DNA of 64,000 nucleotides from Pelagomonas calceolata (lineage: Eukaryota), in assembly GCA_918797485.1 (NCBI GenBank), contig CAKKNE010000001.1:5890001-5954000 (forward strand), in the 5' to 3' direction. Shown here piece by piece: positions 1 through 64,000 of the stretch (the stretch's first letter is position 1; each line of letters begins with the position of its first letter). The position numbers and the translations under genes were made by a program. The notes beneath the pieces are model-generated. The model saw nothing but the letters and a program-made list of their open reading frames with translations, did not search any database and was not told the origin of the DNA.

Positions 1-416
1 CTTCTCAAATAACTTTTGTACTTGCGGATGCCGGCCTGCGTCCGGTTTCTGGCATGCTGGGGGTTGAAGAACGGCAACCCAGACTTGATATCCCACGGCC
101 GATAGAGCTCGGCGTGGAAGCGGTCGCGCGGGACGAAGGGCGCGTAGACTGCGTAGAGCTCGTCCTCGTCGAGGCTCTTCTGTTCCGTCTTACCCTGGCG
201 GCTGGTGATGGCGTGGGCCTCGCGCTCCTGGTAGGTCGCGCAGAAGATCGAGAACGTGTACGTCGGATTCGCTTTGATGAGAAACTCGTCGAGCGTCGGC
301 GCCGTGAGATCAAAGGTGCGCACGTGGCCCGTTAGCAGGATGGCCGCGCGCCGCGACTGCGCTTGTGAAAAAACACCGAGGCCGATCAGTCCGATGAGCC
401 ACCTCATCCGTGCCAT
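1..416 (-). CDS. Secreted protein, 5' part only (runs off the window start)
   Basis: Hand translation of the minus strand from ATG 416 is open to position 1: MARMRWLIGLIGLGVFSQAQSRRAAILLTGHVRTFDLTAPTLDEFLIKANPTYTFSIFCATY... It has a signal-peptide-like start. Absent from the ORF track because no stop lies in the window. Confidence 0.75.
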   Translation of the reverse strand, partial: MARMRWLIGLIGLGVFSQAQSRRAAILLTGHVRTFDLTAPTLDEFLIKANPTYTFSIFCATYQEREAHAITSRQGKTEQKSLDEDELYAVYAPFVPRDRFHAELYRPWDIKSGLPFFNPQHARNRTQAGIRKYKSYLR

Positions 417-598
417 CGACGCGTGGTTTTTATTTGTGTGGCTTAGACCAAAATTTCCAGGCCTTTCTCCTGTCAGCTCAGAGATTCTCAGACAGGCCTC
501 GCCACCAGATAACTATAGTATAGAAGCTTAGAAAAAAAAGTGAAAAACTGCCCGGTTGAGTGATTGGTGGCCCGACGCGTCGATGGACCGTGGCTAGC

Positions 599-621
599 CT
601 AGTGTGTTACATACCGCTAGC
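599..621 (+). promoter_or_regulatory. CTAG-box upstream motif
   Basis: ctagtgtgttacataccgctagc, ~160 bp upstream of NAA35. Confidence 0.6.
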
Positions 622-778
622 TTGGCGGCGTCTCTCGTGCCTGGACTCGCGCTGATCGCGCAGCGGTGCTCTGTAAAAAGAGTCCTCAGCATCGCTGTCA
701 TTCGTGCTCGGACCCGTTTCTACACGAGTGCTGCATTCGCTGCTGCGGTAGACACCCTTAGCCATCGTGGTCGCCACC

Positions 779-2992
779 ATGGCTGCCAGCGATGCGCCGC
801 CGCCGCCGCCTGTTGACGAGGAGGACGAGCGCTGGGTCGACGTCACCGAGGACGTGGCCGGCGTCGCCGCGTCGCTGGACGTCGACGAGCTGCTCCGGGC
901 GCCGACGTTCTCGCTCTACGACAGCATGTCCGCGCTGGAATTGATGGATCCCAAAATGGACGCGCTGGGCTCCGAGCCGCCGCAGCGGTCCGTGGCGGAG
1001 TTGTTGAAAGACCTGCCGGTCGACCTCGCGCCCGGCCCGGCCATCATTATACTAGATAGGCTACTCGCGCTCGAGGTGTCCTACCACGGCGGCGCGTCGC
1101 TGCACGACTCTATTTTAGAATGTGTCGCGTTGCGGGACCCCGCGACGGCGGCGCTGAGCGACGCGTCGCCGGCAAGTAAGGCCGTCGCGCAGGCCGCGAA
1201 TTTGACCTTGTGGGTCTGCGAGGCCGCGCGCGAAATTGTGGTCGCGGCGGACATTTTTGAAGAGGAGGACTTCGCGACGTCCACGACCAAGGTCAGCAAG
1301 GCCGTCGAGGAGGCGCGGCGGCGGGGCCGGGCGCTCCCCGTTGATGAATCTGTCGAGGACGCGCGGTTGCAGGCCCACGTTGCGCTGAGACGGTCCCTGG
1401 CCGAGGCCGTCGCGCGCCTCGGCGCGGAGCGGCACGCCCTTCAGGACGACGGCGGCGCGACGGACCGAGCCCGGAACGCTCTAGACCAGCTCGATGCCTT
1501 GGATGCGGATCATAGTGATGGCGACGCGACGATTGCGGACGCATGGTTCGCGACCTGCCGCGACGAGCACGCCACCACGAGAGGCGTCAGCCCGCCGCAG
1601 GGCGGCTGGGCGTCATCAGATGAACGGAAAGCAACGCGGGACGCCTGCCGCCAGCTGCTTAGGGGTTTGGACCGGGTCTGGGACCTGAGGAGGTGCCTGG
1701 CATTTTTAAGGTTCAGTGACGAGTCGACCGAGCTCCCGGCCCTACCTTCAGTGGATGCGCGGCGCTGCGAGCACGCGCACAGTCGTCTCCTCAGACTGTG
1801 CTTGAATGTTGGCCATCAATCAAGGGGCGGCGGCCGCTTCGTGCTGCCTCGGTCCTTCGCGGCGTTGGAATTGGGGGGCGCCGGCGCGCCGCTGCGGAAA
1901 CTCCTGAATCAGGACGACTTTGGCGCCGAGGCGTCGGCGACGCGCTTGGGGCGGGGGCCGAAGAAGGCGTCCGTGTTCGGCGTGGTCGTCGACTCGATCG
2001 TGAGCGGTGGCGCGCCGAACTGCGTGGTCCAGTGCCGCGCGGGCGCCGAGTTCGCGTCCCGAGCATCGTTGCGCGTATTGCATGTCTTGCGAGCCGTCGC
2101 GTCGGCGAACCGAGCGCGCTTACGACAACAACTTCCGGGACTGTTGTTAGATTGGGCGCAGCTTGTGGAAGATGCGCGCCGCGCCGATATGAGATGTGCT
2201 GAAGCTTTACGCTTGCCCAACGAGCACGCGCGATATCTGGGCACCTGGGCCCTCAAATATAGCCTGTTGTTGATGGAGCGGACGTTGGCGTTGGACGTGT
2301 CGCTCGAGTTAGTGGTCACTCCTTCTGATTTGGAGCATGTTTTTTGGTACCGCGAGTACTTGCTTGCAGCTAGATCGACGCTGGCGCAGGACGCGAGGCG
2401 GCAACGTGTACTACTGAGAGATTCATTGGCAGAACAGCCCGACGCGCCGCGAATTACGGAAGAGGAGCGGCGCTTGGATGCTTTGGCGGACGCGCGCGAC
2501 GCCGCGCTCGAGGCTTCACTCAGGGGCGCGCGGTGTCTGTGTCGCGCGACGCATTTGGTTTGTGCGGCGCGAGCCGCGCGGGACGCGGCGACGTCGGACG
2601 GCGGGCAGACGTACGTGTATGCTTCTCGTAGAACTCGTTTCGCGAAGCGGTTCTCGGCGTTTGCCTGCTTCGCCGAGCCGGCGCCCATCCAGTACGAGGC
2701 CTATGAAAGTATCTCATTGAAACAACGGGCGGCCTGCGACGATATTCCAACGGCCGCGGCCAAGTTTTTTGGAGACGCCGCGCAATTGGTGGACCACGCG
2801 ATCAAGCTCGGGAAGACGGCGGAGCCCGTGTTGTATTCCACGGCCGACGCCGACGACCTCGTGGCGTTGAAGCGTGTCGCCGTGTCGAATCGCGTGGGCC
2901 TCGCGCGCGCGGACGCGGACGCGGACCCACCGCCCAAGTTCGCGCTGGACCTGGCGGCGCACGAGGACTTTCCGGTGGTGAAGGGGCTCTGA
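779..2992 (+). CDS. NAA35: NatC N-acetyltransferase auxiliary subunit (Mak10/NAA35)
   Basis: N-terminal WVDVT...FSLYDSMSALELMDPKMD is the Mak10 signature. Length is ~737 aa, with later ELEHVFWY-like and RFAKRFSAF motifs. ATG at 779 is in a gccaccATGg context. Confidence 0.9.
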   Translation: MAASDAPPPPPVDEEDERWVDVTEDVAGVAASLDVDELLRAPTFSLYDSMSALELMDPKMDALGSEPPQRSVAELLKDLPVDLAPGPAIIILDRLLALEVSYHGGASLHDSILECVALRDPATAALSDASPASKAVAQAANLTLWVCEAAREIVVAADIFEEEDFATSTTKVSKAVEEARRRGRALPVDESVEDARLQAHVALRRSLAEAVARLGAERHALQDDGGATDRARNALDQLDALDADHSDGDATIADAWFATCRDEHATTRGVSPPQGGWASSDERKATRDACRQLLRGLDRVWDLRRCLAFLRFSDESTELPALPSVDARRCEHAHSRLLRLCLNVGHQSRGGGRFVLPRSFAALELGGAGAPLRKLLNQDDFGAEASATRLGRGPKKASVFGVVVDSIVSGGAPNCVVQCRAGAEFASRASLRVLHVLRAVASANRARLRQQLPGLLLDWAQLVEDARRADMRCAEALRLPNEHARYLGTWALKYSLLLMERTLALDVSLELVVTPSDLEHVFWYREYLLAARSTLAQDARRQRVLLRDSLAEQPDAPRITEEERRLDALADARDAALEASLRGARCLCRATHLVCAARAARDAATSDGGQTYVYASRRTRFAKRFSAFACFAEPAPIQYEAYESISLKQRAACDDIPTAAAKFFGDAAQLVDHAIKLGKTAEPVLYSTADADDLVALKRVAVSNRVGLARADADADPPPKFALDLAAHEDFPVVKGL

Positions 2993-3124
2993 TGGGATGA
3001 TGATGGGTAAATTTAATTGGATGTATCCGGTTCACATCTGTAAAACCCGTTTTCCCAGTGGTCGTGTGGGTGTGAGTACTCGGCCAGCGGTCACTACTGG
3101 GTTTGACTCGCCCGCCACTTAGCT

Positions 3125-4141
3125 ATGGACGTGTCATCTATTGACCTGTCGGCTGCGGTACGACAAGCGTACCGCGAGTCAAGAGATTCGGGAGCTCACC
3201 CTGGGATGCCTCCGCTAGGCAGGAACCCAAGCGAGCTGGTGCGCGCTTATGAGGCGGGCGAGGACCGTACAGAACTTCTGCGCGAAGCAAGGTATCTGTC
3301 ATCGATAGCGGCACCCTTAAGACCGCTGGTGCAGCGATTATTCTTGAGCCGCGCGGGCGACACGGTTCGCATCAACGCGCACATGGGCGAACGACCTCTT
3401 CTTTATGAACACACGGTTGGGCAAATCGCTGGGCGGGGATATGCAAATCGGTTGTGCGATGGTGGGCCAGGTGAAATAATTCTCACCTTGATAGTGTTCG
3501 ACGACGAGGCCGCCCTAGTATGCTCGCGGCCTGGGTCCTATGGGGCAACCATCATAAATTACCAGCGCTCGGTGGCGTTTGAGGAACACTTGTTTGCGCG
3601 TGATGATGATAAAGCAAATCTAGTGCCGTGGGAAAGTTTCGCGCCGCTGCCCACTCGGGTGACTGTCATCCTTGATGATACTGCCAGCGGTCATCAGCAC
3701 CGGATGACTCACATCGAAAAAATGTCAGAATTTACCAAAGGGCTCTGTCGCGTTTTAGAAGGGCGGCGCGTTGTTGCCCTGTCGAATTCCAGTCGCTGTG
3801 TCCACCCGCCGTACACTGTCGGGGAGGATCGACTTCAATTATCGAAGATGGTGCCTATACAATGCGGAGATTTCGAGGACCCTGAGGCCCTGGCTGTTTT
3901 TGGAGAGTGTGTGAAGACGTGTTACAGTGACTGGTGGGAATCCGTTCGGCACGGTCCCTTCCCGCCCCCGTTCTCGCTCACGCGCGCGCACCGCCGGACC
4001 GTCCGCGGCCCGCACATTGTAATGCGGGCGCTTCTGGAGAGGCGTCGCGCGATGCTCGGAAAAGATGCGCTGTTCGTGATCTACAACCTATACCGCCGGA
4101 TGCCCGATCCGATGTTCCGAGTTATCCTATCCTTCCTATGA
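3125..4141 (+). CDS. Hypothetical protein, lineage-specific family
   Basis: 338-aa ATG-to-stop ORF filling the gap between genes. It has lower GC than its neighbours and ends in ...RMPDPMFRVILSFL. Confidence 0.65.
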   Translation: MDVSSIDLSAAVRQAYRESRDSGAHPGMPPLGRNPSELVRAYEAGEDRTELLREARYLSSIAAPLRPLVQRLFLSRAGDTVRINAHMGERPLLYEHTVGQIAGRGYANRLCDGGPGEIILTLIVFDDEAALVCSRPGSYGATIINYQRSVAFEEHLFARDDDKANLVPWESFAPLPTRVTVILDDTASGHQHRMTHIEKMSEFTKGLCRVLEGRRVVALSNSSRCVHPPYTVGEDRLQLSKMVPIQCGDFEDPEALAVFGECVKTCYSDWWESVRHGPFPPPFSLTRAHRRTVRGPHIVMRALLERRRAMLGKDALFVIYNLYRRMPDPMFRVILSFL

Positions 4142-4180
4142 TGAGGAGCGTAAATACATACAAAGGTATTTTACAATTGA

Positions 4181-6148
4181 CTACGCCACGTCTCGAGCCC
4201 GGTGCCGCGCGACCTCCTGCTTCGCGTGCGCGTTGATCTCCCAGCGCGATAGTTTTCCGTCCCCGTCGAGATCGCCAGCTGCCTCGAGCACCGCCTCGAC
4301 GAGCGTATACTCTCCCGAAAACGTTTCGTAGCCAGCTCGTGCGATCGCATGTTTCAATTCCTTTCGGTTTATCCGCCCGGAGCCGTCCAAGTCCAGCGTG
4401 GCAAATTCTTCAGCCGACAGCCGCCCGTCTCCATCGGCATCAGCCAAAGCGTAGATCCGCTCCCAGAGCCGCCGCGCCCAGTGGCCCACGAGCAACGCGT
4501 GGCACTGGACCCCATCGTCTTCGCCTGGCATGCGCTCCGGATGCGCCGCGAGCTCCTTTCCGATTATCTCGCCGTCCCGCTCTCTCTCCAGCGACTTAAA
4601 CGACGCGACCCGATATATCCGCTCCTCATCAATTGGTTCGCCCCGCACGTGCGTCACGTATCCCTCCCCATCGACCGTAATCCCGTCGTCGATCTGCATA
4701 TATCCAGGATTAGCGTGGCCCCACCGCTCACGCACGCCGTGCTTCAGCGCATGACCTGTGCGGAAATGTAAGTTCACGGCGCCTTCGCGCTGAATCATTG
4801 CGTCGAACCCCACGTCATCAACGCGACGTCTGCTCGATGGCGTCGTCGCGGGGACAAGATCTCTACACAGCGCATGACCGGAAAGCTTATACACGTTCAC
4901 GTCGTCCTTGGCTTGGATCTCCGCCCTCAACGTTTCTAGCGAGACGTACGCGTCATCGTCATAAGCCTTGGCGGCGCGCGGGCAGGACGCGCCCTTGATG
5001 ATGCAACAATCCACGGTGTCCCTGTACGCGTTCAAAGCGTCCCGGATCTCGGAAAGTAGAAACGCGCCCATCGTCACGAGTTGGCCCCGCGAATCGACGG
5101 ATGAGAGCGGCCTGTATTTTTCGGGGACGACGGCCAGCTGCGTATGGCGCCTGTGTGGATATCAAGCTCGACGCCGTCGAGCAGATTTCGCGTCGGTGGC
5201 GTGAAGGGACGTCCGCGCCGGCTCGCGCATCTTATCCAACACCGCATACGCCTTCGCCGCGGCGAGGGCGAGGTCGCCGTCCGCTTTGTACGACGCGACT
5301 TGCGCGACGTGGGCGTCGATATTCAACTTCGGATCCCATACTAAGTCCACGATCTGGGCATGGTGCGCGTCCATGCCCGGTTTTATGATGCGCGTGCCCT
5401 CGACCACTTTATCCACTATATGGTGGTCGTGGCCCGACAGGATGAGGGGAAAGTCGAAGTCCCTTGCCGTTTTTTCATCTTGATCCTCGTACAAGTGGCA
5501 CAGCGGCAGGACGAGGTCGGCCCCCTCTTCATGAAGGCGCGGCGCCCACTCCGCCAACGTCGCCCAGGGGTCTAGGATCTGAGCGCCGTTGAACGCGCCG
5601 GGCTTCGGCGACGTGTGCGACGTGACGCCGAGCATGGCGATTCGTTTCGAGCCGACCGTGAGCCACGCGTGCGTCGCCTGGCACGCGGAACCTTCGACAG
5701 TTTCGTGCGTCGGCATGTTCGTGTTGAGCCATGTGCCCTGGTACTCGCGCTCCCGCGCGAAGACATCAGCCGGCGACAAATTATCTTCGTGGTTGCCCCA
5801 GATCAAATAATCGACGGGCGTGCGGTTCAGCATCTTCATCATCCCGCGGCCCTTGTCGATGGCCGAGAGGAGGTAGGGCATCAGAAAGTCGCCCGTCAAC
5901 ACGCTGATCGTGACGGCGTCCGGGCCGTGCTGCTGCTCAAATTCCTCTCGTTTTTCGACGATCAACGTCTTCAGGTGCGGGAAATTATCTAAAGTGTAGA
6001 CGTCCGTGACATGAATGATTCTTAGCGCTGCTGCGGGCGTCGTCGACGAGGCGCAGCGCACGAGGCTGGGTGCGGCCGCGCCGTTGCGTGCAGAAGCCAC
6101 GCGGGGCCTCGCAGCCAAGGTCCTCGACGACAGCGCGAAGCGCCGCAT
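4181..6148 (-). CDS. 5'-nucleotidase-type metallophosphoesterase with C-terminal EF-hands (2 exons)
   Basis: Motifs HVTDVY, GDFL, GNHE, CHL and GHDH. EF-hand loops DADGDGRLSAEE, DLDGSGRINRKE and DLDGDGKLSRWE. Two in-frame ORFs are joined by a 78-nt intron at 5151-5228. The Arg/Ala/Ser-rich N-terminus resembles a mitochondrial presequence. Confidence 0.85.
5151..5228 (-). other. Predicted GC-AG intron with introner-like 3' end
   Basis: Reads gcgcgagc...ttgatatccacacag. Removal deletes the in-frame stop and gives LDKM-RHTQLAVVP. The 3' end matches the TIR of the element at 47100-47258. An upstream GT donor in the same phase cannot be excluded. Confidence 0.7.
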
Positions 6149-6264
6149 TTGTTACGAATCGTACCTCTGCTATCACTGTAGTATCAGAACGTCTCGGAGA
6201 AGCGTTAACCGTCGAAGGGCGTGCACACAGGCTGCCAAAAAGTCAAGCGCAAAAGTAGTGGGAG

Positions 6265-6285
6265 CTAGTGACAGTAAGTCACTAG
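6265..6285 (-). promoter_or_regulatory. CTAG-box upstream motif (palindromic variant)
   Basis: Minus strand ctagtgacttactgtcactag, upstream of the 5'-nucleotidase gene. Confidence 0.5.
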
Positions 6286-6323
6286 AAAGGACAAAGCTCG
6301 ACACTTATCCAAGGAGGCGCCTA

Positions 6324-7364
6324 CTACTCGACCTCGACCTCCTCCGCCACGCTCACGCGCGTCGCCGCGTCGCGCGCCCAGAGGTGCACGGACCGGTCGT
6401 CGGAGCAGAACGCGACGGTCTTGCCGTCCGGCGCGAATTTGATGGATCGCACGGTCTGGCCCCCGACGTGGTCCTCCGTCTCCGGGCCGATGTACTCCGA
6501 CGCGAGCTTCTTCCTATCTTCCAGACGGTACATCGTCGCGCGGAAGTCCCAGCCGCCGGCCACGAATACATCACCTTCCGGAGAGAACGCGAGCGCGAAG
6601 AAGTGCTGCTCCGCGGGATTCGTTATCTCCCACAATCTTTTTCCGGTCGCCGCGTCGAAGCCTATGACCTTGTCGGCCCAGTCGCACGACGCGAGGATTG
6701 AACCGTCCGGCGTGTAGGCCAGGTCGCGGCAGTCGGCCGCGATCGAGTCGAGCTTGGATCTCCACACAATCTCCTCCGGTTGCTTCGTGCGTGAAGCGTC
6801 CGCCCGCCAAACCGTCACGGCGGCGTCGAAGCCGCCCGACGCCAACATGCTACCGTCCGGGCGCCAGGCCAACGCCTTGAGCACGCCGTCGCACGACAGC
6901 GTGCGGAGGAGGTGGCCCCGATCTTTGTGCCAGAGCGTCACCTTCTTCTCGAAGCAGCCGCAGGCGAAGACCGGCTGCGTCGGCGCGAAGGCGCAGGCGT
7001 AGACGATGCCGCCGTGGTCCAGCGTCTCCTGCAGCTCGCCGTCCTCGGCGTCGAACAACTTCCCCTGCTTGTCGAAGCCGCCGCCGCAGCCCAGCGTCTT
7101 TCCATCCCCACTCCAGTCGAGGCACTCGACCCAGTCGCCGACGTCCACCTCCAGGACCTTCTTTTGGGTAGAGGCGTCCCACACAATAATCTTCTTGTCG
7201 TAGCCGCCGGCCGCGAGCTTCGTCCCGTCCGGGGACCAGGCCACGGCCTTGACGTCGCTCGTGTGTTCTAATTGTCCAATATGGGGCTTGCCGAGATAGG
7301 CGGCGGGCAGGCCCTCGTCGCGCGGCCGCGGCGTGCGCCAGTCGTCTGGTAGAGATGCGACCAT
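6324..7364 (-). CDS. WD40-repeat beta-propeller protein
   Basis: About 7 repeats of the type VKAVAWSPDGTKLAAGGYDKKIIVWD. Likely ATG at 7364. Confidence 0.9.
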   Translation of the reverse strand: MVASLPDDWRTPRPRDEGLPAAYLGKPHIGQLEHTSDVKAVAWSPDGTKLAAGGYDKKIIVWDASTQKKVLEVDVGDWVECLDWSGDGKTLGCGGGFDKQGKLFDAEDGELQETLDHGGIVYACAFAPTQPVFACGCFEKKVTLWHKDRGHLLRTLSCDGVLKALAWRPDGSMLASGGFDAAVTVWRADASRTKQPEEIVWRSKLDSIAADCRDLAYTPDGSILASCDWADKVIGFDAATGKRLWEITNPAEQHFFALAFSPEGDVFVAGGWDFRATMYRLEDRKKLASEYIGPETEDHVGGQTVRSIKFAPDGKTVAFCSDDRSVHLWARDAATRVSVAEEVEVE

Positions 7365-7722
7365 GTTGTTTGGTGCAAAGTGCTGCGGCTGTGAGTGCTG
7401 CGCCGGCGCGCTTTTGTGGCGCAGGCGCACAGTGGGTTGATGAGACCCTTTGGACGCAGCGACGTGCCGCGAATCGACGGATGGGCTGCGCTATCACCGA
7501 TTTACCTTGTCCACTTCCAACCAGGCAAGCGTGAGTGCGGGTTCGCCGACGATCTGGCGCTTCCTCTCCGGAGGCCCTCCGAGGAAGTGCATTACGACTA
7601 CGGAGGGCTGCCGACAGACGAGCGCCCAAAAAAGGAGGCCTCGACCGCGCGCGCGAAGATCCTTCAGAAAACCTACGTTACATTCCTGACACCGACGACG
7701 ACTGCCGCGAGGAGACAACCGC

Positions 7723-8742
7723 TCAGCACCCCGCCCCGCGCAGCGCCGCGGCGACGGCCTCCTCGTTCGCGAAGCGCCGCGCCGTCGCGTTGCCGAGCCG
7801 CACCAGCGACGTCTCGAGCGACGCCGCGAGGTCCCGGGCCCCGACGAAGGCCAGCAGCCGCCGCCAATAACTCTCTCCCTCCGCACCGGTCAGGTCCTCG
7901 AACGCGACGTGATGCTTCCTCATTGATGGCACGGCCCGCAGCAACCTATCATTAAGTTTGTCCACCTCCTGGAGCTGGCGGCACTGGTCCCGGACGTAGG
8001 CCAGGTCCGCCGTCGGGAGGGCGCCCCTTAACTTTTTCCCGGAGTGCCCCGCCAACTCGATCCCTGTCGCGGTCCCGAACGCCTTCGACGCCTCGTGCAT
8101 TTTATCTTTGCGCCACCGCGACGCGATTAATGCCAGCGTGTCCCGGCGTTTCAGGACGACGAAGCGCACGTCGCTCTGTGACGCCCACTGCGCCGCATGT
8201 TCGACGCCGGCCGCTGTCCGCAACCCCTGGGACCGCGGGAACCACTTAAATCCTCTAGAGCAGCACCTTGTATGACGACAGAAGCGGTACTGGTCGAAGC
8301 GCGGCCACCAGGCCTTCTCGAGGTGCGCGAGGGCCTTCCTCGAGATCGCGTCGTCGGGGCGCGACGGCGACCACGTTTTTGCGTTGTTGTGGATCGCGTC
8401 GATGGCGCTTGTAATGGCCTTGCCGACGGCGGAGTGACACGTCCTCACGTTCTTGTGGCCGACGGCACCGCACGGGTCCTTCCATTGCGGTATCAACAGC
8501 TCGTAGCCGCAGCAGACTTCCGGGTGCGAGTCGAGCATCTCGACGACGTAGCTCGACCCGCTCCTTGCGCTACTCAGCACGAGGAATTTGTGCGGGTGTT
8601 TTTCGCGGGCGCACGCCGCGGTCCGCCAGCGCTCGTCGTTGTGCGTCGTCTGCGTGCCGCGGCGCTTGATGGGCTTTTTGCAGGTGTGGTTGCCCCACGC
8701 GCTGACGCGCTGGGCCGCCGCGAGGAGCAATAATGTGATCAT
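7723..8742 (-). CDS. Secretory-pathway sulfotransferase (Stf0-like)
   Basis: Signal peptide MITLLLLAAA. PAPS-binding loop FLVLSSARSGSSYV..MLDSHP, then GFKW, VVLKRRD..A...S and VAFEDL. Confidence 0.8.
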   Translation of the reverse strand: MITLLLLAAAQRVSAWGNHTCKKPIKRRGTQTTHNDERWRTAACAREKHPHKFLVLSSARSGSSYVVEMLDSHPEVCCGYELLIPQWKDPCGAVGHKNVRTCHSAVGKAITSAIDAIHNNAKTWSPSRPDDAISRKALAHLEKAWWPRFDQYRFCRHTRCCSRGFKWFPRSQGLRTAAGVEHAAQWASQSDVRFVVLKRRDTLALIASRWRKDKMHEASKAFGTATGIELAGHSGKKLRGALPTADLAYVRDQCRQLQEVDKLNDRLLRAVPSMRKHHVAFEDLTGAEGESYWRRLLAFVGARDLAASLETSLVRLGNATARRFANEEAVAAALRGAGC

Positions 8743-8941
8743 GTGGTCTTATTATACTAATTATTCATTCATCTGAGGCACGACGGCGTTGCCAACAGTT
8801 AGTACAGTCACCGGTGGGCTTGCGTATGATGCGCTGTACTGATTTGACGCGTTCGCGTCCGCAGACCGTGCCAAACCCGATTTTTTCAGCTCCCAAAAAT
8901 CACAAACGCCGTCGCCGCGATACAGACCCCGCCAACGCAAA

Positions 8942-10060
8942 ATGATCCTTACAACCTGCGCCGCCTGCGCCGCCCCACTGGCCCACAACGCGCCGCGATG
9001 CGTTAGATGTAAGACCAGGTACTGTGATGCCACTTGCCAGCATGACCACTGGCGCCGCGGCCACAAGCAGATCTGTAAAAGAACACACCGCGGCGGCAAC
9101 GCGGAGCAATATCACGCCGACAAAAAATACAAGGAGGCCGTCGCGGAGGCGGTCGAGGCGTGCGCGGACGACACGAAGGGCCAGACCTGCTACATCTGCA
9201 CGCAGGCCCTCCACTGGAAAACGAAGGAGGGACTCGTGCGCGGGTGCGCGTGCCGCGGAACGGCGGGTTTCGCGCATGTGTCGTGCTTGGCGGAGCAGGC
9301 GAAGATTTTGGTCGCGGAGGGCGAGGAGAACAATTTGTACGGCAAGGTACTAGCTGAGAGGTGGAGGCGGTGGCACAATTGTAGCCTATGCAAACAGCAG
9401 CACCACGGCGTCGTGTTTTGCGCGCTCGGGTGGGCGTGCTGGAAGACGTACGTGGGCCGGCCGGAGACGGACTGGACTCGGCGCACTGCGATGAACCTGC
9501 TTGGGAGCGGTTTACACTCTGCAAAGCACTACGAGGAAGCATTATCCGTGAAAGAGACCGAGCTTTCTACCATGCGGCGCATTGGCGAATCAGAAGAAAA
9601 CATTCTCGTCTCGCAGAATAATCTCGCTAACACGTATCACGAACTCGGACGGTTTGAACAGGCCCTATCGATGCAGCGAGATGTATACTCTGGAACTTTG
9701 AAGCAATACGGCGAAGAACATGAAGAAAGCTTGATTTCGGCCGTAAATCTCTCAACGGCCCTCGTCGACACCGGAAATTATGCCGAAGCCAGGGCCTTCA
9801 TGCCCGACCAGGTGGCACTGACCAAGCGCGTACTTGGATCTGATCATATAATCACGCTCGACTTCCAGTGGGGTTGGGCTAGAGCCTTTACAAGAGACGT
9901 GGACGTGACCGCCGAGCAGCTAGCCGAGGCGGTGGCCAACCTCGAGAAAGCCGTCAAGATCGCGCAGCGAGTCCTCGGAAGCGAGCATCCAAGCACTCGT
10001 AATTATCACCGCGAGCTTGCGGCTGCAAGAAAATCGATTGCGCGTCGTAGAGGGGCATAA
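8942..10060 (+). CDS. MYND finger + RING-CH + TPR (kinesin-light-chain-like) protein
   Basis: MYND: CAACA...CVRCKTRYCDATCQHDHWRRGHKQIC. RING-CH: CYIC...CACRGTAGFAHVSCL...W...CSLC. Repeats such as NNLANTY and VLGSEHPST. Confidence 0.85.
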   Translation: MILTTCAACAAPLAHNAPRCVRCKTRYCDATCQHDHWRRGHKQICKRTHRGGNAEQYHADKKYKEAVAEAVEACADDTKGQTCYICTQALHWKTKEGLVRGCACRGTAGFAHVSCLAEQAKILVAEGEENNLYGKVLAERWRRWHNCSLCKQQHHGVVFCALGWACWKTYVGRPETDWTRRTAMNLLGSGLHSAKHYEEALSVKETELSTMRRIGESEENILVSQNNLANTYHELGRFEQALSMQRDVYSGTLKQYGEEHEESLISAVNLSTALVDTGNYAEARAFMPDQVALTKRVLGSDHIITLDFQWGWARAFTRDVDVTAEQLAEAVANLEKAVKIAQRVLGSEHPSTRNYHRELAAARKSIARRRGA

Positions 10061-10076
10061 GTAAATACAGAGAATC

Positions 10077-12638
10077 TTAGATCGAATCGAACATGTCCGC
10101 GAGCTGCCCCTCGCTCAGCGTCTCCGGCCCGAAGTCCTTTTCGGGTGCGGCCGGCGCCGGCGCCTCGACTTCGTCCTCGCCCGGCGGCGCGACGTAGAAT
10201 ATAGACCCCGTCGCCGCCATCGCGACGTCGGCGACGGCCTCGTCGACGGCCGTGTCCGGACTTTCCAACGCCACGAGGACGTGGAAGGTCTGCTCCGGGA
10301 AGTCGCGCATGAACGTGCGCAGGCCGTCGGCCGGGAAGCCCCTGGATGATGCCGCGTCCACAACCACCAGGACGTCGCTTGCGTCCTCGAGCATGGGCTT
10401 TGAACGTGTCCGCTCGCATTTCGACCATTTTGTGAAGAAGTTTGCCAAGGTATCCTCCGTGGCCTCGGCCAGCGTCCAGGGGAAGGAGGTCCCATCATCC
10501 CAGGCCGCGAAGGCCATCGGTACCGTCGCGGCCCGTAGGAACGCGGACGCGGCTTCATTAGGTCGCTCCCGGCCGCTCTTCAGACCGCCCGCATCGAGCA
10601 CCACGAGCCGCGTCGCATTTGGTATATTCACTCCGCAAAATATATCGGAGGCGTTGAAGCAGAGACATATTTTCTTCGGCGCCGCCATCGCCCAGTGGAG
10701 CTCGGGCGGCGCGGGGCCCGGGAGTTTTAGAGATTCATTCCTTCTCAGAGTAGGATGCCGCGACTTGGACGCCGTTATATCAAAGCACCGCCCGCCCGGC
10801 AGCGTCATCTCGAGACATCCATCAGAATTGCAGACGCCCTTCACCGGGAACGGCTCGCCTCCACTACTCTCCGCCTCGCGTCGCTTCAAGTCCACGAACC
10901 TTGATACAAGGTTCTTCTTCATGCCTCCCTTCTCTCCCAATATTGATCGTAACTCCGAGATCCTCATTTTCTCGGCCTCGCTTTGTACCTTTTTTGCATC
11001 AAAGTATACAGCAGGCTTGATGTGGCACTCGACCTTATAATCTGCGCATTCCTCGCCGTTCATCAGAAGCTTCCACTCTACCGCCCGCAACGGCGCCTCG
11101 AAGACACATGGGGAAGCGTTGCTCCTTTTATCAACGGTAAAGGGTACCTTATCTAGGACTGTCCGTTTCGATAACGTTTCGGTCACAGTACCAGTATATT
11201 CTCCTGGTGGAATTACGGAAGGATTGAGGAACACGACGCGATCGTCCGACGTCTTGTGCAGCAGTCTAGAAGCCCCTTCGGCCGTCGCGACCTCGACCTC
11301 GTAGTAGTCGGACGCCGGCGCGACGCTCAACGCCATGCGCGCGTCGTGGTCGGCGACCGTTGAAGATCCAGGATGGTACATGGGCCCCGGCACGAAGGTC
11401 CGGAACGAGTCGCTCCGCCTCTTCCAAAGGATGTCGTCGGCCCCGTCCTTGGCCCAGAGCTTGGCTCTAAAGCCGGCCTCTCTTAGTGAATCGGCGGCCT
11501 GCAATGCGTTCGCGACGCGGCCCTTCTGCATTAACTTACGTACGGAGGTGTCCAAATCTAGGACCTTCATGTGGCGTTTTACGGCGAACATCCCAATGCC
11601 TGCCTCGCGCACGGCCTTTCCTGGAACATTTACTAATTGCTCACAAGCAGCAAAGGCGACCTCGACCGCCAAATATATGGCGGCTTCTCGTGATCGTTTG
11701 TGTATCGTCTCGGCTAAGTAGACCGTCTTTTGCAGGGCGCGCTGGGGGAGTGACGAGGGCGGCGGTTCCACTAGTCTTTTAGATACATTCAACAAAACGA
11801 GGTTGGTCCTTTCAAAGGCCGATGGTTGTTCCGGTGTATCTGAGATCCATTGATTTCTACCTTTGACCACGTCCATATAGTCCGGCCCGAGTAGCTCAGC
11901 ACCCCACAGATCAATGGCATCTCGAATCGCGTTCAGGAACCACTCATAGTACCGAATCGAGGCCACCTCGGGGCAACACAATAGTGGTGTTGAGCTACCT
12001 TTGCCCGCCAATACACGGGACCAGCCGCGCGTCGCGAGTTGGGCATCGTCGATGGCCGCCAAGACCTTCGAAGCAGGCGCACCTTCATTCAGAGCGCCAC
12101 ATGCATCATACAAAGCGGCTGCTGCTCGTGCCACGCGACCCGTGACCACATCAGTCGTAGCCTGTTCTGGGGTAATATCCGGTTTGAAACTTCTCAGAGC
12201 TTCATTTAATAATATAACATCCATGGCCGAGGGCGTCCTTTTCTGCGGTTCTCTCATAACAAGCCAGGACAGGTGGCGCCTCACTTTTGGCTCCTTTCGA
12301 GTACTAAGCTTCCTCAGGTGTCTTTTTGGTGTGGACGGCGTGAGCGGTTTATTCTCTTGGGACCGCGTCTCCCAGTGCTCGAGCGACGACCAGTCGCCCA
12401 TGGAGACCGCCGAGAAGGAGAAGGCCTCGTCCCGATGGGCCAGCGCGCGGTCGGGCGACTGGACGGCAAACGACACGGATCGCGCGTCGTGCGGCGTGCG
12501 CTTCTTCTTCGGCGACACGGCTCCAGAAGCTCTACTGAAGTGGCTCTTGGAGCTGAAGGAGGCTTCATCGCGTTGCCGGCGGCTCCCGGGCGTCTGTAAG
12601 GGCGCGAGGACCGAGTCCTGGGCTAATTGCTGGTCCAT
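10077..12638 (-). CDS. Hypothetical protein with SAP-like motif and possible C-terminal vWA-like domain
   Basis: 853-aa ORF. KMRISELRSILGEKGGMKKNLVSRF is SAP-like. The C-terminal DVLVVVDA...FHVLVAL...VAMAATGSIF pattern is vWA-like. Confidence 0.7.
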   Translation of the reverse strand: MDQQLAQDSVLAPLQTPGSRRQRDEASFSSKSHFSRASGAVSPKKKRTPHDARSVSFAVQSPDRALAHRDEAFSFSAVSMGDWSSLEHWETRSQENKPLTPSTPKRHLRKLSTRKEPKVRRHLSWLVMREPQKRTPSAMDVILLNEALRSFKPDITPEQATTDVVTGRVARAAAALYDACGALNEGAPASKVLAAIDDAQLATRGWSRVLAGKGSSTPLLCCPEVASIRYYEWFLNAIRDAIDLWGAELLGPDYMDVVKGRNQWISDTPEQPSAFERTNLVLLNVSKRLVEPPPSSLPQRALQKTVYLAETIHKRSREAAIYLAVEVAFAACEQLVNVPGKAVREAGIGMFAVKRHMKVLDLDTSVRKLMQKGRVANALQAADSLREAGFRAKLWAKDGADDILWKRRSDSFRTFVPGPMYHPGSSTVADHDARMALSVAPASDYYEVEVATAEGASRLLHKTSDDRVVFLNPSVIPPGEYTGTVTETLSKRTVLDKVPFTVDKRSNASPCVFEAPLRAVEWKLLMNGEECADYKVECHIKPAVYFDAKKVQSEAEKMRISELRSILGEKGGMKKNLVSRFVDLKRREAESSGGEPFPVKGVCNSDGCLEMTLPGGRCFDITASKSRHPTLRRNESLKLPGPAPPELHWAMAAPKKICLCFNASDIFCGVNIPNATRLVVLDAGGLKSGRERPNEAASAFLRAATVPMAFAAWDDGTSFPWTLAEATEDTLANFFTKWSKCERTRSKPMLEDASDVLVVVDAASSRGFPADGLRTFMRDFPEQTFHVLVALESPDTAVDEAVADVAMAATGSIFYVAPPGEDEVEAPAPAAPEKDFGPETLSEGQLADMFDSI

Positions 12639-12749
12639 TTTATTATATGTGTTGGGGCAGCCCCTTCTCCTTTGGGTTTGGAGCCCTGCGACTGCCGGAG
12701 TGTTGCGCTCCCGCTGCGTGCTCTGCGGCGCTGCAAACTCGGGATTTTG

Positions 12750-12772
12750 CTAGTGTCTTACAGGACGCTAGC
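12750..12772 (+). promoter_or_regulatory. CTAG-box upstream motif
   Basis: ctagtgtcttacaggacgctagc in a divergent intergenic region. Confidence 0.6.
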
Positions 12773-12868
12773 TTTGCTCTGCGGCGCTTTGTTTTTCACG
12801 ATACGCTGCAAGGAGCGCCTTTTCGCGCCAGGCATTACACGTTGAAATCCTAGTGAAAAACGCCTACA

Positions 12869-13825
12869 ATGCCGCGCCTTCGCTCGCAGACGCGGATCAC
12901 CGGCGTTTTGCCGCGCGAGCTCCTGCAGCGCAGCCTGGAGTTTTTGCCTGTTCGTGAGGTATACTGCGAGGCGCAGCTCATTTCGAGCGAATTTCTTTCG
13001 GCGTCGCGGCGGGCGCTCACGCGCGGGCGCTGGCGGCCGATGGCGCTCTTCTCCAAGGAAGCCGAGGAGCACCGGAATAGATTTGAATACGGCGCCGACC
13101 TCTCGTCGTGGCACGAGACCTTCAAGGAGGTCTGGGCGCTCGAGCCCGGGGAGGTGTTCTTTGAGCTCGCCTACTGGGACAGTTACCGGTATGCTGCACT
13201 GCGCGCGGGTCAGTTCCTCAAAATAGTGGAGCCGAACATCGAAGGGCTGTCGCGGATCGTCGCCGCCTGCGAGTTAGCGCAAGAGGCATATGATGGTGAT
13301 AACGGAATTGTGCGGCTTGTGGGAAGTTGGGCGAGCAGTCTGGGCCACAAGTTGCGTCTCGGCTACCCCCCGCGTCCCGACTACCACCGACGACTCCTAG
13401 ACCGGGATGCGGAGGATCAATTATTTGGTCTCGGGCTGGAGCGGTGGACGGACCCGAAACTCGCGGCGAGCTTCGTACGGGACGTCCTCGAATACGATGG
13501 TTATTTTGAAGAGGGGGGGATGTATGAAGCTTTGCGTGAGGACTACAATGAGTGGGAGTTTATGGAACCCAGCTACCGGCAGATGCACGAGCGCTGGGCG
13601 AGGGATTGGCGGGATCGCGACAGGGCCGACGCCTTCGTGGCGGAATGCGTGCGGCTTCAGGCGGAGGAGGCGCTAGAACAGGAGAGAGACGAGAGGGAGC
13701 AGTGGGAGGCCCAGCACGGCTGGAAGTACTGCCCGCACGGGGACAAGTACTGGGACTGTCCGCACTGCAGCGACGAGTGGCATGCGGGCTTTGACAACGC
13801 CTCGGGAGACGACGAGGAGGACTAG
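12869..13825 (+). CDS. F-box-like lineage-specific family protein
   Basis: N-terminal LPRELLQRSLEFLP...ISSEF is F-box-like. ALTRGRWRP and EVWALEP are shared with 15979-16980. C-terminal CPH..CPHC. Confidence 0.75.
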   Translation: MPRLRSQTRITGVLPRELLQRSLEFLPVREVYCEAQLISSEFLSASRRALTRGRWRPMALFSKEAEEHRNRFEYGADLSSWHETFKEVWALEPGEVFFELAYWDSYRYAALRAGQFLKIVEPNIEGLSRIVAACELAQEAYDGDNGIVRLVGSWASSLGHKLRLGYPPRPDYHRRLLDRDAEDQLFGLGLERWTDPKLAASFVRDVLEYDGYFEEGGMYEALREDYNEWEFMEPSYRQMHERWARDWRDRDRADAFVAECVRLQAEEALEQERDEREQWEAQHGWKYCPHGDKYWDCPHCSDEWHAGFDNASGDDEED

Positions 13826-13883
13826 GCCGGTCCCTACCCCTCGAGTAAGAGTATGTGATATGCACGGCTATACAGATTCATCC

Positions 13884-15698
13884 TTACGCCCCCGCCGCCG
13901 AAGAAGCGATCCCCGGCACGGCAACATCCAGATCCCACTCCGCCAAACCACTCCAGAAGGCCTTGAACTTCGCCAGCCGCACGTCGAGCCGTCCCTTCAA
14001 AGCAGGCGTGTCCGCAAAGCCCAGCAGCACCTCCAAGGCCTCGCTCCGTTTCAGGACGGCATCCAACGAAACCTCGACCTTGGACCAGACGAGCTCCATC
14101 CTCGTAAACACGACGTGGAGCTCCCCCAAACACCGCAACAGGTGGTTCCGCGCGGGCCTACTAGAGCGAGCCACGGGCGGCGGCCGCAAATCGTCCGCCG
14201 TGACCGGCAGCATCAGTTCCAACACCTCGTCGTTTTTCAGGTCCAGCGGCGTGTTCGCGTTGGAGGGAGTGGGCGCGTCCGGCGTCTCCGGCACCGGATC
14301 ATCAAGTGACATGGACGCCGTCGCGCCGGCCAACCGAGGCGCGGGCGTCTCCGGTGGTGGTGCCTTCTCTTCAGTAGGCGCCTCCTCGCCGACGGCCTGC
14401 GCGAGCCGCCGCATCGCCGCGAGGTTGCCCTTCTTGGCCAGAGCGCACTCTTTTTCTAGATCAGAAGTCCACCTTCTCACGGCCCCGAGCACTTCTCTAG
14501 CGGCGTCGGCGTTCCTAGCGTCCAACGCAGCTTTGAGGTCGTCGATCATCTCCAACACGAGTAATGCAGTACCGCGTAATTTCGTCGCCAGTGCCCTCGA
14601 CGCGACGGCCCGCTCGTGGTAATCCAGGCCCGCGCTTCGTAGCTCCGGAGGTAATCCTAACGCCGACGACGCCACCAAAGCCGCATGGGCGTGCGCGAGG
14701 CCCATGGGGTTATCTGTCGATTCCTCTTCGGATGAAGCTTCGCGTTTCTTCTCGGGAGGCGACGCGGGCGGCGTCAGCGCCAATTCCGACGAGGGTAAGA
14801 GCCAGGGGTCCTGGAGCGCGTCCGTCGCCGACAATCGTTGGACCGGGTCCGCCGCGAGCAGCCTCAGTAACAGTCGACGAGAGTCTGGAGATAAATCATC
14901 GGGGACCCTAGCACCGACGATGGTGCCGTCCTGATCTCTATCATACACGGGAAACCGCGCGACGAGCATGACATACAACGTAACACCCAACGACCAGGCG
15001 TCGACTTTGTTATCGTAAGCGCCGATACCATCAGACAGGTCCAAATCCTCTTCCTTCGATAACGTATCTAGGTCCAGCGACTGGGTCTTGGTCTTCATGT
15101 TCTCTATTTCAGGTGCTAGGTACGAGGGCGTGCCGACCATGGTATGGGCGCGCGACGCGCCGACCATGCTGCCGGCGACGAGCTTGGACAGGCCAAAGTC
15201 CACCAACTTGACCTCATCTTCATTAGTACCAGTCACGAGGACGTTCTCGGGCTTGACGTCCCGATGGATGATATTTCGCGCGTGCATGTACGCGACTGCC
15301 TGGCAGAGCTTCGAGAAGATATTTCGCGCGGATGGCTCGTCGAACTTGCCCCGCGACAAGATGGCGTCGAAGAGCTCTCGCCCTTCTACCAATTCCATCA
15401 CCAATAATACGGTGTCCTGGTCGCCGTAGGCGCCGTACAACCTTACTATCGCTGGATGTCGCAGACTTCGCAGCACGTCGACTTCTCTTCGTAATCTAGC
15501 TATGGAGAAGCCACCGCCGCCCGCCAACCGTAACGCCCTCAAATCCATGGTCTTCACGGCAACCGGCAGGCCGTCGCTGCGCCGCGTCGCGCGTCGCACG
15601 ACGCCGGACGCGCCTCTCCCGACTTCGTCGCCCGGCGCCGTGTACTGCTCGTCGTACTGCGACAAAGGCTCGAAGACTTCTGTGGCGAAGGTGGCCAT
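13884..15698 (-). CDS. Ser/Thr protein kinase, CAMK group
   Basis: GRGASGVV, VAVK, HRDVKPEN, DFG, GTPSYLAPE and DAWSLGV. Likely ATG at 15698. Confidence 0.92.
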   Translation of the reverse strand: MATFATEVFEPLSQYDEQYTAPGDEVGRGASGVVRRATRRSDGLPVAVKTMDLRALRLAGGGGFSIARLRREVDVLRSLRHPAIVRLYGAYGDQDTVLLVMELVEGRELFDAILSRGKFDEPSARNIFSKLCQAVAYMHARNIIHRDVKPENVLVTGTNEDEVKLVDFGLSKLVAGSMVGASRAHTMVGTPSYLAPEIENMKTKTQSLDLDTLSKEEDLDLSDGIGAYDNKVDAWSLGVTLYVMLVARFPVYDRDQDGTIVGARVPDDLSPDSRRLLLRLLAADPVQRLSATDALQDPWLLPSSELALTPPASPPEKKREASSEEESTDNPMGLAHAHAALVASSALGLPPELRSAGLDYHERAVASRALATKLRGTALLVLEMIDDLKAALDARNADAAREVLGAVRRWTSDLEKECALAKKGNLAAMRRLAQAVGEEAPTEEKAPPPETPAPRLAGATASMSLDDPVPETPDAPTPSNANTPLDLKNDEVLELMLPVTADDLRPPPVARSSRPARNHLLRCLGELHVVFTRMELVWSKVEVSLDAVLKRSEALEVLLGFADTPALKGRLDVRLAKFKAFWSGLAEWDLDVAVPGIASSAAGA

Positions 15699-15897
15699 GA
15701 TGTCGCGTCGATCGCGTCGATGGCGTGATCCGCACAAGCGTTTGTGGAGCAGTGATGCTGGCGCACGCGGCGATGGCGTGGCGTTTGAGCGCTTGTTCGC
15801 AGCAGTGCTTTGTCTTGACGAGTCCTGCTGCTCTTGCAACGTGCGTATATCGTTGCTTGGGTGCCAGAGCGCTGCTACGAGTTCGACGCCTTGCTGG

Positions 15898-15919
15898 CTA
15901 GTGCCTTACTGCCGCTAGG
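15898..15919 (+). promoter_or_regulatory. CTAG-box upstream motif
   Basis: ctagtgccttactgccgctagg in a divergent intergenic region. Confidence 0.55.
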
Positions 15920-15978
15920 GCATATGGAGTCATTGTCGTGAACGACGTGCCTAACCGAGGATACGACAACGACAGACG

Positions 15979-16980
15979 ATGGTTCTGACCCGGAGCCAAA
16001 GGACCATCAACGTCCAGAGCTTGCCGCGCGAGCTCTGCGCCCACTGTCTCGAGTTTTTGCCATTTGCTGAAGTGCAGCCGTATGAGCCAAAGGTCACGCG
16101 GTCGTATTTCGGCTTGCGGCGGATTTTAGATGCGAAGCGCGTCTCGAAAAATTTCCGCTCGGCGGCGCGCTATGCTCTGACGCGCGGGCGCTGGCGGCCG
16201 CTGAAGCTGTTTTGCGAGCGGGGCAAAGAGGCGGTACTAGGGCCTCGTATAAATCGCCAACGCGGCGTGCCGCCACCCGAGGTCCCTGAACAGATGCAGG
16301 CCCTGTTCCGGGAGGTGTGGAGCCTGGAGCCTTGCGCGGTCCTCGTCGAGCTGGGTTCGTGGCCTCCAATGGAGACCTGGGGTACGCTCCCCGTACCATG
16401 GTGCGAAGGGCCCGGGCACTTCGAAGGAACCGAAGAGGCCCGCAGGGCTATCGAGGCGGCACTTCGCTACTTAGAAATCGTCGAACCGTGCATCAACGGT
16501 TACGGACGCATGCTCGCGGCGTTCGCTCCGTATCAGCACGAGCGCTTTAAACCAGAGCCTCTGTCGAGGTCTTACTTTGATGCAGAGTTCCTTTTCAAAG
16601 CGTGGTGGTTCAGAGCTAGTCCGGTTGATGAAGATGGAGATGATATAGTCCTGGTCGACGTGCTGTCGGAGGACTCGCTCGCCCCGGCGCTTCGGGCTTG
16701 GGAGATATTTACGGAGGCCGACGTGGGGCTCTACGGCGGCGTGGGTGCACAGGTCGGAGCACAATTTATGATCGCGCGGAACTTCCTTTGGTGGAAATAC
16801 CGGCCTTATCACTCCTTCGTACACCTCGTGCAGAACTACTGGGAGGATCGTCAGTTGGCGAGCATGTTATTAGACGTGCTTTTGGAGTACGGCGAAGGCT
16901 ACGCCATGAACGAGGGTCCGCGGGTCAGCATTTTTCGGAATCGTGAGGGTGAAGACCTGTCGTTTTTTGAACCTTTTTGA
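15979..16980 (+). CDS. F-box-like lineage-specific family protein (paralog of 12869-13825)
   Basis: LPRELCAHCLEFLP...VSKNF, ALTRGRWRP, EVWSLEP and YLEIVEPCING blocks align with the paralog. Confidence 0.75.
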   Translation: MVLTRSQRTINVQSLPRELCAHCLEFLPFAEVQPYEPKVTRSYFGLRRILDAKRVSKNFRSAARYALTRGRWRPLKLFCERGKEAVLGPRINRQRGVPPPEVPEQMQALFREVWSLEPCAVLVELGSWPPMETWGTLPVPWCEGPGHFEGTEEARRAIEAALRYLEIVEPCINGYGRMLAAFAPYQHERFKPEPLSRSYFDAEFLFKAWWFRASPVDEDGDDIVLVDVLSEDSLAPALRAWEIFTEADVGLYGGVGAQVGAQFMIARNFLWWKYRPYHSFVHLVQNYWEDRQLASMLLDVLLEYGEGYAMNEGPRVSIFRNREGEDLSFFEPF

Positions 16981-17006
16981 GGTTGCCTAAGTATGCCTAA
17001 AATAAT

Positions 17007-18335
17007 TTACGACGCCGCTGCCGCGTTGGACCCATCCCCAATCGCCTTCAGCGCCGGCGCCCCCGGCAGCGAGTACCGGTTCACGTGGTCCAGCAAGGGC
17101 GCCGGCGCGACCGGAGGCTGCTTGCGCTTCATGTAGTAGTACGCCAGCGTCAGGCCGTGGATGCGCTCCTGGAGGTCCTCGAGCGATAGGTCGTCCGTTG
17201 TGATGGGTGTCGATGCGCGGAGCTGCACGGCGTCGTCGCGTTCTCTCTCCAGCTTCCGCGCCCGGAGGCGCTCGCGGTCGCGCTCATTTTCCAGCGCAGA
17301 GATGGACGCCTCCAATCTAGAAACACGCTCGCGCCAGGCGTCCGTCTCCGATTGGGCGCCCTCGGCGACGCCTCTTAACCTCAACTCGCGCCGGTCGAGC
17401 TCCGCCTGCGTGTCCGCGGCCTCCCGCAATTCTCTGTGTGCAGCGTCGTGCCTCTCTTCAAGCCGCGCCACCTCCTCCTCGAGCCTCGCCGTCTTCGCGC
17501 GCTCGACCTCTAGAGCCCTTTCACTCCGGTCGGCGTCGCGCCGCGCCGCGCCCAGCTCCGATTCGAGGCGCAGCGTCGCCTCACCGACAACTGATTGCGA
17601 CAGGCGCCGCGTCTGCTTCGATTGCCTTACCAGTGAAGGTAATTCATCTAAGCGGAACGCCGTCAGCGACACGCACATCTCCCCGAGGTCCTCTTGCTTG
17701 TGGAGCCACTCTGTGTCGTGGAAGACGCGGATGGCCTTGGTCAGGGAGCGTCTTACATTGGAAAAGGTCTTGAGCTTGTCCTGTTCCGTCGTCGAGCACG
17801 GTTCTACTCGTAGCCACTCCCTATCCAGAACACAAAAAGCCGGCTCCGTAGGCAGCGGGTCCGGGAGGGACAGCGTGATGCGCCCCAACAAATCGTCCGA
17901 CGAGAAATTTTCATAATCAAAAACATACAACTCGACCTCTCGTATCGATGGGTCGTACTCGAGCATGACGTGGTGCTTCCAGACCGGGTCCAGCGACTCC
18001 TTGACCACCCGGGTCTTGATCTCCTGGTCCCCGTACTTCACCAGCACGTACGGGTCCGAGGTCTTGCCTCGCGCGTTGTTGTTGTTGCCGAGGAGCCTCC
18101 TCGCGCGCCACAATGATACTGAAAAGTACAGCGCGGCCTGGTCGCCGTCGTCGACGACAATGTCGACGTCGGCCACGACCGGCGCCGCCGCGGCGTCCTC
18201 GTCGGCGGCCGCATACGCCGCGTCGGCCGCGGCGTCGCGGAGGCTGACCTCGCGCACCTCTTGGGCTCGGCTGAGGGTCACCTCGATGGGCTGTTCGTCC
18301 CTGGAGCCCTTGCGCCTCCTGCTCTTTTTACCCAT
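17007..18335 (-). CDS. C2-domain protein with C-terminal coiled coil
   Basis: C2: GKTSDPYV...KTRVVKESLDPVW...VFDYENFSSDDLLG. Followed by a long E/R/A/L-rich heptad region. Confidence 0.88.
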   Translation of the reverse strand: MGKKSRRRKGSRDEQPIEVTLSRAQEVREVSLRDAAADAAYAAADEDAAAAPVVADVDIVVDDGDQAALYFSVSLWRARRLLGNNNNARGKTSDPYVLVKYGDQEIKTRVVKESLDPVWKHHVMLEYDPSIREVELYVFDYENFSSDDLLGRITLSLPDPLPTEPAFCVLDREWLRVEPCSTTEQDKLKTFSNVRRSLTKAIRVFHDTEWLHKQEDLGEMCVSLTAFRLDELPSLVRQSKQTRRLSQSVVGEATLRLESELGAARRDADRSERALEVERAKTARLEEEVARLEERHDAAHRELREAADTQAELDRRELRLRGVAEGAQSETDAWRERVSRLEASISALENERDRERLRARKLERERDDAVQLRASTPITTDDLSLEDLQERIHGLTLAYYYMKRKQPPVAPAPLLDHVNRYSLPGAPALKAIGDGSNAAAAS

Positions 18336-18599
18336 TGCTCCTTGCTAAATGCTCTCTTCCGCTGGGGCGGGCAGCCCTAACTCGATTGATGCGACGATAC
18401 GGTTTGAGGAGTTATGCTCGCCCTCTCTCGCAACCTGCTACGGCTGGCGCACGGCGGGCACTCGTGCCTTGGCAATCAAATGGCAGGCTCTGCCCCTGCA
18501 GCTGCAGGCCGTCTGTGCGGGCCGATCGGGAGGCACTTTTGGGTGCTCGCGAGTCCTATAGACGGGTCGCAGAGAGCTCTGATTGAGAATGACTGCAGG

Positions 18600-18622
18600 C
18601 TAGTGTCTTACAGGCCGCTAGC
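18600..18622 (+). promoter_or_regulatory. CTAG-box upstream motif
   Basis: ctagtgtcttacaggccgctagc upstream of the TLC gene. Confidence 0.6.
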
Positions 18623-18791
18623 CCCCGCCTCTCACAACCACACAAGAGGGCGTATCGAGTCATCGCTTCGGTTTCGCGCGAGTGGGGCGAGGCGGCGGGC
18701 TCTGCTGCACGGTCCCGGACTGGTGCAACCGCGACAGCGCAGCGTGCACCACACGCTGCGCATCAAAGAGGTGCAGAGGTGGAGTCTCAGC

Positions 18792-19742
18792 ATGAGTCTC
18801 CGCACCACACAACTCTCCATCACCCTGGAACGATTACCAGAATGGTTCCAGAGCCACGACCGCGCGCAGTCGCTGCTGCGCGTCGGCGCCTGGGCGGGAG
18901 CCTACTACGCCGTGCACCGGGCGACGTACGCGCTGTCGCTCGTCGCGGCCCCAAAAAACAAGCGCACACCCGGCGGCGTCGATTTAGATGGTCCGGTGCC
19001 GCGCTACGCGGGCTGTTCCCTGCGCAAGGTCGCGGCGGCGCGCGCGGCGTCGTTCGTGCACGCCGTGGGCTCGTTCGCGTGGAACGCGCGGCTCATGCGG
19101 CGGCACTGGAATGTTTTGCGCGACGTGGCGCAGCGACGGCCTGTCGTGAGATTTCTCGGGCGCGCGTTGCCGCTGTTGGCTTATGACGCGAGCAATGAGC
19201 TCCCCGGCGCGCGCGAGGCGTTGTGTTGTTCCTTAGGCTACTTCGTGCAGGAGCTCGCGCACGTCCTCGGCAACGAGCCGGATCCCGTCTTCGTGGCGCA
19301 TCATGCAGCTTACTTGGCGGCAACCTTACCCATCGTCTGCTCGCCGCGGGGCTGGGCCATGGTGAGCCTCGCGACGCTGCTCGCGGAGGTGACGAACCCG
19401 CTCCAGTTGAGCTGGGAGCTCGCGCGCGCCTTCGGCTGCGAGCAGGTCTACGACGCGCTGTCGCCGCTGTTCACCTTTGGGTTTGCAGTGTGTCGCGGCG
19501 TGCTGATGCCGCTGGCCATGGGAGATATCGCGGTGTCGATATTCGGCCGCGACGGTGGCGCGCGCGCGCCCCCGGCCATGCGCTTCGCCTACGGCGTCTT
19601 CTTCGTCGGCATCGGCGCGTCGGGCGTGTGGTTGGCGCAATTGATCCGCGGCTTCCGACGCTACCGGCGGAAGAAGCGGCTCAACAACAACGGGGCGGTG
19701 CCGAAGCCTCCGCGCGACCGGCGGCCGAGCGATTGTATCTAG
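18792..19742 (+). CDS. TLC (TRAM/LAG1/CLN8) domain membrane protein
   Basis: GYFVQEL, FVAHH, AEVTNP and F..CR motifs with several hydrophobic helices. Likely ATG at 18792. Confidence 0.8.
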   Translation: MSLRTTQLSITLERLPEWFQSHDRAQSLLRVGAWAGAYYAVHRATYALSLVAAPKNKRTPGGVDLDGPVPRYAGCSLRKVAAARAASFVHAVGSFAWNARLMRRHWNVLRDVAQRRPVVRFLGRALPLLAYDASNELPGAREALCCSLGYFVQELAHVLGNEPDPVFVAHHAAYLAATLPIVCSPRGWAMVSLATLLAEVTNPLQLSWELARAFGCEQVYDALSPLFTFGFAVCRGVLMPLAMGDIAVSIFGRDGGARAPPAMRFAYGVFFVGIGASGVWLAQLIRGFRRYRRKKRLNNNGAVPKPPRDRRPSDCI

Positions 19743-20889
19743 TATCATTATCTAAAAGTAAGTTGCCGACAGCTAGGCCGCCTAGCCACCGAGCCAACGC
19801 GGCCTGCTTGACGGTCGGGTTTTCGCGCCACCGCAAAACGCCCCGCGGTTGGTGTTTATTTCATGGAAGGACTCAATAGCGATGGAGAGACGTATTCAGA
19901 GGTATCCTCGCATCGACGTCGCGTATCGAATCGTAATCGAGGCGGCAAAGCGAGCAAGCCGTGGTCCCACGCTGGTACACACTTGATACCTGAACAGCGC
20001 TCATCGCAAGCCCACATATCATACAAGAACGCGAGAAAACTTCGACGCGCCTCGCACCGCCAATTTATCGAACAAGCCCATCGCTCACAAATGGGCGCTG
20101 AAGATGGCGATATTAGTTCAAGCCGGACTCGACGCGTCGTGACGCGCTTGTTCGGCGACGACCTGAGGATGCTCGAACGGTTCCAGCACGCGTCCCGTAA
20201 AGCTCCTCCACAGGTCCGCGACGCGACCGTACGGCGACCGGATGCACATGCTGGAGCGCGACGTCCGGAAGACACCGCCTTCTTCTGTACAGCTGGAGAT
20301 TACGGCGCCAACGGCGAAGGCGACGTCCCTTATCCGAAAGATCTTGGGCGCGGCGCCGAAGCGGTCGCGGAGCGAACGCGACGTTCGCGACGAAGCGCGC
20401 GCGGCTCGCCGCGCCGCGCGGTCACCGATGAAGCCGAGGGTTTACGGGTGGCGGGCGCCTCGCCTCTTCACGGCGGATCTTTGAACTCTCCTCGTAACTA
20501 ACCTTGTAGTCATTCATCCCAGTTCGGCACGGGTTTTACAGGTTTTAGAGCGAGCTTTGGCAGTCCATCTGCGTGCTACCTGACTAATAGCGTCCGGTAG
20601 ACGCGGCGACGCGTAAAGCTTTTGCAACATAACGACTTGGAGCCAATACTGAGCGAGAGAGAAGCCCACTTACCGATACCCGGTAGTACTTTATGTAACT
20701 AGGTGATCTCTGCTGAGGTCCGGCCTTGCGGCGTCGGGGGAATTGACATTGCCCGAGAACTCAGTCCGAGCTGCCTCTATCGTGGCAGTGGCTCGGATCG
20801 GAGCTTCGTGCAGCCGTACCAGCCCGCAGCTCGCTCACTGCCACGTTTCATTGCCTAGCCGTTGCCAGCCCAGTGCTGCCCCACAAACG

Positions 20890-23800
20890 ATGGTCGACGC
20901 GGTGCCGACCACCCGCGAAGCGCTGTTGGACCGCATCGAGCGCAGGGCGCCGCAGCAGCGATGGATCGTTGCCGATCGCAACGAGCTCGGGCCATATTTC
21001 TCGTTGTGCCACTTGATTGACGTCCCGCTCGAGACCGTCCGCGCCCTGCTTGGACCGGACGACTGGTTCCGAGCGGAGACGACGTCGCAGCCGAACCAGT
21101 GGATGTTTCGTGTAGCCAGAGCCGATGGTCTGCGGCTCGCCTGTCTCGGAAACTTTCAGCACGTTGTCTGGATCTACATCGACCACAGCGGCGCTGCTCC
21201 CTTGACGCAACCGGGTCACATGATCGACAAATCCAACCCGCTGCGCAGCGGCTGGGCTGCCCTACAAGCCGACGAGCGCGACGCGCTGCGGGCGCGCATC
21301 GTCGACGAGCCTGTTAGATATGGTGTGGATCCGCCGCGCAGGGGCTGGCCCGCGCGCGCCGCGCCGCCGCCGCCGCAGCCGCAGTCGAGGCGGCAGTCGA
21401 CGCGTCGCAGCGTGGGCGCGCCGCGGCGCTCGTCGACGTTTGATGCAAGTGCGCCGCCGCCGCTGCCGTCAGTACGGAAACGGGCAGTACCTCCAGATAA
21501 ATTACCTAAACGGAAGCAGCCCCGGTCCCGCGACGCCGTCGACGTCGCGCCTGCGCCGACGCCATCACCAGCACCAGCACCGACGCCAGCGCCCAACGAC
21601 GAAGGCGCGCGCGGCGCGAAGCGGGTTCTATCGCCGCCGCGGAATACTTCGACGGGGCTCCTGAATACTTCGACGCAGACCACGGCTTCTGGGTGCCTGT
21701 TCGCTGAGAACGCTCGACTTCGAGAGGAGAACCGACGTATATTTGAGTTGTCTTCCCAAGCGGCGGAACGGTCGGCTATGCTCGAAGCGCGAGCTTCCCG
21801 CGACGACGCGCTCGTCGCCGATTTAACAGCGCGCCTCGCGTCGACGGCGCTCGAAGACGACGCAGCGGCGGCCGCGCTACCGTCCGGCCTCCTAGATGCC
21901 TCAAGGGAGCTCGGGCGCCGCATCGCAGCGGCCAACGGACGCGACGCGCGCCGCGAGGCCTTCGCCGCGCTGTACGTGGCGGTCACGGAGAAGAACCGCA
22001 AAAACGGTATGTTGCTGCGCGAGGTCGGGAACGCCAATCTCGGTGCCAGGCCCGAGGATTTGACCGAGCTCAAGCGCTTCGTGACGTCGATTTCAAAGCG
22101 TGAGATGGGCGCCTTGAAAGGCGCCATGGGACGGCGCTACAAGGTGCTCAAAGCACGGAACCGTCGCGTCGGCGTCGGTGCGTACGTCGAAGAGCGCGGG
22201 GAGCTCGTGTCTCTAGATTGGAAGGCAGACCTGGCGATGAAAAAGAGGTACGCACCGCAATTCTATACCATCCTCGAGGCCGCGACACAAGCCCCGTCGT
22301 GGGTCGCCGAGCAGCGCTCGGCGGAGGCGAAGCTCGCGAAGGGCAAGGCCCACAAGGATTGGCATCGCAGGACGTTGCTGAGCGGTCGCGCGCTCAAGGC
22401 CTTCGTCTCGAGGCGTAGGGAGAAGAAGGAGGACGGTCTGGCCTACCTTTTCGACTTCATCGTCAACATGCACACCAACGGCGCTCACGAGATCCTGACG
22501 CCGCTGCACCTCTACTTGGCGCTGGAGCGCACGAGCCACGGCCAGAGCCACGAGTCGCAGGGCCACGACTCGCACTTTAGTGTTGCTGCGTCCTACCGTA
22601 CGACGTACCGGTTGCGGCGGCTCATGTCCGACGCGTACGTGGCGACGTTCCCGGACCGCTTGAATGAAATGCTCGACGCGTCGCCGGCGATCTCGGAACG
22701 CCTCGGGGCGGCGAGGACGCTCCAGCGGTGGAGACACCGTCGCGCCCTCGCGGCGTCTTCCAAGTCGATTGTACGCCAAGTCGCGGCGGCGGTCAAGCTG
22801 CAGTCGTTGGTGCGGAAGCGCCAGAGCGACGCGTCGACCCGCGCGCGCGTGCTCTACGCGTCGCTGCCGGCGGACTTGGCACGACGCGTCGCCGGGCGGA
22901 GAATAGCGCGCGTCATCATCACGAAGCACGACAATTACGCCACGAACACGTCGAAGACGGCGCGCTACATCAAAAGCAAAGGAAATTTGAGGGCAGTCAG
23001 CACGGCGACTGGAACTATTTGCCCGCCGTACGAGAACGACCTCGCGCCGCCGTCCGAGCGCGAAGTCCCCATCAACACGCCGTACGACGGCGCGAGTGTG
23101 CGGCGTTTCTGGAGGGAGCACGGGTCGAAGTGCGTCATGCAAAAAGCACATGGCTCCGAGTTTCCGTGCGTGCTCGACGTCAGCAAGATAGGGCTCGTGA
23201 CGCGCGCCGACGTCGGCCCGCCGAACCGCGCGGAGCACAGACTCCACGACAACAAAATATTACCGCAGATAGAGATGGTGTCGTCGAGCCTCAAGGACCA
23301 CGTCCTCAAATTCTTATTGCGCTACAAGGAGTGGACGTCGGGCCGCATTTTTGAGTCGATTTGGGTCTGGGCCGTCGACACGGAATTTGTTTTGCACAAC
23401 GCGCGCACGCTCGAGATGCAGAAGCCGCCACTCCCGTTCAAGGCCCCCTCGCAAAAGCGGACGCCGGCGATCAAGAGCCAGAAACTCACCGCCGAGAAGA
23501 GGTGCCCGAAGATCAACGTCGACCTCGTGGGCCGCGTCGTCGAGCGGGTCTACCGGACGCAAATATTTCAAGACGACGGCTCCAAAGTGAACAAGGACGT
23601 GGCGTACCGTGGCGTCGTCTTGCGCGTCTACGGCGCTGACGAGGACGACGCGGCGGCGGCGGAGCTCTACGAGCAAAAGAAAACCTGGTATAAGATTGCG
23701 CAGAAGCTGCGCGAGAGGGTTGCCGTGCCGGTTGAGGCCGAATGCTTGTCGACCGTGCGCGACACCCGGGAGGCCGCGAAGCCGAGCTCGCGCTGGATCA

Positions 23801-23919
23801 AGATGGACTGGGGCCCGGGCAACGTGCAGGCCGGCGACGACCTCTTCCTGATGCAGCGAGCGGCGTACGACGTGAGGGACACGGCGACGGGTGTGTGGCG
23901 CGTGTTCAAAGAGCGGTAG
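20890..23919 (+). CDS. Large protein with the putative N-terminal half of an Academ/DUF6589-like DDE transposase, IQ-like motifs and a C-terminal Tudor/SH3-like domain
   Basis: About 1009 aa from ATG 20890. Ordered motifs: FSVAASYRTT, IITKHDNY (D at 22930), SSSLKDHVLKFL, IWVWAVDTEF (D at 23377). The CDS is well supported; the family call is by eye. Confidence 0.55.
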   Translation: MVDAVPTTREALLDRIERRAPQQRWIVADRNELGPYFSLCHLIDVPLETVRALLGPDDWFRAETTSQPNQWMFRVARADGLRLACLGNFQHVVWIYIDHSGAAPLTQPGHMIDKSNPLRSGWAALQADERDALRARIVDEPVRYGVDPPRRGWPARAAPPPPQPQSRRQSTRRSVGAPRRSSTFDASAPPPLPSVRKRAVPPDKLPKRKQPRSRDAVDVAPAPTPSPAPAPTPAPNDEGARGAKRVLSPPRNTSTGLLNTSTQTTASGCLFAENARLREENRRIFELSSQAAERSAMLEARASRDDALVADLTARLASTALEDDAAAAALPSGLLDASRELGRRIAAANGRDARREAFAALYVAVTEKNRKNGMLLREVGNANLGARPEDLTELKRFVTSISKREMGALKGAMGRRYKVLKARNRRVGVGAYVEERGELVSLDWKADLAMKKRYAPQFYTILEAATQAPSWVAEQRSAEAKLAKGKAHKDWHRRTLLSGRALKAFVSRRREKKEDGLAYLFDFIVNMHTNGAHEILTPLHLYLALERTSHGQSHESQGHDSHFSVAASYRTTYRLRRLMSDAYVATFPDRLNEMLDASPAISERLGAARTLQRWRHRRALAASSKSIVRQVAAAVKLQSLVRKRQSDASTRARVLYASLPADLARRVAGRRIARVIITKHDNYATNTSKTARYIKSKGNLRAVSTATGTICPPYENDLAPPSEREVPINTPYDGASVRRFWREHGSKCVMQKAHGSEFPCVLDVSKIGLVTRADVGPPNRAEHRLHDNKILPQIEMVSSSLKDHVLKFLLRYKEWTSGRIFESIWVWAVDTEFVLHNARTLEMQKPPLPFKAPSQKRTPAIKSQKLTAEKRCPKINVDLVGRVVERVYRTQIFQDDGSKVNKDVAYRGVVLRVYGADEDDAAAAELYEQKKTWYKIAQKLRERVAVPVEAECLSTVRDTREAAKPSSRWIKMDWGPGNVQAGDDLFLMQRAAYDVRDTATGVWRVFKER

Positions 23920-24011
23920 GAGCGCTGTAGTTAAGAAAATGTATGTCTTACTTAGATGTCATACTCGATCCGAACGACAGCGCCGGCGCAGGCCCTGGAA
24001 CCGCCTCATAC

Positions 24012-25639
24012 TCATCCGGGCGCCGGCGCCGGCCCAGGCCCTGGAGCGGCCTCGCGCCGCCGTTTCGTCTTAAGCCACGACTCGAGCTGGCCCTCCCAAA
24101 TCGGCATGTTGTCCAACGCGCGTTTGAAGCGGTCGTCGCGCTCCCAGGCCGCATCGAGCTGCGCGTCCCCGGCAGCAGCGCGTAGCGCCGTATCCAAGAT
24201 CCAATTGTCGAGAACCGCGTTCGACTCCTTCCACGACGGCGTCGAGTATAAATCGCGCAGGCGCACGTGCTCGGACGCCTGGGGCTTCCTATTGAACGCT
24301 CGCGCGTCCAGCTCCGCCGTGAGCTGGTGGAGGCCCCCGAGCAGGCCCGAGACGTGGATGTACGTATCGATGTCGGCGACCTGGCGCGCGTGGCAGAAGC
24401 GCCCGAGTAGTGCATTCGTGAGCTCGACGTCCTCCTCGTCGAGGCGCTTGCAGTTTCTAGAGATAAACTTGAGGACGTCGGGGTGCTTGTCCTTGTAGTG
24501 GAGTAGCCGCTCCATATTCAGAAGCATGTATTTTCGGATCAAGGGCTTCGGCGCGGCGCAGACCTGGAGGGTAATGGACGGGAGAGCCTCCAAAAAGCGC
24601 AGCAGATCGCCCTCGACCCAGCTCTGGTAGGGCACCGTCGCGAGCCGCACTTCCACCTCGAAGAAACGCCAGAAGTTCGCAAAAAACGACGAGCGGTCGC
24701 ACGCGGCGGCCACGGCGACTTCGCCGGACCAGGCCACGCCAACGACGGAGCGCCGCGCGCACGACGCGTAGAACGCAGCTTGCAGGTCTGCGTCGTCCTC
24801 GAGCTGCTCAACAATTAAGGACCGTACCGACGCCCCTCCCTTCCATCCGAGCGTCTTGCCGTCCCACCGCAGCATCAGGTGCAGCAAGAGCTGCTTGAGG
24901 CGGTGCAAGTTCATCTTGACGGACTGGTCGCCGCCCTCCTCGACCTTCTCTTCCTCCTGGACCATCACCCAGAGGCGCTCGACGAGGTCCGCCTTCGTGC
25001 CCTGGGTTGCCTTGCCGCGCAGCTCGAGCTGGGCGCGCAGCTCGTCCGGCTCGAGGTCGTCGAGCTCGCGCTTGTAGTAGAAGTGCTGGCGCTGGACCTC
25101 CTCGCCCAGGTTCTCGATTGCGCGCTCGGCGTGGCCGCCCTCGTCGTCCTCGTCGCTCTCGTCGGCCGCGCCGCCCAGGTTGAGCACGTCGAGGGCCGCG
25201 TCGTTGCCTGTGAGAGGTCGAAAGGTCATACAAGGCGACCGCAAAATAACGTACATTCGCGACGCGCCTCGAGCTCGACCTCGTCGTCGCCCAGCTCGTC
25301 GTCCTCGGCCGCAGCGTCGGCGCCCACCTGTGGCGTCGCCGCCAGGGCGGCTTGAGCGGCCGAGGCAGCCCTTGCGGCGCGCGTCGCGTCGAGGGCGGCG
25401 CGTACTTTTTTATCCACGGCTCGCCAACTCTTCCTTGCGTGGGGCAGCACCGTCGTCAGGAGCGGCGCAAAGATGTTCACGATGAAGCCCTTCTCCTGCA
25501 GGATGCTTTCGGCGGCGTGCTTCTGGATGTGGAGCTTGGCCCATGCGATGGTGATGGACGATAGGTTTAAGGGCAGCAGCGCGGACTCCCAGGACCCCTG
25601 GCCGTCCGCCGCGGGCGTCCCCGCCCCCGGATCGGCCAT
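24012..25639 (-). CDS. SAP-domain protein with the putative C-terminal half of an Academ/DUF6589-like transposase (2 exons, 526 aa)
   Basis: A GT-AG intron at 25208-25254 joins two ORFs in frame. ITIAWAKLH; canonical SAP LDDLEPDELRAQLELRGKATQGTKADLVERL; YQSWVEGDLLRFLEALP...HPDV...LDEEDVELTN. Confidence 0.6.
25208..25254 (-). other. 47-nt GT-AG intron
   Basis: Reads gtacgt...ctctcacag. Splicing gives RRE-C-NDAALD in frame. Confidence 0.85.
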
Positions 25640-25796
25640 CGGGGCTGCGCAAATGCGATTTTGCGCCAAGATTTTAGCTAAATTTAGCAAATGCGTTCCC
25701 TCCGGGTTCTAGTAAGAGAAGCCTGCACACCGCGAAACCGCTCGCGAGCGCTGTGCACGATACATGACGCACGCGGCGCGCGGTACGGACGATACT

Positions 25797-27566
25797 ATGA
25801 ACCTGGACGAGACGGTGACCACACCGCCCGAGAGCGAGTCGCGAGCCGATGCTCCCGGTCCGACGTGGCCCCCGCGGCCGCGGGCGTCGGGCGGCCAGCG
25901 CTGGACCGACAGCGACAGCATCAAGCTCAAGGTCGCCTACGACAAGAGTCCGAGCAACTGGACGCTCATCGCCGCGCAGTTCGACAACCGCACGCCGGGC
26001 GCGTGCCGCGACCGCTACCGCACGATGTACGACGAAGCCGACTCGGAGTCCAAGTCCGACGAGAAGCGCGGGCCCGCGGCGGCGCCCGCCGGCGATCAGC
26101 CGCCGAAGAAGAAACGGCCGCCCAGGTGGACGCCGGGCGAGGACGCGGAGCTGCGGCGCCTCCACGCGGAGCACAGTAAGACCCCGTCCAAGTGGGACGT
26201 GATCGCGGCGGCGATCGGCACGCGACGAACAGCGTCAGCGGCCGAGCACCGGTGGGCGATTATCAAGAACAAGAACGCCACGGCGCCGGCGGTCACGCGC
26301 GCGCTCGCGGCGTCGGACGACGACGTGGCCTCCTCGGACTCGCCGACGCCGACGCCGCCGTCGGCCAACGAGGCGCCGCGGCTCGCGGCGCAAACATCAG
26401 TGGACTTGCGCGAGGCGCGGCCACCAGTGGACCCTTCGATAAGGGCTACGGTCGAGCGCATGGTCGCACAGACTGCAAAACCGGACGAGACGCCGTCCGC
26501 CGCCGCGACCGCGTGGATTTCACGGTCCGAAGGCGACGCTGCCGACGCGGCGTCGGAGACGATCGGACGCCTGGGAATCGACCTCGTGTCGACCATGGCG
26601 CGGCCTCCGCTGCCGCCGAGACGCCCGCACGAGCCTCCGCGAAAAACCTCAAAGCCCGGCCCCTGGTTCCAGTTCTGGCTCGAGAACGACGCGGCGGCGT
26701 CGGAGGAGTTTTGGAAGACCCTGGGCGAAACCGAAAAGCGGCCGATCCGCGTGCTCTGGACGCGCAAGTACGAGGAGAGCTTACGGGCTTCGGGCCAGAG
26801 CCCCCGACTCGAAGCGCCGCCGGCGGTACCGCTCGCGACGCAGCAGCGGACCAAGGGCGCCACGACGCCTGACACTGTATCTGAGTCGGTGCCCGCGCGG
26901 GACGAGACGAGCTCGAAGGTGCGCTCTTGCCCGGACTCCGCCGACGAGTCCGAGAAGGAAGCTACCCCACGTGTGTGGGCTCTGTTCGAGGCGGATCCAG
27001 GTATCCAACGGTGGTGGGGCGGGACAGTCGTCGGCGCGAGCGGCTCCGGAGCTTCGCGTGTTCTTGATATTGTGTTTGATGACGGCGAGCGGCTAGGCAT
27101 ACTCGAGCAGCGTGTGAAGACGGAGCAGCCCATGCCGCTGCCCATCAATACCCCAACAGCGGCAGCCAAGAAACTTCTCCGAAAGCTCTCGGGCCGGCGG
27201 CCGAGGAAGCGGGCGCGGCGCTCTACGCCTGTCGCCACCCACGGCCGCTCGACGCGGACGAGACGCGGGCCAGCAAAATCCTACGCCCAATCCGATAGCG
27301 ATAGTGATGACGCTGCCGAACGGCCGCGTCCGCCGCCGCGTTCGCCGGGGCCGCTCCCCAAAGACTCGACGTGCTGCATTTGCCTCGACCCGGTTCTGCG
27401 CCGGCGCGACGCGATCATCTTCGAGTGCGAGCATTTCGTTTGCAAGAGCTGCTCGTCTGATTTGGCCCGGCACACGGCCGAAGCCGGCGCCGTCTCGACG
27501 CGGCGCGGCGTCTCGGTGGCGTGTCCACTTTGTCGGCGGCGGGCGAAGCTCGAGATCTCTAACTAA
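25797..27566 (+). CDS. Myb/SANT x2 + HMG-like + Tudor-like + RING protein
   Basis: Myb: WTDSDSIKL...WTLIA...CRDRY and WTPGEDAEL...WDVIA...AEHRW. HMG-like: PWFQFW...FWKTLGETEK. Tudor-like: VWALF..WWGGTV..IVFDDGE. RING: CCIC...CEHFVCKSC...CPLCR. Confidence 0.85.
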   Translation: MNLDETVTTPPESESRADAPGPTWPPRPRASGGQRWTDSDSIKLKVAYDKSPSNWTLIAAQFDNRTPGACRDRYRTMYDEADSESKSDEKRGPAAAPAGDQPPKKKRPPRWTPGEDAELRRLHAEHSKTPSKWDVIAAAIGTRRTASAAEHRWAIIKNKNATAPAVTRALAASDDDVASSDSPTPTPPSANEAPRLAAQTSVDLREARPPVDPSIRATVERMVAQTAKPDETPSAAATAWISRSEGDAADAASETIGRLGIDLVSTMARPPLPPRRPHEPPRKTSKPGPWFQFWLENDAAASEEFWKTLGETEKRPIRVLWTRKYEESLRASGQSPRLEAPPAVPLATQQRTKGATTPDTVSESVPARDETSSKVRSCPDSADESEKEATPRVWALFEADPGIQRWWGGTVVGASGSGASRVLDIVFDDGERLGILEQRVKTEQPMPLPINTPTAAAKKLLRKLSGRRPRKRARRSTPVATHGRSTRTRRGPAKSYAQSDSDSDDAAERPRPPPRSPGPLPKDSTCCICLDPVLRRRDAIIFECEHFVCKSCSSDLARHTAEAGAVSTRRGVSVACPLCRRRAKLEISN

Positions 27567-27810
27567 CTTTGGTTGTTTGAATAGATCTCGCTGGTCTAGT
27601 GACTATATTGATCTAGGCCGCGAGGCGCCTGAGTCTTTACAAAGCTCGCTCTGCGGTGCTACAAACGCTGCAGACGTGCCAGCATTCGTGGCCACAGCTA
27701 CGATCAAGATCTCTGGCGGGCGGCCTTGCTCGGTGCCGTACGAGCACATATCAGTGAAGTTCGGCTGGTGCCTCCTGTGGTGGGCATCGACGTTCGGGCG
27801 ACGCGCGCTG

Positions 27811-30800
27811 ATGGACGACCTAGACGCGTGGCTGGGGACGAGCCTGGGACCTGAAAACCTTCGGGCCGAGGTAAGACAGGCCTGCGGAGGGTCCTTGGAA
27901 GATCTGCAATCGTGCGAGCTCGAGGATCTCGAGAGCGAACTGTCGCTGAGTACGTGGCCGCCGCTAGAACGACAACGCTTTTTGAGGGCGTGGCGCGAAC
28001 TGAGAGGGGAGAACGACGTCGACGACGCCGACGACGCCGCGCTTGACGACGCCGCGGCCGACACGGACGAGGACGAGCCGGCGGAAGCGCCGCAGCCGCC
28101 GAGCCCGGCGCCGGCGCCGGCGCCGGAACCAGTGAGCCCGCCGCCGCCGGCCTTACCCGCACCTGCTGAGGGACCGCGCTACCAGGTCGGCGATCAAGTA
28201 GAGGCGAGGTGGAAGGGCGGCGAGCGGTATTACCCTGCGCTGGTCCTGGTCGCCCGCGTGGACGGCAGCGTCGACCTCCGCTACACGGACGACGACACGG
28301 AGAGCCGCGTGCACCCCTCGCTGCTGCGACCGCTATCGCGCCGGCGGGGCCGGGCGCGGCGAGCGCCGCCGCCGCCCGCGCCGGTTGCGGAGTCCTCCGA
28401 CGCGGAGTCGGAGCCTGCGCCGGCCGAGCCCGAGCCCCTTGCTTCGCCGATGGCGGAGGAGCCGTCCGACGCCGAGTCGGAACCCGCGGAGCCCGCCCCT
28501 TCGCCGATGGCCGAGGAAGAGCCCGTCGCGCCGGAGTCGGAGCCTGCAGCGCCGCCCGCGCCCATGCCGGAACCGATGGCCCCGGAGTCTGACGAGCCCA
28601 CGGCGCCCGCGCGACCGCCCACGCCAGAACTAGACGTCAAAGCGGGAAAGGAGCGCTCCCGGCGGGAGCAGAGCGAGATGGACCGGGCGCTCGAGGCCGG
28701 GCGCGCCGCGGCGCTTGCGGCCGCGGCGGCGGTTGACGCAGCCGAGGGGTCCGCGGTCGAGGCGACGTCGAACGCGTCGGAGGCCGTTGCGGCGGACCGC
28801 GCGGCGGCCGGCGACCGGGCCGTCGCCGCGGCCGCCGGCGCGCGTGCCCACGCGGCGGGGTCGTGTCGCACGGCCACCGCGACGGTCGTCGACGCGCTGG
28901 ACAAGGCCGATGCTCTGCCGGCGCCGGTCGCGACGACCGAGCCCGAGGCGACGGAGCCGCCACCAATCTCCACGCCGGCGGTAGAGCTGGCGCCGCCCGC
29001 CGCCGCGCGGACGCCGTCGCCCGCGCCCGTGGCGCCCGACGAGCCGGCGCCGATGGACACAACGCCGTCGCCGGCCCATGACGCGCCGGCCGCGGCCGCG
29101 AGCGCGATGGACGTCGACGCGACGGAGACCGCGAGCGTCCTGGACCGCCTCAGAGCGGACATGGTGCGCACCGTCGACATTGCGAGTCGACACAATCGCC
29201 CGCCCAACGTAGACTGGCGGATTGGGCACACCTACAGCTTCCTAGGGGCAATGCATGCCCTGGGCGCCGACACCAGGGCGACGCTCGCTGAAGCTCTTAT
29301 CAGGGGCCGTCGCGGCGAGATTGAGCCCAGCACCGCGCGGCGGGCCGTGGCTCGGATCCTCGACGGGAATCTCAGGACGCTCGAGCGCTTCCAGCACACG
29401 CTCAGGCAAATTAGCGCGCCGATCGCGTCCGCGGCGACAGTGTCGTGGTACGATCCAGCCTCCGGCGTCGATCTGTACGCGTATGCTACTTGTGGTGCTG
29501 CAGCGAAAGAATGGGGCGTGCGCGACGTGGACATCCGCGGATGCGTCGAGGGCAACGTGGACACAGTCAACGGACTGCATTTTCGACGGCAGGCGCGCTG
29601 GCCTGTCCCTCCGGGCGCCGAACGCGTGAGCGAGGGCGTCTATCGCGTCGGAGACGATCGGTACCGCGTGCAGCTCGGCCACGACTGGGGCTTCCTCGGA
29701 AACTTTGATAGTGCTGGAGCAGCAGCGCTGGTGCATGCAGGAGGGTGGGAGCGGCTGCGACACGCGCGGCGCAGCCTCGAGGCGCACACTCTTCGGCAGC
29801 TGACCGAGGGCGCTACGGTTGACCTCAGCGGGTGCTACGTCTTGCTGCGGCGAATCGCCTCAGGCACGAGTTTCCCGACGGCCTTCGCGGTGCGCAAACA
29901 CCGGGTCCCGTTTGCGCCGTTCGACGGGCCCCACGACGCCTACTTCGTCTCTCGGCGTAGGGGGCGGGAGATTCCCTACGGCACGGAACTGTTGAACGCC
30001 CACGTGCAGCGACTTGAACGGGAGCTCACGTGGTGGGATCCGCGGGACCGGTCTCGGGGCCTCTGCGCGCAACGGCTCGTCGCGCGCGACGGCAACCAAC
30101 AATACCACGGATACCAGTACCAGCTTGTACGGCGGGATGGCGACGCCGCCGCTGTCGATGGCGCCGACGCCTCGCTCGTGCAGCTCTGGCGGCGTACGGC
30201 TGTCCCGGCGCCCGTGGCGCCCGCGGTACCGCCCCCACCCGCCGATTGGGCCCAGTGTGCTGCGTGCGACAAGTGGCGAGTCCTACCGGCCAACGTTTCA
30301 GCCGCCACATTATCGGACGACTGGAAGTGTGGCGACATCGGCCTTTCGTGCTCCACGGTGTGAAAATCACGAACTGACGTCGCGTCGATGGCGTGGAGCG
30401 AGACGATGATTCCGCGCAGGTGTTCGAAGGTCGCGTGCTCGCTCGAGGACGCCGACTGTGCGTGTCACCGACGCGGGTGGGACGGCGAAGTGGTGCTGCT
30501 CACTTCTGCGGGCGCCATCACCGCGACGTACTGCTCGCCCGCGGGCGCGGCGGCCGCGCACGGTATGACGTGGCAGGACGCGCAGCGGCGATGTTCGTCC
30601 AAAGCCTTGACGAAAGCGAAGATCGAGTCTAGTACTCCGCCCATCCTGCGCTACGCGACGGCGTGGGATGGCGAAATCAAACGGCGCGAGGCAGCTAAGG
30701 CCGCGACCGAGAAGCGCAAGGTTGCCCAGCAGGCCGCTGCCGCCCGGCAAAAAGACGCGGCGGCAGCGGCTGCCGCCGCGGCGGCCGCGATGGCCGCGCT

Positions 30801-32547
30801 ACGAAAGCCGGCGGAGTGGGCGCAGTGCTCGTCGTGCGAACGGTGGAGGTTACTACCGGAGGGAGCTTCGGCGGCCAGCGACGCCGCTTGGACCTGTGCT
30901 GACGTCGGCGTCTCCTGCGAGAAGGTGCAGTGTTCGGCGGAAGACCCGGAGTGCGAATGTCACGCGCCCGGCGTTGATAGAGCTGTCGTGTCTGTGTCGC
31001 CGGAAGGTCGCATTGTTGAAACCTACTGTTCACCTTCTGGGGCCGCGGCTGCGCTTGGCATGGCTCGGAGCCGCGCCGCCGAGTGCTTAAATACGAGACA
31101 GGTCTCCAAGGTCAATAATGTGCTGCGCTATGCGAAAGACTGGGCCGAAGAAGTCCGAAGCCGTAAAGCGGAGGCGCGGCCGCGCGTTACGTGCACCTTG
31201 TGCCGCAAAGTGCGCGTCGTACCGCCGGGTATTACGATCGAGGACGAGGAGGACTGGAAATGTGACGATGCGCCCGAAAACTGGTTCGCCGCCTCAAACA
31301 CTTTAATGAGGCGCCAGCGCCTATCGTGCGAGACGCGCGAGTGCTCCACTGGCCAGCCGTTCTGCTCGTGTCAGGCAAATATGGGCCGCGGCGTCGATCA
31401 GACGCGTGATGATGGCGTCATCGTGCGACACTGTAGCGTCGCCGCGTGTGCGAGGGCATTGTACCCTGACGCGCCCGACGCCGAGCTCTGGAAGTCAAAT
31501 GTCGTCTCGTGTATCGAGAAGGGCAAACCGTACGCCTACGATAAGGACAACGACGAAAAGGGAAGGGCGTTCAAGGGCTCGACGTTCTCGTGGGCGAGGA
31601 GTGACTGTGCGTATTGCCTAAGCGGCGCGAATCCGGAGACGATATTATTGTGCGACGGCTGGAATTGCGCCAATGAGGCCCATTTCCATTGTGCAGGGTT
31701 AGATGCGATCCCGAGTGGCAAATGGTTCTGCTGCGAGGCGTGTGAGGCGAACCCGGCCCCGGAAGTTAGGTCGCGGAGCGCGCCGACGGGCGATAGGCGG
31801 GGTCGGTGCGGCGCCTGCGACGGCTGCCTCGCAGACGAATGTGGAACGTGCAAGTGGTGCCTCGACCAGACGAAGCGCGGTGGCGCGAACACGCTCCGAA
31901 GGCCGTGCATCTTTCGTCGCTGCGAGCAAGTATACGATGACTCGAAGGCCAGGTTCCGCGCGGCGCGGGGCTCTACCGCGGCGACCGCGCCCGCCGAGGA
32001 GCCCGACGAGCCTGGGCCGGGTACGCGCGTCTGGGCGCTGTTCGACGACGACAGCTTGCCTCAGAGTTGGTGGGGCGGGACGATTATCTCCATTAGTGGC
32101 GTCGCCGAGGAAATGAGGTATGAGGTCGTGTTCGATGATGGCGAGCGGCAGGGCGTCTACGCTGCGCATGTTTTTCACTCGCCGCCGGACGACCCGTTGC
32201 CCGTCTCCGGCCCGAATGCCAAAGCGAAAGCTGTGCTGGAGAAGGCGCTGCCGAAGAAGAAAACACCGGCGCCACGGAAACGGCCAGCCCCGAAGCGGCC
32301 GGCGGCGGACTCCCAGCCGCCATCTCAGCCGCCGCGGCCGCAGATGCCGACCGGGAATTGTCCGGTCTGCTACGAGCCGTTCCGGTCCGGTGAAGTGAAA
32401 TCATTCAATTGCGGGCACCATTTATGTACTACTTGCGGCGAAGCGCTTGCCCGGCACAAGGCCGAGCAGGGCGTGAACACGACGCGACAGGGCGTCCAGG
32501 TCTCGTGCCCACTGTGTCGGAAGCGGGCACGCGTTGGACTGGCGTAG
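27811..32547 (+). CDS. Multidomain chromatin reader / RING protein (SAM, Tudor, NUMOD1-like x4, AP2-like, CW x3, PHD, CXXC, Tudor, RING); 2 exons, 1558 aa
   Basis: An intron at 30360-30419 fuses the two long ORFs. Tudor: VGDQVEARWKGGERYYPA. CW: WAQCAACDKWR. PHD: CAYC...LLCDG.NC..EAHFHC...WFC. CXXC: RCGACDGCLADECGTCKWCLD...CIFRRC. RING: CPVC...CGHHLCTTC...CPLCR. Confidence 0.85.
30360..30419 (+). other. 60-nt GT-AG intron
   Basis: Reads gtgaaa...aactgac...ccgcgcag. Splicing gives CGDIGLSCSTVCSKVACSLEDADCACH, which parallels the internal repeat CADVGVSCEKVQCSAEDPECECH. Confidence 0.8.
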
Positions 32548-32580
32548 TAATGATATGTTGGTTGTTATTCATCACCCCTA

Positions 32581-35529
32581 CTAGCGCGAGCGGCGCTCCT
32601 GTGCCTGACGCTTCCGCGCGTCGGCCGCCGCCTTCTGCTTGGCAGCGTTCTTCGCGCGCGCCTCGGCCGCCGCCTTCGCCAACGCGTCGGGCACGCCACC
32701 CGTGGTCGCCGGCGGCGGCTTGGCGGCGGGCGCCGGCGACGGCGACGGCGCGCTAGGCTTCGGCGCCGAGCCGCCGCCGAAGAGTCCCCCGAAGGGCGAC
32801 GCGTCCTTCTTCGCGGGAGCCGGCGCGGGAGCCGGCGCGGGCTTCGGCTTGCTACCGCCGAACAGCGAGAATCCACCCGCCGGCTTCGGCGCAGGTGCCG
32901 GAGCTTGGGCAGGCTTCGGCGAAGGCTTGCTGCCGCCGAAGAGATTGAATCCGCCACTGCTCGCCGGCTTCGGTGCCGGCGGCGGCGTTGCCGGTTTCGG
33001 CGCCGGCTTGCTCCCAAATAGATTGAAGCCGCCACCCGACGGCTTGGGGGCGGGAGGCGGCGGCGTCGGCCGCGGCGCCGGGCGCGGCCCTCCGAACGAG
33101 AACGCCGGCTTCGGCGCCGGTCGGGGAGTCGGCTTGGCAGCAGGCCGCGGTCCTCCGAAGCTAAATGGTGTCGCGGGCTTAGGAGCCGGCCGCGGCGTCG
33201 GGCGCGGCGCGGGTCTCGGCCCCCCGAAGCTAAACGCAGGCGCCGCGGGCTTGGAGACCGGCCGCGGCGCCGGCCGCGGCCCAAACGAGAAGGCCGGCTT
33301 GGGCGCCGGTCTGGGCGCGGGCGTGGCGATCTTCGGCGGCCCTCCGCCGAATGAGAAAGGAGCTGGCGCGGGCTTCGGCGCCGGCTGCGGCGTCGGCCGG
33401 GGGAAGCTAAACGCCGGCTTGGGCGCGGGCCTCGGCGCCGGCGCCGGGCGCGGGAACGAGAACGCCGGCTTCGGAGCCGGCTTCGCCACGGGCTGAGCCG
33501 CGGGCTTCGGCAGCTCAATCTTCGGCGGCGTGAAATCCTTGAAAGAGTCGGGCAGCTCCGGCAGCTCGAAAGCAGGCTCAGGCTTGATCTCCTCCGGCGG
33601 CGGCCGCGGAATTGCGGCAATTAGGCGAGCTCCTGGCGTGTCGGGCGCCTCGTCGAATACCTCGGTTTCCACAGTAGCTACAGCTATGGCGCCCTTCGGC
33701 TCTTGGACGGGCTCTGGGGGCGGTTTCTCTAGTGCCTCGGCTACCAACGCCTTCTTCTCCTCGGCAGCTTTACGCGCCGCTGCCGAGGCCGCTTCTGACT
33801 GGGCCTTGACCTTCGCCGCAGCCGCTTCGGCGGCGGCTAGGCGCGCCTCGGCCCGCTTGAGGTCCTCGGCCGGGTCGCTCACAGGCGCGGGCTTTTGCGG
33901 AGCTTCACGTTTCGGCGCCTTTACCGTGGTCGCATTTATTTTGGGAAGAGCCCCGGACTGCAGCACCTTCGCCGGGTCCTCCAGAATCGCGGAGAGCGTC
34001 TCGTTCGCCTCGTTGAGGGTTGTCTGCAATTTGGCGTCCGCTTCGTCTGCGGTCTTTTGCAGCTCGGCAGCCGCCTTGTCTAGTTCGTACGTAGCTTCCG
34101 CGACGGCCTTCTCAGCTTCCGCCGCGAGTGCCTTCGGCCCCGCCGCTAGCGTTTCGTACGACGCCTGGGTTGCAGCGAGAGCCTTGTCCAATTCAGCTTT
34201 AGCGTTTGCCACGCCTTTGTCCGCGTCGGCCAGGGCGACCCCTAACGCCGCCTGCGTCGCGTCTAAGGAGAGCACCGTATTGTCGAGAAATTCCGCGGTC
34301 GGTTGGAGTACTGTCTTGTCGAGCTGTTCGTAGGTCTCGACCGCGGCGTCAATGGCGCGGTCCAAAGGCAGCGCAGCCTTCTGGAGCTCCGCGAGATAAT
34401 TCGCCTTCTCGCCCTCGCGGATAACCCACCCCACAGAGCATCTGAAAGCTTTCTCATCCGCATCCACGTAAACTGAGGCCCCTTCCAGGCGCCCAGACGG
34501 CAATAAGACGTCGCACAGTACCCTTCTGGCGTCGTCAGCGGCAATCCTATAGTTACAGAAGGATGCGCCATCAAATGAACCGCCCCAGGGTTGTTGTTTC
34601 GCCGCGTTTTTGAGCGGCATCGCGGCGAAGCCCTCACCCAATACGACGCAGTCGTCGGCAAATAAAGCAGCCGCTACACCATCAGGTAGGGGTGCGCCCT
34701 CCGGCCTCAGAAGGAGCTCTCGCAGAGCCGCGTCCGCGACTCCCACCGCGTCGGCGGCGTCGATCAGAGGCTCTGTTGCAGGGGCGCCGCGCGGCGTCGC
34801 GGGTGTTCGACGCGTGACTAATTCGGACAGAGCCAGTCCCACGTTCAGCCCGCCAAGCTTGCCGCCCATGGCGACCCAGCACGCATCGGCTAGCGTCTCC
34901 ACGCCGCGCGAGCGGTCATCTCTGTCGAGTGGCGCGCCAAGAGTCGCGGCGTAACACTTCCCACTGGCGTCGAAGGCGCACCGGCCGCAGGTCGGCAGCG
35001 TCTTCCAGGGGCCGCTACCCTTTAGGGCGTCTTTATCTTCCAGGCCCTTATAGGGCGCGGACTGGACGCCACTGACGGCGAGCGTAAAGAGCACGGCCTC
35101 GTCATCACCGGGGTCTATCCTAAAATCGGACGCGGCGACTCTCAGAGTATCGCCGCATGCCTCCCTTAGCCGAGCTAGGTCGTCGCTTTTAAGGTACCGG
35201 TCTTTCGTCAACAAAGAGCTGCCCAACTCGAAGGCGAAGTCGTCCTGCAACAGGTCCGGGTTGGCGCGGCCGAAATCATCGACGACGAACGCCTTCGCGA
35301 GCTGGATGCGCCGGTCGACCGGCGCGGGCGCGCTTTCCGGCGCGGCCGGCGCAGCTGCTACGCGAGTTCGCGAGGCACGACTCCTCCGTGCTTGAGAAAC
35401 CTGCGCCGGGCCGGCCGCCGGGCTGCGGGCAAGCTGGCTTAGAGATGGTGCAACAAAGCCTGAGGTCAGCGGCGCGGCGATGGCGAGTGCCAGCAGCCAC
35501 CTCCCGCTGGGGCGGCTGCGAGTACGCAT
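32581..35529 (-). CDS. Putative plastid-targeted protein: two SnoaL-like domains, coiled coil, Pro-rich FSFG-repeat tail
   Basis: Hydrophobic signal WLLALAIAAPLTSG followed by FVAP (bipartite presequence). Two related globular repeats (LLQDDFAF...DFRIDP; LFADDCVV...NYRIAA). About 10 PAPKPAFSF(GG)-type repeats. Confidence 0.75.
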   Translation of the reverse strand: MRTRSRPSGRWLLALAIAAPLTSGFVAPSLSQLARSPAAGPAQVSQARRSRASRTRVAAAPAAPESAPAPVDRRIQLAKAFVVDDFGRANPDLLQDDFAFELGSSLLTKDRYLKSDDLARLREACGDTLRVAASDFRIDPGDDEAVLFTLAVSGVQSAPYKGLEDKDALKGSGPWKTLPTCGRCAFDASGKCYAATLGAPLDRDDRSRGVETLADACWVAMGGKLGGLNVGLALSELVTRRTPATPRGAPATEPLIDAADAVGVADAALRELLLRPEGAPLPDGVAAALFADDCVVLGEGFAAMPLKNAAKQQPWGGSFDGASFCNYRIAADDARRVLCDVLLPSGRLEGASVYVDADEKAFRCSVGWVIREGEKANYLAELQKAALPLDRAIDAAVETYEQLDKTVLQPTAEFLDNTVLSLDATQAALGVALADADKGVANAKAELDKALAATQASYETLAAGPKALAAEAEKAVAEATYELDKAAAELQKTADEADAKLQTTLNEANETLSAILEDPAKVLQSGALPKINATTVKAPKREAPQKPAPVSDPAEDLKRAEARLAAAEAAAAKVKAQSEAASAAARKAAEEKKALVAEALEKPPPEPVQEPKGAIAVATVETEVFDEAPDTPGARLIAAIPRPPPEEIKPEPAFELPELPDSFKDFTPPKIELPKPAAQPVAKPAPKPAFSFPRPAPAPRPAPKPAFSFPRPTPQPAPKPAPAPFSFGGGPPKIATPAPRPAPKPAFSFGPRPAPRPVSKPAAPAFSFGGPRPAPRPTPRPAPKPATPFSFGGPRPAAKPTPRPAPKPAFSFGGPRPAPRPTPPPPAPKPSGGGFNLFGSKPAPKPATPPPAPKPASSGGFNLFGGSKPSPKPAQAPAPAPKPAGGFSLFGGSKPKPAPAPAPAPAKKDASPFGGLFGGGSAPKPSAPSPSPAPAAKPPPATTGGVPDALAKAAAEARAKNAAKQKAAADARKRQAQERRSR

Positions 35530-35615
35530 CTTTTCAAGGATCAACGCACTGCCGGCAGCGGTATGTGTAGAAATCAAGATGATTTGCTTTTCGCGACAGA
35601 TTAAACTTGGTGAAG

Positions 35616-35641
35616 GCTAGCGTGTGTGTCAACACACTAGC
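35616..35641 (-). promoter_or_regulatory. CTAG-box upstream motif (variant)
   Basis: Minus strand gctagtgtgttgacacacacgctagc upstream of ATG 35529. Confidence 0.5.
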
Positions 35642-35684
35642 CTCGACAAAAGCTAGATAACTATACTTTAGGCCGCACACACCA

Positions 35685-36833
35685 TCACCCGCAGAACAGC
35701 ACCTCGGGAGCCAGCTCCGGCCTCGATTCGCGGAGGTAGTGCGCCACGTCGTCGCGCGTGACGACGTCGGGCGCGTCGGGGATGTTGGGCCTCGCTTTTT
35801 CCGCTCTTTCATCCTCCTTCTTGACCTTCTTCATGGACAGCTCCAATCTATCACCAACCTCCGTGAGGCCGCCGTACTCCTGGCGCCGCGCCGATTCCAA
35901 TTCCCGGCCCCGTTGTCTTTTTGCCGTCGCCCAGACCGACCGAGGGGGAGGCGCATTCGATGATTCCGGCTTCCCGTTGAGCACATCAAAGTCGACCATC
36001 GCGTCGAGCAATAACCCGTCCTTCTCCGCAACGCGTTTTGACGCGGCGACGTGTGCCTTGACATCTATGTCAGAAGGGCGGATCTGGAGCGGGTACTCGG
36101 GCCCTTGCCTTGAAATACGTCTCGCTTCGTCGTTGCGGCGCCTTCTACTATGAACGATAGTGGCTTCGACGGCGTCCTTGACGAACAGCTCCGCGGCCCG
36201 CGACAGCAACTCGCAGGCCGAATCCGAAGGATCCACCGTGATGCCTCGTTTCGCCGCCGCCTTCTCGAGCTTCGCGCGACACGTCGCCGCGTCCAGCACG
36301 TTGCACTCGGCCCAGCGCTTGAAATCAGAAGGCGGGCTCTTCTTCGGCTTCCGCGGCTTCTCGAGCTGGTCCTCGTTGAACAAGTCGCCGTCCTCGAGCA
36401 CATCAGTCCCCACATCCACCGACGGCGCCCGCGTACTTCTAAAAATATCGGCCTCGAGCGTGGCTCTTCTAGCCATCCGTCTTTGGTCGGCATCGTGCTG
36501 GTTGAACGTTGGTTGCTGCGGCTGTTGTTGTTGAGGGACTCGATGCCCGGAAGCGGCAACGGCCTCCTGGCGCTGCCTATCGATGCACTGCTGCCAGAGG
36601 TCCGTGCCGACGACCTGGGGGGCCTGCTCCATCAAGGCTACGGACAACGACGGTATTTCGCGCGCGTCGCGCTTGGCCTTCAGGCTCTTGACGAACTCGC
36701 GGAACGCGTGCCTCAACTCCGCCGAGAGCATGGGCACGATGTCCGAGAGCATCCTCTGCAGGTTCGGCTGCCAGCCCGCCGGGAGTTGCGGGCGCTGGGG
36801 CTGAGCCGCGGCGACGCTGTCGAAGTCGGCCAT
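35685..36833 (-). CDS. TAF4: TAF4-like TFIID subunit (RST-like domain + histone fold)
   Basis: RST-like helical region ending QVVGTDLW. Histone-fold-like KLEKAAAKRGI...ELLSRAAELFVKDAVE..IVHSRRR. C-terminal VTRDDVAHYL. Confidence 0.6.
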   Translation of the reverse strand: MADFDSVAAAQPQRPQLPAGWQPNLQRMLSDIVPMLSAELRHAFREFVKSLKAKRDAREIPSLSVALMEQAPQVVGTDLWQQCIDRQRQEAVAASGHRVPQQQQPQQPTFNQHDADQRRMARRATLEADIFRSTRAPSVDVGTDVLEDGDLFNEDQLEKPRKPKKSPPSDFKRWAECNVLDAATCRAKLEKAAAKRGITVDPSDSACELLSRAAELFVKDAVEATIVHSRRRRNDEARRISRQGPEYPLQIRPSDIDVKAHVAASKRVAEKDGLLLDAMVDFDVLNGKPESSNAPPPRSVWATAKRQRGRELESARRQEYGGLTEVGDRLELSMKKVKKEDERAEKARPNIPDAPDVVTRDDVAHYLRESRPELAPEVLFCG

Positions 36834-36996
36834 GGTTTTACCCTGGTGCTCTCTCTTGCTACTGGAGAGCGCAGCGGGCGCGGCGGCGGGCGCAGGGCCT
36901 TTGCGTGCTAGAGGAGGTGCTAGGCGCTGCCTGGAACGCGCGCGCGGGCACGAATAGCGCCGTACGGCCAGCGAAACCACTCACTCCGCTTGTTTA

Positions 36997-37019
36997 CTAG
37001 TGTCTTACATACCGCTAGC
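36997..37019 (+). promoter_or_regulatory. CTAG-box upstream motif
   Basis: ctagtgtcttacataccgctagc, 22/23 identical to 599-621. Confidence 0.6.
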
Positions 37020-37252
37020 TCGGCTGGCCCTTGTCGCGTTTTGCCCTACACGGGCCCACAGGCGAGTTACGAAACCAGCATCACGCAGCCAAGACATTGG
37101 GCAATCGGTGCTAACAACCAACACGTGCAAGAAAGCCATACAGAGCCTGGCCTTCAGAGAGAGCAGTGTTACGTGGTGCTGTCTTAAGGTCGCGTAGCGA
37201 CTTTGCGCGTGTGCGCGTTACTTCAGGAGTCAGAAACAAGCGCGCTACGCTA

Positions 37253-39781
37253 ATGGATGCGCAAACCCTCGCCGCAAAGGCCGCGCAAGCACTCACGGAC
37301 GCAACGGCCGGCCTCAGCAATCAGGAGACGGAACGCCTCGCCGGCGCGACCAGTCTCACGCTCGCGCTCGAAGACGCCGGCAGCTGGACGCTGCGCTGGG
37401 ACCAAGCGACGAGCCGACCCCAACTCATTAACGGCGAGGAGGACGGCGCGATCAAGGTGACGACGACGACCACGACGCTCGTCGCGTTAGCCTCCAAGAA
37501 GCTCTCGCCCTTCACGGCGCTGGTCCACGGCAAGCTGAAACTCGGCGACGGCGCGCAGCAGCACGCGCGCGATACTGTAAGGGACGCGGCGGCGCGCTGG
37601 ATGCCGGTCCTCATGCGCGTCGGCGCGACGCTGCGCGACCTCGTGGACGCGCCGCCGACGTTATTAGCCGGCGGGCTCAAGGCGCGCGTCACGGCCGCCC
37701 GCATCCGCCCCGACGGCGTCACGGTCTACGATATTGCGGTGTCGGCCGGCGCCGAGGCCTGGACCGTCACGAAGCGCTACTCGGAGCTGCGCGCCGCCGC
37801 CGGTGTTTCGTCTGGACCGCTCGCGTGTGCGATGGACGACGGCTTCCCCGCGCGGTCGGTCGGCGGCACGGCCCGCAAGCAGGCGCTCGACGCCTGGCTC
37901 CGCGCCGCGGCGAAGGCGTGCACGACGGAGCGCGCCGCGCGGATGCTGTACCCCGTGCTCGGGGCGACGCCGGCCCGCGTCGACGCCGCGGCCGCCGACC
38001 TCGCCGCGGGAGCCGAACTGCGGGCCACGATCCCCTTCGCGGCGGCCGGCTTCGCGGCGCGCTTGCGCCAGGGCGCCCAGCTGCGGGCCGCGCTCAAGCG
38101 GGCGAAGCCGACCAAGCCGCGCTACGGGCTCGGCGACGCGTGCGCCGCGGTGCTCTACGCGCTGCCGCTCTACCTCCTGAGCGCGTGGCCGCGCCTCGCG
38201 CTGTGCTACGCGTTTTTAGTGGGGTTCGCGGCGCGGCCGATGGTCGCCGCGTTGGCGCTGGCGTTGGCGCTCGCGGACGATTATGAATTTATGATGGACG
38301 TGGCCGCCGCCGCTCTTGCCTCTGATTATCGCTGGATGCGGCCGCCGCCGCTCTCTCCGTTGGTTATTGCGGCGGTCAACGGCGGCATCCTGCGGGCGTG
38401 GTCGGGCTGGATGCGCGCGGTCACGGTCTACTGCGTCGCCGGCGCGGCCATCGTCTACTACCTGGTCGCGAAGCTCGTCAACAAGTACGTGCTGCGGCTG
38501 GAGGGGAGTGACGCGGACGCGTTCTGGGAGCGAAGGCACACCGTGGCCGCGCCGTTCGTCGTGAGTCGCCTCGCGGCCCTGGGCAGCCTCTACGTGAAAC
38601 TCGGCCAGTACATTTCGGCTAGAGCAGACCTCGCGCCGCCGGCCTGGAAGGGCTTCCTCGAGGCGCTCCAGGACGACCTCGACGCCGACGCGCCGCGCGT
38701 CGTCCGGCGGACCGTCGAGCGGGCCTTTGGGAAGAAGGTCGAGGAGGTGTTTGCGTCCTTTGAGTGGGCGCCCGTCGCGTCGGCGTCGATCGCCCAGGTC
38801 CACCGCGCGGAGCTCAAGGACGGTTCCGCCGTGGCAGTCAAGGTGCGGCACGCTCATATCGTGGGCGTCTTCTGCGGCGACCTATCAAGGGCGATCAAGA
38901 TCTTCGACTTCTGCGCGCGCTTCAACGAGGTCTTCAAGGTGCAGGCGGACATTTGCCGCGCGTGGGAGCGCGAGGCCCACAAGGAGTTGGACCTGACCTA
39001 CGAAGTCGCGGCGACCACGGAGGTCGGGCGCTTCCTTGCGTCGAAGCGGGCGTCCTCGCGAACGGTGTCCCTCGTACCCGAGCTCAGCGCACCCTCAGCC
39101 TTTGTTATGGGCTGGGAACAGCTCCACTGCAAGGTTGATGATAAAGACGCTTTAGCGGTCCACGGCGTCGACGCCACGGCACTCGCCCGGCACTTCGCGC
39201 ATGTGATGTGCGCTCAGATCTTCGAGCTGGGCTTCTTCAACGCCGATCCTCACCCGGGCAATGTAGCTCTACGCTTCGATGAAAGTACGGGTACGGCGCG
39301 GTTGCTCTTACTTGACTGGGGCTGGACGCACCGCCTCACGACTGCAGAATTAAGGGGCTGGCGTGATTTGGCCCTGGCGCTGTACGATTCCGACGTCGAG
39401 CGCGCCTCGAAGGCTCTGGCGGCTCTCGGCTACAAGACGAACCAGGACGGACGAGACGCGGCGCGGAACGTGCACTTCATGGCCTTTATTTTGAGAGACG
39501 CGTCGGACCAGGAGACGGCGCGCCGCGAAACCAAAGAGCGCATGACCGCGATCCGCGACCGCATGAAGGCCGACAAGGCGGCGGGCGTGCGCGAGAAGGG
39601 CGGCCGGAAGATCCAGGGCCTCCCCGATTCCTTCATGTTCGTGATTAGGTGCATCGGCATGATCCGGGGGACCTGTGCTCATTTGGGCGTCAGTCTGCCT
39701 TTGGTAGACATCATGGCGACGTACGCGCGGCGCGGCGACGCGCGCGACCGCCGTCGTATGAGACGCCGCGCGACGCAGTAG
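37253..39781 (+). CDS. ABC1/UbiB atypical kinase with N-terminal SCP2-like and PX-like domains and TM helices
   Basis: Kinase: YVKLGQ, LQD, ASASIAQVHRA, VAVKV, ELDL..E, FNADPHPGN, LLDWG. SCP2-like: LSPFTALVHGKLKLG. PX-like: TVYDI...WTVTKRYSEL...LDAWL. Confidence 0.88.
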   Translation: MDAQTLAAKAAQALTDATAGLSNQETERLAGATSLTLALEDAGSWTLRWDQATSRPQLINGEEDGAIKVTTTTTTLVALASKKLSPFTALVHGKLKLGDGAQQHARDTVRDAAARWMPVLMRVGATLRDLVDAPPTLLAGGLKARVTAARIRPDGVTVYDIAVSAGAEAWTVTKRYSELRAAAGVSSGPLACAMDDGFPARSVGGTARKQALDAWLRAAAKACTTERAARMLYPVLGATPARVDAAAADLAAGAELRATIPFAAAGFAARLRQGAQLRAALKRAKPTKPRYGLGDACAAVLYALPLYLLSAWPRLALCYAFLVGFAARPMVAALALALALADDYEFMMDVAAAALASDYRWMRPPPLSPLVIAAVNGGILRAWSGWMRAVTVYCVAGAAIVYYLVAKLVNKYVLRLEGSDADAFWERRHTVAAPFVVSRLAALGSLYVKLGQYISARADLAPPAWKGFLEALQDDLDADAPRVVRRTVERAFGKKVEEVFASFEWAPVASASIAQVHRAELKDGSAVAVKVRHAHIVGVFCGDLSRAIKIFDFCARFNEVFKVQADICRAWEREAHKELDLTYEVAATTEVGRFLASKRASSRTVSLVPELSAPSAFVMGWEQLHCKVDDKDALAVHGVDATALARHFAHVMCAQIFELGFFNADPHPGNVALRFDESTGTARLLLLDWGWTHRLTTAELRGWRDLALALYDSDVERASKALAALGYKTNQDGRDAARNVHFMAFILRDASDQETARRETKERMTAIRDRMKADKAAGVREKGGRKIQGLPDSFMFVIRCIGMIRGTCAHLGVSLPLVDIMATYARRGDARDRRRMRRRATQ

Positions 39782-39804
39782 TGTGAATAATATGTTACCC
39801 AAAT

Positions 39805-40785
39805 CTACTCCTCGTCCTCGTCGTCGGCGACGACGAGCGTGCCCGCGCCCTCGTCGGAAAACAGCTCCTCGAGGACGGCGTGGTCGATGCGCCCGTCGAC
39901 GATCGCCGCGCCGCCGCAGCCGTTGTTCACGGCCTGCACCGCCGTCTGGAGCTTCGGGATCATGCCGCCCTTGATGATGCCCTCCTTGACGAGCGCGTCG
40001 GCCGAGCTCGGCGTGATGCGCTGGATGAGCTCCATGTTCGCGTCGAGGACGCCCGTCACGTCCGTGAGGAGGAGGAGGCGCGACGCCTTCAATGCCTCGG
40101 CGACGGCGCCCGCCGCCGTGTCCGCGTTCACCGAGAACGTCTCGCCGTTCCGGCCCGCCGCGATCGGCGCTACCACCGGTATGCGGCCGTCATCTAGCAC
40201 GTCGTTGAGGAGCTTCGCGTTGACCTCGGCCGGCTCGCCGACGAAGCCCAGGTCCACGATCTCGACGACGTTGCCCTTCTCGTTCAGGCGCTCCTTGACG
40301 AGCTTGTCCGCGACGATTAAGGAGTCGTCCTTGCCCGACAAGCCTAACGCGCGCCCACCTAGGCGAGAAATCGCGGCAGAAATCTGCTTGTTGATCGACC
40401 CGCACAGGACCATCTCCGACACCTTCACGGTCGCGGCGTCGGTCACCCGCAATCCATCGATGAATTGCGACGTCGTGTTTAATCTTTTGAGCATGTCGCC
40501 GATCTGCGGGCCGCCGCCGTGGACCACTACTGGTCTGACACCTAGCTTCTGCATCAATACGATGTCCTGCGCGAAGCACTCGGCGGCCCGTTCATCCGAC
40601 ATCGCGTGGCCGCCGTACTTGACCACCACGCACAACCCCGAGTGCTGCGAGAAGCACTCCAGCGCTTCAAAAATCTTCGTCCCGTCGAGGCCGCCCGCCG
40701 TCATCCCCACGCTCGACGGTGGGCGTATTGTTGTGTGCGGCGGCACGAGGGCCGTCGCCGCCGTTAGTAGTAGAAGTGTTCGCAT
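39805..40785 (-). CDS. argB: N-acetylglutamate kinase, probably plastid-targeted
   Basis: VVKYGGHAM, VVVHGGGPQI, GLRVTD, NADTAAG, LLTDV and GGMIPK. N-terminal signal plus transit-like peptide. Confidence 0.95.
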   Translation of the reverse strand: MRTLLLLTAATALVPPHTTIRPPSSVGMTAGGLDGTKIFEALECFSQHSGLCVVVKYGGHAMSDERAAECFAQDIVLMQKLGVRPVVVHGGGPQIGDMLKRLNTTSQFIDGLRVTDAATVKVSEMVLCGSINKQISAAISRLGGRALGLSGKDDSLIVADKLVKERLNEKGNVVEIVDLGFVGEPAEVNAKLLNDVLDDGRIPVVAPIAAGRNGETFSVNADTAAGAVAEALKASRLLLLTDVTGVLDANMELIQRITPSSADALVKEGIIKGGMIPKLQTAVQAVNNGCGGAAIVDGRIDHAVLEELFSDEGAGTLVVADDEDEE

Positions 40786-41025
40786 GTTGGGCGCGTAGCG
40801 TGTGTAGTACTATCCGCGAGATCCGCGGCTCTTTTGCTCGGCTGCTGGCGCGTGGCGGCCCTCGCGATCCGCTGCTCTCCCTACAAGCTACTTTTGCCCA
40901 CGCGTAGCGGTGGCTTTTGGGACTCGGCGCAGCGCTTCCCCACAAGCTGGAGAGGCTGTACGCTTGTTCTGGATTGCCGCGAAGCTGTAGAAGCGCCGCC
41001 AGCGCGTTTTGGGAGAGCTAGGCTC

Positions 41026-41048
41026 GCTAGCGTCGTAAAGACACTAGC
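41026..41048 (-). promoter_or_regulatory. CTAG-box upstream motif
   Basis: Minus strand gctagtgtctttacgacgctagc upstream of argB. Confidence 0.55.
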
Positions 41049-41234
41049 AGCAAAAAAGCAAACTCCGCGCAAGACAGCACGCGTCGCTTATGCGCTGCTA
41101 GCTTACGTCACTGGTGCGTTTGAGCTCTATCGTAGCTGCACCGAGCCATACGTCCGTCCGAGACACAGCTGTGCAATAGCCAAAACCGCCAGCAAACCCC
41201 AGGCGGCCTTTTTGGTCTCCGAGCGCGCGAAGCC

Positions 41235-43340
41235 ATGGATAGCGCCTCCAAACAGAAGGTGATGGACTGGCTCGCGGACTCGAGTGACGAAGACGAAGAC
41301 CCGGCGACGCCCGACGCGGCGCCCGCGGCGCAGTTCTCGATCACCTCGCCGTCGGACGCCGCGCCGTCGGAGGCCGCGCCGTCGGCGCCGCCGACGCCCG
41401 CCGTCGAGCCGCCCGCCGCCGCGCCGTCGGTGCCGGAACCGGCGCCCGCACCGCCGCCGGCGCCAGCGCCCGTAGCGCCGGCGCCACCGACGCCGGCCGT
41501 TGAGCCGCCCGCAGCCGAGCCTGCGCCGGAACCGGCGCCCGCACCGCCGCCGGCGCCAGCGCCCGAGCCCGCTGTGGCACCGGCGCCCGCGCCTGTGGTA
41601 CCGGCGCCCGAGCCACCGCGCCCGGCCACGCCCGAGCCGCCAGCGCCGGCGCCGGTGCCCGCGGCGACGCCGCCGCCCGCCGCGCCGGCCGCCGTCATCT
41701 CGCCCGAGGCTGCGAACCCGCCTGCGCCGGCGGTCGTCTCGCCGACGGCCACGCCCGCCGCGCCGCCCGCGCCGGCGCCCGCGGCGGCCGCACCGACAGC
41801 GATCGACTTCCTCTCGTCGGTGGCGGCCGCGCCCGCGCCGGCGGCACCGGCCCCGGACACCGACCTGCTCTCGATGGAACCCGCATCGGCGGCGCCGCTG
41901 GCCGACGTCGACCTCCTCTCCATGGAGCCGGCGGCACCGGCGCCAGCGGCCGACGTCGACCTCCTCTCCATGGAGCCGGCGCCGGCAGAAGCACCGACGG
42001 AGAGCGTGGACCTCCTCTCGATGGAGCCGGCACCTACGCCGCCGCCGCGGAGCCCGGAAGCGGCGTCGGCGGCGTCCGTGCTAGCGGAGGTCGACGAGCT
42101 CCTCGCCGCGGAGCCAGCGCCTGCCGCGGAGCCGCCGCGGCCGTCGACGCCGGAACCGACGGTGCCCGCGGAGCCCGCGTTCTACACCTCGCCGGCGCCC
42201 GAACCGGCCGCGAGCACCAAGGAGCGCACGCCCGCCGGCGCACGCGTCGTCACGATGGCGAGCGGCTCGAGCGCGACCGCGCCGCCGCCGCCGGAGCCCG
42301 AGGACCCCGCCGCGGCGCTCGCGGACGTGAGCCTCCGGAACTCGCCCGTGCCGCCCGAGGGCGTGTCGCCCCAGTTTTCTTCATTGGATACGCTCCAGAC
42401 GCCCCCGACGTCGCCCGTCGAGCTCCAGATGCCGCCGAGCGTGCCATCGACGGAGCTCATGAGCGGCCAGCTGTCGGACGAGCTCGACCACGCGCCGCCG
42501 CCGCCGGCCGTGAAGGAGACGACGATGCAGCGCATGAAGCGCCTCGCCGCCGAGGCCAAGGCGACGGCCGCGGCGCGCTTCGCCTCGAAGCCCTCCTCCA
42601 AGCCCGCGGGCCCCAAGGCGTCCGAGCGCTTCCGCGCGGCCGCCATGGACTTCCACCGCCGCGCGTCCGAGTCCATGGCGGCGCTGCGCGAGAAGAAGAA
42701 GGCGCCCGAGAAGCCCGTTCAAAGGAAGCCCGCCTTCGCGTCGCCCGTGGCGACGGACCCCGCGTCGCCTTCGGCCAATTGTTTTTCCATCGGTGATGAT
42801 GAAGAGGGCGACGAGCTCGACTACCAGTCGCCGCAATCGACACCGCCGCGGCCGAAGAAGGAGCCCGTGCCTCTGACGGCCGCGGAGCAGGAGTCGCTGG
42901 CGCTGGCGCAGCATAGAATTGCGGGGCTGACCAAGGGCGACGAGGTCATCTTCGACGCGGACCACCTGCCTGATACCATACTATTTATGGCCATCAAGCT
43001 GAAACCGAACAAGACGGCCGCGAAGTTCGGCCTCTCGTCGGTCGCGGAGCGGAAGCTGCTGCGCTGCGTCGGCGTGAACCGGGAACGGCTCCTCGTCTTC
43101 GACACGTTCGGCGAGACGGTCAAGCTCGGGTCGAAGGGGCGCGTCAAGTCGAACCACCACCTCACGGAGCTCGTGAAGCTGACCTTTCCTAGAGCGCGCG
43201 AGCGCGACGTCGTCGCTTTGCACATCCGGGCCGGTATGGCGGGCGCCGACGATCTAGCGCTGAAGGCGAACGTGTACAAGGTGCCGCGCGCGGAGTCGAT
43301 GATCGCCAAGCTCCAGGAGCGGCTGGCGAAGTTTCGTTAA
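41235..43340 (+). CDS. Pro/Ala-rich protein with DLLSMEP repeats and a C-terminal PH-like domain
   Basis: 701-aa ORF with a low-complexity N-terminus, four DLLSMEP repeats and a beta-rich C-terminal domain ending in a helix. Confidence 0.75.
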   Translation: MDSASKQKVMDWLADSSDEDEDPATPDAAPAAQFSITSPSDAAPSEAAPSAPPTPAVEPPAAAPSVPEPAPAPPPAPAPVAPAPPTPAVEPPAAEPAPEPAPAPPPAPAPEPAVAPAPAPVVPAPEPPRPATPEPPAPAPVPAATPPPAAPAAVISPEAANPPAPAVVSPTATPAAPPAPAPAAAAPTAIDFLSSVAAAPAPAAPAPDTDLLSMEPASAAPLADVDLLSMEPAAPAPAADVDLLSMEPAPAEAPTESVDLLSMEPAPTPPPRSPEAASAASVLAEVDELLAAEPAPAAEPPRPSTPEPTVPAEPAFYTSPAPEPAASTKERTPAGARVVTMASGSSATAPPPPEPEDPAAALADVSLRNSPVPPEGVSPQFSSLDTLQTPPTSPVELQMPPSVPSTELMSGQLSDELDHAPPPPAVKETTMQRMKRLAAEAKATAAARFASKPSSKPAGPKASERFRAAAMDFHRRASESMAALREKKKAPEKPVQRKPAFASPVATDPASPSANCFSIGDDEEGDELDYQSPQSTPPRPKKEPVPLTAAEQESLALAQHRIAGLTKGDEVIFDADHLPDTILFMAIKLKPNKTAAKFGLSSVAERKLLRCVGVNRERLLVFDTFGETVKLGSKGRVKSNHHLTELVKLTFPRARERDVVALHIRAGMAGADDLALKANVYKVPRAESMIAKLQERLAKFR

Positions 43341-43358
43341 TGATTGGTTTCTTACTTG

Positions 43359-43523
43359 CTAGTAGTCGCCCGTATGGAAGCCGAATGCGACGATCGTAGG
43401 GATGACGTCCGGCGGGAGTCGCGGGAATTTGGGCACGAAAGTTCGCACGAGGCGCGCGCGGTGTTGCTTTTCATAGGCGGCCCAGGAGCCGGCCGCGGCG
43501 ACCTTGTCAACGTATTGGCGCAT
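43359..43523 (-). pseudogene. Isolated 3' module of a lineage-specific family gene
   Basis: MRQYVDKVAAAGSWAAYEKQHRARLVRTFVPKFPRLPPDVIPTIVAFGFHTGDY* is protein-like. The sequence upstream of it is the antisense of the LRR fragment. Confidence 0.5.
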
Positions 43524-43530
43524 CGTTGGC

Positions 43531-43908
43531 CTGCGTGAAAACCACATTCGCGGAGAGCTGGGCTTGCGACTTCTGTGTTTCAACCGAGGCCTGCGGAGTT
43601 TGTGGGTCGAAGGGAACCCGATAGATCGCCCGCGGGCGTTGGTCGTCGGCGTGGCCCCACAAGTGCTTTTTCTGGACGGCGAACATTTAGCGCCGGGCGC
43701 GCTCGGCGTGAAGGAGCGCAAGGTCTTCGAGTCGCCCCCGGAGCCGCGGGCCCGGATGGCAGTGATACAGGACAGCCTCTCGCCCGTCGACGCAACGTCG
43801 GCGTTTGCATCGGCGGCGGCCGCGCGCGCCTCGAGGCGGTCGGGCGGCCGGCGCGAGCCGAACACTCCTTTGTCGCGCGGGATGTCGGAGCCCGAGCGAG
43901 GGGTCTAA
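43531..43908 (+). pseudogene. 5'-truncated leucine-rich repeat (LRRcap-type) gene fragment
   Basis: LRENHIRGELGLRLLCFNRGLRSLWVEGNPI..PRALVVGVAPQVLFLDG matches the final LRRs plus cap. No ATG or earlier repeats. Confidence 0.55.
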
Positions 43909-43930
43909 GACACAGAGAGTCACATTAGTC

Positions 43931-45436
43931 CTAGCGCGTCCACTGGTCCCGCTTCACTTCCTCCTCTTCCCCAGCCGTCTCGTCAGAATCAGAAGACGTC
44001 GAGCCGAGGTCCTCCTCCTCGTCCTCCTCCTCGTCCTCGTTCTCACTCTCTTCCGCCGCCCAGTGCGCCGACCGCTTGCTCATGGTCCCGCCCACGAGCC
44101 GCGTCCAAGGCGCGTCCTTCTTGCGCGCGTCACGGCACCATACATCATCTAATGCAAGCTCCTTGGTGTCACCCACCTCCAGGGTGCCCCCCAGTACATA
44201 CAAGACTTTTCCCGCGACCGCGCAGCAGGCGCCGATGCGCGGCGGCGGCGTTAACGAGACCGCTACTAATGAAGCTTGCAGCGCTTTCCGGTCCCACGCT
44301 CTCGGTGGCGGCGGCGGCAGGTCGGGGTCTTGTAAAGCGTCTCGCCTCTTCCAGCGTTTTTTCGTCGTATCTAGAACGTAGTGGTCGTCGTAGAACGTCG
44401 ACTCCGTCGATAAGCCCTCTCCATCCACATCATACACACCACCGAACACGTGCGTCGTATCGTTTCTATACGAAGCACACACGCCGCATCGCGGCGACGG
44501 CGCCGACCCGCCTATACTTCCACCTAGCTTGACCCTAGACCAAGATGACAAGGTACTACTGTCGTCGAACGGGTCCGCTATTTTTAACTCCCAGCAGTCC
44601 GTGTGGGGCTTGCCTCGCGCTTTCACGGCGTTGTCGCACCGTATTTCCGAGTAGCCGCCCCAGACCAGCACGGAAAAATCACTACAAGGCGCCAGGACGC
44701 AGCCCGATCGTAAGGGCGGCTTCGCGACCCCGGGCGCGTCCGTAAATTTGAGGGGACGCCACTCGTTGTGTGCTGGCGAGTAGAGCCAGGTGTCGTTCAC
44801 AAACACCGCATTCTGGTCCTGCGACGCCTTGTAGAAGCCGCCAAAAACCAGTATTTTGCCGCGCCACTCGACCATGCGGTGGCCCGATCTGGAAGAAGGC
44901 ATCGTTTTCGTGCACGGTTCGACCTGTTCCCAGGCCAGCGTCTTGGCGTCGAGGCGCCACAAGTCGCGGTAGTGGTAGAACTGGGTCAGTGTGGCGTACT
45001 CGCCGCCAAACACGTACAAGTGATCATTTAACGAGACGGCCTGGTGCGAGCAGCGCGGTGAGGGCGTGTTGAGGGACTCTACTTTAAACCATTCATTCTT
45101 CGTCGTTCGGTACTTGTAGAGGTCATTCAGCACAGTCGTCTGGTCCCCGTCGCTCGACTCACCGCCGAACAAGTAGAGGTCATCCCCTACATTTGTTAAA
45201 GTCGCGTTGCACCGCGGGGCGAACTTTTCCTCGCTTTCAATCCTCGTGACCGTGACCTCGGTCCGTTCGAGATCTTTCGCACGCTGCTGTGCTATGAGTT
45301 GCGCGAGGTCCTGCTGCTCATCTAGTAGACCTGCCTTGCGATCGCGCTTGTCGGCGCAGCGCTCCTGCTTCGCCGCCTTTCTCTGTTTTTTTGCTAATTC
45401 TTTCGCGGGGTCCTTTTTCTTCTTCTTGTTTCCCAT
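43931..45436 (-). CDS. KLHDC4: Kelch domain-containing protein 4 homolog
   Basis: Basic MGNKKKKK N-terminus. LYLFGGE, PSPRCSHQAV, VFGGEY...QFYHYRDLW, RSGHRMV and VFGGF. Acidic C-terminus. Confidence 0.85.
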   Translation of the reverse strand: MGNKKKKKDPAKELAKKQRKAAKQERCADKRDRKAGLLDEQQDLAQLIAQQRAKDLERTEVTVTRIESEEKFAPRCNATLTNVGDDLYLFGGESSDGDQTTVLNDLYKYRTTKNEWFKVESLNTPSPRCSHQAVSLNDHLYVFGGEYATLTQFYHYRDLWRLDAKTLAWEQVEPCTKTMPSSRSGHRMVEWRGKILVFGGFYKASQDQNAVFVNDTWLYSPAHNEWRPLKFTDAPGVAKPPLRSGCVLAPCSDFSVLVWGGYSEIRCDNAVKARGKPHTDCWELKIADPFDDSSTLSSWSRVKLGGSIGGSAPSPRCGVCASYRNDTTHVFGGVYDVDGEGLSTESTFYDDHYVLDTTKKRWKRRDALQDPDLPPPPPRAWDRKALQASLVAVSLTPPPRIGACCAVAGKVLYVLGGTLEVGDTKELALDDVWCRDARKKDAPWTRLVGGTMSKRSAHWAAEESENEDEEEDEEEDLGSTSSDSDETAGEEEEVKRDQWTR

Positions 45437-45740
45437 TGTTTCACGCTCGCGGTTCGACGCTCAACTACAGCTCTGCGCTCTCTCCCGTTTGTTTTACTGT
45501 GTACCGATGCGAGATGCACACGAGAGCTGGCTTGCACCGTCGACGGGCGTACACTGGCTGTGTGCGCGAGTCCTTTGCCCAATTTCAACTCGATGCTCTC
45601 CCGCTTGTGCTTTCCCGCACTGCGAAACGCGCTAGCGAGCCGAGTGGGTCGTAGACGCAGTGCAATTTGGCGACGCGTGCGCGTCTCTGCCTGGCGTGGT
45701 GCTTTCCTATAGCCGATTTTGAGCTCTGGCCGCTGTCGCA

Positions 45741-45764
45741 GCTAGCGGCCTGTAACACTCTAGC
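45741..45764 (-). promoter_or_regulatory. CTAG-box upstream motif
   Basis: Minus strand gctagagtgttacaggccgctagc upstream of KLHDC4. Confidence 0.55.
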
Positions 45765-45988
45765 AAGCCAAAAGTTGCTCGGCCGCACTGCCGGCATTAG
45801 CTGCCGTTCTGTCGATACAGATGATGCATTCGTGTAAATGTGAGCTTTCCGCTCGGTGAGGCTGCCCCGGCACGCGACAATCGCATCCAGACACAACAAT
45901 CTCACACCAGAGTCTGTGAGGCTGCCCGCGCTTGACGTGCACCAACCCGCGCTTGACGTGACAAAGCACATCAATCGCAGCAGCGCAT

Positions 45989-46738
45989 ATGTCCGCTCTA
46001 TGCTGCCGCGCGGGCGACTCACCGCTCGTGGCCGCCTCGCGCGTCACGCTTTCCGTACAGCTCTACGCCGAACTGGGCGCGCTCGGGCTCGTGAGCGCGA
46101 TGCTCGCGGGAGCGAGGCCGCACCTCGACGAGCGGAGCGGCCTCGCAATAACAGCGCTGTGGCTGGCCGTGGCGACGGGCGGCCTCGCGCTCGGCGCGTG
46201 CGTGGCGTCGCTGCGCGGGCTGCGCCACGGCCGAGCGTTCCCACGCTTCGTTGTCGCGGCGCTCGGAACTATCATGGCCCTCACAACCATCGCCATCGTC
46301 GTCGCGGCGCTGCAGAATAAACGGGGCCACGAGCACACGTCGGGCGACGACCGGAGACGGACGCGGACGGTCCTCGTCGTGACGCTCCTGACGGAGATGT
46401 CCCTCGCCGCCGTTCGCGCCGCGGCCGCGGATGTGGTCCGAAAAATCGTGGGAGACCAGTTTCGCCAACGCGGCGACGCCTTCGACGAAGTGACGGGCTT
46501 CGAGACGAGCCGCGTTCGCCCCGTCGCCGAGCGGCGCCGCGACCCCGGCGTCTTCGCGCGCGCGCCGCCGAAGCCTCCGCCACAGAAACCTTCCCGGCAG
46601 GAGCAGTGCGTCATCTGCCAGGAGACGATCGGGAGCGCCGGCGAGCGGCTGCCCTGCGCGCACGTCTTCCACCGCGCGTGCCTCGAGCGGTGGCTTGCGG
46701 AGAAGCGGTGGTGCCCTGTCTGTCGAACGCCCGTGTGA
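45989..46738 (+). CDS. Membrane-anchored RING-H2 E3 ligase
   Basis: About 4 hydrophobic segments, then CVICQE...LPCAHVFHRACLERWL...CPVCR. Start is uncertain. Confidence 0.8.
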   Translation: MSALCCRAGDSPLVAASRVTLSVQLYAELGALGLVSAMLAGARPHLDERSGLAITALWLAVATGGLALGACVASLRGLRHGRAFPRFVVAALGTIMALTTIAIVVAALQNKRGHEHTSGDDRRRTRTVLVVTLLTEMSLAAVRAAAADVVRKIVGDQFRQRGDAFDEVTGFETSRVRPVAERRRDPGVFARAPPKPPPQKPSRQEQCVICQETIGSAGERLPCAHVFHRACLERWLAEKRWCPVCRTPV

Positions 46739-47099
46739 GTTAAGATTGTTGCCTTGCTTAGAGCTAGCCATCTCGAGGCGCGCGGGCGTTTGCCCGGACA
46801 GGGGCAGCCGTCCCAAGCCTGGGAGGACGAATGGGAGTCGCTGGTCGCGAGGAAGCTAGCGTCATAATTCCCCTAGCGGGGCTATGTGATGGAGGTGGTT
46901 TTTGGAGGCAAAAAAGTAGTAGCAAACAAGTGGTTGCAAGACAGTGACCGCTCCGCGTCAACACTCAGTTCACCATTCTACCCTCTGAGCGCGCGAGAGA
47001 CTGAGAAACGCGGCTAGCGGAATCTTGCGAAATCAATCGAAATGCTAGGATTGCAGGCGCGGCCTATGGTCCCTCCCCCAGTCGGCCCGCGGTCGCCAC

Positions 47100-47258
47100 C
47101 TGTGTGGAAATCAAATTTACGGCGCGTTCGCCTCCACGCCATCGACGCGGCACCTGCTCGATGGCGTGGCAATGTCGGGTCCTCACCGCTCGACGGAGCC
47201 AGCGCGGCCACGTTGTCGCCGAGAAATGCACCCGATACAGTGGTTGATTTCCACACAG
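47100..47258. mobile_element. Introner-type MITE, 159 bp, 15-bp TIRs, 8-bp TSD
   Basis: ctgtgtggaaatcaa...ttgatttccacacag is flanked by gtcgccac at 47092-47099 and 47259-47266. Confidence 0.9.
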
Positions 47259-47279
47259 GTCGCCACGGTAGTTCCCAGC

Positions 47280-47447
47280 AAGGACGCTGCTCCTCGACCG
47301 CGCTGATCTCCAATCTCCATAGTTCTCTGGAGATGAAAAACTTTTTGGTCCCTCCCCAGTCGGCCCGCAAAGGACGTGCTCCTCGACCGCGCTGATCTCC
47401 AATCTCCATAGTTCTCTGGAGATACAAAAATTTTTGGTCCCTCCCCA
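47280..47447. repeat. Tandem duplication, ~90-bp unit, ~2 copies (partial third copy at 47067-47090)
   Basis: tgctcctcgaccgcgctgatctccaatctccatagttctctggagat...tttttggtccctcccca occurs twice. Confidence 0.9.
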
Positions 47448-47587
47448 CATAAAAACAAACCATCTTAGTATGATTCATATTCAAGGAAAGCTAAAAGTCG
47501 AAGATGCCCTTCCTCAGGCCGACTCGCCGCGCGTCTGAAGAATCACCCTGTCTGTCGAACGCCCGTGTGAGTAAACCATAACACAAT

Positions 47588-49444
47588 TTAGTCGATATAC
47601 ACGACCTCCTCCTCAGGTGGCTTTTGATAAAGGAACGCGCGCGGCTCGAGGTCGGGGCGCGCGGGGGCGCGCGCCGGCTCATCCTTCCCCCCACAGATCT
47701 TGCGATAGACGTCGAAGCCGCCGCAGTTGTCCAGACCTCCATCGGTCCCGCACTCGCCGTCTCCCTCGCAGAGCACGCCGCATGCAACCCTGTCGCAGGT
47801 GGCCAGGTCGCTATCTCTGGGGCAGTCTTCTGGGTCGACGGGCTCGAGCGACGTGCCGCACGGGCTCCAAGCTATCGGCGGGAAGGGTACGCCCGTGCGG
47901 GACGGGTGCTCCCACGGCATCACCGTCTCGTACCGCGTGCCGGGCCGTTTTCCCATGTCGTTGTAGACGTGTTTTTCGTCGGGGTCGTACCAGTGCATGA
48001 TCCAGTCCGCGAGCTTGCGCCCCGGCTCCTCGCCCACGGGGTAGAGGTAGCTCTCCGCCTCCTCCTCGCTAATGCGCTCGAAGTCGTCGGGGCTCCGGTT
48101 CGCGAGGTCCTCGTCGATCTCGGTGGGCGCCGACTCGTAGGGGTAGTCGTAGGGCGCCCGCAGCCACTCTAATGGAGGCAAATGCTGGTTGGACGCGTTC
48201 CCGTGCAACGCCTGCTGCTCGAACAGGGCGTCTACCAATCGCCCCGCGGCGTCGTCGAGCAGCTTCGAGTCGTTCGTGAAGCGGGGCTGCAGCGGGAGCT
48301 TGCCGTCGAACCACCAGCGCTTGTGGAGGAACGTGTCCACGACGCGTCGTACCTCACGTGCCGACGACTCCGCATAGACTTTGAGGGTGTGGTGGTCGTC
48401 GTCTATGGTAATAGATAGATCGACGTTTATTAAAGGCGCCACGGGCCGTTGTAAGGTTGCGGCCCTACACGCGTCGTAGGCCGGATCAGGTCTTCGGTTC
48501 ACCGTGAGTCGCGGACACGCTTTATCTGATTCCCGCCGCAACACGTGGCAGAGCGGCTCCAATGAAGACGCCTCGACGGCTTTGACCCTCCTCTTAAGAG
48601 GATACCAGTCCTCGAAGCCCGCTATTTGCCTTTCTAAACAAGCTCGATTCGTGAACTCGAACCCATCTTTTGCTCGTACTTCACCTTGCGGGACCAGGTA
48701 GTCCATCGTCAACGCCGCCTGTCTCACGAGAGCGTCGCCCATGAATAACGAATCGTCCATGACGTTCCGCGTCGAGTTGTCGGGATGCGTCGCCCCAAAC
48801 ACGGCGATCCTGCTATGCCGCACTCGCCTCAGATTGCCGCGGTGGATCATCAGCGGGCCCATTTTTCCATCATCAAAAGTAAATACCAAATCCAACCTAC
48901 AAACAATGAACAGCATGTACTGCGTCCCGTCCCGATGTTCCCACTCGTACCAGTTCGACAACCTTATAGCTTCTCGCATCGAATAAAAGTGGGCGTACTT
49001 GTTCTGGAGGACCTGCGGGCACCGCTGGCCCGTGCTCACTCTCCTATCGTATCGGCAGTCCATGTCATACACTAATGATCGGGATATTTGGTGGTACTCG
49101 TCCGCAAAATCCATCATATCCTCTACGGTATAATTCGTCGGCTCGTACGCCGTTACGACTTCTGCACTCTCGTTGCCGGACCACGTGTGCAGGAACAGGT
49201 CCGCGTCGATGTGCGGCCTTAAATAGGTCATGATCTGGTGGGCCGTCGGCCGCCAGTCCGCGTTCGTGGTGGTGCAGCCGTCATACCTCTTATGTTTCGT
49301 GGGCGACGAGAGGCCGTGCATGATGATCGCGATGTCGACTTTGGTCTCCGGGTCGCGCTTGTTGGGGTCGCGCGCCAGCTTCTCCTCGTAGTCGGTTTGT
49401 TGGCCCAGTACGGCGGCGGCGTAAAGCCACCACAGCTTGGCCAT
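47588..49444 (-). CDS. Secreted protein, possible glycosyltransferase-like domain, with a Cys-rich C-terminal module
   Basis: Signal peptide. DIAIIMHG, DLFLHTW and FIVCRLDLVF. C-terminal CGVLCEGDGECGTDGGLDNC...DVYRKIC. Confidence 0.7.
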   Translation of the reverse strand: MAKLWWLYAAAVLGQQTDYEEKLARDPNKRDPETKVDIAIIMHGLSSPTKHKRYDGCTTTNADWRPTAHQIMTYLRPHIDADLFLHTWSGNESAEVVTAYEPTNYTVEDMMDFADEYHQISRSLVYDMDCRYDRRVSTGQRCPQVLQNKYAHFYSMREAIRLSNWYEWEHRDGTQYMLFIVCRLDLVFTFDDGKMGPLMIHRGNLRRVRHSRIAVFGATHPDNSTRNVMDDSLFMGDALVRQAALTMDYLVPQGEVRAKDGFEFTNRACLERQIAGFEDWYPLKRRVKAVEASSLEPLCHVLRRESDKACPRLTVNRRPDPAYDACRAATLQRPVAPLINVDLSITIDDDHHTLKVYAESSAREVRRVVDTFLHKRWWFDGKLPLQPRFTNDSKLLDDAAGRLVDALFEQQALHGNASNQHLPPLEWLRAPYDYPYESAPTEIDEDLANRSPDDFERISEEEAESYLYPVGEEPGRKLADWIMHWYDPDEKHVYNDMGKRPGTRYETVMPWEHPSRTGVPFPPIAWSPCGTSLEPVDPEDCPRDSDLATCDRVACGVLCEGDGECGTDGGLDNCGGFDVYRKICGGKDEPARAPARPDLEPRAFLYQKPPEEEVVYID

Positions 49445-49630
49445 CGTCGTTTCCCCGGCGCGGCGGCGAGTGGCCGTGGTGGGGAGTGCGGTGTTTTTGG
49501 CTGCCTCCGAGCTTTTATGCGCAGCTTTTCACTCGCGCCCTTGGCGCGGGCGGCTTCTGAGTACCCATGCGCGGCATACGAGCCACGGTGTGGGTGTTAT
49601 CGATGCGTTTTTCGGGGCTGCCCTCGAAAA

Positions 49631-49653
49631 GCTAGTGGCCTTGTGACGCTAGC
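49631..49653 (+). promoter_or_regulatory. CTAG-box upstream motif
   Basis: gctagtggccttgtgacgctagc upstream of the histidine phosphatase gene. Confidence 0.5.
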
Positions 49654-49682
49654 AGCATTATACTCGCACGTCGTTTTTACAG

Positions 49683-49740
49683 TGTAATTACAGCGTAAAA
49701 GTAATTACAGAGTAATATTTTTTACAGCGTAATTACAGCA
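49683..49740. repeat. AT-rich short-repeat patch (gtaattacag x3) in a divergent intergenic region
   Basis: gtaattacag occurs three times plus ttacagcg within ~60 bp. The gtaattac core is palindromic. Confidence 0.7.
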
Positions 49741-49836
49741 ACGCTCGAGTCTTGCCCGCAGCACTGCACTAGTGCCAGCGGAGATTCACAGTGCAGCTGC
49801 AAGGGCTTGCGCAGCACGCCAGCGACGCGGCGATCT

Positions 49837-50718
49837 ATGCGATACGTAACGACATTCATCATGGCCTCGATGATGCGCGAAGCCCCCGCCCTAGCGGATA
49901 AGAAGCTCTACTCGGCGAGCGCGATGGCGACGGCGCAGATCGAGGGCAAGCAGCACTACGACGAATTGGAGCGGCAAGGCGTGTTAGGTATAGTTAGGAA
50001 AACAAGAATCCGAGGACGATTGGCCGACGGCGTGCCGATGCGGGAGGGCGAGAAGATGCTGCACCTCATAAGGCACGGCCAGGGCTTCCACAACTTGCTC
50101 GGGGATTTATATAGAGACTTCGGGAAGACGGTCGACAGCACGGGCGGTGATAAGTCAGGCAATCCTTATGTGAGACCGGAGATCGAGGACTCGCCCCTGA
50201 CTGCTGTTGGAAGGCAACAAGCCAAAGCCCTGAGGCCGACGACAAGAGCTTTGACGGGCATCGAGCTGGTTGTGTTGTCACCCTTACAACGGGCGGCCCA
50301 GACGGCCGCTTTAGCGATGCCTCATTTGAAAGATATAGTGCCGTGGATCGGCCACCCGTTGGTCCAGGAGACGTCGGGCGTGAACGTGTGCGATAGGCGA
50401 AGGGACCGGTCCGAGATCCAGGACGACTTCCCCTGGGTCGAGTGGGGCCGCCTCGATTCGGAGAAGGACGAGTTCTTCGACCCTGATGAAAGGGAGTCCG
50501 CCCGATCCGTCTCGGATCGGGGCTACGACTTCATGCGCTGGGTGCGGGCGCGACCGGAGTCCGAGATCATCGTGGCGACGCACTCGGCCTGGTTGTTCAC
50601 TTTGTTGAACACGGTGATCGAGGCCGACTCTTCTGATTTGTCCTCGTGGTTCCTCACGGGCGAGCTCCGGTCGGTGATCGTGTCCTTCGAGGACCGGGCG
50701 TCGCCCGACGAGCTCTAG
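49837..50718 (+). CDS. Histidine phosphatase / phosphoglycerate mutase family protein
   Basis: LIRHGQGFHN, DSPLT..GRQQA, SPLQRAAQT and VATHSAWL. Confidence 0.9.
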   Translation: MRYVTTFIMASMMREAPALADKKLYSASAMATAQIEGKQHYDELERQGVLGIVRKTRIRGRLADGVPMREGEKMLHLIRHGQGFHNLLGDLYRDFGKTVDSTGGDKSGNPYVRPEIEDSPLTAVGRQQAKALRPTTRALTGIELVVLSPLQRAAQTAALAMPHLKDIVPWIGHPLVQETSGVNVCDRRRDRSEIQDDFPWVEWGRLDSEKDEFFDPDERESARSVSDRGYDFMRWVRARPESEIIVATHSAWLFTLLNTVIEADSSDLSSWFLTGELRSVIVSFEDRASPDEL

Positions 50719-50796
50719 CTAGCTTAAGAAGTATGAATACGCATTAATGGAAGCTTCCTGGTGCCCATGCGACGCTGTGCTATGCGTTTCGGAAAA

Positions 50797-50820
50797 GCTA
50801 GTGGCCTTAAGACCGCTAGC
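50797..50820 (+). promoter_or_regulatory. CTAG-box upstream motif
   Basis: gctagtggccttaagaccgctagc. Shares gaaaagctagtggcctt with the 49631 copy. Confidence 0.55.
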
Positions 50821-51050
50821 AAACAGGCCGAATCGCAAAAAGTCGGCCTGACTGCCTGTATAGGGCACCTGAGTGGCCCAGGGCTACACAACTGGTTGCA
50901 TATATATCGCCCGCGACGCGGCGCTGCGGCGACGAGAATCGCTGACGCAGCTGCGCGCAGTTGTGCGAGCAGCGAGTTCCACCACCTGGCAAGGCTCAGC
51001 GACGCGCCTCGGACGACGCGCGGCGCACGGGACGCTAGAAACAACAAATT

Positions 51051-53567
51051 ATGGCGACCCTCGAGGACGCCGTCCGCTTCGACCGCGAGCTGCGGCCGCG
51101 CGCCTTGCCCGCGCTCCTCGGCGACTTCGGCCTCGGCCACCTCACGCACAAGCTGCAGGCGGCTGATTTAGACTTGCCGTCGGCGAAGCTACTCCAAAAG
51201 CACGACCTCGTCGAGCTGGGCATCCACGGCGATAGTGATAGGGAAGCGTTCTTGGAGCTGCTGAAGACGAGGGACGTCGGCGTCGTGGTGTGGTACCGCG
51301 AAGACCGGGGCATCGGCTTCGTGCGGCCGCTGGGGACGGATTTTGACGACGGGCTGTCGAACGTCTTCGTGGCCAGGGCGGATATCGTCCGAGGCGCCAA
51401 ATCTCTGAGGAGCGGCGTCTTCGTGTCCTACGTCGCCGACGCGGCGGACGGCGGTCCTAATGCTGTTGCCCGAGACTTACGCACATTGGGAACGCAAGTA
51501 CCATCACAACCTTCCGGGACCAAGGCGGCGGACTGGCGCTGCCCGTGCGGCGAGGTCAATTTCTCGCGGCGGTCGAGTTGTCGGCGGTGCGACGCTCCTA
51601 GGGTGGAGGGCGGGCCGGCGCTCTCGAAGACCGTGTTTGTTGGTTCATTAGGACCAGAAACTAAAGCCCCGGCCATCAAGCGCCACTTCGAAAGAGTTGT
51701 GGGCAAGGTTGTCGACTGCTCCGTCGTCCCGGGCAAGTATTATGGCTTCGTGACGTTCGAGACGGCGCAGCTGGCCGAAAAGGCTCTTGGGAAGCATGAT
51801 GTGGATGGGAGATTGTTAACGGTGAAGAAAGACACGCGGCCGCGGGACCCGAAGGGGTTGAGTGGTCTACCGCGCTCGCGAGAGGCGTCGGTGGACTACA
51901 CGCCGCCGCCGCCGCCGCCCCCTCCAAGGCCGAAAGTGGATATCGGCCCGCCGCCCGAGAACGCCTGGGGCGGTCCTCCCCGACAGTCACAGCCGCGGAC
52001 TCTAGGACGGTCCGAGCTCGTTGACGACGCGGCGCTGCGGGGTTTCGCGGACTTGATCGCGCGCGACGCGGGCGTGCCGTCGAACAACAACGGCTTGAAC
52101 GGCGGCACGCTGCCCGGCTGGGGCGCGGCGCCGGGCTTTGGGAGTGCGAGGGAGGAAGCTAGACCGTCGCTCGTCGACGCCCTGGGCGGCGTCGAGCTCG
52201 CGCCGGCGCCGGCGTCGGCGGGCTTCTTCGGGAACGGGCTCGGCGGGCTGAACGCGCTGGCCGCCGCGCCGGCGCCGCCGCCCGGCATGGCTCAACCTCC
52301 TGTAGATTCTCGATCTTTGCAGGAAAAGATGCAGGACGCGATCAAGCGCCAGGACCGCGAGGCGATCCGCGCCTTGATGGCCGGCCGCGATATTGGGGAG
52401 GACGAGGCCGAAAAGCGACGCAAGGAGGAGCTGGAGCGGCGCGAAAATGCTTTACGGGAAGCGGAAAATCAAAGGCGGCGCCAGGAGGCCGAAGAGTTAC
52501 AAAGGCGCCAAGCCGCGGAGCGCGAGGCGCAACTGCGCGCCGCGGAACAGGCCGCGCGCGAGGCGGCGCTGCGCGAAGCTCGCGAGCAGCGCGAGGCGGC
52601 TTTACGCGCGCGGGAAGCCGAGGCCGCGCGCCTCGAGCAGACCGCGCGCGACGAGGCGGCGTCGTTAGCGCTCGCGCGGCGCATGCTCGCCGACGACGAG
52701 GCGGCCCTGCAAGCGCGGGCGAACGCGCCGTCACAGCCCTTCGCGACCGTGTCAAACGTCAGAGCGCCGCAGAAGCTGCCCTCGACCAAAAACGAAAAGG
52801 GCTCGGCCTACGATCCAACGCCGTCGGCGCCGGAAGTGAAAAGACGCGTCGACGCCTTTCTACGGGCGAAGAACATTGATTCGAGAGCGTGTGCCAAAAT
52901 GCGCGGCCTCAAGGCGAGCGACCAGATCCGACTCCTCAGAAGGTTGGAGGCGCGACCGGTCGATAGCGCCGTCGTCATGGCCGCGGCGACGCGGGGCGAC
53001 GACTTCGCGGCGACGGCGGCCGAACTGGACGTCTTGCCTTCGCTCGCTCTGCGCAAGTCCGCCGATAGACTCGCTTTGACGTCTGCTGCTGTTGCTTTAC
53101 TCGCGACGCTCGCCCCGAAGGACCAGGACCGGGTCGCGGCGTCCTTCGACTCGCCCAATGGATTGCGCGGTCTCCGGAACGTCGAGGGCTTCGTGCGGGC
53201 CTGCTTCGTGGGCGACAAGCAAATTAAGAACCGGGCCGCATCCGCCGCGGCGCGCTTGATCGCCGCGGGCGGGCCGCCGCCCCGTCGGGAGGAGAAGGCT
53301 TCTGTTACAGTCACGAAGACGGCGGACACGTCCCCCGAGTCCGTCGCGCCGACGCTGAAAGCGCTGCGCGCGTGGCTCGGGACACGACCGGAAGGTAGAA
53401 TGCGCTCGGGCGAGATCGACCGCTTCTTCAATGCTCATAGGGGACTACCAAAACCTAGAGGCATCAAGTGGCTCGACCAGTACCTCAAGCAGTACGGCAT
53501 GCGCAAGCGCGATTCCGGAAATAGAAGCTACTTCTTCATCGAGGTCGCGGACGGCTCGGCGCAGTGA
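51051..53567 (+). CDS. RNA-binding protein: SAM + cold-shock domain + RanBP2 zinc finger + RRM + coiled coil
   Basis: SAM: DLVELGIH...RE. CSD: GVVVWY...GIGFV...VFV. RanBP2 finger: DWRCPCGEVNFSRRSSCRRC. RRM: VFVGSL and YGFVTF. Confidence 0.85.
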   Translation: MATLEDAVRFDRELRPRALPALLGDFGLGHLTHKLQAADLDLPSAKLLQKHDLVELGIHGDSDREAFLELLKTRDVGVVVWYREDRGIGFVRPLGTDFDDGLSNVFVARADIVRGAKSLRSGVFVSYVADAADGGPNAVARDLRTLGTQVPSQPSGTKAADWRCPCGEVNFSRRSSCRRCDAPRVEGGPALSKTVFVGSLGPETKAPAIKRHFERVVGKVVDCSVVPGKYYGFVTFETAQLAEKALGKHDVDGRLLTVKKDTRPRDPKGLSGLPRSREASVDYTPPPPPPPPRPKVDIGPPPENAWGGPPRQSQPRTLGRSELVDDAALRGFADLIARDAGVPSNNNGLNGGTLPGWGAAPGFGSAREEARPSLVDALGGVELAPAPASAGFFGNGLGGLNALAAAPAPPPGMAQPPVDSRSLQEKMQDAIKRQDREAIRALMAGRDIGEDEAEKRRKEELERRENALREAENQRRRQEAEELQRRQAAEREAQLRAAEQAAREAALREAREQREAALRAREAEAARLEQTARDEAASLALARRMLADDEAALQARANAPSQPFATVSNVRAPQKLPSTKNEKGSAYDPTPSAPEVKRRVDAFLRAKNIDSRACAKMRGLKASDQIRLLRRLEARPVDSAVVMAAATRGDDFAATAAELDVLPSLALRKSADRLALTSAAVALLATLAPKDQDRVAASFDSPNGLRGLRNVEGFVRACFVGDKQIKNRAASAAARLIAAGGPPPRREEKASVTVTKTADTSPESVAPTLKALRAWLGTRPEGRMRSGEIDRFFNAHRGLPKPRGIKWLDQYLKQYGMRKRDSGNRSYFFIEVADGSAQ

Positions 53568-53749
53568 CAATTCAGCACCCTTATCGGATATTAGTGTACT
53601 AATGAATACGAATCTACGTCTATGACTCGTTGTAGTTGTGTTTTCTTACTACGAGTCGTTGTTGGCTTTCGCGCGGCCGTGTTGGCCCGCGGGTCGCGCG
53701 GTGTCCCCCTCTGCTCGATGGGTGGCGACTCACTGGTTGATTTCCACAG

Positions 53750-53970
53750 GTGCGGACAAACGAGTGCCCCTGCTGCCTCGAGCGAGACCGGGACACGGCG
53801 TGCGTGCCCTGCGGCCATACCATGTGCAGCCATTGTGTCGGCCAGTTCGTGGGAAAGGAGTGCCCCGTCTGCCGCGAGGAGGTCAAGGCGACGATGAAGG
53901 CGCGAGCGCGGCGTCCTTTCTTTCCTGGGGGTCGCGGTGATGGCGTCGAGCGCAGGTTTTCCTCTCCTGA
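53750..53970 (+). pseudogene. Terminal exons of a C3HC4 RING gene with no evident 5' part; GC-AG intron 53900-53955
   Basis: Acceptor ttgatttccacag at 53749. CPCCLERDRDTACVPCGHTMCSHC...CPVCREEVKATMK, then VFLS* after removing gcgcgagc...gagcgcag. Confidence 0.6.
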
Positions 53971-54084
53971 GCCGTCACCACACGAAGAAGAACCTCCGCG
54001 TTTCCTGCCGAACGAGCCCTACAAGCTGTAGCTCCCCGGCCCGACGCGCGGAACCGAACCCCCCCCCCTACTCGTCTGTCACCT

Positions 54085-54771
54085 GTGCTACACCCCACGT
54101 GTACAAGTGCTTTTCTCCATTCTCTCTGGGGTCGCGTCGATGGCGTCCTTGTGGACACGACCGCGAGCCGGCCGCCTAGCAAAAACGCGCAAGGATTCTA
54201 TCAGGAGGATTTAACGAACCGTTTGTTAACTCGGGGCTGCCTCGCCTCGTGCTGCAGCAAACTCGGGTGGCAGACCGATGTAATTTACGAGGATGATGAA
54301 AAGAAGAGCGAAAGCGGGCTCATGGTTTGTCGCGCGGTGTTCGAATTAGCCGTCGACCACGTCCCGACGGAGGACATCAGGCACGTATTGGCCTTGGGAC
54401 TTGCGGAGTGCTTGCTGGCGGAGCACTGGGTCGAGGAAGCCTTGCGTCATTTAAGAGAGGAGACCGTCTTGGCGGAGGATGCACTCGGGAGCGACCACGC
54501 GACTACAATCAACTTCCACTTTCAGCTCGCGCAAGCCGTTTACAAATTACACTTCTTCGGCCACGATGGATACCGCCGCCTCCTAGCTGGTTCCATCGAA
54601 ATGCATAGAGCTATGCACGTGGATTCCGCGCGCGTCCTCGGCTTCGATCACCCGTTAACGCGCAAGATCGCTGCTTCATTTTTGAAGTGTTTCGATGAGC
54701 AGCTCGACTGGAGCCTCGACGATATACCGAGCAAGTATCTCGCGTATCGCGCGAATCTACTAGGGGACTAA
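54085..54771 (+). CDS. TPR-like helical-repeat protein or fragment related to the tail of 8942-10060
   Basis: ALGSDHATT and VLGFDHPLTR repeats. The 5' structure is unclear, with a probable intron near 54107-54190 and no clear ATG. Confidence 0.45.
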   Translation: MLHPTCTSAFLHSLWGRVDGVLVDTTASRPPSKNAQGFYQEDLTNRLLTRGCLASCCSKLGWQTDVIYEDDEKKSESGLMVCRAVFELAVDHVPTEDIRHVLALGLAECLLAEHWVEEALRHLREETVLAEDALGSDHATTINFHFQLAQAVYKLHFFGHDGYRRLLAGSIEMHRAMHVDSARVLGFDHPLTRKIAASFLKCFDEQLDWSLDDIPSKYLAYRANLLGD

Positions 54772-54785
54772 GTCACAACCTTCTT

Positions 54786-55673
54786 TTAGATAATCTTCTT
54801 CGCACTGTTCATGTACGGCCGCAGGACCCACTCCACGTCCGCGTCGGCTTGATCCAATGTCCCGAGCTTGATCATGTACGGCCGCATCTCGAAGCGCGGG
54901 CCCAGTTCCTTCAACTCGACCTCCTTGCCCTCCCGCGACGCGGCGTGGTGGCGGAAGCTGATACGGTCCTCGGCGTTATAGAACGTGCACAGGCGCTCGT
55001 GGCCTTCACTTTTGGGCACCGGGAATAAACAAGTGAGCACGGTCTTCAGGCGCCGTGCGAGAGGTTTCGTTTCATCAAAATCGTGGAAGATGAGATGGGG
55101 CGCGATGTCCGACGAGTATTTGGGCGGCGTGTCGACGTCGTGCCTCAGTACACAGTTCTCGAGGGTGAAATAGGTGGTGGGTCCGAGCGGCAGGTGGCAC
55201 ACGACCAACCCGTCGGGCTGGCCCCGCGTCTCGTGCACCAGTATCAAGTCCGTGAACTCGCCTCGCCGAGTAGCCTCTACCAAAGCTGAGACGCGCGCAT
55301 TGCCGCGGTTGACTCGCGTGCTATTCGGAAGCATGTGTTTCAATTCTTTGGCGAACTGCTTCAAACGGGACGAGGGATCGCGCGACGTCGACACGCAGAC
55401 TTTGGCCTGGCGTTCTCCGGTCAAAGAGCGCGCGTATTCATCATCGAGCATGCCAGGCGCGCGGTTCAGCGGGCCGCCTCGACTAGGGTCCAGCTCGTCC
55501 AGTCTTCGTAACTCCGCCTCCTCATCTCTGAGTTCGGTTGGGATGGGCTTGCCCGCGGCCAGCGCCTCGGCGACTTTCCTCTTCTTCTCATAGACCTCCT
55601 TCTCGCGGCCCTCGAGGCTCCGTCTGTAAAGGTACTCCCTCCGCAATCGGACCTGGCGGCGCGACAGGGACAT
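54786..55673 (-). CDS. IMP4: U3 snoRNP protein IMP4 (Brix domain)
   Basis: RRQVRLRREYLYR, DDEY, TSRDPSSRLKQFAKEL, HETRGQPDGL..CHLP.GPT and ELGPRFEMRPYMI. Confidence 0.95.
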   Translation of the reverse strand: MSLSRRQVRLRREYLYRRSLEGREKEVYEKKRKVAEALAAGKPIPTELRDEEAELRRLDELDPSRGGPLNRAPGMLDDEYARSLTGERQAKVCVSTSRDPSSRLKQFAKELKHMLPNSTRVNRGNARVSALVEATRRGEFTDLILVHETRGQPDGLVVCHLPLGPTTYFTLENCVLRHDVDTPPKYSSDIAPHLIFHDFDETKPLARRLKTVLTCLFPVPKSEGHERLCTFYNAEDRISFRHHAASREGKEVELKELGPRFEMRPYMIKLGTLDQADADVEWVLRPYMNSAKKII

Positions 55674-56074
55674 GGTCGCTGCTGTCTCGTCGACGGCGTC
55701 GAGAGCACTTGGGCTGGCGAGGGCTGCAAATGTGCGGACTAGCCTAACGCAAGCGCTTTTCGTGCACGGACCGTCAGAAGGGGTATGAATGCTAAGTAAT
55801 GCGGCGTTGGGAGAGCCAGCGGTTCGCTGTGAGGGCGATGCGCCGCTAGTTGCATCGATAGCGCACGCTAGGTATGGGTGCTAGGGCGCTCAAGCCGCTC
55901 AACTCGCGCAGCGCTCGTCTACGCGGCCGCCAGCGCTCACGGGAGCTAGATCTGACTATTTCAACGCCGCCTCGTCCACTACGCTGTCACCGCTGTCGCC
56001 GCTCGCCGCACGGCAGTCCCACCGCTTGCAGCCTCACGCAGCCGACGCGGCGACGCGGCGCGAAGAACAAAGCG

Positions 56075-56602
56075 ATGGTCGTCCGCATCCGCCTCGCGCG
56101 CTTCGGCAGAAAACATAGACCATTCTACCGCATCGTCGTCGCCGACGCGCGGTCGCCACGCGACGGCCGCCACCTCGAGCGCGTCGGGACGTATGATCCT
56201 TTACCTGGCAAGGACGGCATCAAAGAGGTGCGGTTGAGAGCAGATAGGATCCGCTACTGGATGGCCTGCGGCGCGCAGCCCACCTCGAAAGTCGCGTGGC
56301 TCCTCGGCAAGGCGGGCATCCTGCCCGAGCAGCCGCGGCCGGAGCCGGTCGTCGCGCCGGAGCCCGCCGCGGCCGCGCCGGCGGCCGAGGCGGCGCCAGC
56401 GGCCGACGCACCCGATGCCGCGCCGGCGCTGGCTGCCGAGGCGGTCGCTGCCGTGCCGCCGGCGCCGGCGGTCGACGCCCCGGCGCAGACGCGCGCGTTT
56501 TCGTCGCGGCGACGGCTCGTGCCGCTCGTTGGCGCAGTCGGCGTCTTTCGGAGCGACGTCGTACGGCGCATCGCGGACGATGATCTAGACCCGTGTGATT
56601 AA
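56075..56602 (+). CDS. RPS16: Organellar (probably mitochondrial) ribosomal protein S16, nucleus-encoded
   Basis: MVVRIRLARFGRKHRPFYRIVVADARSPRDGRHLERVGTYDP...YW...GAQPT, followed by an Ala/Pro-rich extension. Confidence 0.92.
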   Translation: MVVRIRLARFGRKHRPFYRIVVADARSPRDGRHLERVGTYDPLPGKDGIKEVRLRADRIRYWMACGAQPTSKVAWLLGKAGILPEQPRPEPVVAPEPAAAAPAAEAAPAADAPDAAPALAAEAVAAVPPAPAVDAPAQTRAFSSRRRLVPLVGAVGVFRSDVVRRIADDDLDPCD

Positions 56603-56674
56603 CAAGTGAAATACTCCTTCGGAGCGACGTCGCACGGCGTCGCCGACGACGACGGCCTAGATAACATGTGAAAC

Positions 56675-57027
56675 TTACTTCTTGAGGTAGTTCGTGTTCG
56701 AGTACGGCAGCGCCGGCGTCTCGATGCCCTGCTCCGCGAGGCGCGGCTGGACTTGCGAGACGTAGATCTGCGTGTTTGGGGTCGGTGCATTGTCTCTCGG
56801 GCGCGTCGATGGCGTACTACGCGCGTTGATTTATCTACGCGGGCGCGGACGTCGTCTCCAACGGCAATTAGGGGCCAGATGAGCAGCGCGAGAGGAATGC
56901 CCTTCTTCTTGGCCACGGCCTCGCCCTCCTTCTCGGCTCTGACGACGTGTTGTGGCCTCGCGGGCGCGACCGGTGCGACAAAGGCAGTGCTGCCGGAAAG
57001 CATCATCAGTGGGAGGAGCCAGCGCAT
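56675..57027 (-). CDS. Small putative plastid membrane protein (2 exons, 89 aa)
   Basis: Signal peptide plus AFVAP motif and one TM segment. A GT-AG intron at 56768-56850 gives ...IAVGDD-IYVSQVQPRLAEQGIETPALPYSNTNYLKK*. Confidence 0.75.
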
Positions 57028-57143
57028 GATACCACTACAGAAGCGCTTCGACGGGCTGTCGCAGTACTAAGGACGTCTTCTCGTGGCCCTTGTTTCAGCC
57101 AAACGGCAGTCCTTTGGCTTGCAAAGCTGTGAGAGCGTGCTGG

Positions 57144-57166
57144 CTAGTGTCTTACTGGACGCTAGC
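57144..57166 (+). promoter_or_regulatory. CTAG-box upstream motif
   Basis: ctagtgtcttactggacgctagc in a divergent intergenic region. Confidence 0.6.
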
Positions 57167-57424
57167 TCGACTTTCCCGCAATTTTTTGCAGCACGCCTTA
57201 AGTCACACGCGCTGGCAGTCCACGATTCGCGAGCAGTTCGCAGGGGCCTCCCTCATACCACTACTGTACAAATTTCGTGACTCCGAGCCACCGCAGCGCG
57301 CACAAGCCACACTAATAAGCACTTGCCTGTCAGAGCAGCAGCGCATCAGCGAGCACACAACAAAGCACACACTCTCAGAGCAGCTCGGACGCCACCGCAG
57401 CGCGCACAGAACACGACGAGCACC

Positions 57425-58360
57425 ATGGGCGCAGACGCGCACCCCGTCGCGTGCACCCGCCACTGCCAGCACTTCCGCCAGCACAATTCGTTAAGGACGA
57501 TCGCGGCGGTGGGTGATTCCATCACGTACGGCACCTGTGCGAGTGACCGAGCGCGGACGGCCTGGCCCGCGCAATTGCAACGGGGCTACCTCTGGCAGGA
57601 CCCGACGGTCCGCGTCCTGAATTTCGGCGCTTCGGGGCGGACCATGACCAGGAGTGGCGACAACCCCTACTGGGACGACCCTGAATTTAACAGAGCAAAA
57701 GCTTCGAAGGCGGACGCCTTCGTGATTGGCCTCGGCACGAACGACGCGAAGCACTACAACTGGGACCGTCAGGCTTTTGAGCAGGATTATAGGGACATGG
57801 TCTCCATTTTCCAGGGCTTGGACGCCGAGGTTTACTTGGTCGTGCCGCCTCCTCTCTACGAAGACGGCGCCTACGACATGAACGCCACGGTCATCAATCA
57901 TATCTTTCCTTCCTTAATACCGCAGATAGCGAACGAGACGGGCGCGACGGGCGTCATTGATGTTTTTGATGCGTTGGGCGGCTCGGCGCTAAACGCGCCA
58001 GAGTTATTTTGTGATTACCAGTCGTGCGACGCCTGCCACCCGAACGACGCGGGGTATGATAGATTGGCCGGTGCTGTTTTTCGGTCGTTGTTCTACCGGC
58101 CAGACCTGCCTTTGCTAGCGGGCGAGGTCATCAACCCGCCCCTGAACGCGCCTGAAGTGGTCGCCGAGTGGAAGCCGCCGGCGTCCTTCTACCTCGCGAT
58201 GGCGCCTGCCATCGCTTTGGCGGTCGTCGTCGCGAACCTGTGCCTCGGCGTCTTCTGGACGTGCTATCACACGGCGCGCGCGTGCGGCGGGCCGCAGCGG
58301 GGACGGCCCTACAACAGCGCACCGGCGTCCGACATCGGGTCGGACATCGAGCTCGCGTAG
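57425..58360 (+). CDS. SGNH/GDSL esterase with C-terminal TM anchor
   Basis: Blocks VGDSITYG, NFGASG, GLGTND and DACHPN, then a hydrophobic C-terminal helix. Confidence 0.9.
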   Translation: MGADAHPVACTRHCQHFRQHNSLRTIAAVGDSITYGTCASDRARTAWPAQLQRGYLWQDPTVRVLNFGASGRTMTRSGDNPYWDDPEFNRAKASKADAFVIGLGTNDAKHYNWDRQAFEQDYRDMVSIFQGLDAEVYLVVPPPLYEDGAYDMNATVINHIFPSLIPQIANETGATGVIDVFDALGGSALNAPELFCDYQSCDACHPNDAGYDRLAGAVFRSLFYRPDLPLLAGEVINPPLNAPEVVAEWKPPASFYLAMAPAIALAVVVANLCLGVFWTCYHTARACGGPQRGRPYNSAPASDIGSDIELA

Positions 58361-58557
58361 TTTTCTCTAAGTATTGGTATGTTGACGCTAGTGTGTCTCG
58401 ACACAATAGCTTTATCCGCTCTCCGTGACACGACTTTGCAACCGGTTTGCAAGCTCAGCCAAGCCTTGCATTGCAACGAAGTTGCATCGGCAGCAACGGA
58501 CTACATCAGAACTGCGCCGCACTGCAGCAGAGTGCACCAGGGCAAGCAAAAATAAGG

Positions 58558-59430
58558 ATGCAGCCTGTCATCCCTGCACTACTGCTGTCTGCAGCTGCCG
58601 CATTCAGCCCCAAGGATGCGGCGGCACCGCTGTTCGCCGCCCAGCAAGCGGCCCTGGCCAAGATCCAAGCCGCTTTACCATTAGACGCCAAGACCTACCC
58701 CGCGGACCTCGGCCTCGACACGTTCACGACCAGCAATGGCGGCGCCGGCGCGATGCAGTCCTGGGAGGCGCCGGGCCCGGCGAACATCGCCTGGGTCAGC
58801 GATTTACGGATTGAGGGCCCGACGACGGTCGCTTCATTAACGGTCTGGTGCGCGCCGCTGAAGGACGTGCCGCACCTCTGCGTGAGGACGACGGCGACGG
58901 ACGCGGGCGTGGATGTATTGATGGACTTCCGGCCTAGAGCTGCCGTGGGCTACGAGACGATGCTCGAGGACGGGAGCTACCCCGAGCCCGACTCGCGCGA
59001 AGCTTTCATGAACAAGGGCAATCGCGCGGACCTGGACAAGCGCTACTACGACGGCGTCCGGGACCTCTGCGCGTCGGTGGGCGGCGACGCGGCGCCGGCG
59101 GGTTCCTTAGCCGACCTGAAGAAGCAGGCGGCGTCGCCGGTTGCTGTGGACGCGCGCCTGCCGGCCGACGACGCGTCCGTCGCGAAGGCCGCGGCTTTGT
59201 ACGAGCCGGCCGTCGACGCCTTTTTGGGATGGTGCGCCGACGACCAGCACGAGCTCAAGCCCGGCATGCAGGTCACGTCGACCTACGCCAGGGACACGAA
59301 GGTGCGCGCGAACAACTACGGCATCCTCGCGGACTACTACGGCGAGCTGTTCGGCAAGGACGAGGGCGCGAACATCGCGGCCGGCGACGCCGGGCCGCTC
59401 GACGAGGCGTACGTCGGGGGCGCGAGCTAG
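58558..59430 (+). CDS. Putative plastid-targeted RCCR-like / ferredoxin-dependent bilin reductase family protein
   Basis: Signal ending AAAAF. DVPHL, LMDFRPR, YY, SP and YARD pattern resembles red chlorophyll catabolite reductase. Confidence 0.6.
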   Translation: MQPVIPALLLSAAAAFSPKDAAAPLFAAQQAALAKIQAALPLDAKTYPADLGLDTFTTSNGGAGAMQSWEAPGPANIAWVSDLRIEGPTTVASLTVWCAPLKDVPHLCVRTTATDAGVDVLMDFRPRAAVGYETMLEDGSYPEPDSREAFMNKGNRADLDKRYYDGVRDLCASVGGDAAPAGSLADLKKQAASPVAVDARLPADDASVAKAAALYEPAVDAFLGWCADDQHELKPGMQVTSTYARDTKVRANNYGILADYYGELFGKDEGANIAAGDAGPLDEAYVGGAS

Positions 59431-59467
59431 AGCGTCGTGATAATTGGTAGGTTTAGGACAAAAAATC

Positions 59468-60310
59468 TTACAAGTCTTTCGCGCACGGGCACTCGTCTTT
59501 GTGCCCCGCGGCCCAGTGCGCGCGCTGGCACGCCTCGCTGCAGTAGCGCGTCCAGTGTTCGCGCGCGACGCCCGAGTGCCGGCAACCCCCACAGTAGGCG
59601 AACGATACTTGAGAGAGGGGAGCCTTCTTCCCGCAGTGGGAGCACGTCCGCTTCTTGAGCCTGTCCGCCTTCTTTGCTCGCCTTTCCATCTTCATCCGCT
59701 CGTATAGGGTGATAATTTCCATGGTGGTAGAGTCGTCGGGCGACTCGGGCCCTTCCGCCTGCTGCGCTTGATCTACCCATCGCACCACCAGCAAACTCCA
59801 CTTTACGAAGCTTCGTTGTATGGACCAGCGACGGAGTTTGGGTATACTCAGACACGCCCTGACGGCTTCAATGTGACGTCTGCCATCGGTTGCGAATTTC
59901 ATAAGACGCGACACATCCACCGCTTGTGCTAATCTTTCAGCAGTATCAAACCACTTTGTCGCCCTGATGACCACTTCCGGCAGCTCGATGTTTTTTTGCC
60001 AGTACTTGTATGAAATGTCGCGGCCCAGCCCAAGCGTCTCGGCCTCAGCAGCAGCGGCTCGCCAGCGCCCGATCCACTGGCGCAAGGGCGCCACGGGGAC
60101 CGACGGTTTCAATCCAAGGGGGTTCGAAGCAATGACGCTTTCAAACTTTTCAAGCACAACGAGGTGCTTGGAACCCACGCTGATGAGCGCGTCTAAGGAC
60201 AGAACACATTCTCCCGCTTCGCATGATTGCTCTGCTTCGTCCAACCACCCCACAGCTTCCTCCCCGATCACACTCAGTTGATACGCGTTCTGGACCGCGC
60301 GGCTTACCAT
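59468..60310 (-). CDS. Protein with C-terminal MYND zinc finger
   Basis: CSHCG...YCGGCR...RYCSEACQRAHWAAGHKDEC. The N-terminal part has lower GC. Confidence 0.78.
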   Translation of the reverse strand: MVSRAVQNAYQLSVIGEEAVGWLDEAEQSCEAGECVLSLDALISVGSKHLVVLEKFESVIASNPLGLKPSVPVAPLRQWIGRWRAAAAEAETLGLGRDISYKYWQKNIELPEVVIRATKWFDTAERLAQAVDVSRLMKFATDGRRHIEAVRACLSIPKLRRWSIQRSFVKWSLLVVRWVDQAQQAEGPESPDDSTTMEIITLYERMKMERRAKKADRLKKRTCSHCGKKAPLSQVSFAYCGGCRHSGVAREHWTRYCSEACQRAHWAAGHKDECPCAKDL

Positions 60311-60444
60311 AGTTTGCTGCTATTGGGTACCGTGTGGAGGGGCTGCGGCAGCTGACGTTCGCGCTCTCGCAGAGAGCAGAGCACGGAGACGACCTGACCG
60401 GACCCGGTTAATTCGGGTTCAGCTCCCGCACGGACGGTCAAGTA

Positions 60445-63400
60445 CTAGTCACTTACCTCCTCCGCCTCGACCGAGTCATCATCATAATTCTCGGACGGGT
60501 CCTCCTCGGCGACGGACGCCAAGGACCCGCCGACGGGCCGGACGTACGTGTGCGGCAAGTAGCCCTCTCGACCGCCTTCGACGGCCGTCGCGTAGACCCA
60601 GCCGTCGGCCCCCTCAGCTAAATCGGCGATGGGAACTAGTATTGACTCGCCCTTGGTCACACTGAGCTCGGTCTCGCCGTCGGCATTAAACGCGTGCACC
60701 GCGACACATCTTTTGAGACCTCTCGCTGCCAATGCTTCATCAGATTCCTCCTCCTTCGGTTCATCAACGAAGTCGTCTCCATACGTTTCGTCCTCGGCCG
60801 ACTTGTCCTTCGAGAAGTCGTCGCCGTAGGTCTCGGACTTCTGTGCAGAAAAGTCGTCCCGATAACTATCATCCCCGAAGTCCGTGCCGTAGTCTTCCGA
60901 CTCCTCGCCCACGATCTGGAGGTAGCCGCAGGGCACGTAGCCGTCTTTTGTTCCATCGACCTTCTTCGCGAGCAGCCAGCCGTCGGCATCGTCGAGGTCC
61001 TTGCGGTCGCAGTAGACGCGCTCATTTTTATTCAGAGACATCTCGTTGTCGTTCTGGGCCGTGAAGCTCGAGATCGCGCGGCACTCGCACCGCGCCGGCT
61101 GTTCCTTCGGTTTCTGGGCGTCTTTGACCTTCTTGGCCTCGACGCGGCCCGTGCGGCCGCGTAGAGCTGCTTGGAGCCGCGTGACGGCCTGCTCATCCCG
61201 CTCTTTTCGTCGTCGTTGCATGTCCAGGCGCGCGGTCCGTCGCCTTTCCGAAGCCTGGAGCATCGTCGCGGCGCCGTCGTCGCGTTTCTGGCGCCTTTCA
61301 TTCATCTCGAGCTTCGCCCTTCTACGTCGCTCGGCGCCCTGCAGCAAAGTCGCCATGCCGTCGTCCCGCACCTGTCGCCTTTGTTGGACCTCCTGCCGCG
61401 CGTTGCGCCGCCGTACACTGCCTTGCAGCATTGTCGCGGCGCCGTCGTCGCGCACCTGCCGTCTTTGGGACAGCTCTTGCTTCGCGTTGCGTCTCCGCAC
61501 GGAGCCCTGGAGCATCGTGGCCGCACTATCATCTCGCACTTGCCGCCGCTGCCGCAGCTCGAGCCGCGCGGTGCGCCGCCGCTCCGCCGCCTGGAGCATC
61601 GTCACGGCCGCCTCATTTTCATCGACGGCCTCGACGACCGGCGGCGCGGCCGGCGGCGGCCGCCGGCGCGCCTGGAGGCCGCGGTACGACGCCTGCAACC
61701 GCGTCGCGGCGCCGTCGTCGCGGACGCGGCGCCGCTTATTCATCTCAATTTTTGCGGTCCGGCCGCGCTCGGCGGCCTGGAGCTTCGCCGCGGCGCCGTC
61801 GAGCGCCGCCGCCTCCTCTTGTCGGAGCGCCTCGGCCGCGGCCTCGGCGCGCATCGTCTCCTCGAGCCGCGCGGCGCGCGCCGCGACGGCGCGCTTCTTC
61901 GCGCCGCGGGACCGCTCCGCGGCTTGCAATCGCGTCGCCGACCGATCCATCGTGATAACTTCGCGCCGCTCCGCCGTTTGTTTTTTGGCGACGCGGCCGC
62001 GCTCCGCGGCTTGTAAACGCGTCGCGGACCGCGCCAGGGCCTCGGCCTCCGCTCGTGCCGCGGCCTCGGCGTCGGCCCGCGCCTGGGCCTCGGCCCGGGC
62101 CCGGGCCGCGGCCTCGGCGCGCTGGAGAGCTTCAGCGCGCTGTCTCTTCGCGGCTTCGGCTTCCTTCCGCGCGCCGCGGCCCCGCTCCGCCGCGGCGAGG
62201 CGCGTCGCCGCCGTCGCGAGTAGTTCGGCTTCAGCTAATGCAGCCGCCTCGGCCTCGGCCGCGGCGGCCGCCTCCGCCCGCGCGACGATCTCGGCCCGGC
62301 GCGCGCGCGCCGCCTCGGCCTTGAGCTTGGCCGTTCTCGAGCGCTCGGCGGCTTGCAGGCGCGTCGCGGCCGACGTCAGGGCGGCCTGCGTCTTCGCCGT
62401 GGCGATTGCGGCCGCTCGTAATTTCGCAATTCGACCCCGTTCGGCCGCCTGCAGCCGCACCGCGGCACCACATAACTGCTCGGCCCACTCTTCAGCCTCG
62501 CGCTCCTTCTCGGCCTCGCGCGCCGCCGCGGCCGCCTCGCGCTCGACGAGCTCCCTCTTCAATTCCTCCTTCCGCGCTTGACGCTCGGCCTCCTTCTCTG
62601 CATTGATTTCCGCCTCGCGGCGCTCCCTAGCTTCCCGCTCCTCGGCAGCCACGCGGTCCTTCTCCGCGATCTCCCTTAATTTCCGCTCCTCCTCCGCGTG
62701 GTGCGATTCGGCCGCCTCGCGCTCCTCGGCGGCGGCCGCCTGGCGTTCTTCAAATTCCTGGCGCTCCTTCGCGCGCAGGGCCAGCTCCGCTTCGCGGCGC
62801 TTCTTGGCGGATTCGCGCTCCTGCTTGTTCTCCTGCTCAGCTTTTTTGCGGGCCGAAGCGCGCTCCTCGGGGGACTTGGGAGTCTTCTCTGATGGAGATG
62901 GAGAGAACGCCGGCCGGGCCGGCGAGAGCACGAAGCCGTCGCCACTGGACGGCGTGACGGCGCCCTTGGCCTCCCGCAGAAACGCCGTCTTCTTCCGGCC
63001 GTGCTTCCCGCGCCACGAATCGTCTTTCTTGACCGGGGGCTCGACGAAGTCGTCGGCGTAGGGATCCTCCTCTTCAGCAGCCTTCTTCGTAGGACCCTTC
63101 TTCTTCGACATGCGCTTCGCTAATTCCGCACTCTTCTCCAGCCGCGCGACCCTCGCCCTTTCGCGCGTCACGAGCATCCGTTCTCGCTTCAAGAGTTCCT
63201 TCTCCTGGGCCAGGGCCTTGCGCAGGCGCGCCACGGTCTTGTTCTCCTTCGACGCGAGCTGCTTCCGCAACCTTTCGATGGCGGCGGCGGTCTCGTTTTG
63301 AGACACTTTTTCAGGCGGCGGCGGCGGCTTCGCCGTGGCCGGCCGTCCGATGCGCGCCGACTGCGGCCGTGCCAACGCCGACTGGGGCCGTCGTTGTCGT

Positions 63401-63561
63401 GCCGACTGCGGCCTGGTTGTCTTCTTCTTCTCGACTCGTTGCGGCAATTCCAGAGGCCGCGTCACGTCCACAACGAGCTGCGGGCCGCCGCCCTCCATCC
63501 ACAAGTCGAACTTGCCGCGGGCCAAGGGCACGCCGTTGACGAAGACGTGCGTCGCCGCCAT
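60445..63561 (-). CDS. Coiled-coil protein with many IQ-like repeats and two C-terminal SH3 domains
   Basis: More than 12 AAT(R/M)LQ(A/G)xxRxR repeats. SH3 domains: AISSFTAQNDNEMSL...GW...GYVP..Y and AVHAFNADGETELSV...GW...GYLP..Y. Likely ATG at 63561. Confidence 0.85.
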   Translation of the reverse strand: MAATHVFVNGVPLARGKFDLWMEGGGPQLVVDVTRPLELPQRVEKKKTTRPQSARQRRPQSALARPQSARIGRPATAKPPPPPEKVSQNETAAAIERLRKQLASKENKTVARLRKALAQEKELLKRERMLVTRERARVARLEKSAELAKRMSKKKGPTKKAAEEEDPYADDFVEPPVKKDDSWRGKHGRKKTAFLREAKGAVTPSSGDGFVLSPARPAFSPSPSEKTPKSPEERASARKKAEQENKQERESAKKRREAELALRAKERQEFEERQAAAAEEREAAESHHAEEERKLREIAEKDRVAAEEREARERREAEINAEKEAERQARKEELKRELVEREAAAAAREAEKEREAEEWAEQLCGAAVRLQAAERGRIAKLRAAAIATAKTQAALTSAATRLQAAERSRTAKLKAEAARARRAEIVARAEAAAAAEAEAAALAEAELLATAATRLAAAERGRGARKEAEAAKRQRAEALQRAEAAARARAEAQARADAEAAARAEAEALARSATRLQAAERGRVAKKQTAERREVITMDRSATRLQAAERSRGAKKRAVAARAARLEETMRAEAAAEALRQEEAAALDGAAAKLQAAERGRTAKIEMNKRRRVRDDGAATRLQASYRGLQARRRPPPAAPPVVEAVDENEAAVTMLQAAERRRTARLELRQRRQVRDDSAATMLQGSVRRRNAKQELSQRRQVRDDGAATMLQGSVRRRNARQEVQQRRQVRDDGMATLLQGAERRRRAKLEMNERRQKRDDGAATMLQASERRRTARLDMQRRRKERDEQAVTRLQAALRGRTGRVEAKKVKDAQKPKEQPARCECRAISSFTAQNDNEMSLNKNERVYCDRKDLDDADGWLLAKKVDGTKDGYVPCGYLQIVGEESEDYGTDFGDDSYRDDFSAQKSETYGDDFSKDKSAEDETYGDDFVDEPKEEESDEALAARGLKRCVAVHAFNADGETELSVTKGESILVPIADLAEGADGWVYATAVEGGREGYLPHTYVRPVGGSLASVAEEDPSENYDDDSVEAEEVSD

Positions 63562-64000
63562 CGTGTACACTGCCCTTGCTGCTAGGCGGTTTTTGCGCTG
63601 CCCGCCCGACGCTGTGCTGCCCAATGCTGCGACCCGGCGTCCAGGGGTGCGCCTGCGTCTCCGCCGGGCTCCGACGCGCCCGCTGGGCCTTGTCGTTGGC
63701 CTCAGCAGTGTTTTTATTGCGCCAAACCGCTGCGCTTGGCGCTGGACCACCAACCCGAGGCCGCGAGCTTCTATTTGAAAACAGCACGTATGGTGCGCGT
63801 CGGAGGCGTGCGGGGGCAGCCTTTACGTCCGACGCAACGCTAGTGGCTCTTATACGCTTGCTCACTAAGCTGGCGCGAGAGTGAAGAAGGCTGTTCCACC
63901 GCCCTGTGCGCATCGTCACGACGTAACGTAACGGAACACCAGAACAGCTCAGTCCTGCCACGCGCAAGATGGTTCGCGCTCCTCGCCTCACAGCGGTCAT

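Follow-up and report, generated by a model that had tools for sequence, protein, structure and literature searches.

In the window analysed here, a 64,000-nt stretch of Pelagomonas calceolata DNA, a block of genes with DNA- and chromatin-related domains lies among housekeeping genes. A preliminary description had read this block as a mobile or domesticated module of ~12 kb (20547–32547) that combines a split transposase with chromatin-reader and RING cargo. The locus raises the questions of which part of the block moves and whether one transposase could be divided between two genes. In our judgement, it is probable that the locus holds a mobile, likely cut-and-paste, transposon whose predicted DDE transposase comes from two convergent genes, A and B, the products of which likely assemble into one enzyme.

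Limits of the element

20667–25718, no strand: transposon, 5,052 bp; homology to the related loci L001 and L003 stops at both termini
20662–20666, + strand: target-site duplication, left copy, AAGCC (sequence)
25719–25723, + strand: target-site duplication, right copy, AAGCC (sequence)
20667–20683, + strand: left terminal inverted repeat, 17 bp, starting CACTTAC; 12/17 match to the right end; kept in L003
25702–25718, − strand: right terminal inverted repeat, starting CTCTTAC (sequence)
25677–25688, no strand: perfect 12-bp subterminal palindrome, candidate binding or promoter site; invariant in the window, L001, L003 and L004

The termini are short and imperfect; they were missed by a repeat search and found by comparison with relatives, from which the locus L005 was left out, its match to B spanning just 30 residues. 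The mobile unit is 20667–25718 and not the entire ~12-kb block, and its content is limited to the two convergent genes A and B. A 5-bp duplication was found in both elements that have both ends, those of the window and L003; the duplication of L003 is its own and differs in sequence from AAGCC (chance match of two random 5-mers, p 0.002). In the same two elements, the terminal dinucleotides are CA at one end and CT at the other. The left terminal inverted repeat may be followed, after ~12 bp, by a second short element, and the role of the palindrome as a binding or promoter site is putative. A 9-bp duplication (20658–20666/25715–25723) was considered and rejected: the X9 contig described below contains 25715–25718, L003 duplicates 5 bp only, and the 9-bp repeat in the window, missing in L003, takes in 4 bp that belong to the element.

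Mobility, copy number and excision

Samples differ in where the element lies and in how many copies they have. Its relatives at L001 and L002–L004 lie within unrelated flanking DNA. The X9 contig corresponds exactly to 20667–25718, with 0 differences, while the X3 and X13 contigs begin at 20667, with 412 other letters upstream of this position in X13; insertion flanks other than that of the window were found in X9 and X13. Contig depth, a rough measure of copy number, was 20.9 for the element in X9 vs 3–6.7 among the flank contigs listed, and 1878–2315 vs 407–572 in X3. In both, the element contigs had ~4 times the depth of the contigs of the neighbouring genes C and D/E, which were at the depth of the housekeeping flank, and the excess stops at the termini. 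In X2, depth was 16.2 over the element and the left flank alike. These comparisons leave out runs X16–X20, whose share was below 0.2.

An excision footprint was found in X3 as a contig of depth 478 with the joint 20670→25715, in which both copies of the duplication stay and 4 bp of each element end lie between them; the footprint is seen in this single X3 contig, to which X9 adds only a compatible contig end. Because the element excises, the suggestion that it is a domesticated transposon can be set aside. A further X2 contig has 44 bp of the right end in common with the element, which indicates that other elements use similar ends. We conclude that the element is likely a cut-and-paste DNA transposon.

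Structure of genes A and B

20890–23919, + strand: gene A, 1009 aa, N-terminal half of the predicted transposase (profile match and conservation)
22930–22932, + strand: gene A D681 (conservation)
23377–23379, + strand: gene A D830 (conservation)
25255–25639, − strand: gene B exon 1, with the H-x-x-K-H motif (H-region profile, 50 bits)
25529–25531, − strand: gene B H37 (H in 35/37 filled rows)
25208–25254, − strand: gene B intron, 47 nt, GT-AG (13 spliced reads from 12 starts)
24012–25207, − strand: gene B exon 2, with acidic linker, SAP, helical insertion domain and C-terminal helices (C-half profile, 153 bits; SAP)
24423–24425, − strand: gene B E390 (conservation)

In the single-chain relatives, the N-terminal half matches A and the C-terminal half matches B, and A and B are exactly collinear with the two halves. 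Profiles built from single-chain relatives only matched A at residues 497–844 (111 bits) and B at 50 and 153 bits, with no overlap between the A and B matches. Together with the transposase-like fold modelled for a relative, this collinearity bears out the earlier reading of a split transposase. Beyond the transposase half, A ends in an unrelated tail of ~165 aa. Gene B is annotated as CAH0366814.1 (526 aa) and is a complete transcript with its own start; its SAP domain is slightly below the curated Pfam cut-off (E 6.5e-5) and matches a PDB SAP chain at 1.1e-6.

The position of D681 is occupied by D in 16/17 filled rows and that of D830 in 21/21, one row being out of frame; the second H of the histidine motif is present in 31/42 rows, and E390 is matched by E in 57 of the 63 filled rows. 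A is predicted to carry the two conserved aspartates, and B the conserved histidine and glutamate. Each protein would hold part of the predicted active site, and A and B would likely have to pair to give a working enzyme.

Pfam reported no family for gene A and no transposase family for A or B; A, B and 34 relatives were also without nuclease or helicase families. Searched by sequence, the PDB yielded SAP domains or nothing, and no RAG1 or Transib chain was matched. In the Atlas, all leads for gene B were below 0.9 (one of them a RAG1 ZnH2 cluster, 0.80) and gene A had none. A pattern scan, which detects close relatives only, found no relatives of gene B in viral or prokaryotic contigs.

The fold was modelled not on A or B but on P0121, a ~19% identical relative (pLDDT 77, pTM 0.75), and the Z values of its matches are moderate. 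The top match was Hermes (Z 10.6, 316 aligned, rmsd 8.0), along with the P element (Z 10.1, 367 aligned, rmsd 6.2), RAG1 (Z 8.3, 317 aligned, rmsd 5.3) and foamy-virus integrase (Z 7.9, 128 aligned, rmsd 3.0, model range 189–748). In the PDB and among viral models, Foldseek found no match at E ≤ 0.001 (Hermes, E 0.34), and gene B alone was poorly predicted (pLDDT 39.5). On the P0121 model, the transposase is predicted to combine conserved D, D and E with an RNase H-like fold into which a large helical domain is inserted.

Ancestry of the split and selection

Among 28 displayed proteins, 15 are of the B type, with a Met start 23–65 residues ahead of the histidine motif and without the second aspartate; for the distant ones, these are gene-caller starts without context, and A partners were looked for and not found. 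Because these 15 proteins also start at the break, the A/B split seems to have been inherited and not to have arisen as a lesion at this locus, and it is common to proteins ~40% identical to B. In one tree, a 100/99 branch separates the split rows from the rest (4 labelled rows among 30); with 81 columns, two changes are required to explain the 15 split rows, and a single origin appears in only 2% of bootstrap trees.

Between the window and L003, dN/dS is 0.36–0.64 in 6/6 coding segments, values only moderately below 1. The further copies that were found carry damage: A has lost 1.5 kb in L001, L003 lacks 913 bp and is also frameshifted, and in P0002/P0013 the frame changes ahead of D830.

Transcription and antisense RNA

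20679–21400 (upstream limit approximate), − strand: abundant antisense RNA over the 5′ part of gene A (X21 stranded raw reads)

Genes A and B are both transcribed, and the intron of B is the sole RNA joint listed among 3,816 reads (~6% of one run). In X21, antisense depth is 192–233 at 20592–21119 and 80 at 21120–21383, and 21 antisense molecules end at 20679. We rejected the idea that the antisense RNA is coding, as all three frames contain stops in L003 and dN/dS is 0.75–1.22.

Neighbouring genes

25764–27566, + strand: gene C, with 2 Myb, Tudor-like and RING domains (Pfam; transcribed on +; flank-level contig depth)
27811–32547, + strand: gene D/E, with Tudor, CW, NUMOD-like, PHD, CXXC, Tudor and RING domains (Pfam; flank-level depth)
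30360–30419, + strand: predicted 60-nt intron uniting D and E (prediction only)

Gene C begins 45 bp past the right terminus, so that the element sits just upstream of it, and D and E are probably one gene of ~1558 aa. Above the Pfam cut-off are the two Myb domains and the RING of C, the CW of D and the CXXC of E; below it are CW, Tudor, RING and PHD in E and Tudor in D. The C-terminal Tudor-RING part of D/E is paralogous to C (E 2e-29). No tblastn match for C, D, E, the TLC gene or the right-hand gene was found in L001–L003, which include DNA beyond the element, or in the shorter L004. C, D, E, the 19.8-kb ORF and TLC, as delimited here, gave 0/6 exact matches in the protein collection, and gene E had no match in viral contigs by a pattern scan that detects close relatives only.

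The preliminary description is thus upheld in part. Its four genes with chromatin-type domains are four if D and E are joined, with domains in B, C, D and E; gene A, as noted above, has no Pfam family, and Pfam reported no HMG family for the HMG-like domain claimed in the block. The CTAG-box said to precede many flanking genes is a real motif (14 CTAG pairs at 17–18 nt spacing vs 0.58 expected; 6 pattern matches vs 0 in 100 shuffles), and by weight matrix the block indeed has no clear copy, only a degenerate pair at 27596–27616. The proposed Harbinger-like pairing with a Myb protein does not hold, as the right terminus comes before the Myb gene and the duplication is 5 bp. Nor do the chromatin-reader and RING genes lie within the termini and the 5-bp duplication; the Myb/Tudor/CW/PHD/CXXC/RING genes are likely host neighbours, outside the element and at single-copy depth, and not its cargo.

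A model of transposition and alternative explanations

In the reading judged probable above, gene A would contribute D681 and D830, and gene B H37, the insertion domain, SAP and E390; the two proteins would co-fold and then bind the element ends. No flank hairpin would form: the cut in the transferred strand would fall at the terminus and that in the other strand 4 nt further into the element. End joining would leave behind both duplications and 4 bp of each end, and integration with a 5-bp stagger would create the target-site duplication. Because B is abundant and A scarce and overlapped by antisense RNA, A would be rate-limiting. More tentatively, with somewhat less than even confidence, we propose that the element represents an undescribed eukaryotic DDE lineage at the superfamily level, one branch of which divides the triad (D, D/H, E) between two proteins, with the split serving as a two-key switch: transposition, by a hairpin-free cut with a 4-nt stagger, would occur only when the plentiful E-half meets the antisense-restrained D,D-half.

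The element might instead be mobile but non-autonomous, with two relic halves, and be moved by an unsplit transposase encoded at another place in the genome. The decay of related copies through deletion and the X2 contig with the shared right end, pointing to similar ends in other elements, fit this reading; however, both frames are intact and transcribed with all four key residues kept, dN/dS is below 1 in both genes, and the proteins ~40% identical to B have the same split, which relics would not keep. We consider it unlikely. It is highly improbable that the A and B RNAs are trans-spliced before they act, the active enzyme being a single chain. Exact collinearity with single-chain relatives would be compatible with such joining, but the B intron is the only joint listed among the reads sampled, B is a complete transcript with its own start, and A runs in frame for ~165 aa beyond the break, under selection.

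The explanation to which we give the least credence is a 12-kb element, mobile or domesticated, with the Myb and chromatin-reader/RING genes as anti-silencing cargo. These genes, which are related, stand in a cluster, the block is without a clear CTAG-box, and transposons with epigenetic cargo are described in PMC12730594. Against this, the termini enclose A and B only, C, D and E are missing from the related loci and their contigs are at housekeeping depth in 3/3 DNA runs, the block is not set apart by GC, and a search for the termini of a larger unit found none.

Implications of the proposed two-gene transposase

Were the split active site of the proposed two-gene transposase truly working, an RNase H fold could be completed from two proteins; the break would mark a natural place to divide transposases for conditional or two-component tools, and the system would offer a model for the origin of multi-gene recombinases. 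As Pfam contains no model for the family, annotation overlooks it, and the record of gene B names it a SAP-domain protein. For this abundant ocean alga, an element that moves in culture is both a candidate tool for mutagenesis and a cause of drift between culture lines.

Comparison with known transposon groups

The C/DxxH group (hAT, represented by Hermes, P element, MuDR, Kolobok and Dada) likewise has an RNase H-like DDE core in which a large helical insertion follows the second aspartate and opens with a conserved histidine, as predicted here. The signature itself differs, the window having A-x-x-H, with C or D in only 5/35 rows; in contrast to this group, the element combines a 5-bp duplication, no Pfam match and an enzyme in two genes. 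The P element makes a staggered cut of 17 nt, according to PMC10983969, and this stagger resembles the footprint observed here, in which element ends are kept. hAT and MULE elements form flank hairpins, as described in PMC5499845, and element ends would therefore presumably not be kept.

With Transib/RAG-like elements (the CMCT clade, including AanRAGL of the pelagophyte Aureococcus), the element has in common a 5-bp duplication and asymmetric, possibly bipartite repeats, and ProtoRAG has two convergent genes, as here, all according to the accounts in PMC9435367 and PMC12730594. Of the CA..TG termini of the clade, the element has the CA start at one end, its other end starting with CT. The H(3)H motif is also shared, and RAG1 is among the fold matches of the relative's model (Z 8.3). 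The C(2)C motif of Transib/RAG is missing within 45 residues ahead of the histidine (0/35 rows), and in place of a kelch RAG2 partner, gene B is the helical C-terminal half of the transposase itself.

The motif order of Academ, like that of Pfam DUF6589, resembles that of this family (DN, second D, LH, late E). DUF6589 was not among the best 25 of 77 Pfam families for 87 members. Academ was without any Pfam match as of PMC5751038, and PMC10045372 gives its duplications as 3–4 or 9–10 bp, with lineages that carry a nuclease or helicase. With a 5-bp duplication and neither nuclease nor helicase, the element is set apart from Academ as so described. KDZ elements (Kyakuja, Dileera, Zisupton) have duplications of 7–8 bp and Harbinger elements of 0–3 bp (both as given in PMC12730594), compared with 5 bp here.

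PIF/Harbinger, Kolobok with KolX, and RAG1/RAG2 likewise have two genes inside the element, although the duplication of ≤3 bp and the internal Myb/SANT gene of PIF/Harbinger are not seen here. To our knowledge, all two-gene transposons known so far keep the DDE triad in one chain, with the second gene being accessory, whereas in the element described here the triad is predicted to be divided between A and B.

Extent and termini of the element

The block of this Pelagomonas calceolata window has the TLC gene on one side and the gene that ends at 32581 on the other. It comprises the following genes, several of whose Pfam domains score under the Pfam cut-offs:

20890–23919, + strand: gene A (no Pfam family)
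two exons, − strand: gene B (SAP)
+ strand: gene C (two Myb, Tudor-like, RING)
+ strand: gene D/E (Tudor, CW, PHD, CXXC, RING)

A preliminary description had taken all four for DNA- or chromatin-type genes, which applies to B, C and D/E but not to A. A metagenome scan with the B alignment reduced 260 pattern matches to five loci, four of which (L001–L004) carry the element, with one insertion site common to L002–L004. Similarity to the window ends at ~25716 in all four, and in L003 the other edge lies near 20700. Alignment of the element ends revealed imperfect 17-bp inverted repeats, beginning CACTTAC and CTCTTAC, that delimit 20667–25718 in the window, with AAGCC on both sides; the L003 repeats are flanked by GCCCG, unlike the AAGCC of the window. 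None of nine neighbouring or flanking proteins besides A and B matched L001–L004, and the flanks of L001 and L003 hold 69 ORFs, none of which matched the window. Because similarity, repeats and 5-mers bound 20667–25718 and neighbouring and flank ORFs are unmatched, the element, as delimited by sequence comparison, is 5,052 bp long and contains genes A and B only.

The right end (window 25673–25718) recurs as a 44-bp near-copy at the start of a separate 3,277-bp contig of run X2, which is a candidate related or non-autonomous element. At two independent insertions (L001:897–905 and L003:4050–4061), the GC-rich flanks at the right end are alike over several bases, hinting at a target preference. 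Read outward, termini 25712–25718 and 20667–20673 resemble the 5′ splice donor consensus; by way of them, transcripts that read through the element could be spliced to genes nearby.

Mobility

Six of 24 sequencing runs were compared with the window, contig depth serving as a rough measure. In X2, which may be the source of the window, left flank and element are continuous in a single contig (depth 16.2). The X9 element contig corresponds exactly to 20667–25718 with no differences, at depth 20.9 (listed flank contigs, 3–6.7), and has 30 other letters beyond the left end; another X9 contig ends at 20670. In X13, position 20667 of one contig is preceded by 412 other letters. In X3, element contigs reach depths of 1878–2315 versus 407–572 for the flanks, C and D/E included, and one contig, at depth 478, skips from 20670 to 25715. 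The size of this joint contig leaves no letters between, and therefore the site, in this one contig, has both duplication copies, enclosing 4 bp of the left end followed by 4 bp of the right end. In combination, the footprint joint, the contig depths and the foreign flanks in X9 and X13 indicate excision at this site and about four copies elsewhere. The proposed mobile module of ~12 kb thus shrinks to a mobile element of 5,052 bp, and the suggestion that it carries chromatin-reader cargo is not supported, C and D/E lying outside at flank depth.

A predicted transposase, probably divided between two genes

When 1.84 billion proteins were searched with a profile from seven B-type sequences, 321 matched at E ≤ 0.001. 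Among the matches listed (150 of the 321), many are SAP-only and several are long single chains with an N-half that matches A. The aligned motif order is DN, S-x-S-S, D-x-E, H-x-x-K-H, an acidic linker or SAP, and E-x-x-N. A follows this order to ~14 residues beyond the second aspartate and then continues into its own tail, and B begins shortly before the histidine motif. Profiles built from single-chain rows only matched A at 497–844 (111 bits) and B at 26–84 (50 bits) and 224–468 (153 bits), in agreement with the split transposase suggested in the preliminary description. Residues D681, D830, H37 and E390 are conserved. Position E386 is likewise acidic (60 of 64 filled rows), and so either E386 or E390 could serve as the third catalytic residue. 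The single-chain relatives lack the A tail (23440–23919, + strand; ~165 aa past the break), but L001 conserves it and L003 does so in part (dN/dS 0.36).

No Pfam transposase family was found in A, B or the relatives examined. The predicted fold of the single-chain relative P0121, modeled from 87 sequences (pLDDT 77), was compared with 48,161 chains. Four gave Z of at least 8: Hermes, the P-element transposase and two entries for RAG1. Next came integrase cores, whose alignment takes in the N-terminal strands as well as the late helix.

Start positions were compared for 28 of 39 histidine-region proteins: 15, near-copies included, begin with a Met 23–65 residues ahead of this region and have no second aspartate (the starts being gene-caller calls without context), ten have the second aspartate, one is partial and two are uninformative. 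In a 326-column tree, a branch with 100/99 support unites the four labelled split rows with two fragments and, under midpoint rooting, lies nested among single-chain forms; in an 81-column tree, 13 of 15 split rows group at 90/88, and a single origin was not recovered. dN/dS against L003, a damaged copy, is 0.36–0.64 in all six segments. The convergent layout is directly seen only in the window, L001 and L002–L004. The split looks inherited.

Expression and mechanism

Stranded X21 reads (~6% of the run; strand calibrated on B and C) may derive from any copy. B, annotated as CAH0366814.1 (526 aa, on a 6.28-Mb contig) with a complete transcript, is covered at depth 228–292, its intron confirmed by reads. 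The sense strand of A reaches only 2–13, and antisense RNA across its 5′ end, ending at 20679, reaches 192–233; the antisense frames over A show no conservation.

We propose that A and B co-fold, the glutamate helix of B completing the sheet of A, and that activity would be limited by the scarce A. The main rival explanation is that an unsplit transposase copy elsewhere mobilises the element. A 4-nt staggered cut without a flank hairpin would explain the excision footprint. P cuts with a 17-nt stagger (PMC10983969), and hAT, Transib and MULE form a flank hairpin (PMC5499845).

Neighbouring genes and the CTAG motif

A predicted 60-nt intron places D and E in one frame. C and E have a paralogous Tudor-RING end (E = 2e-29), which makes local duplication the likely origin of the reader cluster. 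A ~22-nt stretch in the predicted D/E intron (30376–30398) also occurs in dozens of other X2 and X3 contigs, which suggests a recurrent intron motif. Left of the element, a 229-codon ORF (19812–20501, + strand), with almost no RNA reads, has a 65-residue stretch in common with gene D (E = 4e-7) and is likely a decayed piece of the cluster. Gene D contains a stretch (29630–29740, + strand) similar to AP2-like DNA-binding motifs, for which a Pfam search gave no match; E has a weak NUMOD-like Pfam match. ORFs 12857–13825 and 15955–16980 (+ strand), with similar starts that we take to be F-box-like, are probably paralogs.

A conserved CTAG-flanked motif of 23–24 bp recurs window-wide, often directly 5′ of ORFs:

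598–621, 12749–12772, 18599–18622, 36996–37019, 57143–57166: example copies

CTAG pairs number 14 versus 0.58 expected, and both the motif and the lack of a clear copy inside the block were correctly noted before. Copy 18599–18622 is matched by 65–71 other X2 contigs; the motif is therefore genome-wide. It is probably either a promoter element or a very short repeat.

Comparison with known transposons

No such report appeared among the entries listed by full-text literature searches for a split transposase, nor in those naming Pelagomonas, and the available part of the Pelagomonas genome paper (PMC9481584) mentions no such element. The family may already be named in Repbase or in the AcademH paper. 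Identity with the Aureococcus RAG-like element (PMC9435367) was rejected. We consider it probable that this is an active, unclassified DDE transposon, likely with a split active site. It lacks defining features of Harbinger, to which it had been compared, and of the C/DxxH group; it has no C(2)C, which separates it from CMCT, and its duplication length differs from those given for Academ (PMC10045372) and KDZ (PMC12730594). In its manner of working, the element is like the insertion-domain DDE transposases.

What the first reader, a model, noticed from the sequence alone, without database searches (positions are those of the whole stretch)
27811..32547. 1558-aa protein joining homing-endonuclease-type DNA-binding modules to histone and CpG readers
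Seen, after splicing a 60-nt intron: SAM-like, Tudor, four repeats of the form V.....G.....Y.S...AA...G.....I..C....LRY (e.g. VVSVSPEGRIVETYCSPSGAAAALGMARSRAAECL), an AP2-like segment GVYRVGDDRYRVQL....FLGNFDSAGAAA, three CW fingers, PHD, CXXC, Tudor and RING. Known: NUMOD1/IENR1 and AP2 modules accompany HNH/GIY-YIG homing endonucleases. Inference: a CW + Cys/His knuckle + NUMOD1-like unit was repeated three times to build a multivalent chromatin sensor with E3 output. I do not recognise this architecture.
Basis: partly seen in the sequence, partly recalled or inferred. Interest (0 to 1): 0.7.

Follow-up and report, generated by a model that had tools for sequence, protein, structure and literature searches.

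The report
Shuffled histone-plus-DNA reader cassette, marine alga
This marine-alga gene carries three copies of an apparently undescribed module that joins a histone-mark-reader-type zinc finger to a DNA-binding fold known from phage homing endonucleases, likely through a second zinc site; the same module sits in at least six other protein layouts of related algae, so it likely acts as a reusable chromatin-docking part.

Summary
The observation largely holds. It is one gene: 18 held proteins in four clusters read straight through the intron position, one 97% identical to exon 2. The intron is a recent introner transposon (8-bp target duplication, inverted ends). Its donor is unresolved: 60 nt gives 1558 aa, 72 nt gives 1554 aa. 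No spliced read was listed at 1-2x depth. CW, PHD, CXXC, Tudor and RING are found. The NUMOD1-like repeats score below Pfam's cut-off, but repeat 3 folds like the I-TevI/I-HmuI helix-turn-helix. AP2 and SAM rest on pattern only. New here: the repeated unit is CW + three Cys + HTH with a fourth invariant Cys inside the HTH hairpin, likely a second zinc site. This cassette recurs beside homeodomain, Myb, bromodomain, Tudor and RING domains in Pelagomonas-type proteins. Caveats: CW3 lacks its cage, the CXXC lacks the CpG-reading Gln, and the RING is broken in one sister cluster. Earlier scan notes report NUMOD1-reader fusions in diatoms. Best reading: non-catalytic chromatin scaffold, probably with E3 activity; function untested.

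The parts
27811..30359 (+). Exon 1 (ends at 30347 if the 72-nt intron is used)
   Evidence: colinear with the 1523-aa single ORF P0001
27811..28008 (+). N-terminal helical domain, SAM-like by recalled pattern only
   Evidence: conserved in P0001/P0012; no SAM hit in Pfam or PDB
28180..28335 (+). Tudor domain 1
   Evidence: Tudor_3 E 8.4e-5
28336..29130 (+). Pro/Ala/Glu-rich linker, least conserved part
   Evidence: 5-8 identities per 40 residues at 281-360
29209..29403 (+). Four-helix bundle, PAH/harmonin-homology-like (predicted)
   Evidence: low-confidence model; VIA Z 6.0-6.7 to CCM2 HHD, SIN3 PAH, harmonin, whirlin; Foldseek SIN3 prob 0.95, E 0.93; no Pfam hit
29434..29589 (+). NUMOD1-like HTH repeat 1 (no knuckle, no hairpin Cys)
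   Evidence: PF22083 E 0.087; 9.2 bits vs null 3.3
29629..29757 (+). AP2-like segment (pattern and predicted strands-plus-helix only)
   Evidence: secondary structure; no hit
29812..30195 (+). Unassigned beta-rich domain X, also a mobile module
   Evidence: also in P0066; no usable hit in Pfam, PHROG, Atlas
30244..30657 (+). Cassette 1: CW finger (both cage Trp) + Cys knuckle + NUMOD1-like repeat 2, split by the introner
30348..30427 (+). Introner insertion: 8-bp target duplication 30348-55 / 30420-27 (6 of 8 alike), 64-bp element 30356-30419 with degenerate inverted ends; intron 30360-30419 or 30348-30419
   Evidence: empty-site alleles
30420..32547 (+). Exon 2
30814..31134 (+). Cassette 2: CW (both cage Trp) + knuckle + NUMOD1-like repeat 3
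   Evidence: model pLDDT 72; matches I-TevI, sCTP-23166, I-HmuI HTH and CW fingers; Atlas 0.92 to NUMOD1 clusters
31183..31593 (+). Cassette 3, diverged: CW without cage Trp, knuckle Cys kept, NUMOD1-like repeat 4 with insertions
31603..31743 (+). PHD finger
   Evidence: PF00628 E 2.8e-5, passes cut-off
31798..31923 (+). CXXC finger, 8 Cys, KRGG linker, Arg-Arg-Pro before Cys7
   Evidence: PF02008 E 7e-10; motif counts
32017..32178 (+). Tudor domain 2
   Evidence: Tudor_5 E 6.6e-7
32359..32520 (+). C3HC4 RING finger

Best explanation
The gene encodes one protein of 1554-1558 residues, likely a nuclear chromatin scaffold with no nuclease, whose core is a three-times repeated cassette predicted to bind a histone H3 tail (CW finger) and nearby DNA (homing-endonuclease-type helix-turn-helix) at once, the two halves likely held together by a second zinc site. 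Shown: one reading frame in empty-site alleles; the domain order; four invariant Cys beyond the CW finger, the last inside the HTH hairpin; reuse of the cassette in other proteins. Predicted: HTH fold of repeat 3; PAH-like bundle. Inferred from known families: cassettes 1 and 2 read methylated H3K4 while the HTHs grip linker DNA; PHD, Tudors and CXXC add avidity; the PAH-like bundle docks a partner helix; the RING ubiquitinates a chromatin substrate. The HTH most likely descends from a mobile-element module long since domesticated in stramenopile nuclear proteins, then fused to CW in the Pelagomonas line and spread by domain shuffling.
For: Read-through alleles in four clusters, on contigs up to 29-475 kb, from a caller that stops at the in-intron TGA in other alleles, so these are intron-less genomic copies. 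Sense-strand polyA reads over both exons with a 3' gradient. Invariant W30 C32 C39 C44 C51 C53 C76 S77 in 9 of 9 aligned cassettes. Among 45 distinct NUMOD-like units, the hairpin Cys is present in 30 of 30 with an upstream CxC and 0 of 15 without (units are related, about one origin against three knuckle-less lines). Model of cassette 2: residues 55-112 match I-TevI HTH (Z 5.1, rmsd 1.9, 47 aligned), Paulinella sCTP-23166 (Z 4.5), I-HmuI (Z 4.4; Foldseek prob 0.99, E 0.022) as the top three rows; residues 1-42 match CW fingers. That HTH binds dsDNA without a nuclease in Paulinella (PMC10319021, section 13 and passages). Two Trp form the CW methyl-lysine pocket (PMC9043364 passages) and both are kept in CW1 and CW2. 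Cassette in homeodomain, Myb, bromodomain, Tudor and Tudor-RING proteins.
Against: No binding or ligase data. All NUMOD Pfam scores are under the cut-off; fold Z-scores are under 8; no Foldseek match reaches E 0.001. No spliced joint listed; reads are near zero over 28010-29260 (76.5% GC). CXXC lacks the KQ/RQ Gln that reads CpG (PMC3685328 passages). CW3 has no cage. Signs of decay in relatives: RING Cys-to-Tyr in 8 of 8 of the P0001 cluster, a CXXC Cys-to-Tyr in 3 of them, and loss of CW2 Cys plus an early end in the P0012 cluster.
Confidence: 0.58

Rival explanations
1. Sequence-specific transcription factor: the four HTHs and the AP2-like segment read a long DNA site as homing endonucleases do, and the readers only tune it.
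For: In I-HmuI this HTH makes base contacts over 8 bp (PMC10319021). The cassette also occurs beside homeodomain and Myb domains. Repeat 1 is directly followed by the AP2-like segment.
Against: The repeats are separated by CW fingers and long helices, not in tandem; the I-TevI HTH, the best fold match, makes mostly backbone contacts; AP2 is unconfirmed.
Confidence: 0.2
2. The HTH in the cassette no longer binds DNA; with the knuckle it forms a structural lid that completes the CW pocket or binds proteins.
For: CW specificity depends on the variable region after the finger (PMC9043364), which is where the knuckle sits. Recognition helices of the cassette are Ala/Gly-rich and variable.
Against: The whole strand-strand-helix-helix-strand fold is kept; basic residues remain after the second helix in cassettes 1 and 2.
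Confidence: 0.14
3. A young, weakly selected product of domain shuffling with little function of its own.
For: Broken RING, CXXC or CW ligands in sister clusters; low expression; no relative outside Pelagomonas-like sequences.
Against: Folded domains keep 60-85% identity while the linker drifts; the frame is open over 1523 aa at 73% identity; 18 sequences keep an intact RING.
Confidence: 0.06
4. Two genes, or an unspliced insertion that truncates the protein in this strain.
For: No spliced joint listed; an in-frame ATG lies inside the insertion at 30388.
Against: Empty-site alleles are continuous; the insertion has GT, AG and introner hallmarks; it is shared by alleles 84-90% identical whose both halves stay open.
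Confidence: 0.02

Closest known systems
C-terminal HTH (NUMOD1/IENR1 type) of homing endonucleases I-TevI (1T2T) and I-HmuI (1U3E); Pfam PF07453, PF22083
   Same: Fold of repeat 3; weak profile hits; Atlas neighbours
   Different: No nuclease domain; nuclear eukaryotic gene; a Cys in the hairpin tied to an upstream knuckle; scores below Pfam cut-off
Paulinella chromatophora DB-sCTPs (PDB 8B6E; PMC10319021)
   Same: Same HTH, nuclease-free, expanded in a eukaryote, shown to bind dsDNA
   Different: Stand-alone, organelle-targeted, about 50 residues; no histone readers
CW-finger proteins MORC3/4, ZCWPW1/2, ASHH2, LSD2
   Same: Four Cys and two cage Trp in CW1 and CW2; sequence and fold matches
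   Different: Shorter Cys3-Cys4 spacing, no acidic tail after Cys4, finger runs straight into a second Cys cluster and an HTH; no ATPase, SET or demethylase domain
Multi-reader RING or CXXC chromatin scaffolds (UHRF1, CFP1, KDM2B; recalled)
   Same: Tudor/PHD/CXXC readers with a terminal RING: a logic it probably works like
   Different: No SRA, UBL, JmjC or F-box; different order; CXXC lacks KQ/RQ; not an orthologue
Diatom NUMOD1-repeat chromatin proteins (earlier AI notes e1-9543824, e1-7504516; unchecked)
   Same: NUMOD1-type HTHs fused to Tudor, PHD or RING
   Different: As summarised they have no CW-knuckle coupling; other algal class
Aureococcus-type introner elements (10.1101/2022.06.06.494994)
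   Same: 8-bp duplication, inverted ends, presence/absence between isolates; one family leaves 12 nt (4 aa) in the mRNA, as the 60-nt reading here would
   Different: Short, decayed 64-bp copy; the duplication starts with GT, so exact 72-nt removal is also possible

Membership tests
NUMOD1 / I-HmuI NUMOD-like (PF07453, PF22083) | Pfam gathering score | tested here: not met
   best 18.5 bits against 27; repeats 1 and 4 at 12.9 and 11.7
NUMOD1 / I-HmuI NUMOD-like (PF07453, PF22083) | two strands, two helices, one strand, superposing on I-TevI/I-HmuI HTH | tested here: met
   repeat 3 only: top three VIA rows and top Foldseek row; Z 4.4-5.1 on about 50 residues
NUMOD1 / I-HmuI NUMOD-like (PF07453, PF22083) | reciprocal profile match to a protein that passes the cut-off | tested here: met
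   P0044 (PF22083 185 bits) matched both ways for repeats 1-3; repeat 4 not detected
Homing endonuclease (HNH, GIY-YIG) | nuclease domain | tested here: not met
   no nuclease family on either exon at E<=1
AP2 domain | profile or structure match | tested here: inconclusive
   no hit; not among fold rows of a low-confidence model; strands-then-helix predicted
zf-CW | four Cys plus two cage Trp (CW1, CW2) | tested here: met
   definition from PMC9043364
zf-CW | two cage Trp (CW3) | tested here: not met
   Val/Arg at the first and Val at the second position
zf-CW | binds methylated H3K4 | not testable with these tools
   needs peptide binding
Type-1 ZF-CxxC (non-methyl-CpG reader) | eight Cys and KFGG-type linker | tested here: met
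   8 Cys, KRGG variant
Type-1 ZF-CxxC (non-methyl-CpG reader) | KQ/RQ base-reading dipeptide | tested here: not met
   RRP or RKP in 24 of 24 matched sequences; feature from PMC3685328; register to Cys7 recalled
RING-HC E3 ligase | C3HC4 ligands | tested here: met
   intact in the window and 17 relatives; second Cys is Tyr in 8 others
RING-HC E3 ligase | E2 binding and ubiquitin transfer | not testable with these tools
   needs in vitro assay
PHD finger | C4HC3 and Pfam cut-off | tested here: met
   24.5 bits against 24; lacks the Trp of H3K4me3 cages (recalled feature)
PAH / harmonin-homology domain | four-helix fold match | tested here: inconclusive
   10 of the top 13 VIA rows are PAH/HHD proteins, Z 5.6-6.7, on a region with pLDDT under 50; no Pfam hit
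SAM domain | profile or structure match | tested here: inconclusive
   no hit at E<=10 in Pfam SAM families or PDB; not folded
Introner element | target duplication, inverted ends, other copies, empty alleles | tested here: met
   second copy 47100-47258 with 8 of 8 duplication
Introner element | spliced out of the mRNA | tested here: inconclusive
   depth 1.3-1.8x, no joint listed

The most novel reading that the evidence does not exclude
The CW-knuckle-HTH cassette is a new two-zinc composite reader domain: a homing-endonuclease HTH gained a Cys that locks it to a CW finger, making one rigid unit that binds H3K4me and linker DNA together. Pelagomonas then used it as a plug-in to aim homeodomain, Myb, bromodomain, PAH and RING proteins at the same nucleosomes, a lineage-specific chromatin network in one of the ocean's most widespread picoeukaryote groups.
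Probability: 0.35. Interest if true: 0.72.

Novelty: new variant of a known kind. Interest (0 to 1): 0.5.

Why it matters
It would be a clean, small case of a mobile-element DNA-binding fold welded to a histone reader and then spread as one part through a regulatory toolkit. The 120-residue cassette is easy to express, so coupling of histone-mark and DNA reading can be tested directly. It also gives a named entry point into pelagophyte chromatin, on which the searches here found almost nothing. The general themes (reader domains are labile; mobile-element DNA-binding domains get co-opted) are in print, so the surprise is moderate.

Tried and rejected
No genome is held for this window, so copy numbers in the own genome are unknown. 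Word shares of unlaid runs were not used as evidence. Loose ends and the opposite-strand joint at 30378-30398 come from the repeat motif and were set aside. Metagenome locus scan: 3 of 49 stretches, each a 21-residue match at E 5e-4, rejected as chance. Viral contigs: 0 of 42 pattern hits confirmed. Phage tblastn with repeat 1 + AP2-like: best E 0.4, a protein with no Pfam family, rejected. PHROGs: only E 0.1 and 0.36. K-box hit on the N-terminus (E 0.002) and GPSM2 hits on the AP2-like segment (E>0.2) rejected as chance. Atlas on AP2-like + domain X: no usable hit. Foldseek on model 1: nothing at E<=0.001; domain X and the AP2-like part were barely tested by that search. I first favoured the 72-nt intron alone; one search made the 60-nt reading equally plausible. 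No complex prediction was run: no histone sequence was on hand. Literature: 8 searches. One search found 53 papers with NUMOD/IENR1 words, 40 listed, none by title or abstract on a nuclear chromatin protein. No listed paper describes this cassette. Subscription papers, 13 unlisted hits and supplements (for example domain tables of the Pelagomonas genome paper and of the chromatin-evolution preprint) were not seen. Huff et al. 2016 was not held; PMC11282704 and PMC12130899 had no pelagophyte passages. Own-findings look-ups by sequence, place and two word sets returned nothing.
Full report
Setting. The window is gene-dense, about 63% GC, with eukaryotic housekeeping genes (NatC subunit, THOC3, kinases, Brix). 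The stretch is held by runs of one coded organism and, at shares of 0.17-0.23 that I did not lay, by marine metatranscriptomes. A protein of a paralogous family found here is named as Pelagomonas calceolata 'CW-type domain-containing protein'. I infer a Pelagomonas-type pelagophyte alga.

One gene or two. Exon 1 runs from 27811 into a TGA at 30361; exon 2 runs to 32547. A search for longer relatives of exon 2 gave P0001, a single 1523-residue frame, 73% identical to exon 2 and 62% over exon 1 residues 370-850. Of 122 proteins held, 18 in four clusters read through the junction, 5 stop inside the insertion and 11 start inside it. P0057 reads through and is 97% identical to the first 182 residues of exon 2. 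Contigs of the read-through clusters reach 29-475 kb, and the same gene callers stop at the in-intron TGA in other alleles, so these are intron-less genomic copies (inference). In 4 of 4 stranded polyA runs, reads lie on the sense strand over both exons, falling from 13-30x at the 3' end to 1-5x near the junction; no joint reached the listing threshold of three reads. Splicing is therefore inferred, not seen.

The intron. It is an introner: 8-bp duplication at 30348-55 and 30420-27 (6 of 8 alike), a 64-bp element with decayed inverted ends, and a younger copy at 47100-47258 with a perfect duplication. Two readings fit. A donor at 30360 leaves 12 nt, four residues, in the mRNA; this is what an Aureococcus sp. 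introner family does (10.1101/2022.06.06.494994, passages), and both differences between the duplicates are silent. A donor at 30348, the GT that starts the duplication, removes 72 nt and restores the empty-site protein exactly; recruitment of the 5' site from the duplication is described in the same passages for other algae. A third 72-nt pair (30358-30429) also keeps the register.

Domains. Pfam supports Tudor, three CW, PHD, CXXC, Tudor and RING. The four NUMOD-like repeats score below cut-off. Three other lines agree: ESM Atlas puts repeat 3 next to NUMOD1 clusters (0.92; 10 of 10 best hits share the family or clan); profiles match both ways between repeats 1-3 and P0044, a true NUMOD1-repeat protein, above 400 shuffles; and the model of cassette 2 (pLDDT 72) superposes on the HTH of I-TevI, Paulinella sCTP-23166 and I-HmuI before anything else. 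AP2 and SAM have no profile or structure support. Two parts were missed: residues 467-531, whose low-confidence model draws mostly PAH and harmonin-homology bundles, and residues 668-795, a beta-rich domain of no known family that also occurs in P0066.

The cassette. Nine aligned copies keep W30, C32, C39, C44, C51, C53, C76 and S77. C32 and C39 complete the CW site. C44, C51, C53 and C76 are four further Cys, the last in the HTH hairpin. The His after the CxC is kept in 33 of 41 distinct motifs and replaced by Gln in 7 and Tyr in 1. The hairpin Cys is present in 30 of 30 distinct units with an upstream CxC and in 0 of 15 without, among them repeat 1 of this protein (units cut off at a protein start or without the motif were dropped; the units are related, so this is one gain, not thirty). 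A second zinc site joining knuckle and HTH is the simplest reading; geometry could not be measured.

Spread. HMMER over 1.84 billion representatives gave 26 hits at E<=0.001, and a profile search gave 24 among 7,989 scored candidates. Besides copies of this gene, the cassette occurs in six other layouts: PAH-like (by eye) + cassette + Tudor (P0036, 59, 60, 62, 63, 68, 72); domain X + cassette + Tudor + RING (P0066, 92); homeodomain + cassette (P0061, 93); unannotated N-terminus + cassette (P0035, 58, 64); cassette + two Myb (P0065, 86, 88); cassette + bromodomain (P0040, a fragment). P0097 shares the homeodomain half of P0093 but has no CW hit, as shuffling predicts. The gene upstream (Myb-Myb-Tudor-RING) shares the C-terminal 209 residues at 34%. 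Only one member carries an organism name; none was found in viral contigs. The range is probably narrow, but both searches have limits.

How it likely works. CW1 and CW2 keep the two Trp that form the methyl-lysine pocket (PMC9043364, passages); CW3 does not. The HTH family binds dsDNA without a nuclease (PMC10319021, section 13 and passages). A zinc link would fix the spacing between an H3-tail pocket and a DNA-binding helix, so each cassette would dock on a marked nucleosome and its linker. The CXXC has all eight Cys but Arg where type-1 domains have the CpG-reading Gln (PMC3685328, passages), so 'CpG reader' is uncertain, although Aureococcus has a DNMT5 methyltransferase (PMC3145265, passages). 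Output is probably a partner on the PAH-like bundle and ubiquitin from the RING. The RING is broken in one sister cluster and another cluster is truncated with a damaged CW2, so output parts may be dispensable. All of this paragraph is inference.

Against what is known. Most reader genes lack catalytic domains, 92% carry one reader type, readers expand by lineage, and mobile-element DNA-binding domains are often co-opted (10.1101/2021.11.30.470311, passages). This protein, with three histone-reader types plus CXXC, is in the minority class but fits the theme. Earlier notes of this scan report NUMOD1 repeats fused to Tudor-RING and PHD in diatoms (unchecked), which lowers the novelty of the fusion as such. 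The Pelagomonas genome paper (PMC9481584, passages) mentions introner-length introns and has no 'zinc finger' passage in its main text. Eight paper searches listed nothing on the cassette. It works like a multi-reader RING scaffold; it is not a homing endonuclease, not a type-1 CXXC by the full test, and not a Pfam-level NUMOD1 or AP2 member.

Verdict. Real gene, real architecture, new variant of a known kind. The piece worth following is the mobile CW-knuckle-HTH cassette. Interest 0.5.

Noticed in passing
window 25764-27566 (+): Upstream gene Myb-Myb-Tudor-RING shares its Tudor-RING end with the finding (34% over 209 aa) and a linker motif with the P0059/60/63 family; part of the same shuffled toolkit, expressed several-fold higher.
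   Followed up: partly
window 47100-47258: Young introner copy, 159 bp, perfect 8-bp duplication and 14-bp inverted ends; it has GT and AG on both strands.
   Followed up: partly
window 15713, 54133, 56802, 5151-5195: Further copies of the introner core motif or ends.
   Followed up: no
P0044 (1834 aa, unnamed, 23-kb contig): Protein with about ten NUMOD1 repeats and no nuclease or other Pfam family.
   Followed up: partly
P0039 / P0122: Three knuckle-less HTH repeats (weak I-TevI DNA-binding hit) plus a CW finger: a second way of pairing the same two parts.
   Followed up: no
window 29812-30195 and P0066 residues 237-370: Domain X: 128-aa beta-rich module with no family hit, moving between proteins.
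   Followed up: partly
P0012 cluster: Sister copy with a 17-residue internal duplication in the AP2-like segment, lost CW2 cysteines and an end inside knuckle 2: possible decay or a second intron.
   Followed up: no
window 32581-35529 (-): 982-aa protein with a long Pro/Ala/Phe-Gly repeat tail and no Pfam family.
   Followed up: no
window 25992-26024: Hundreds of RNA reads from another Myb-like transcript lie on this 33-base stretch with loose ends, inflating depth there.
   Followed up: no
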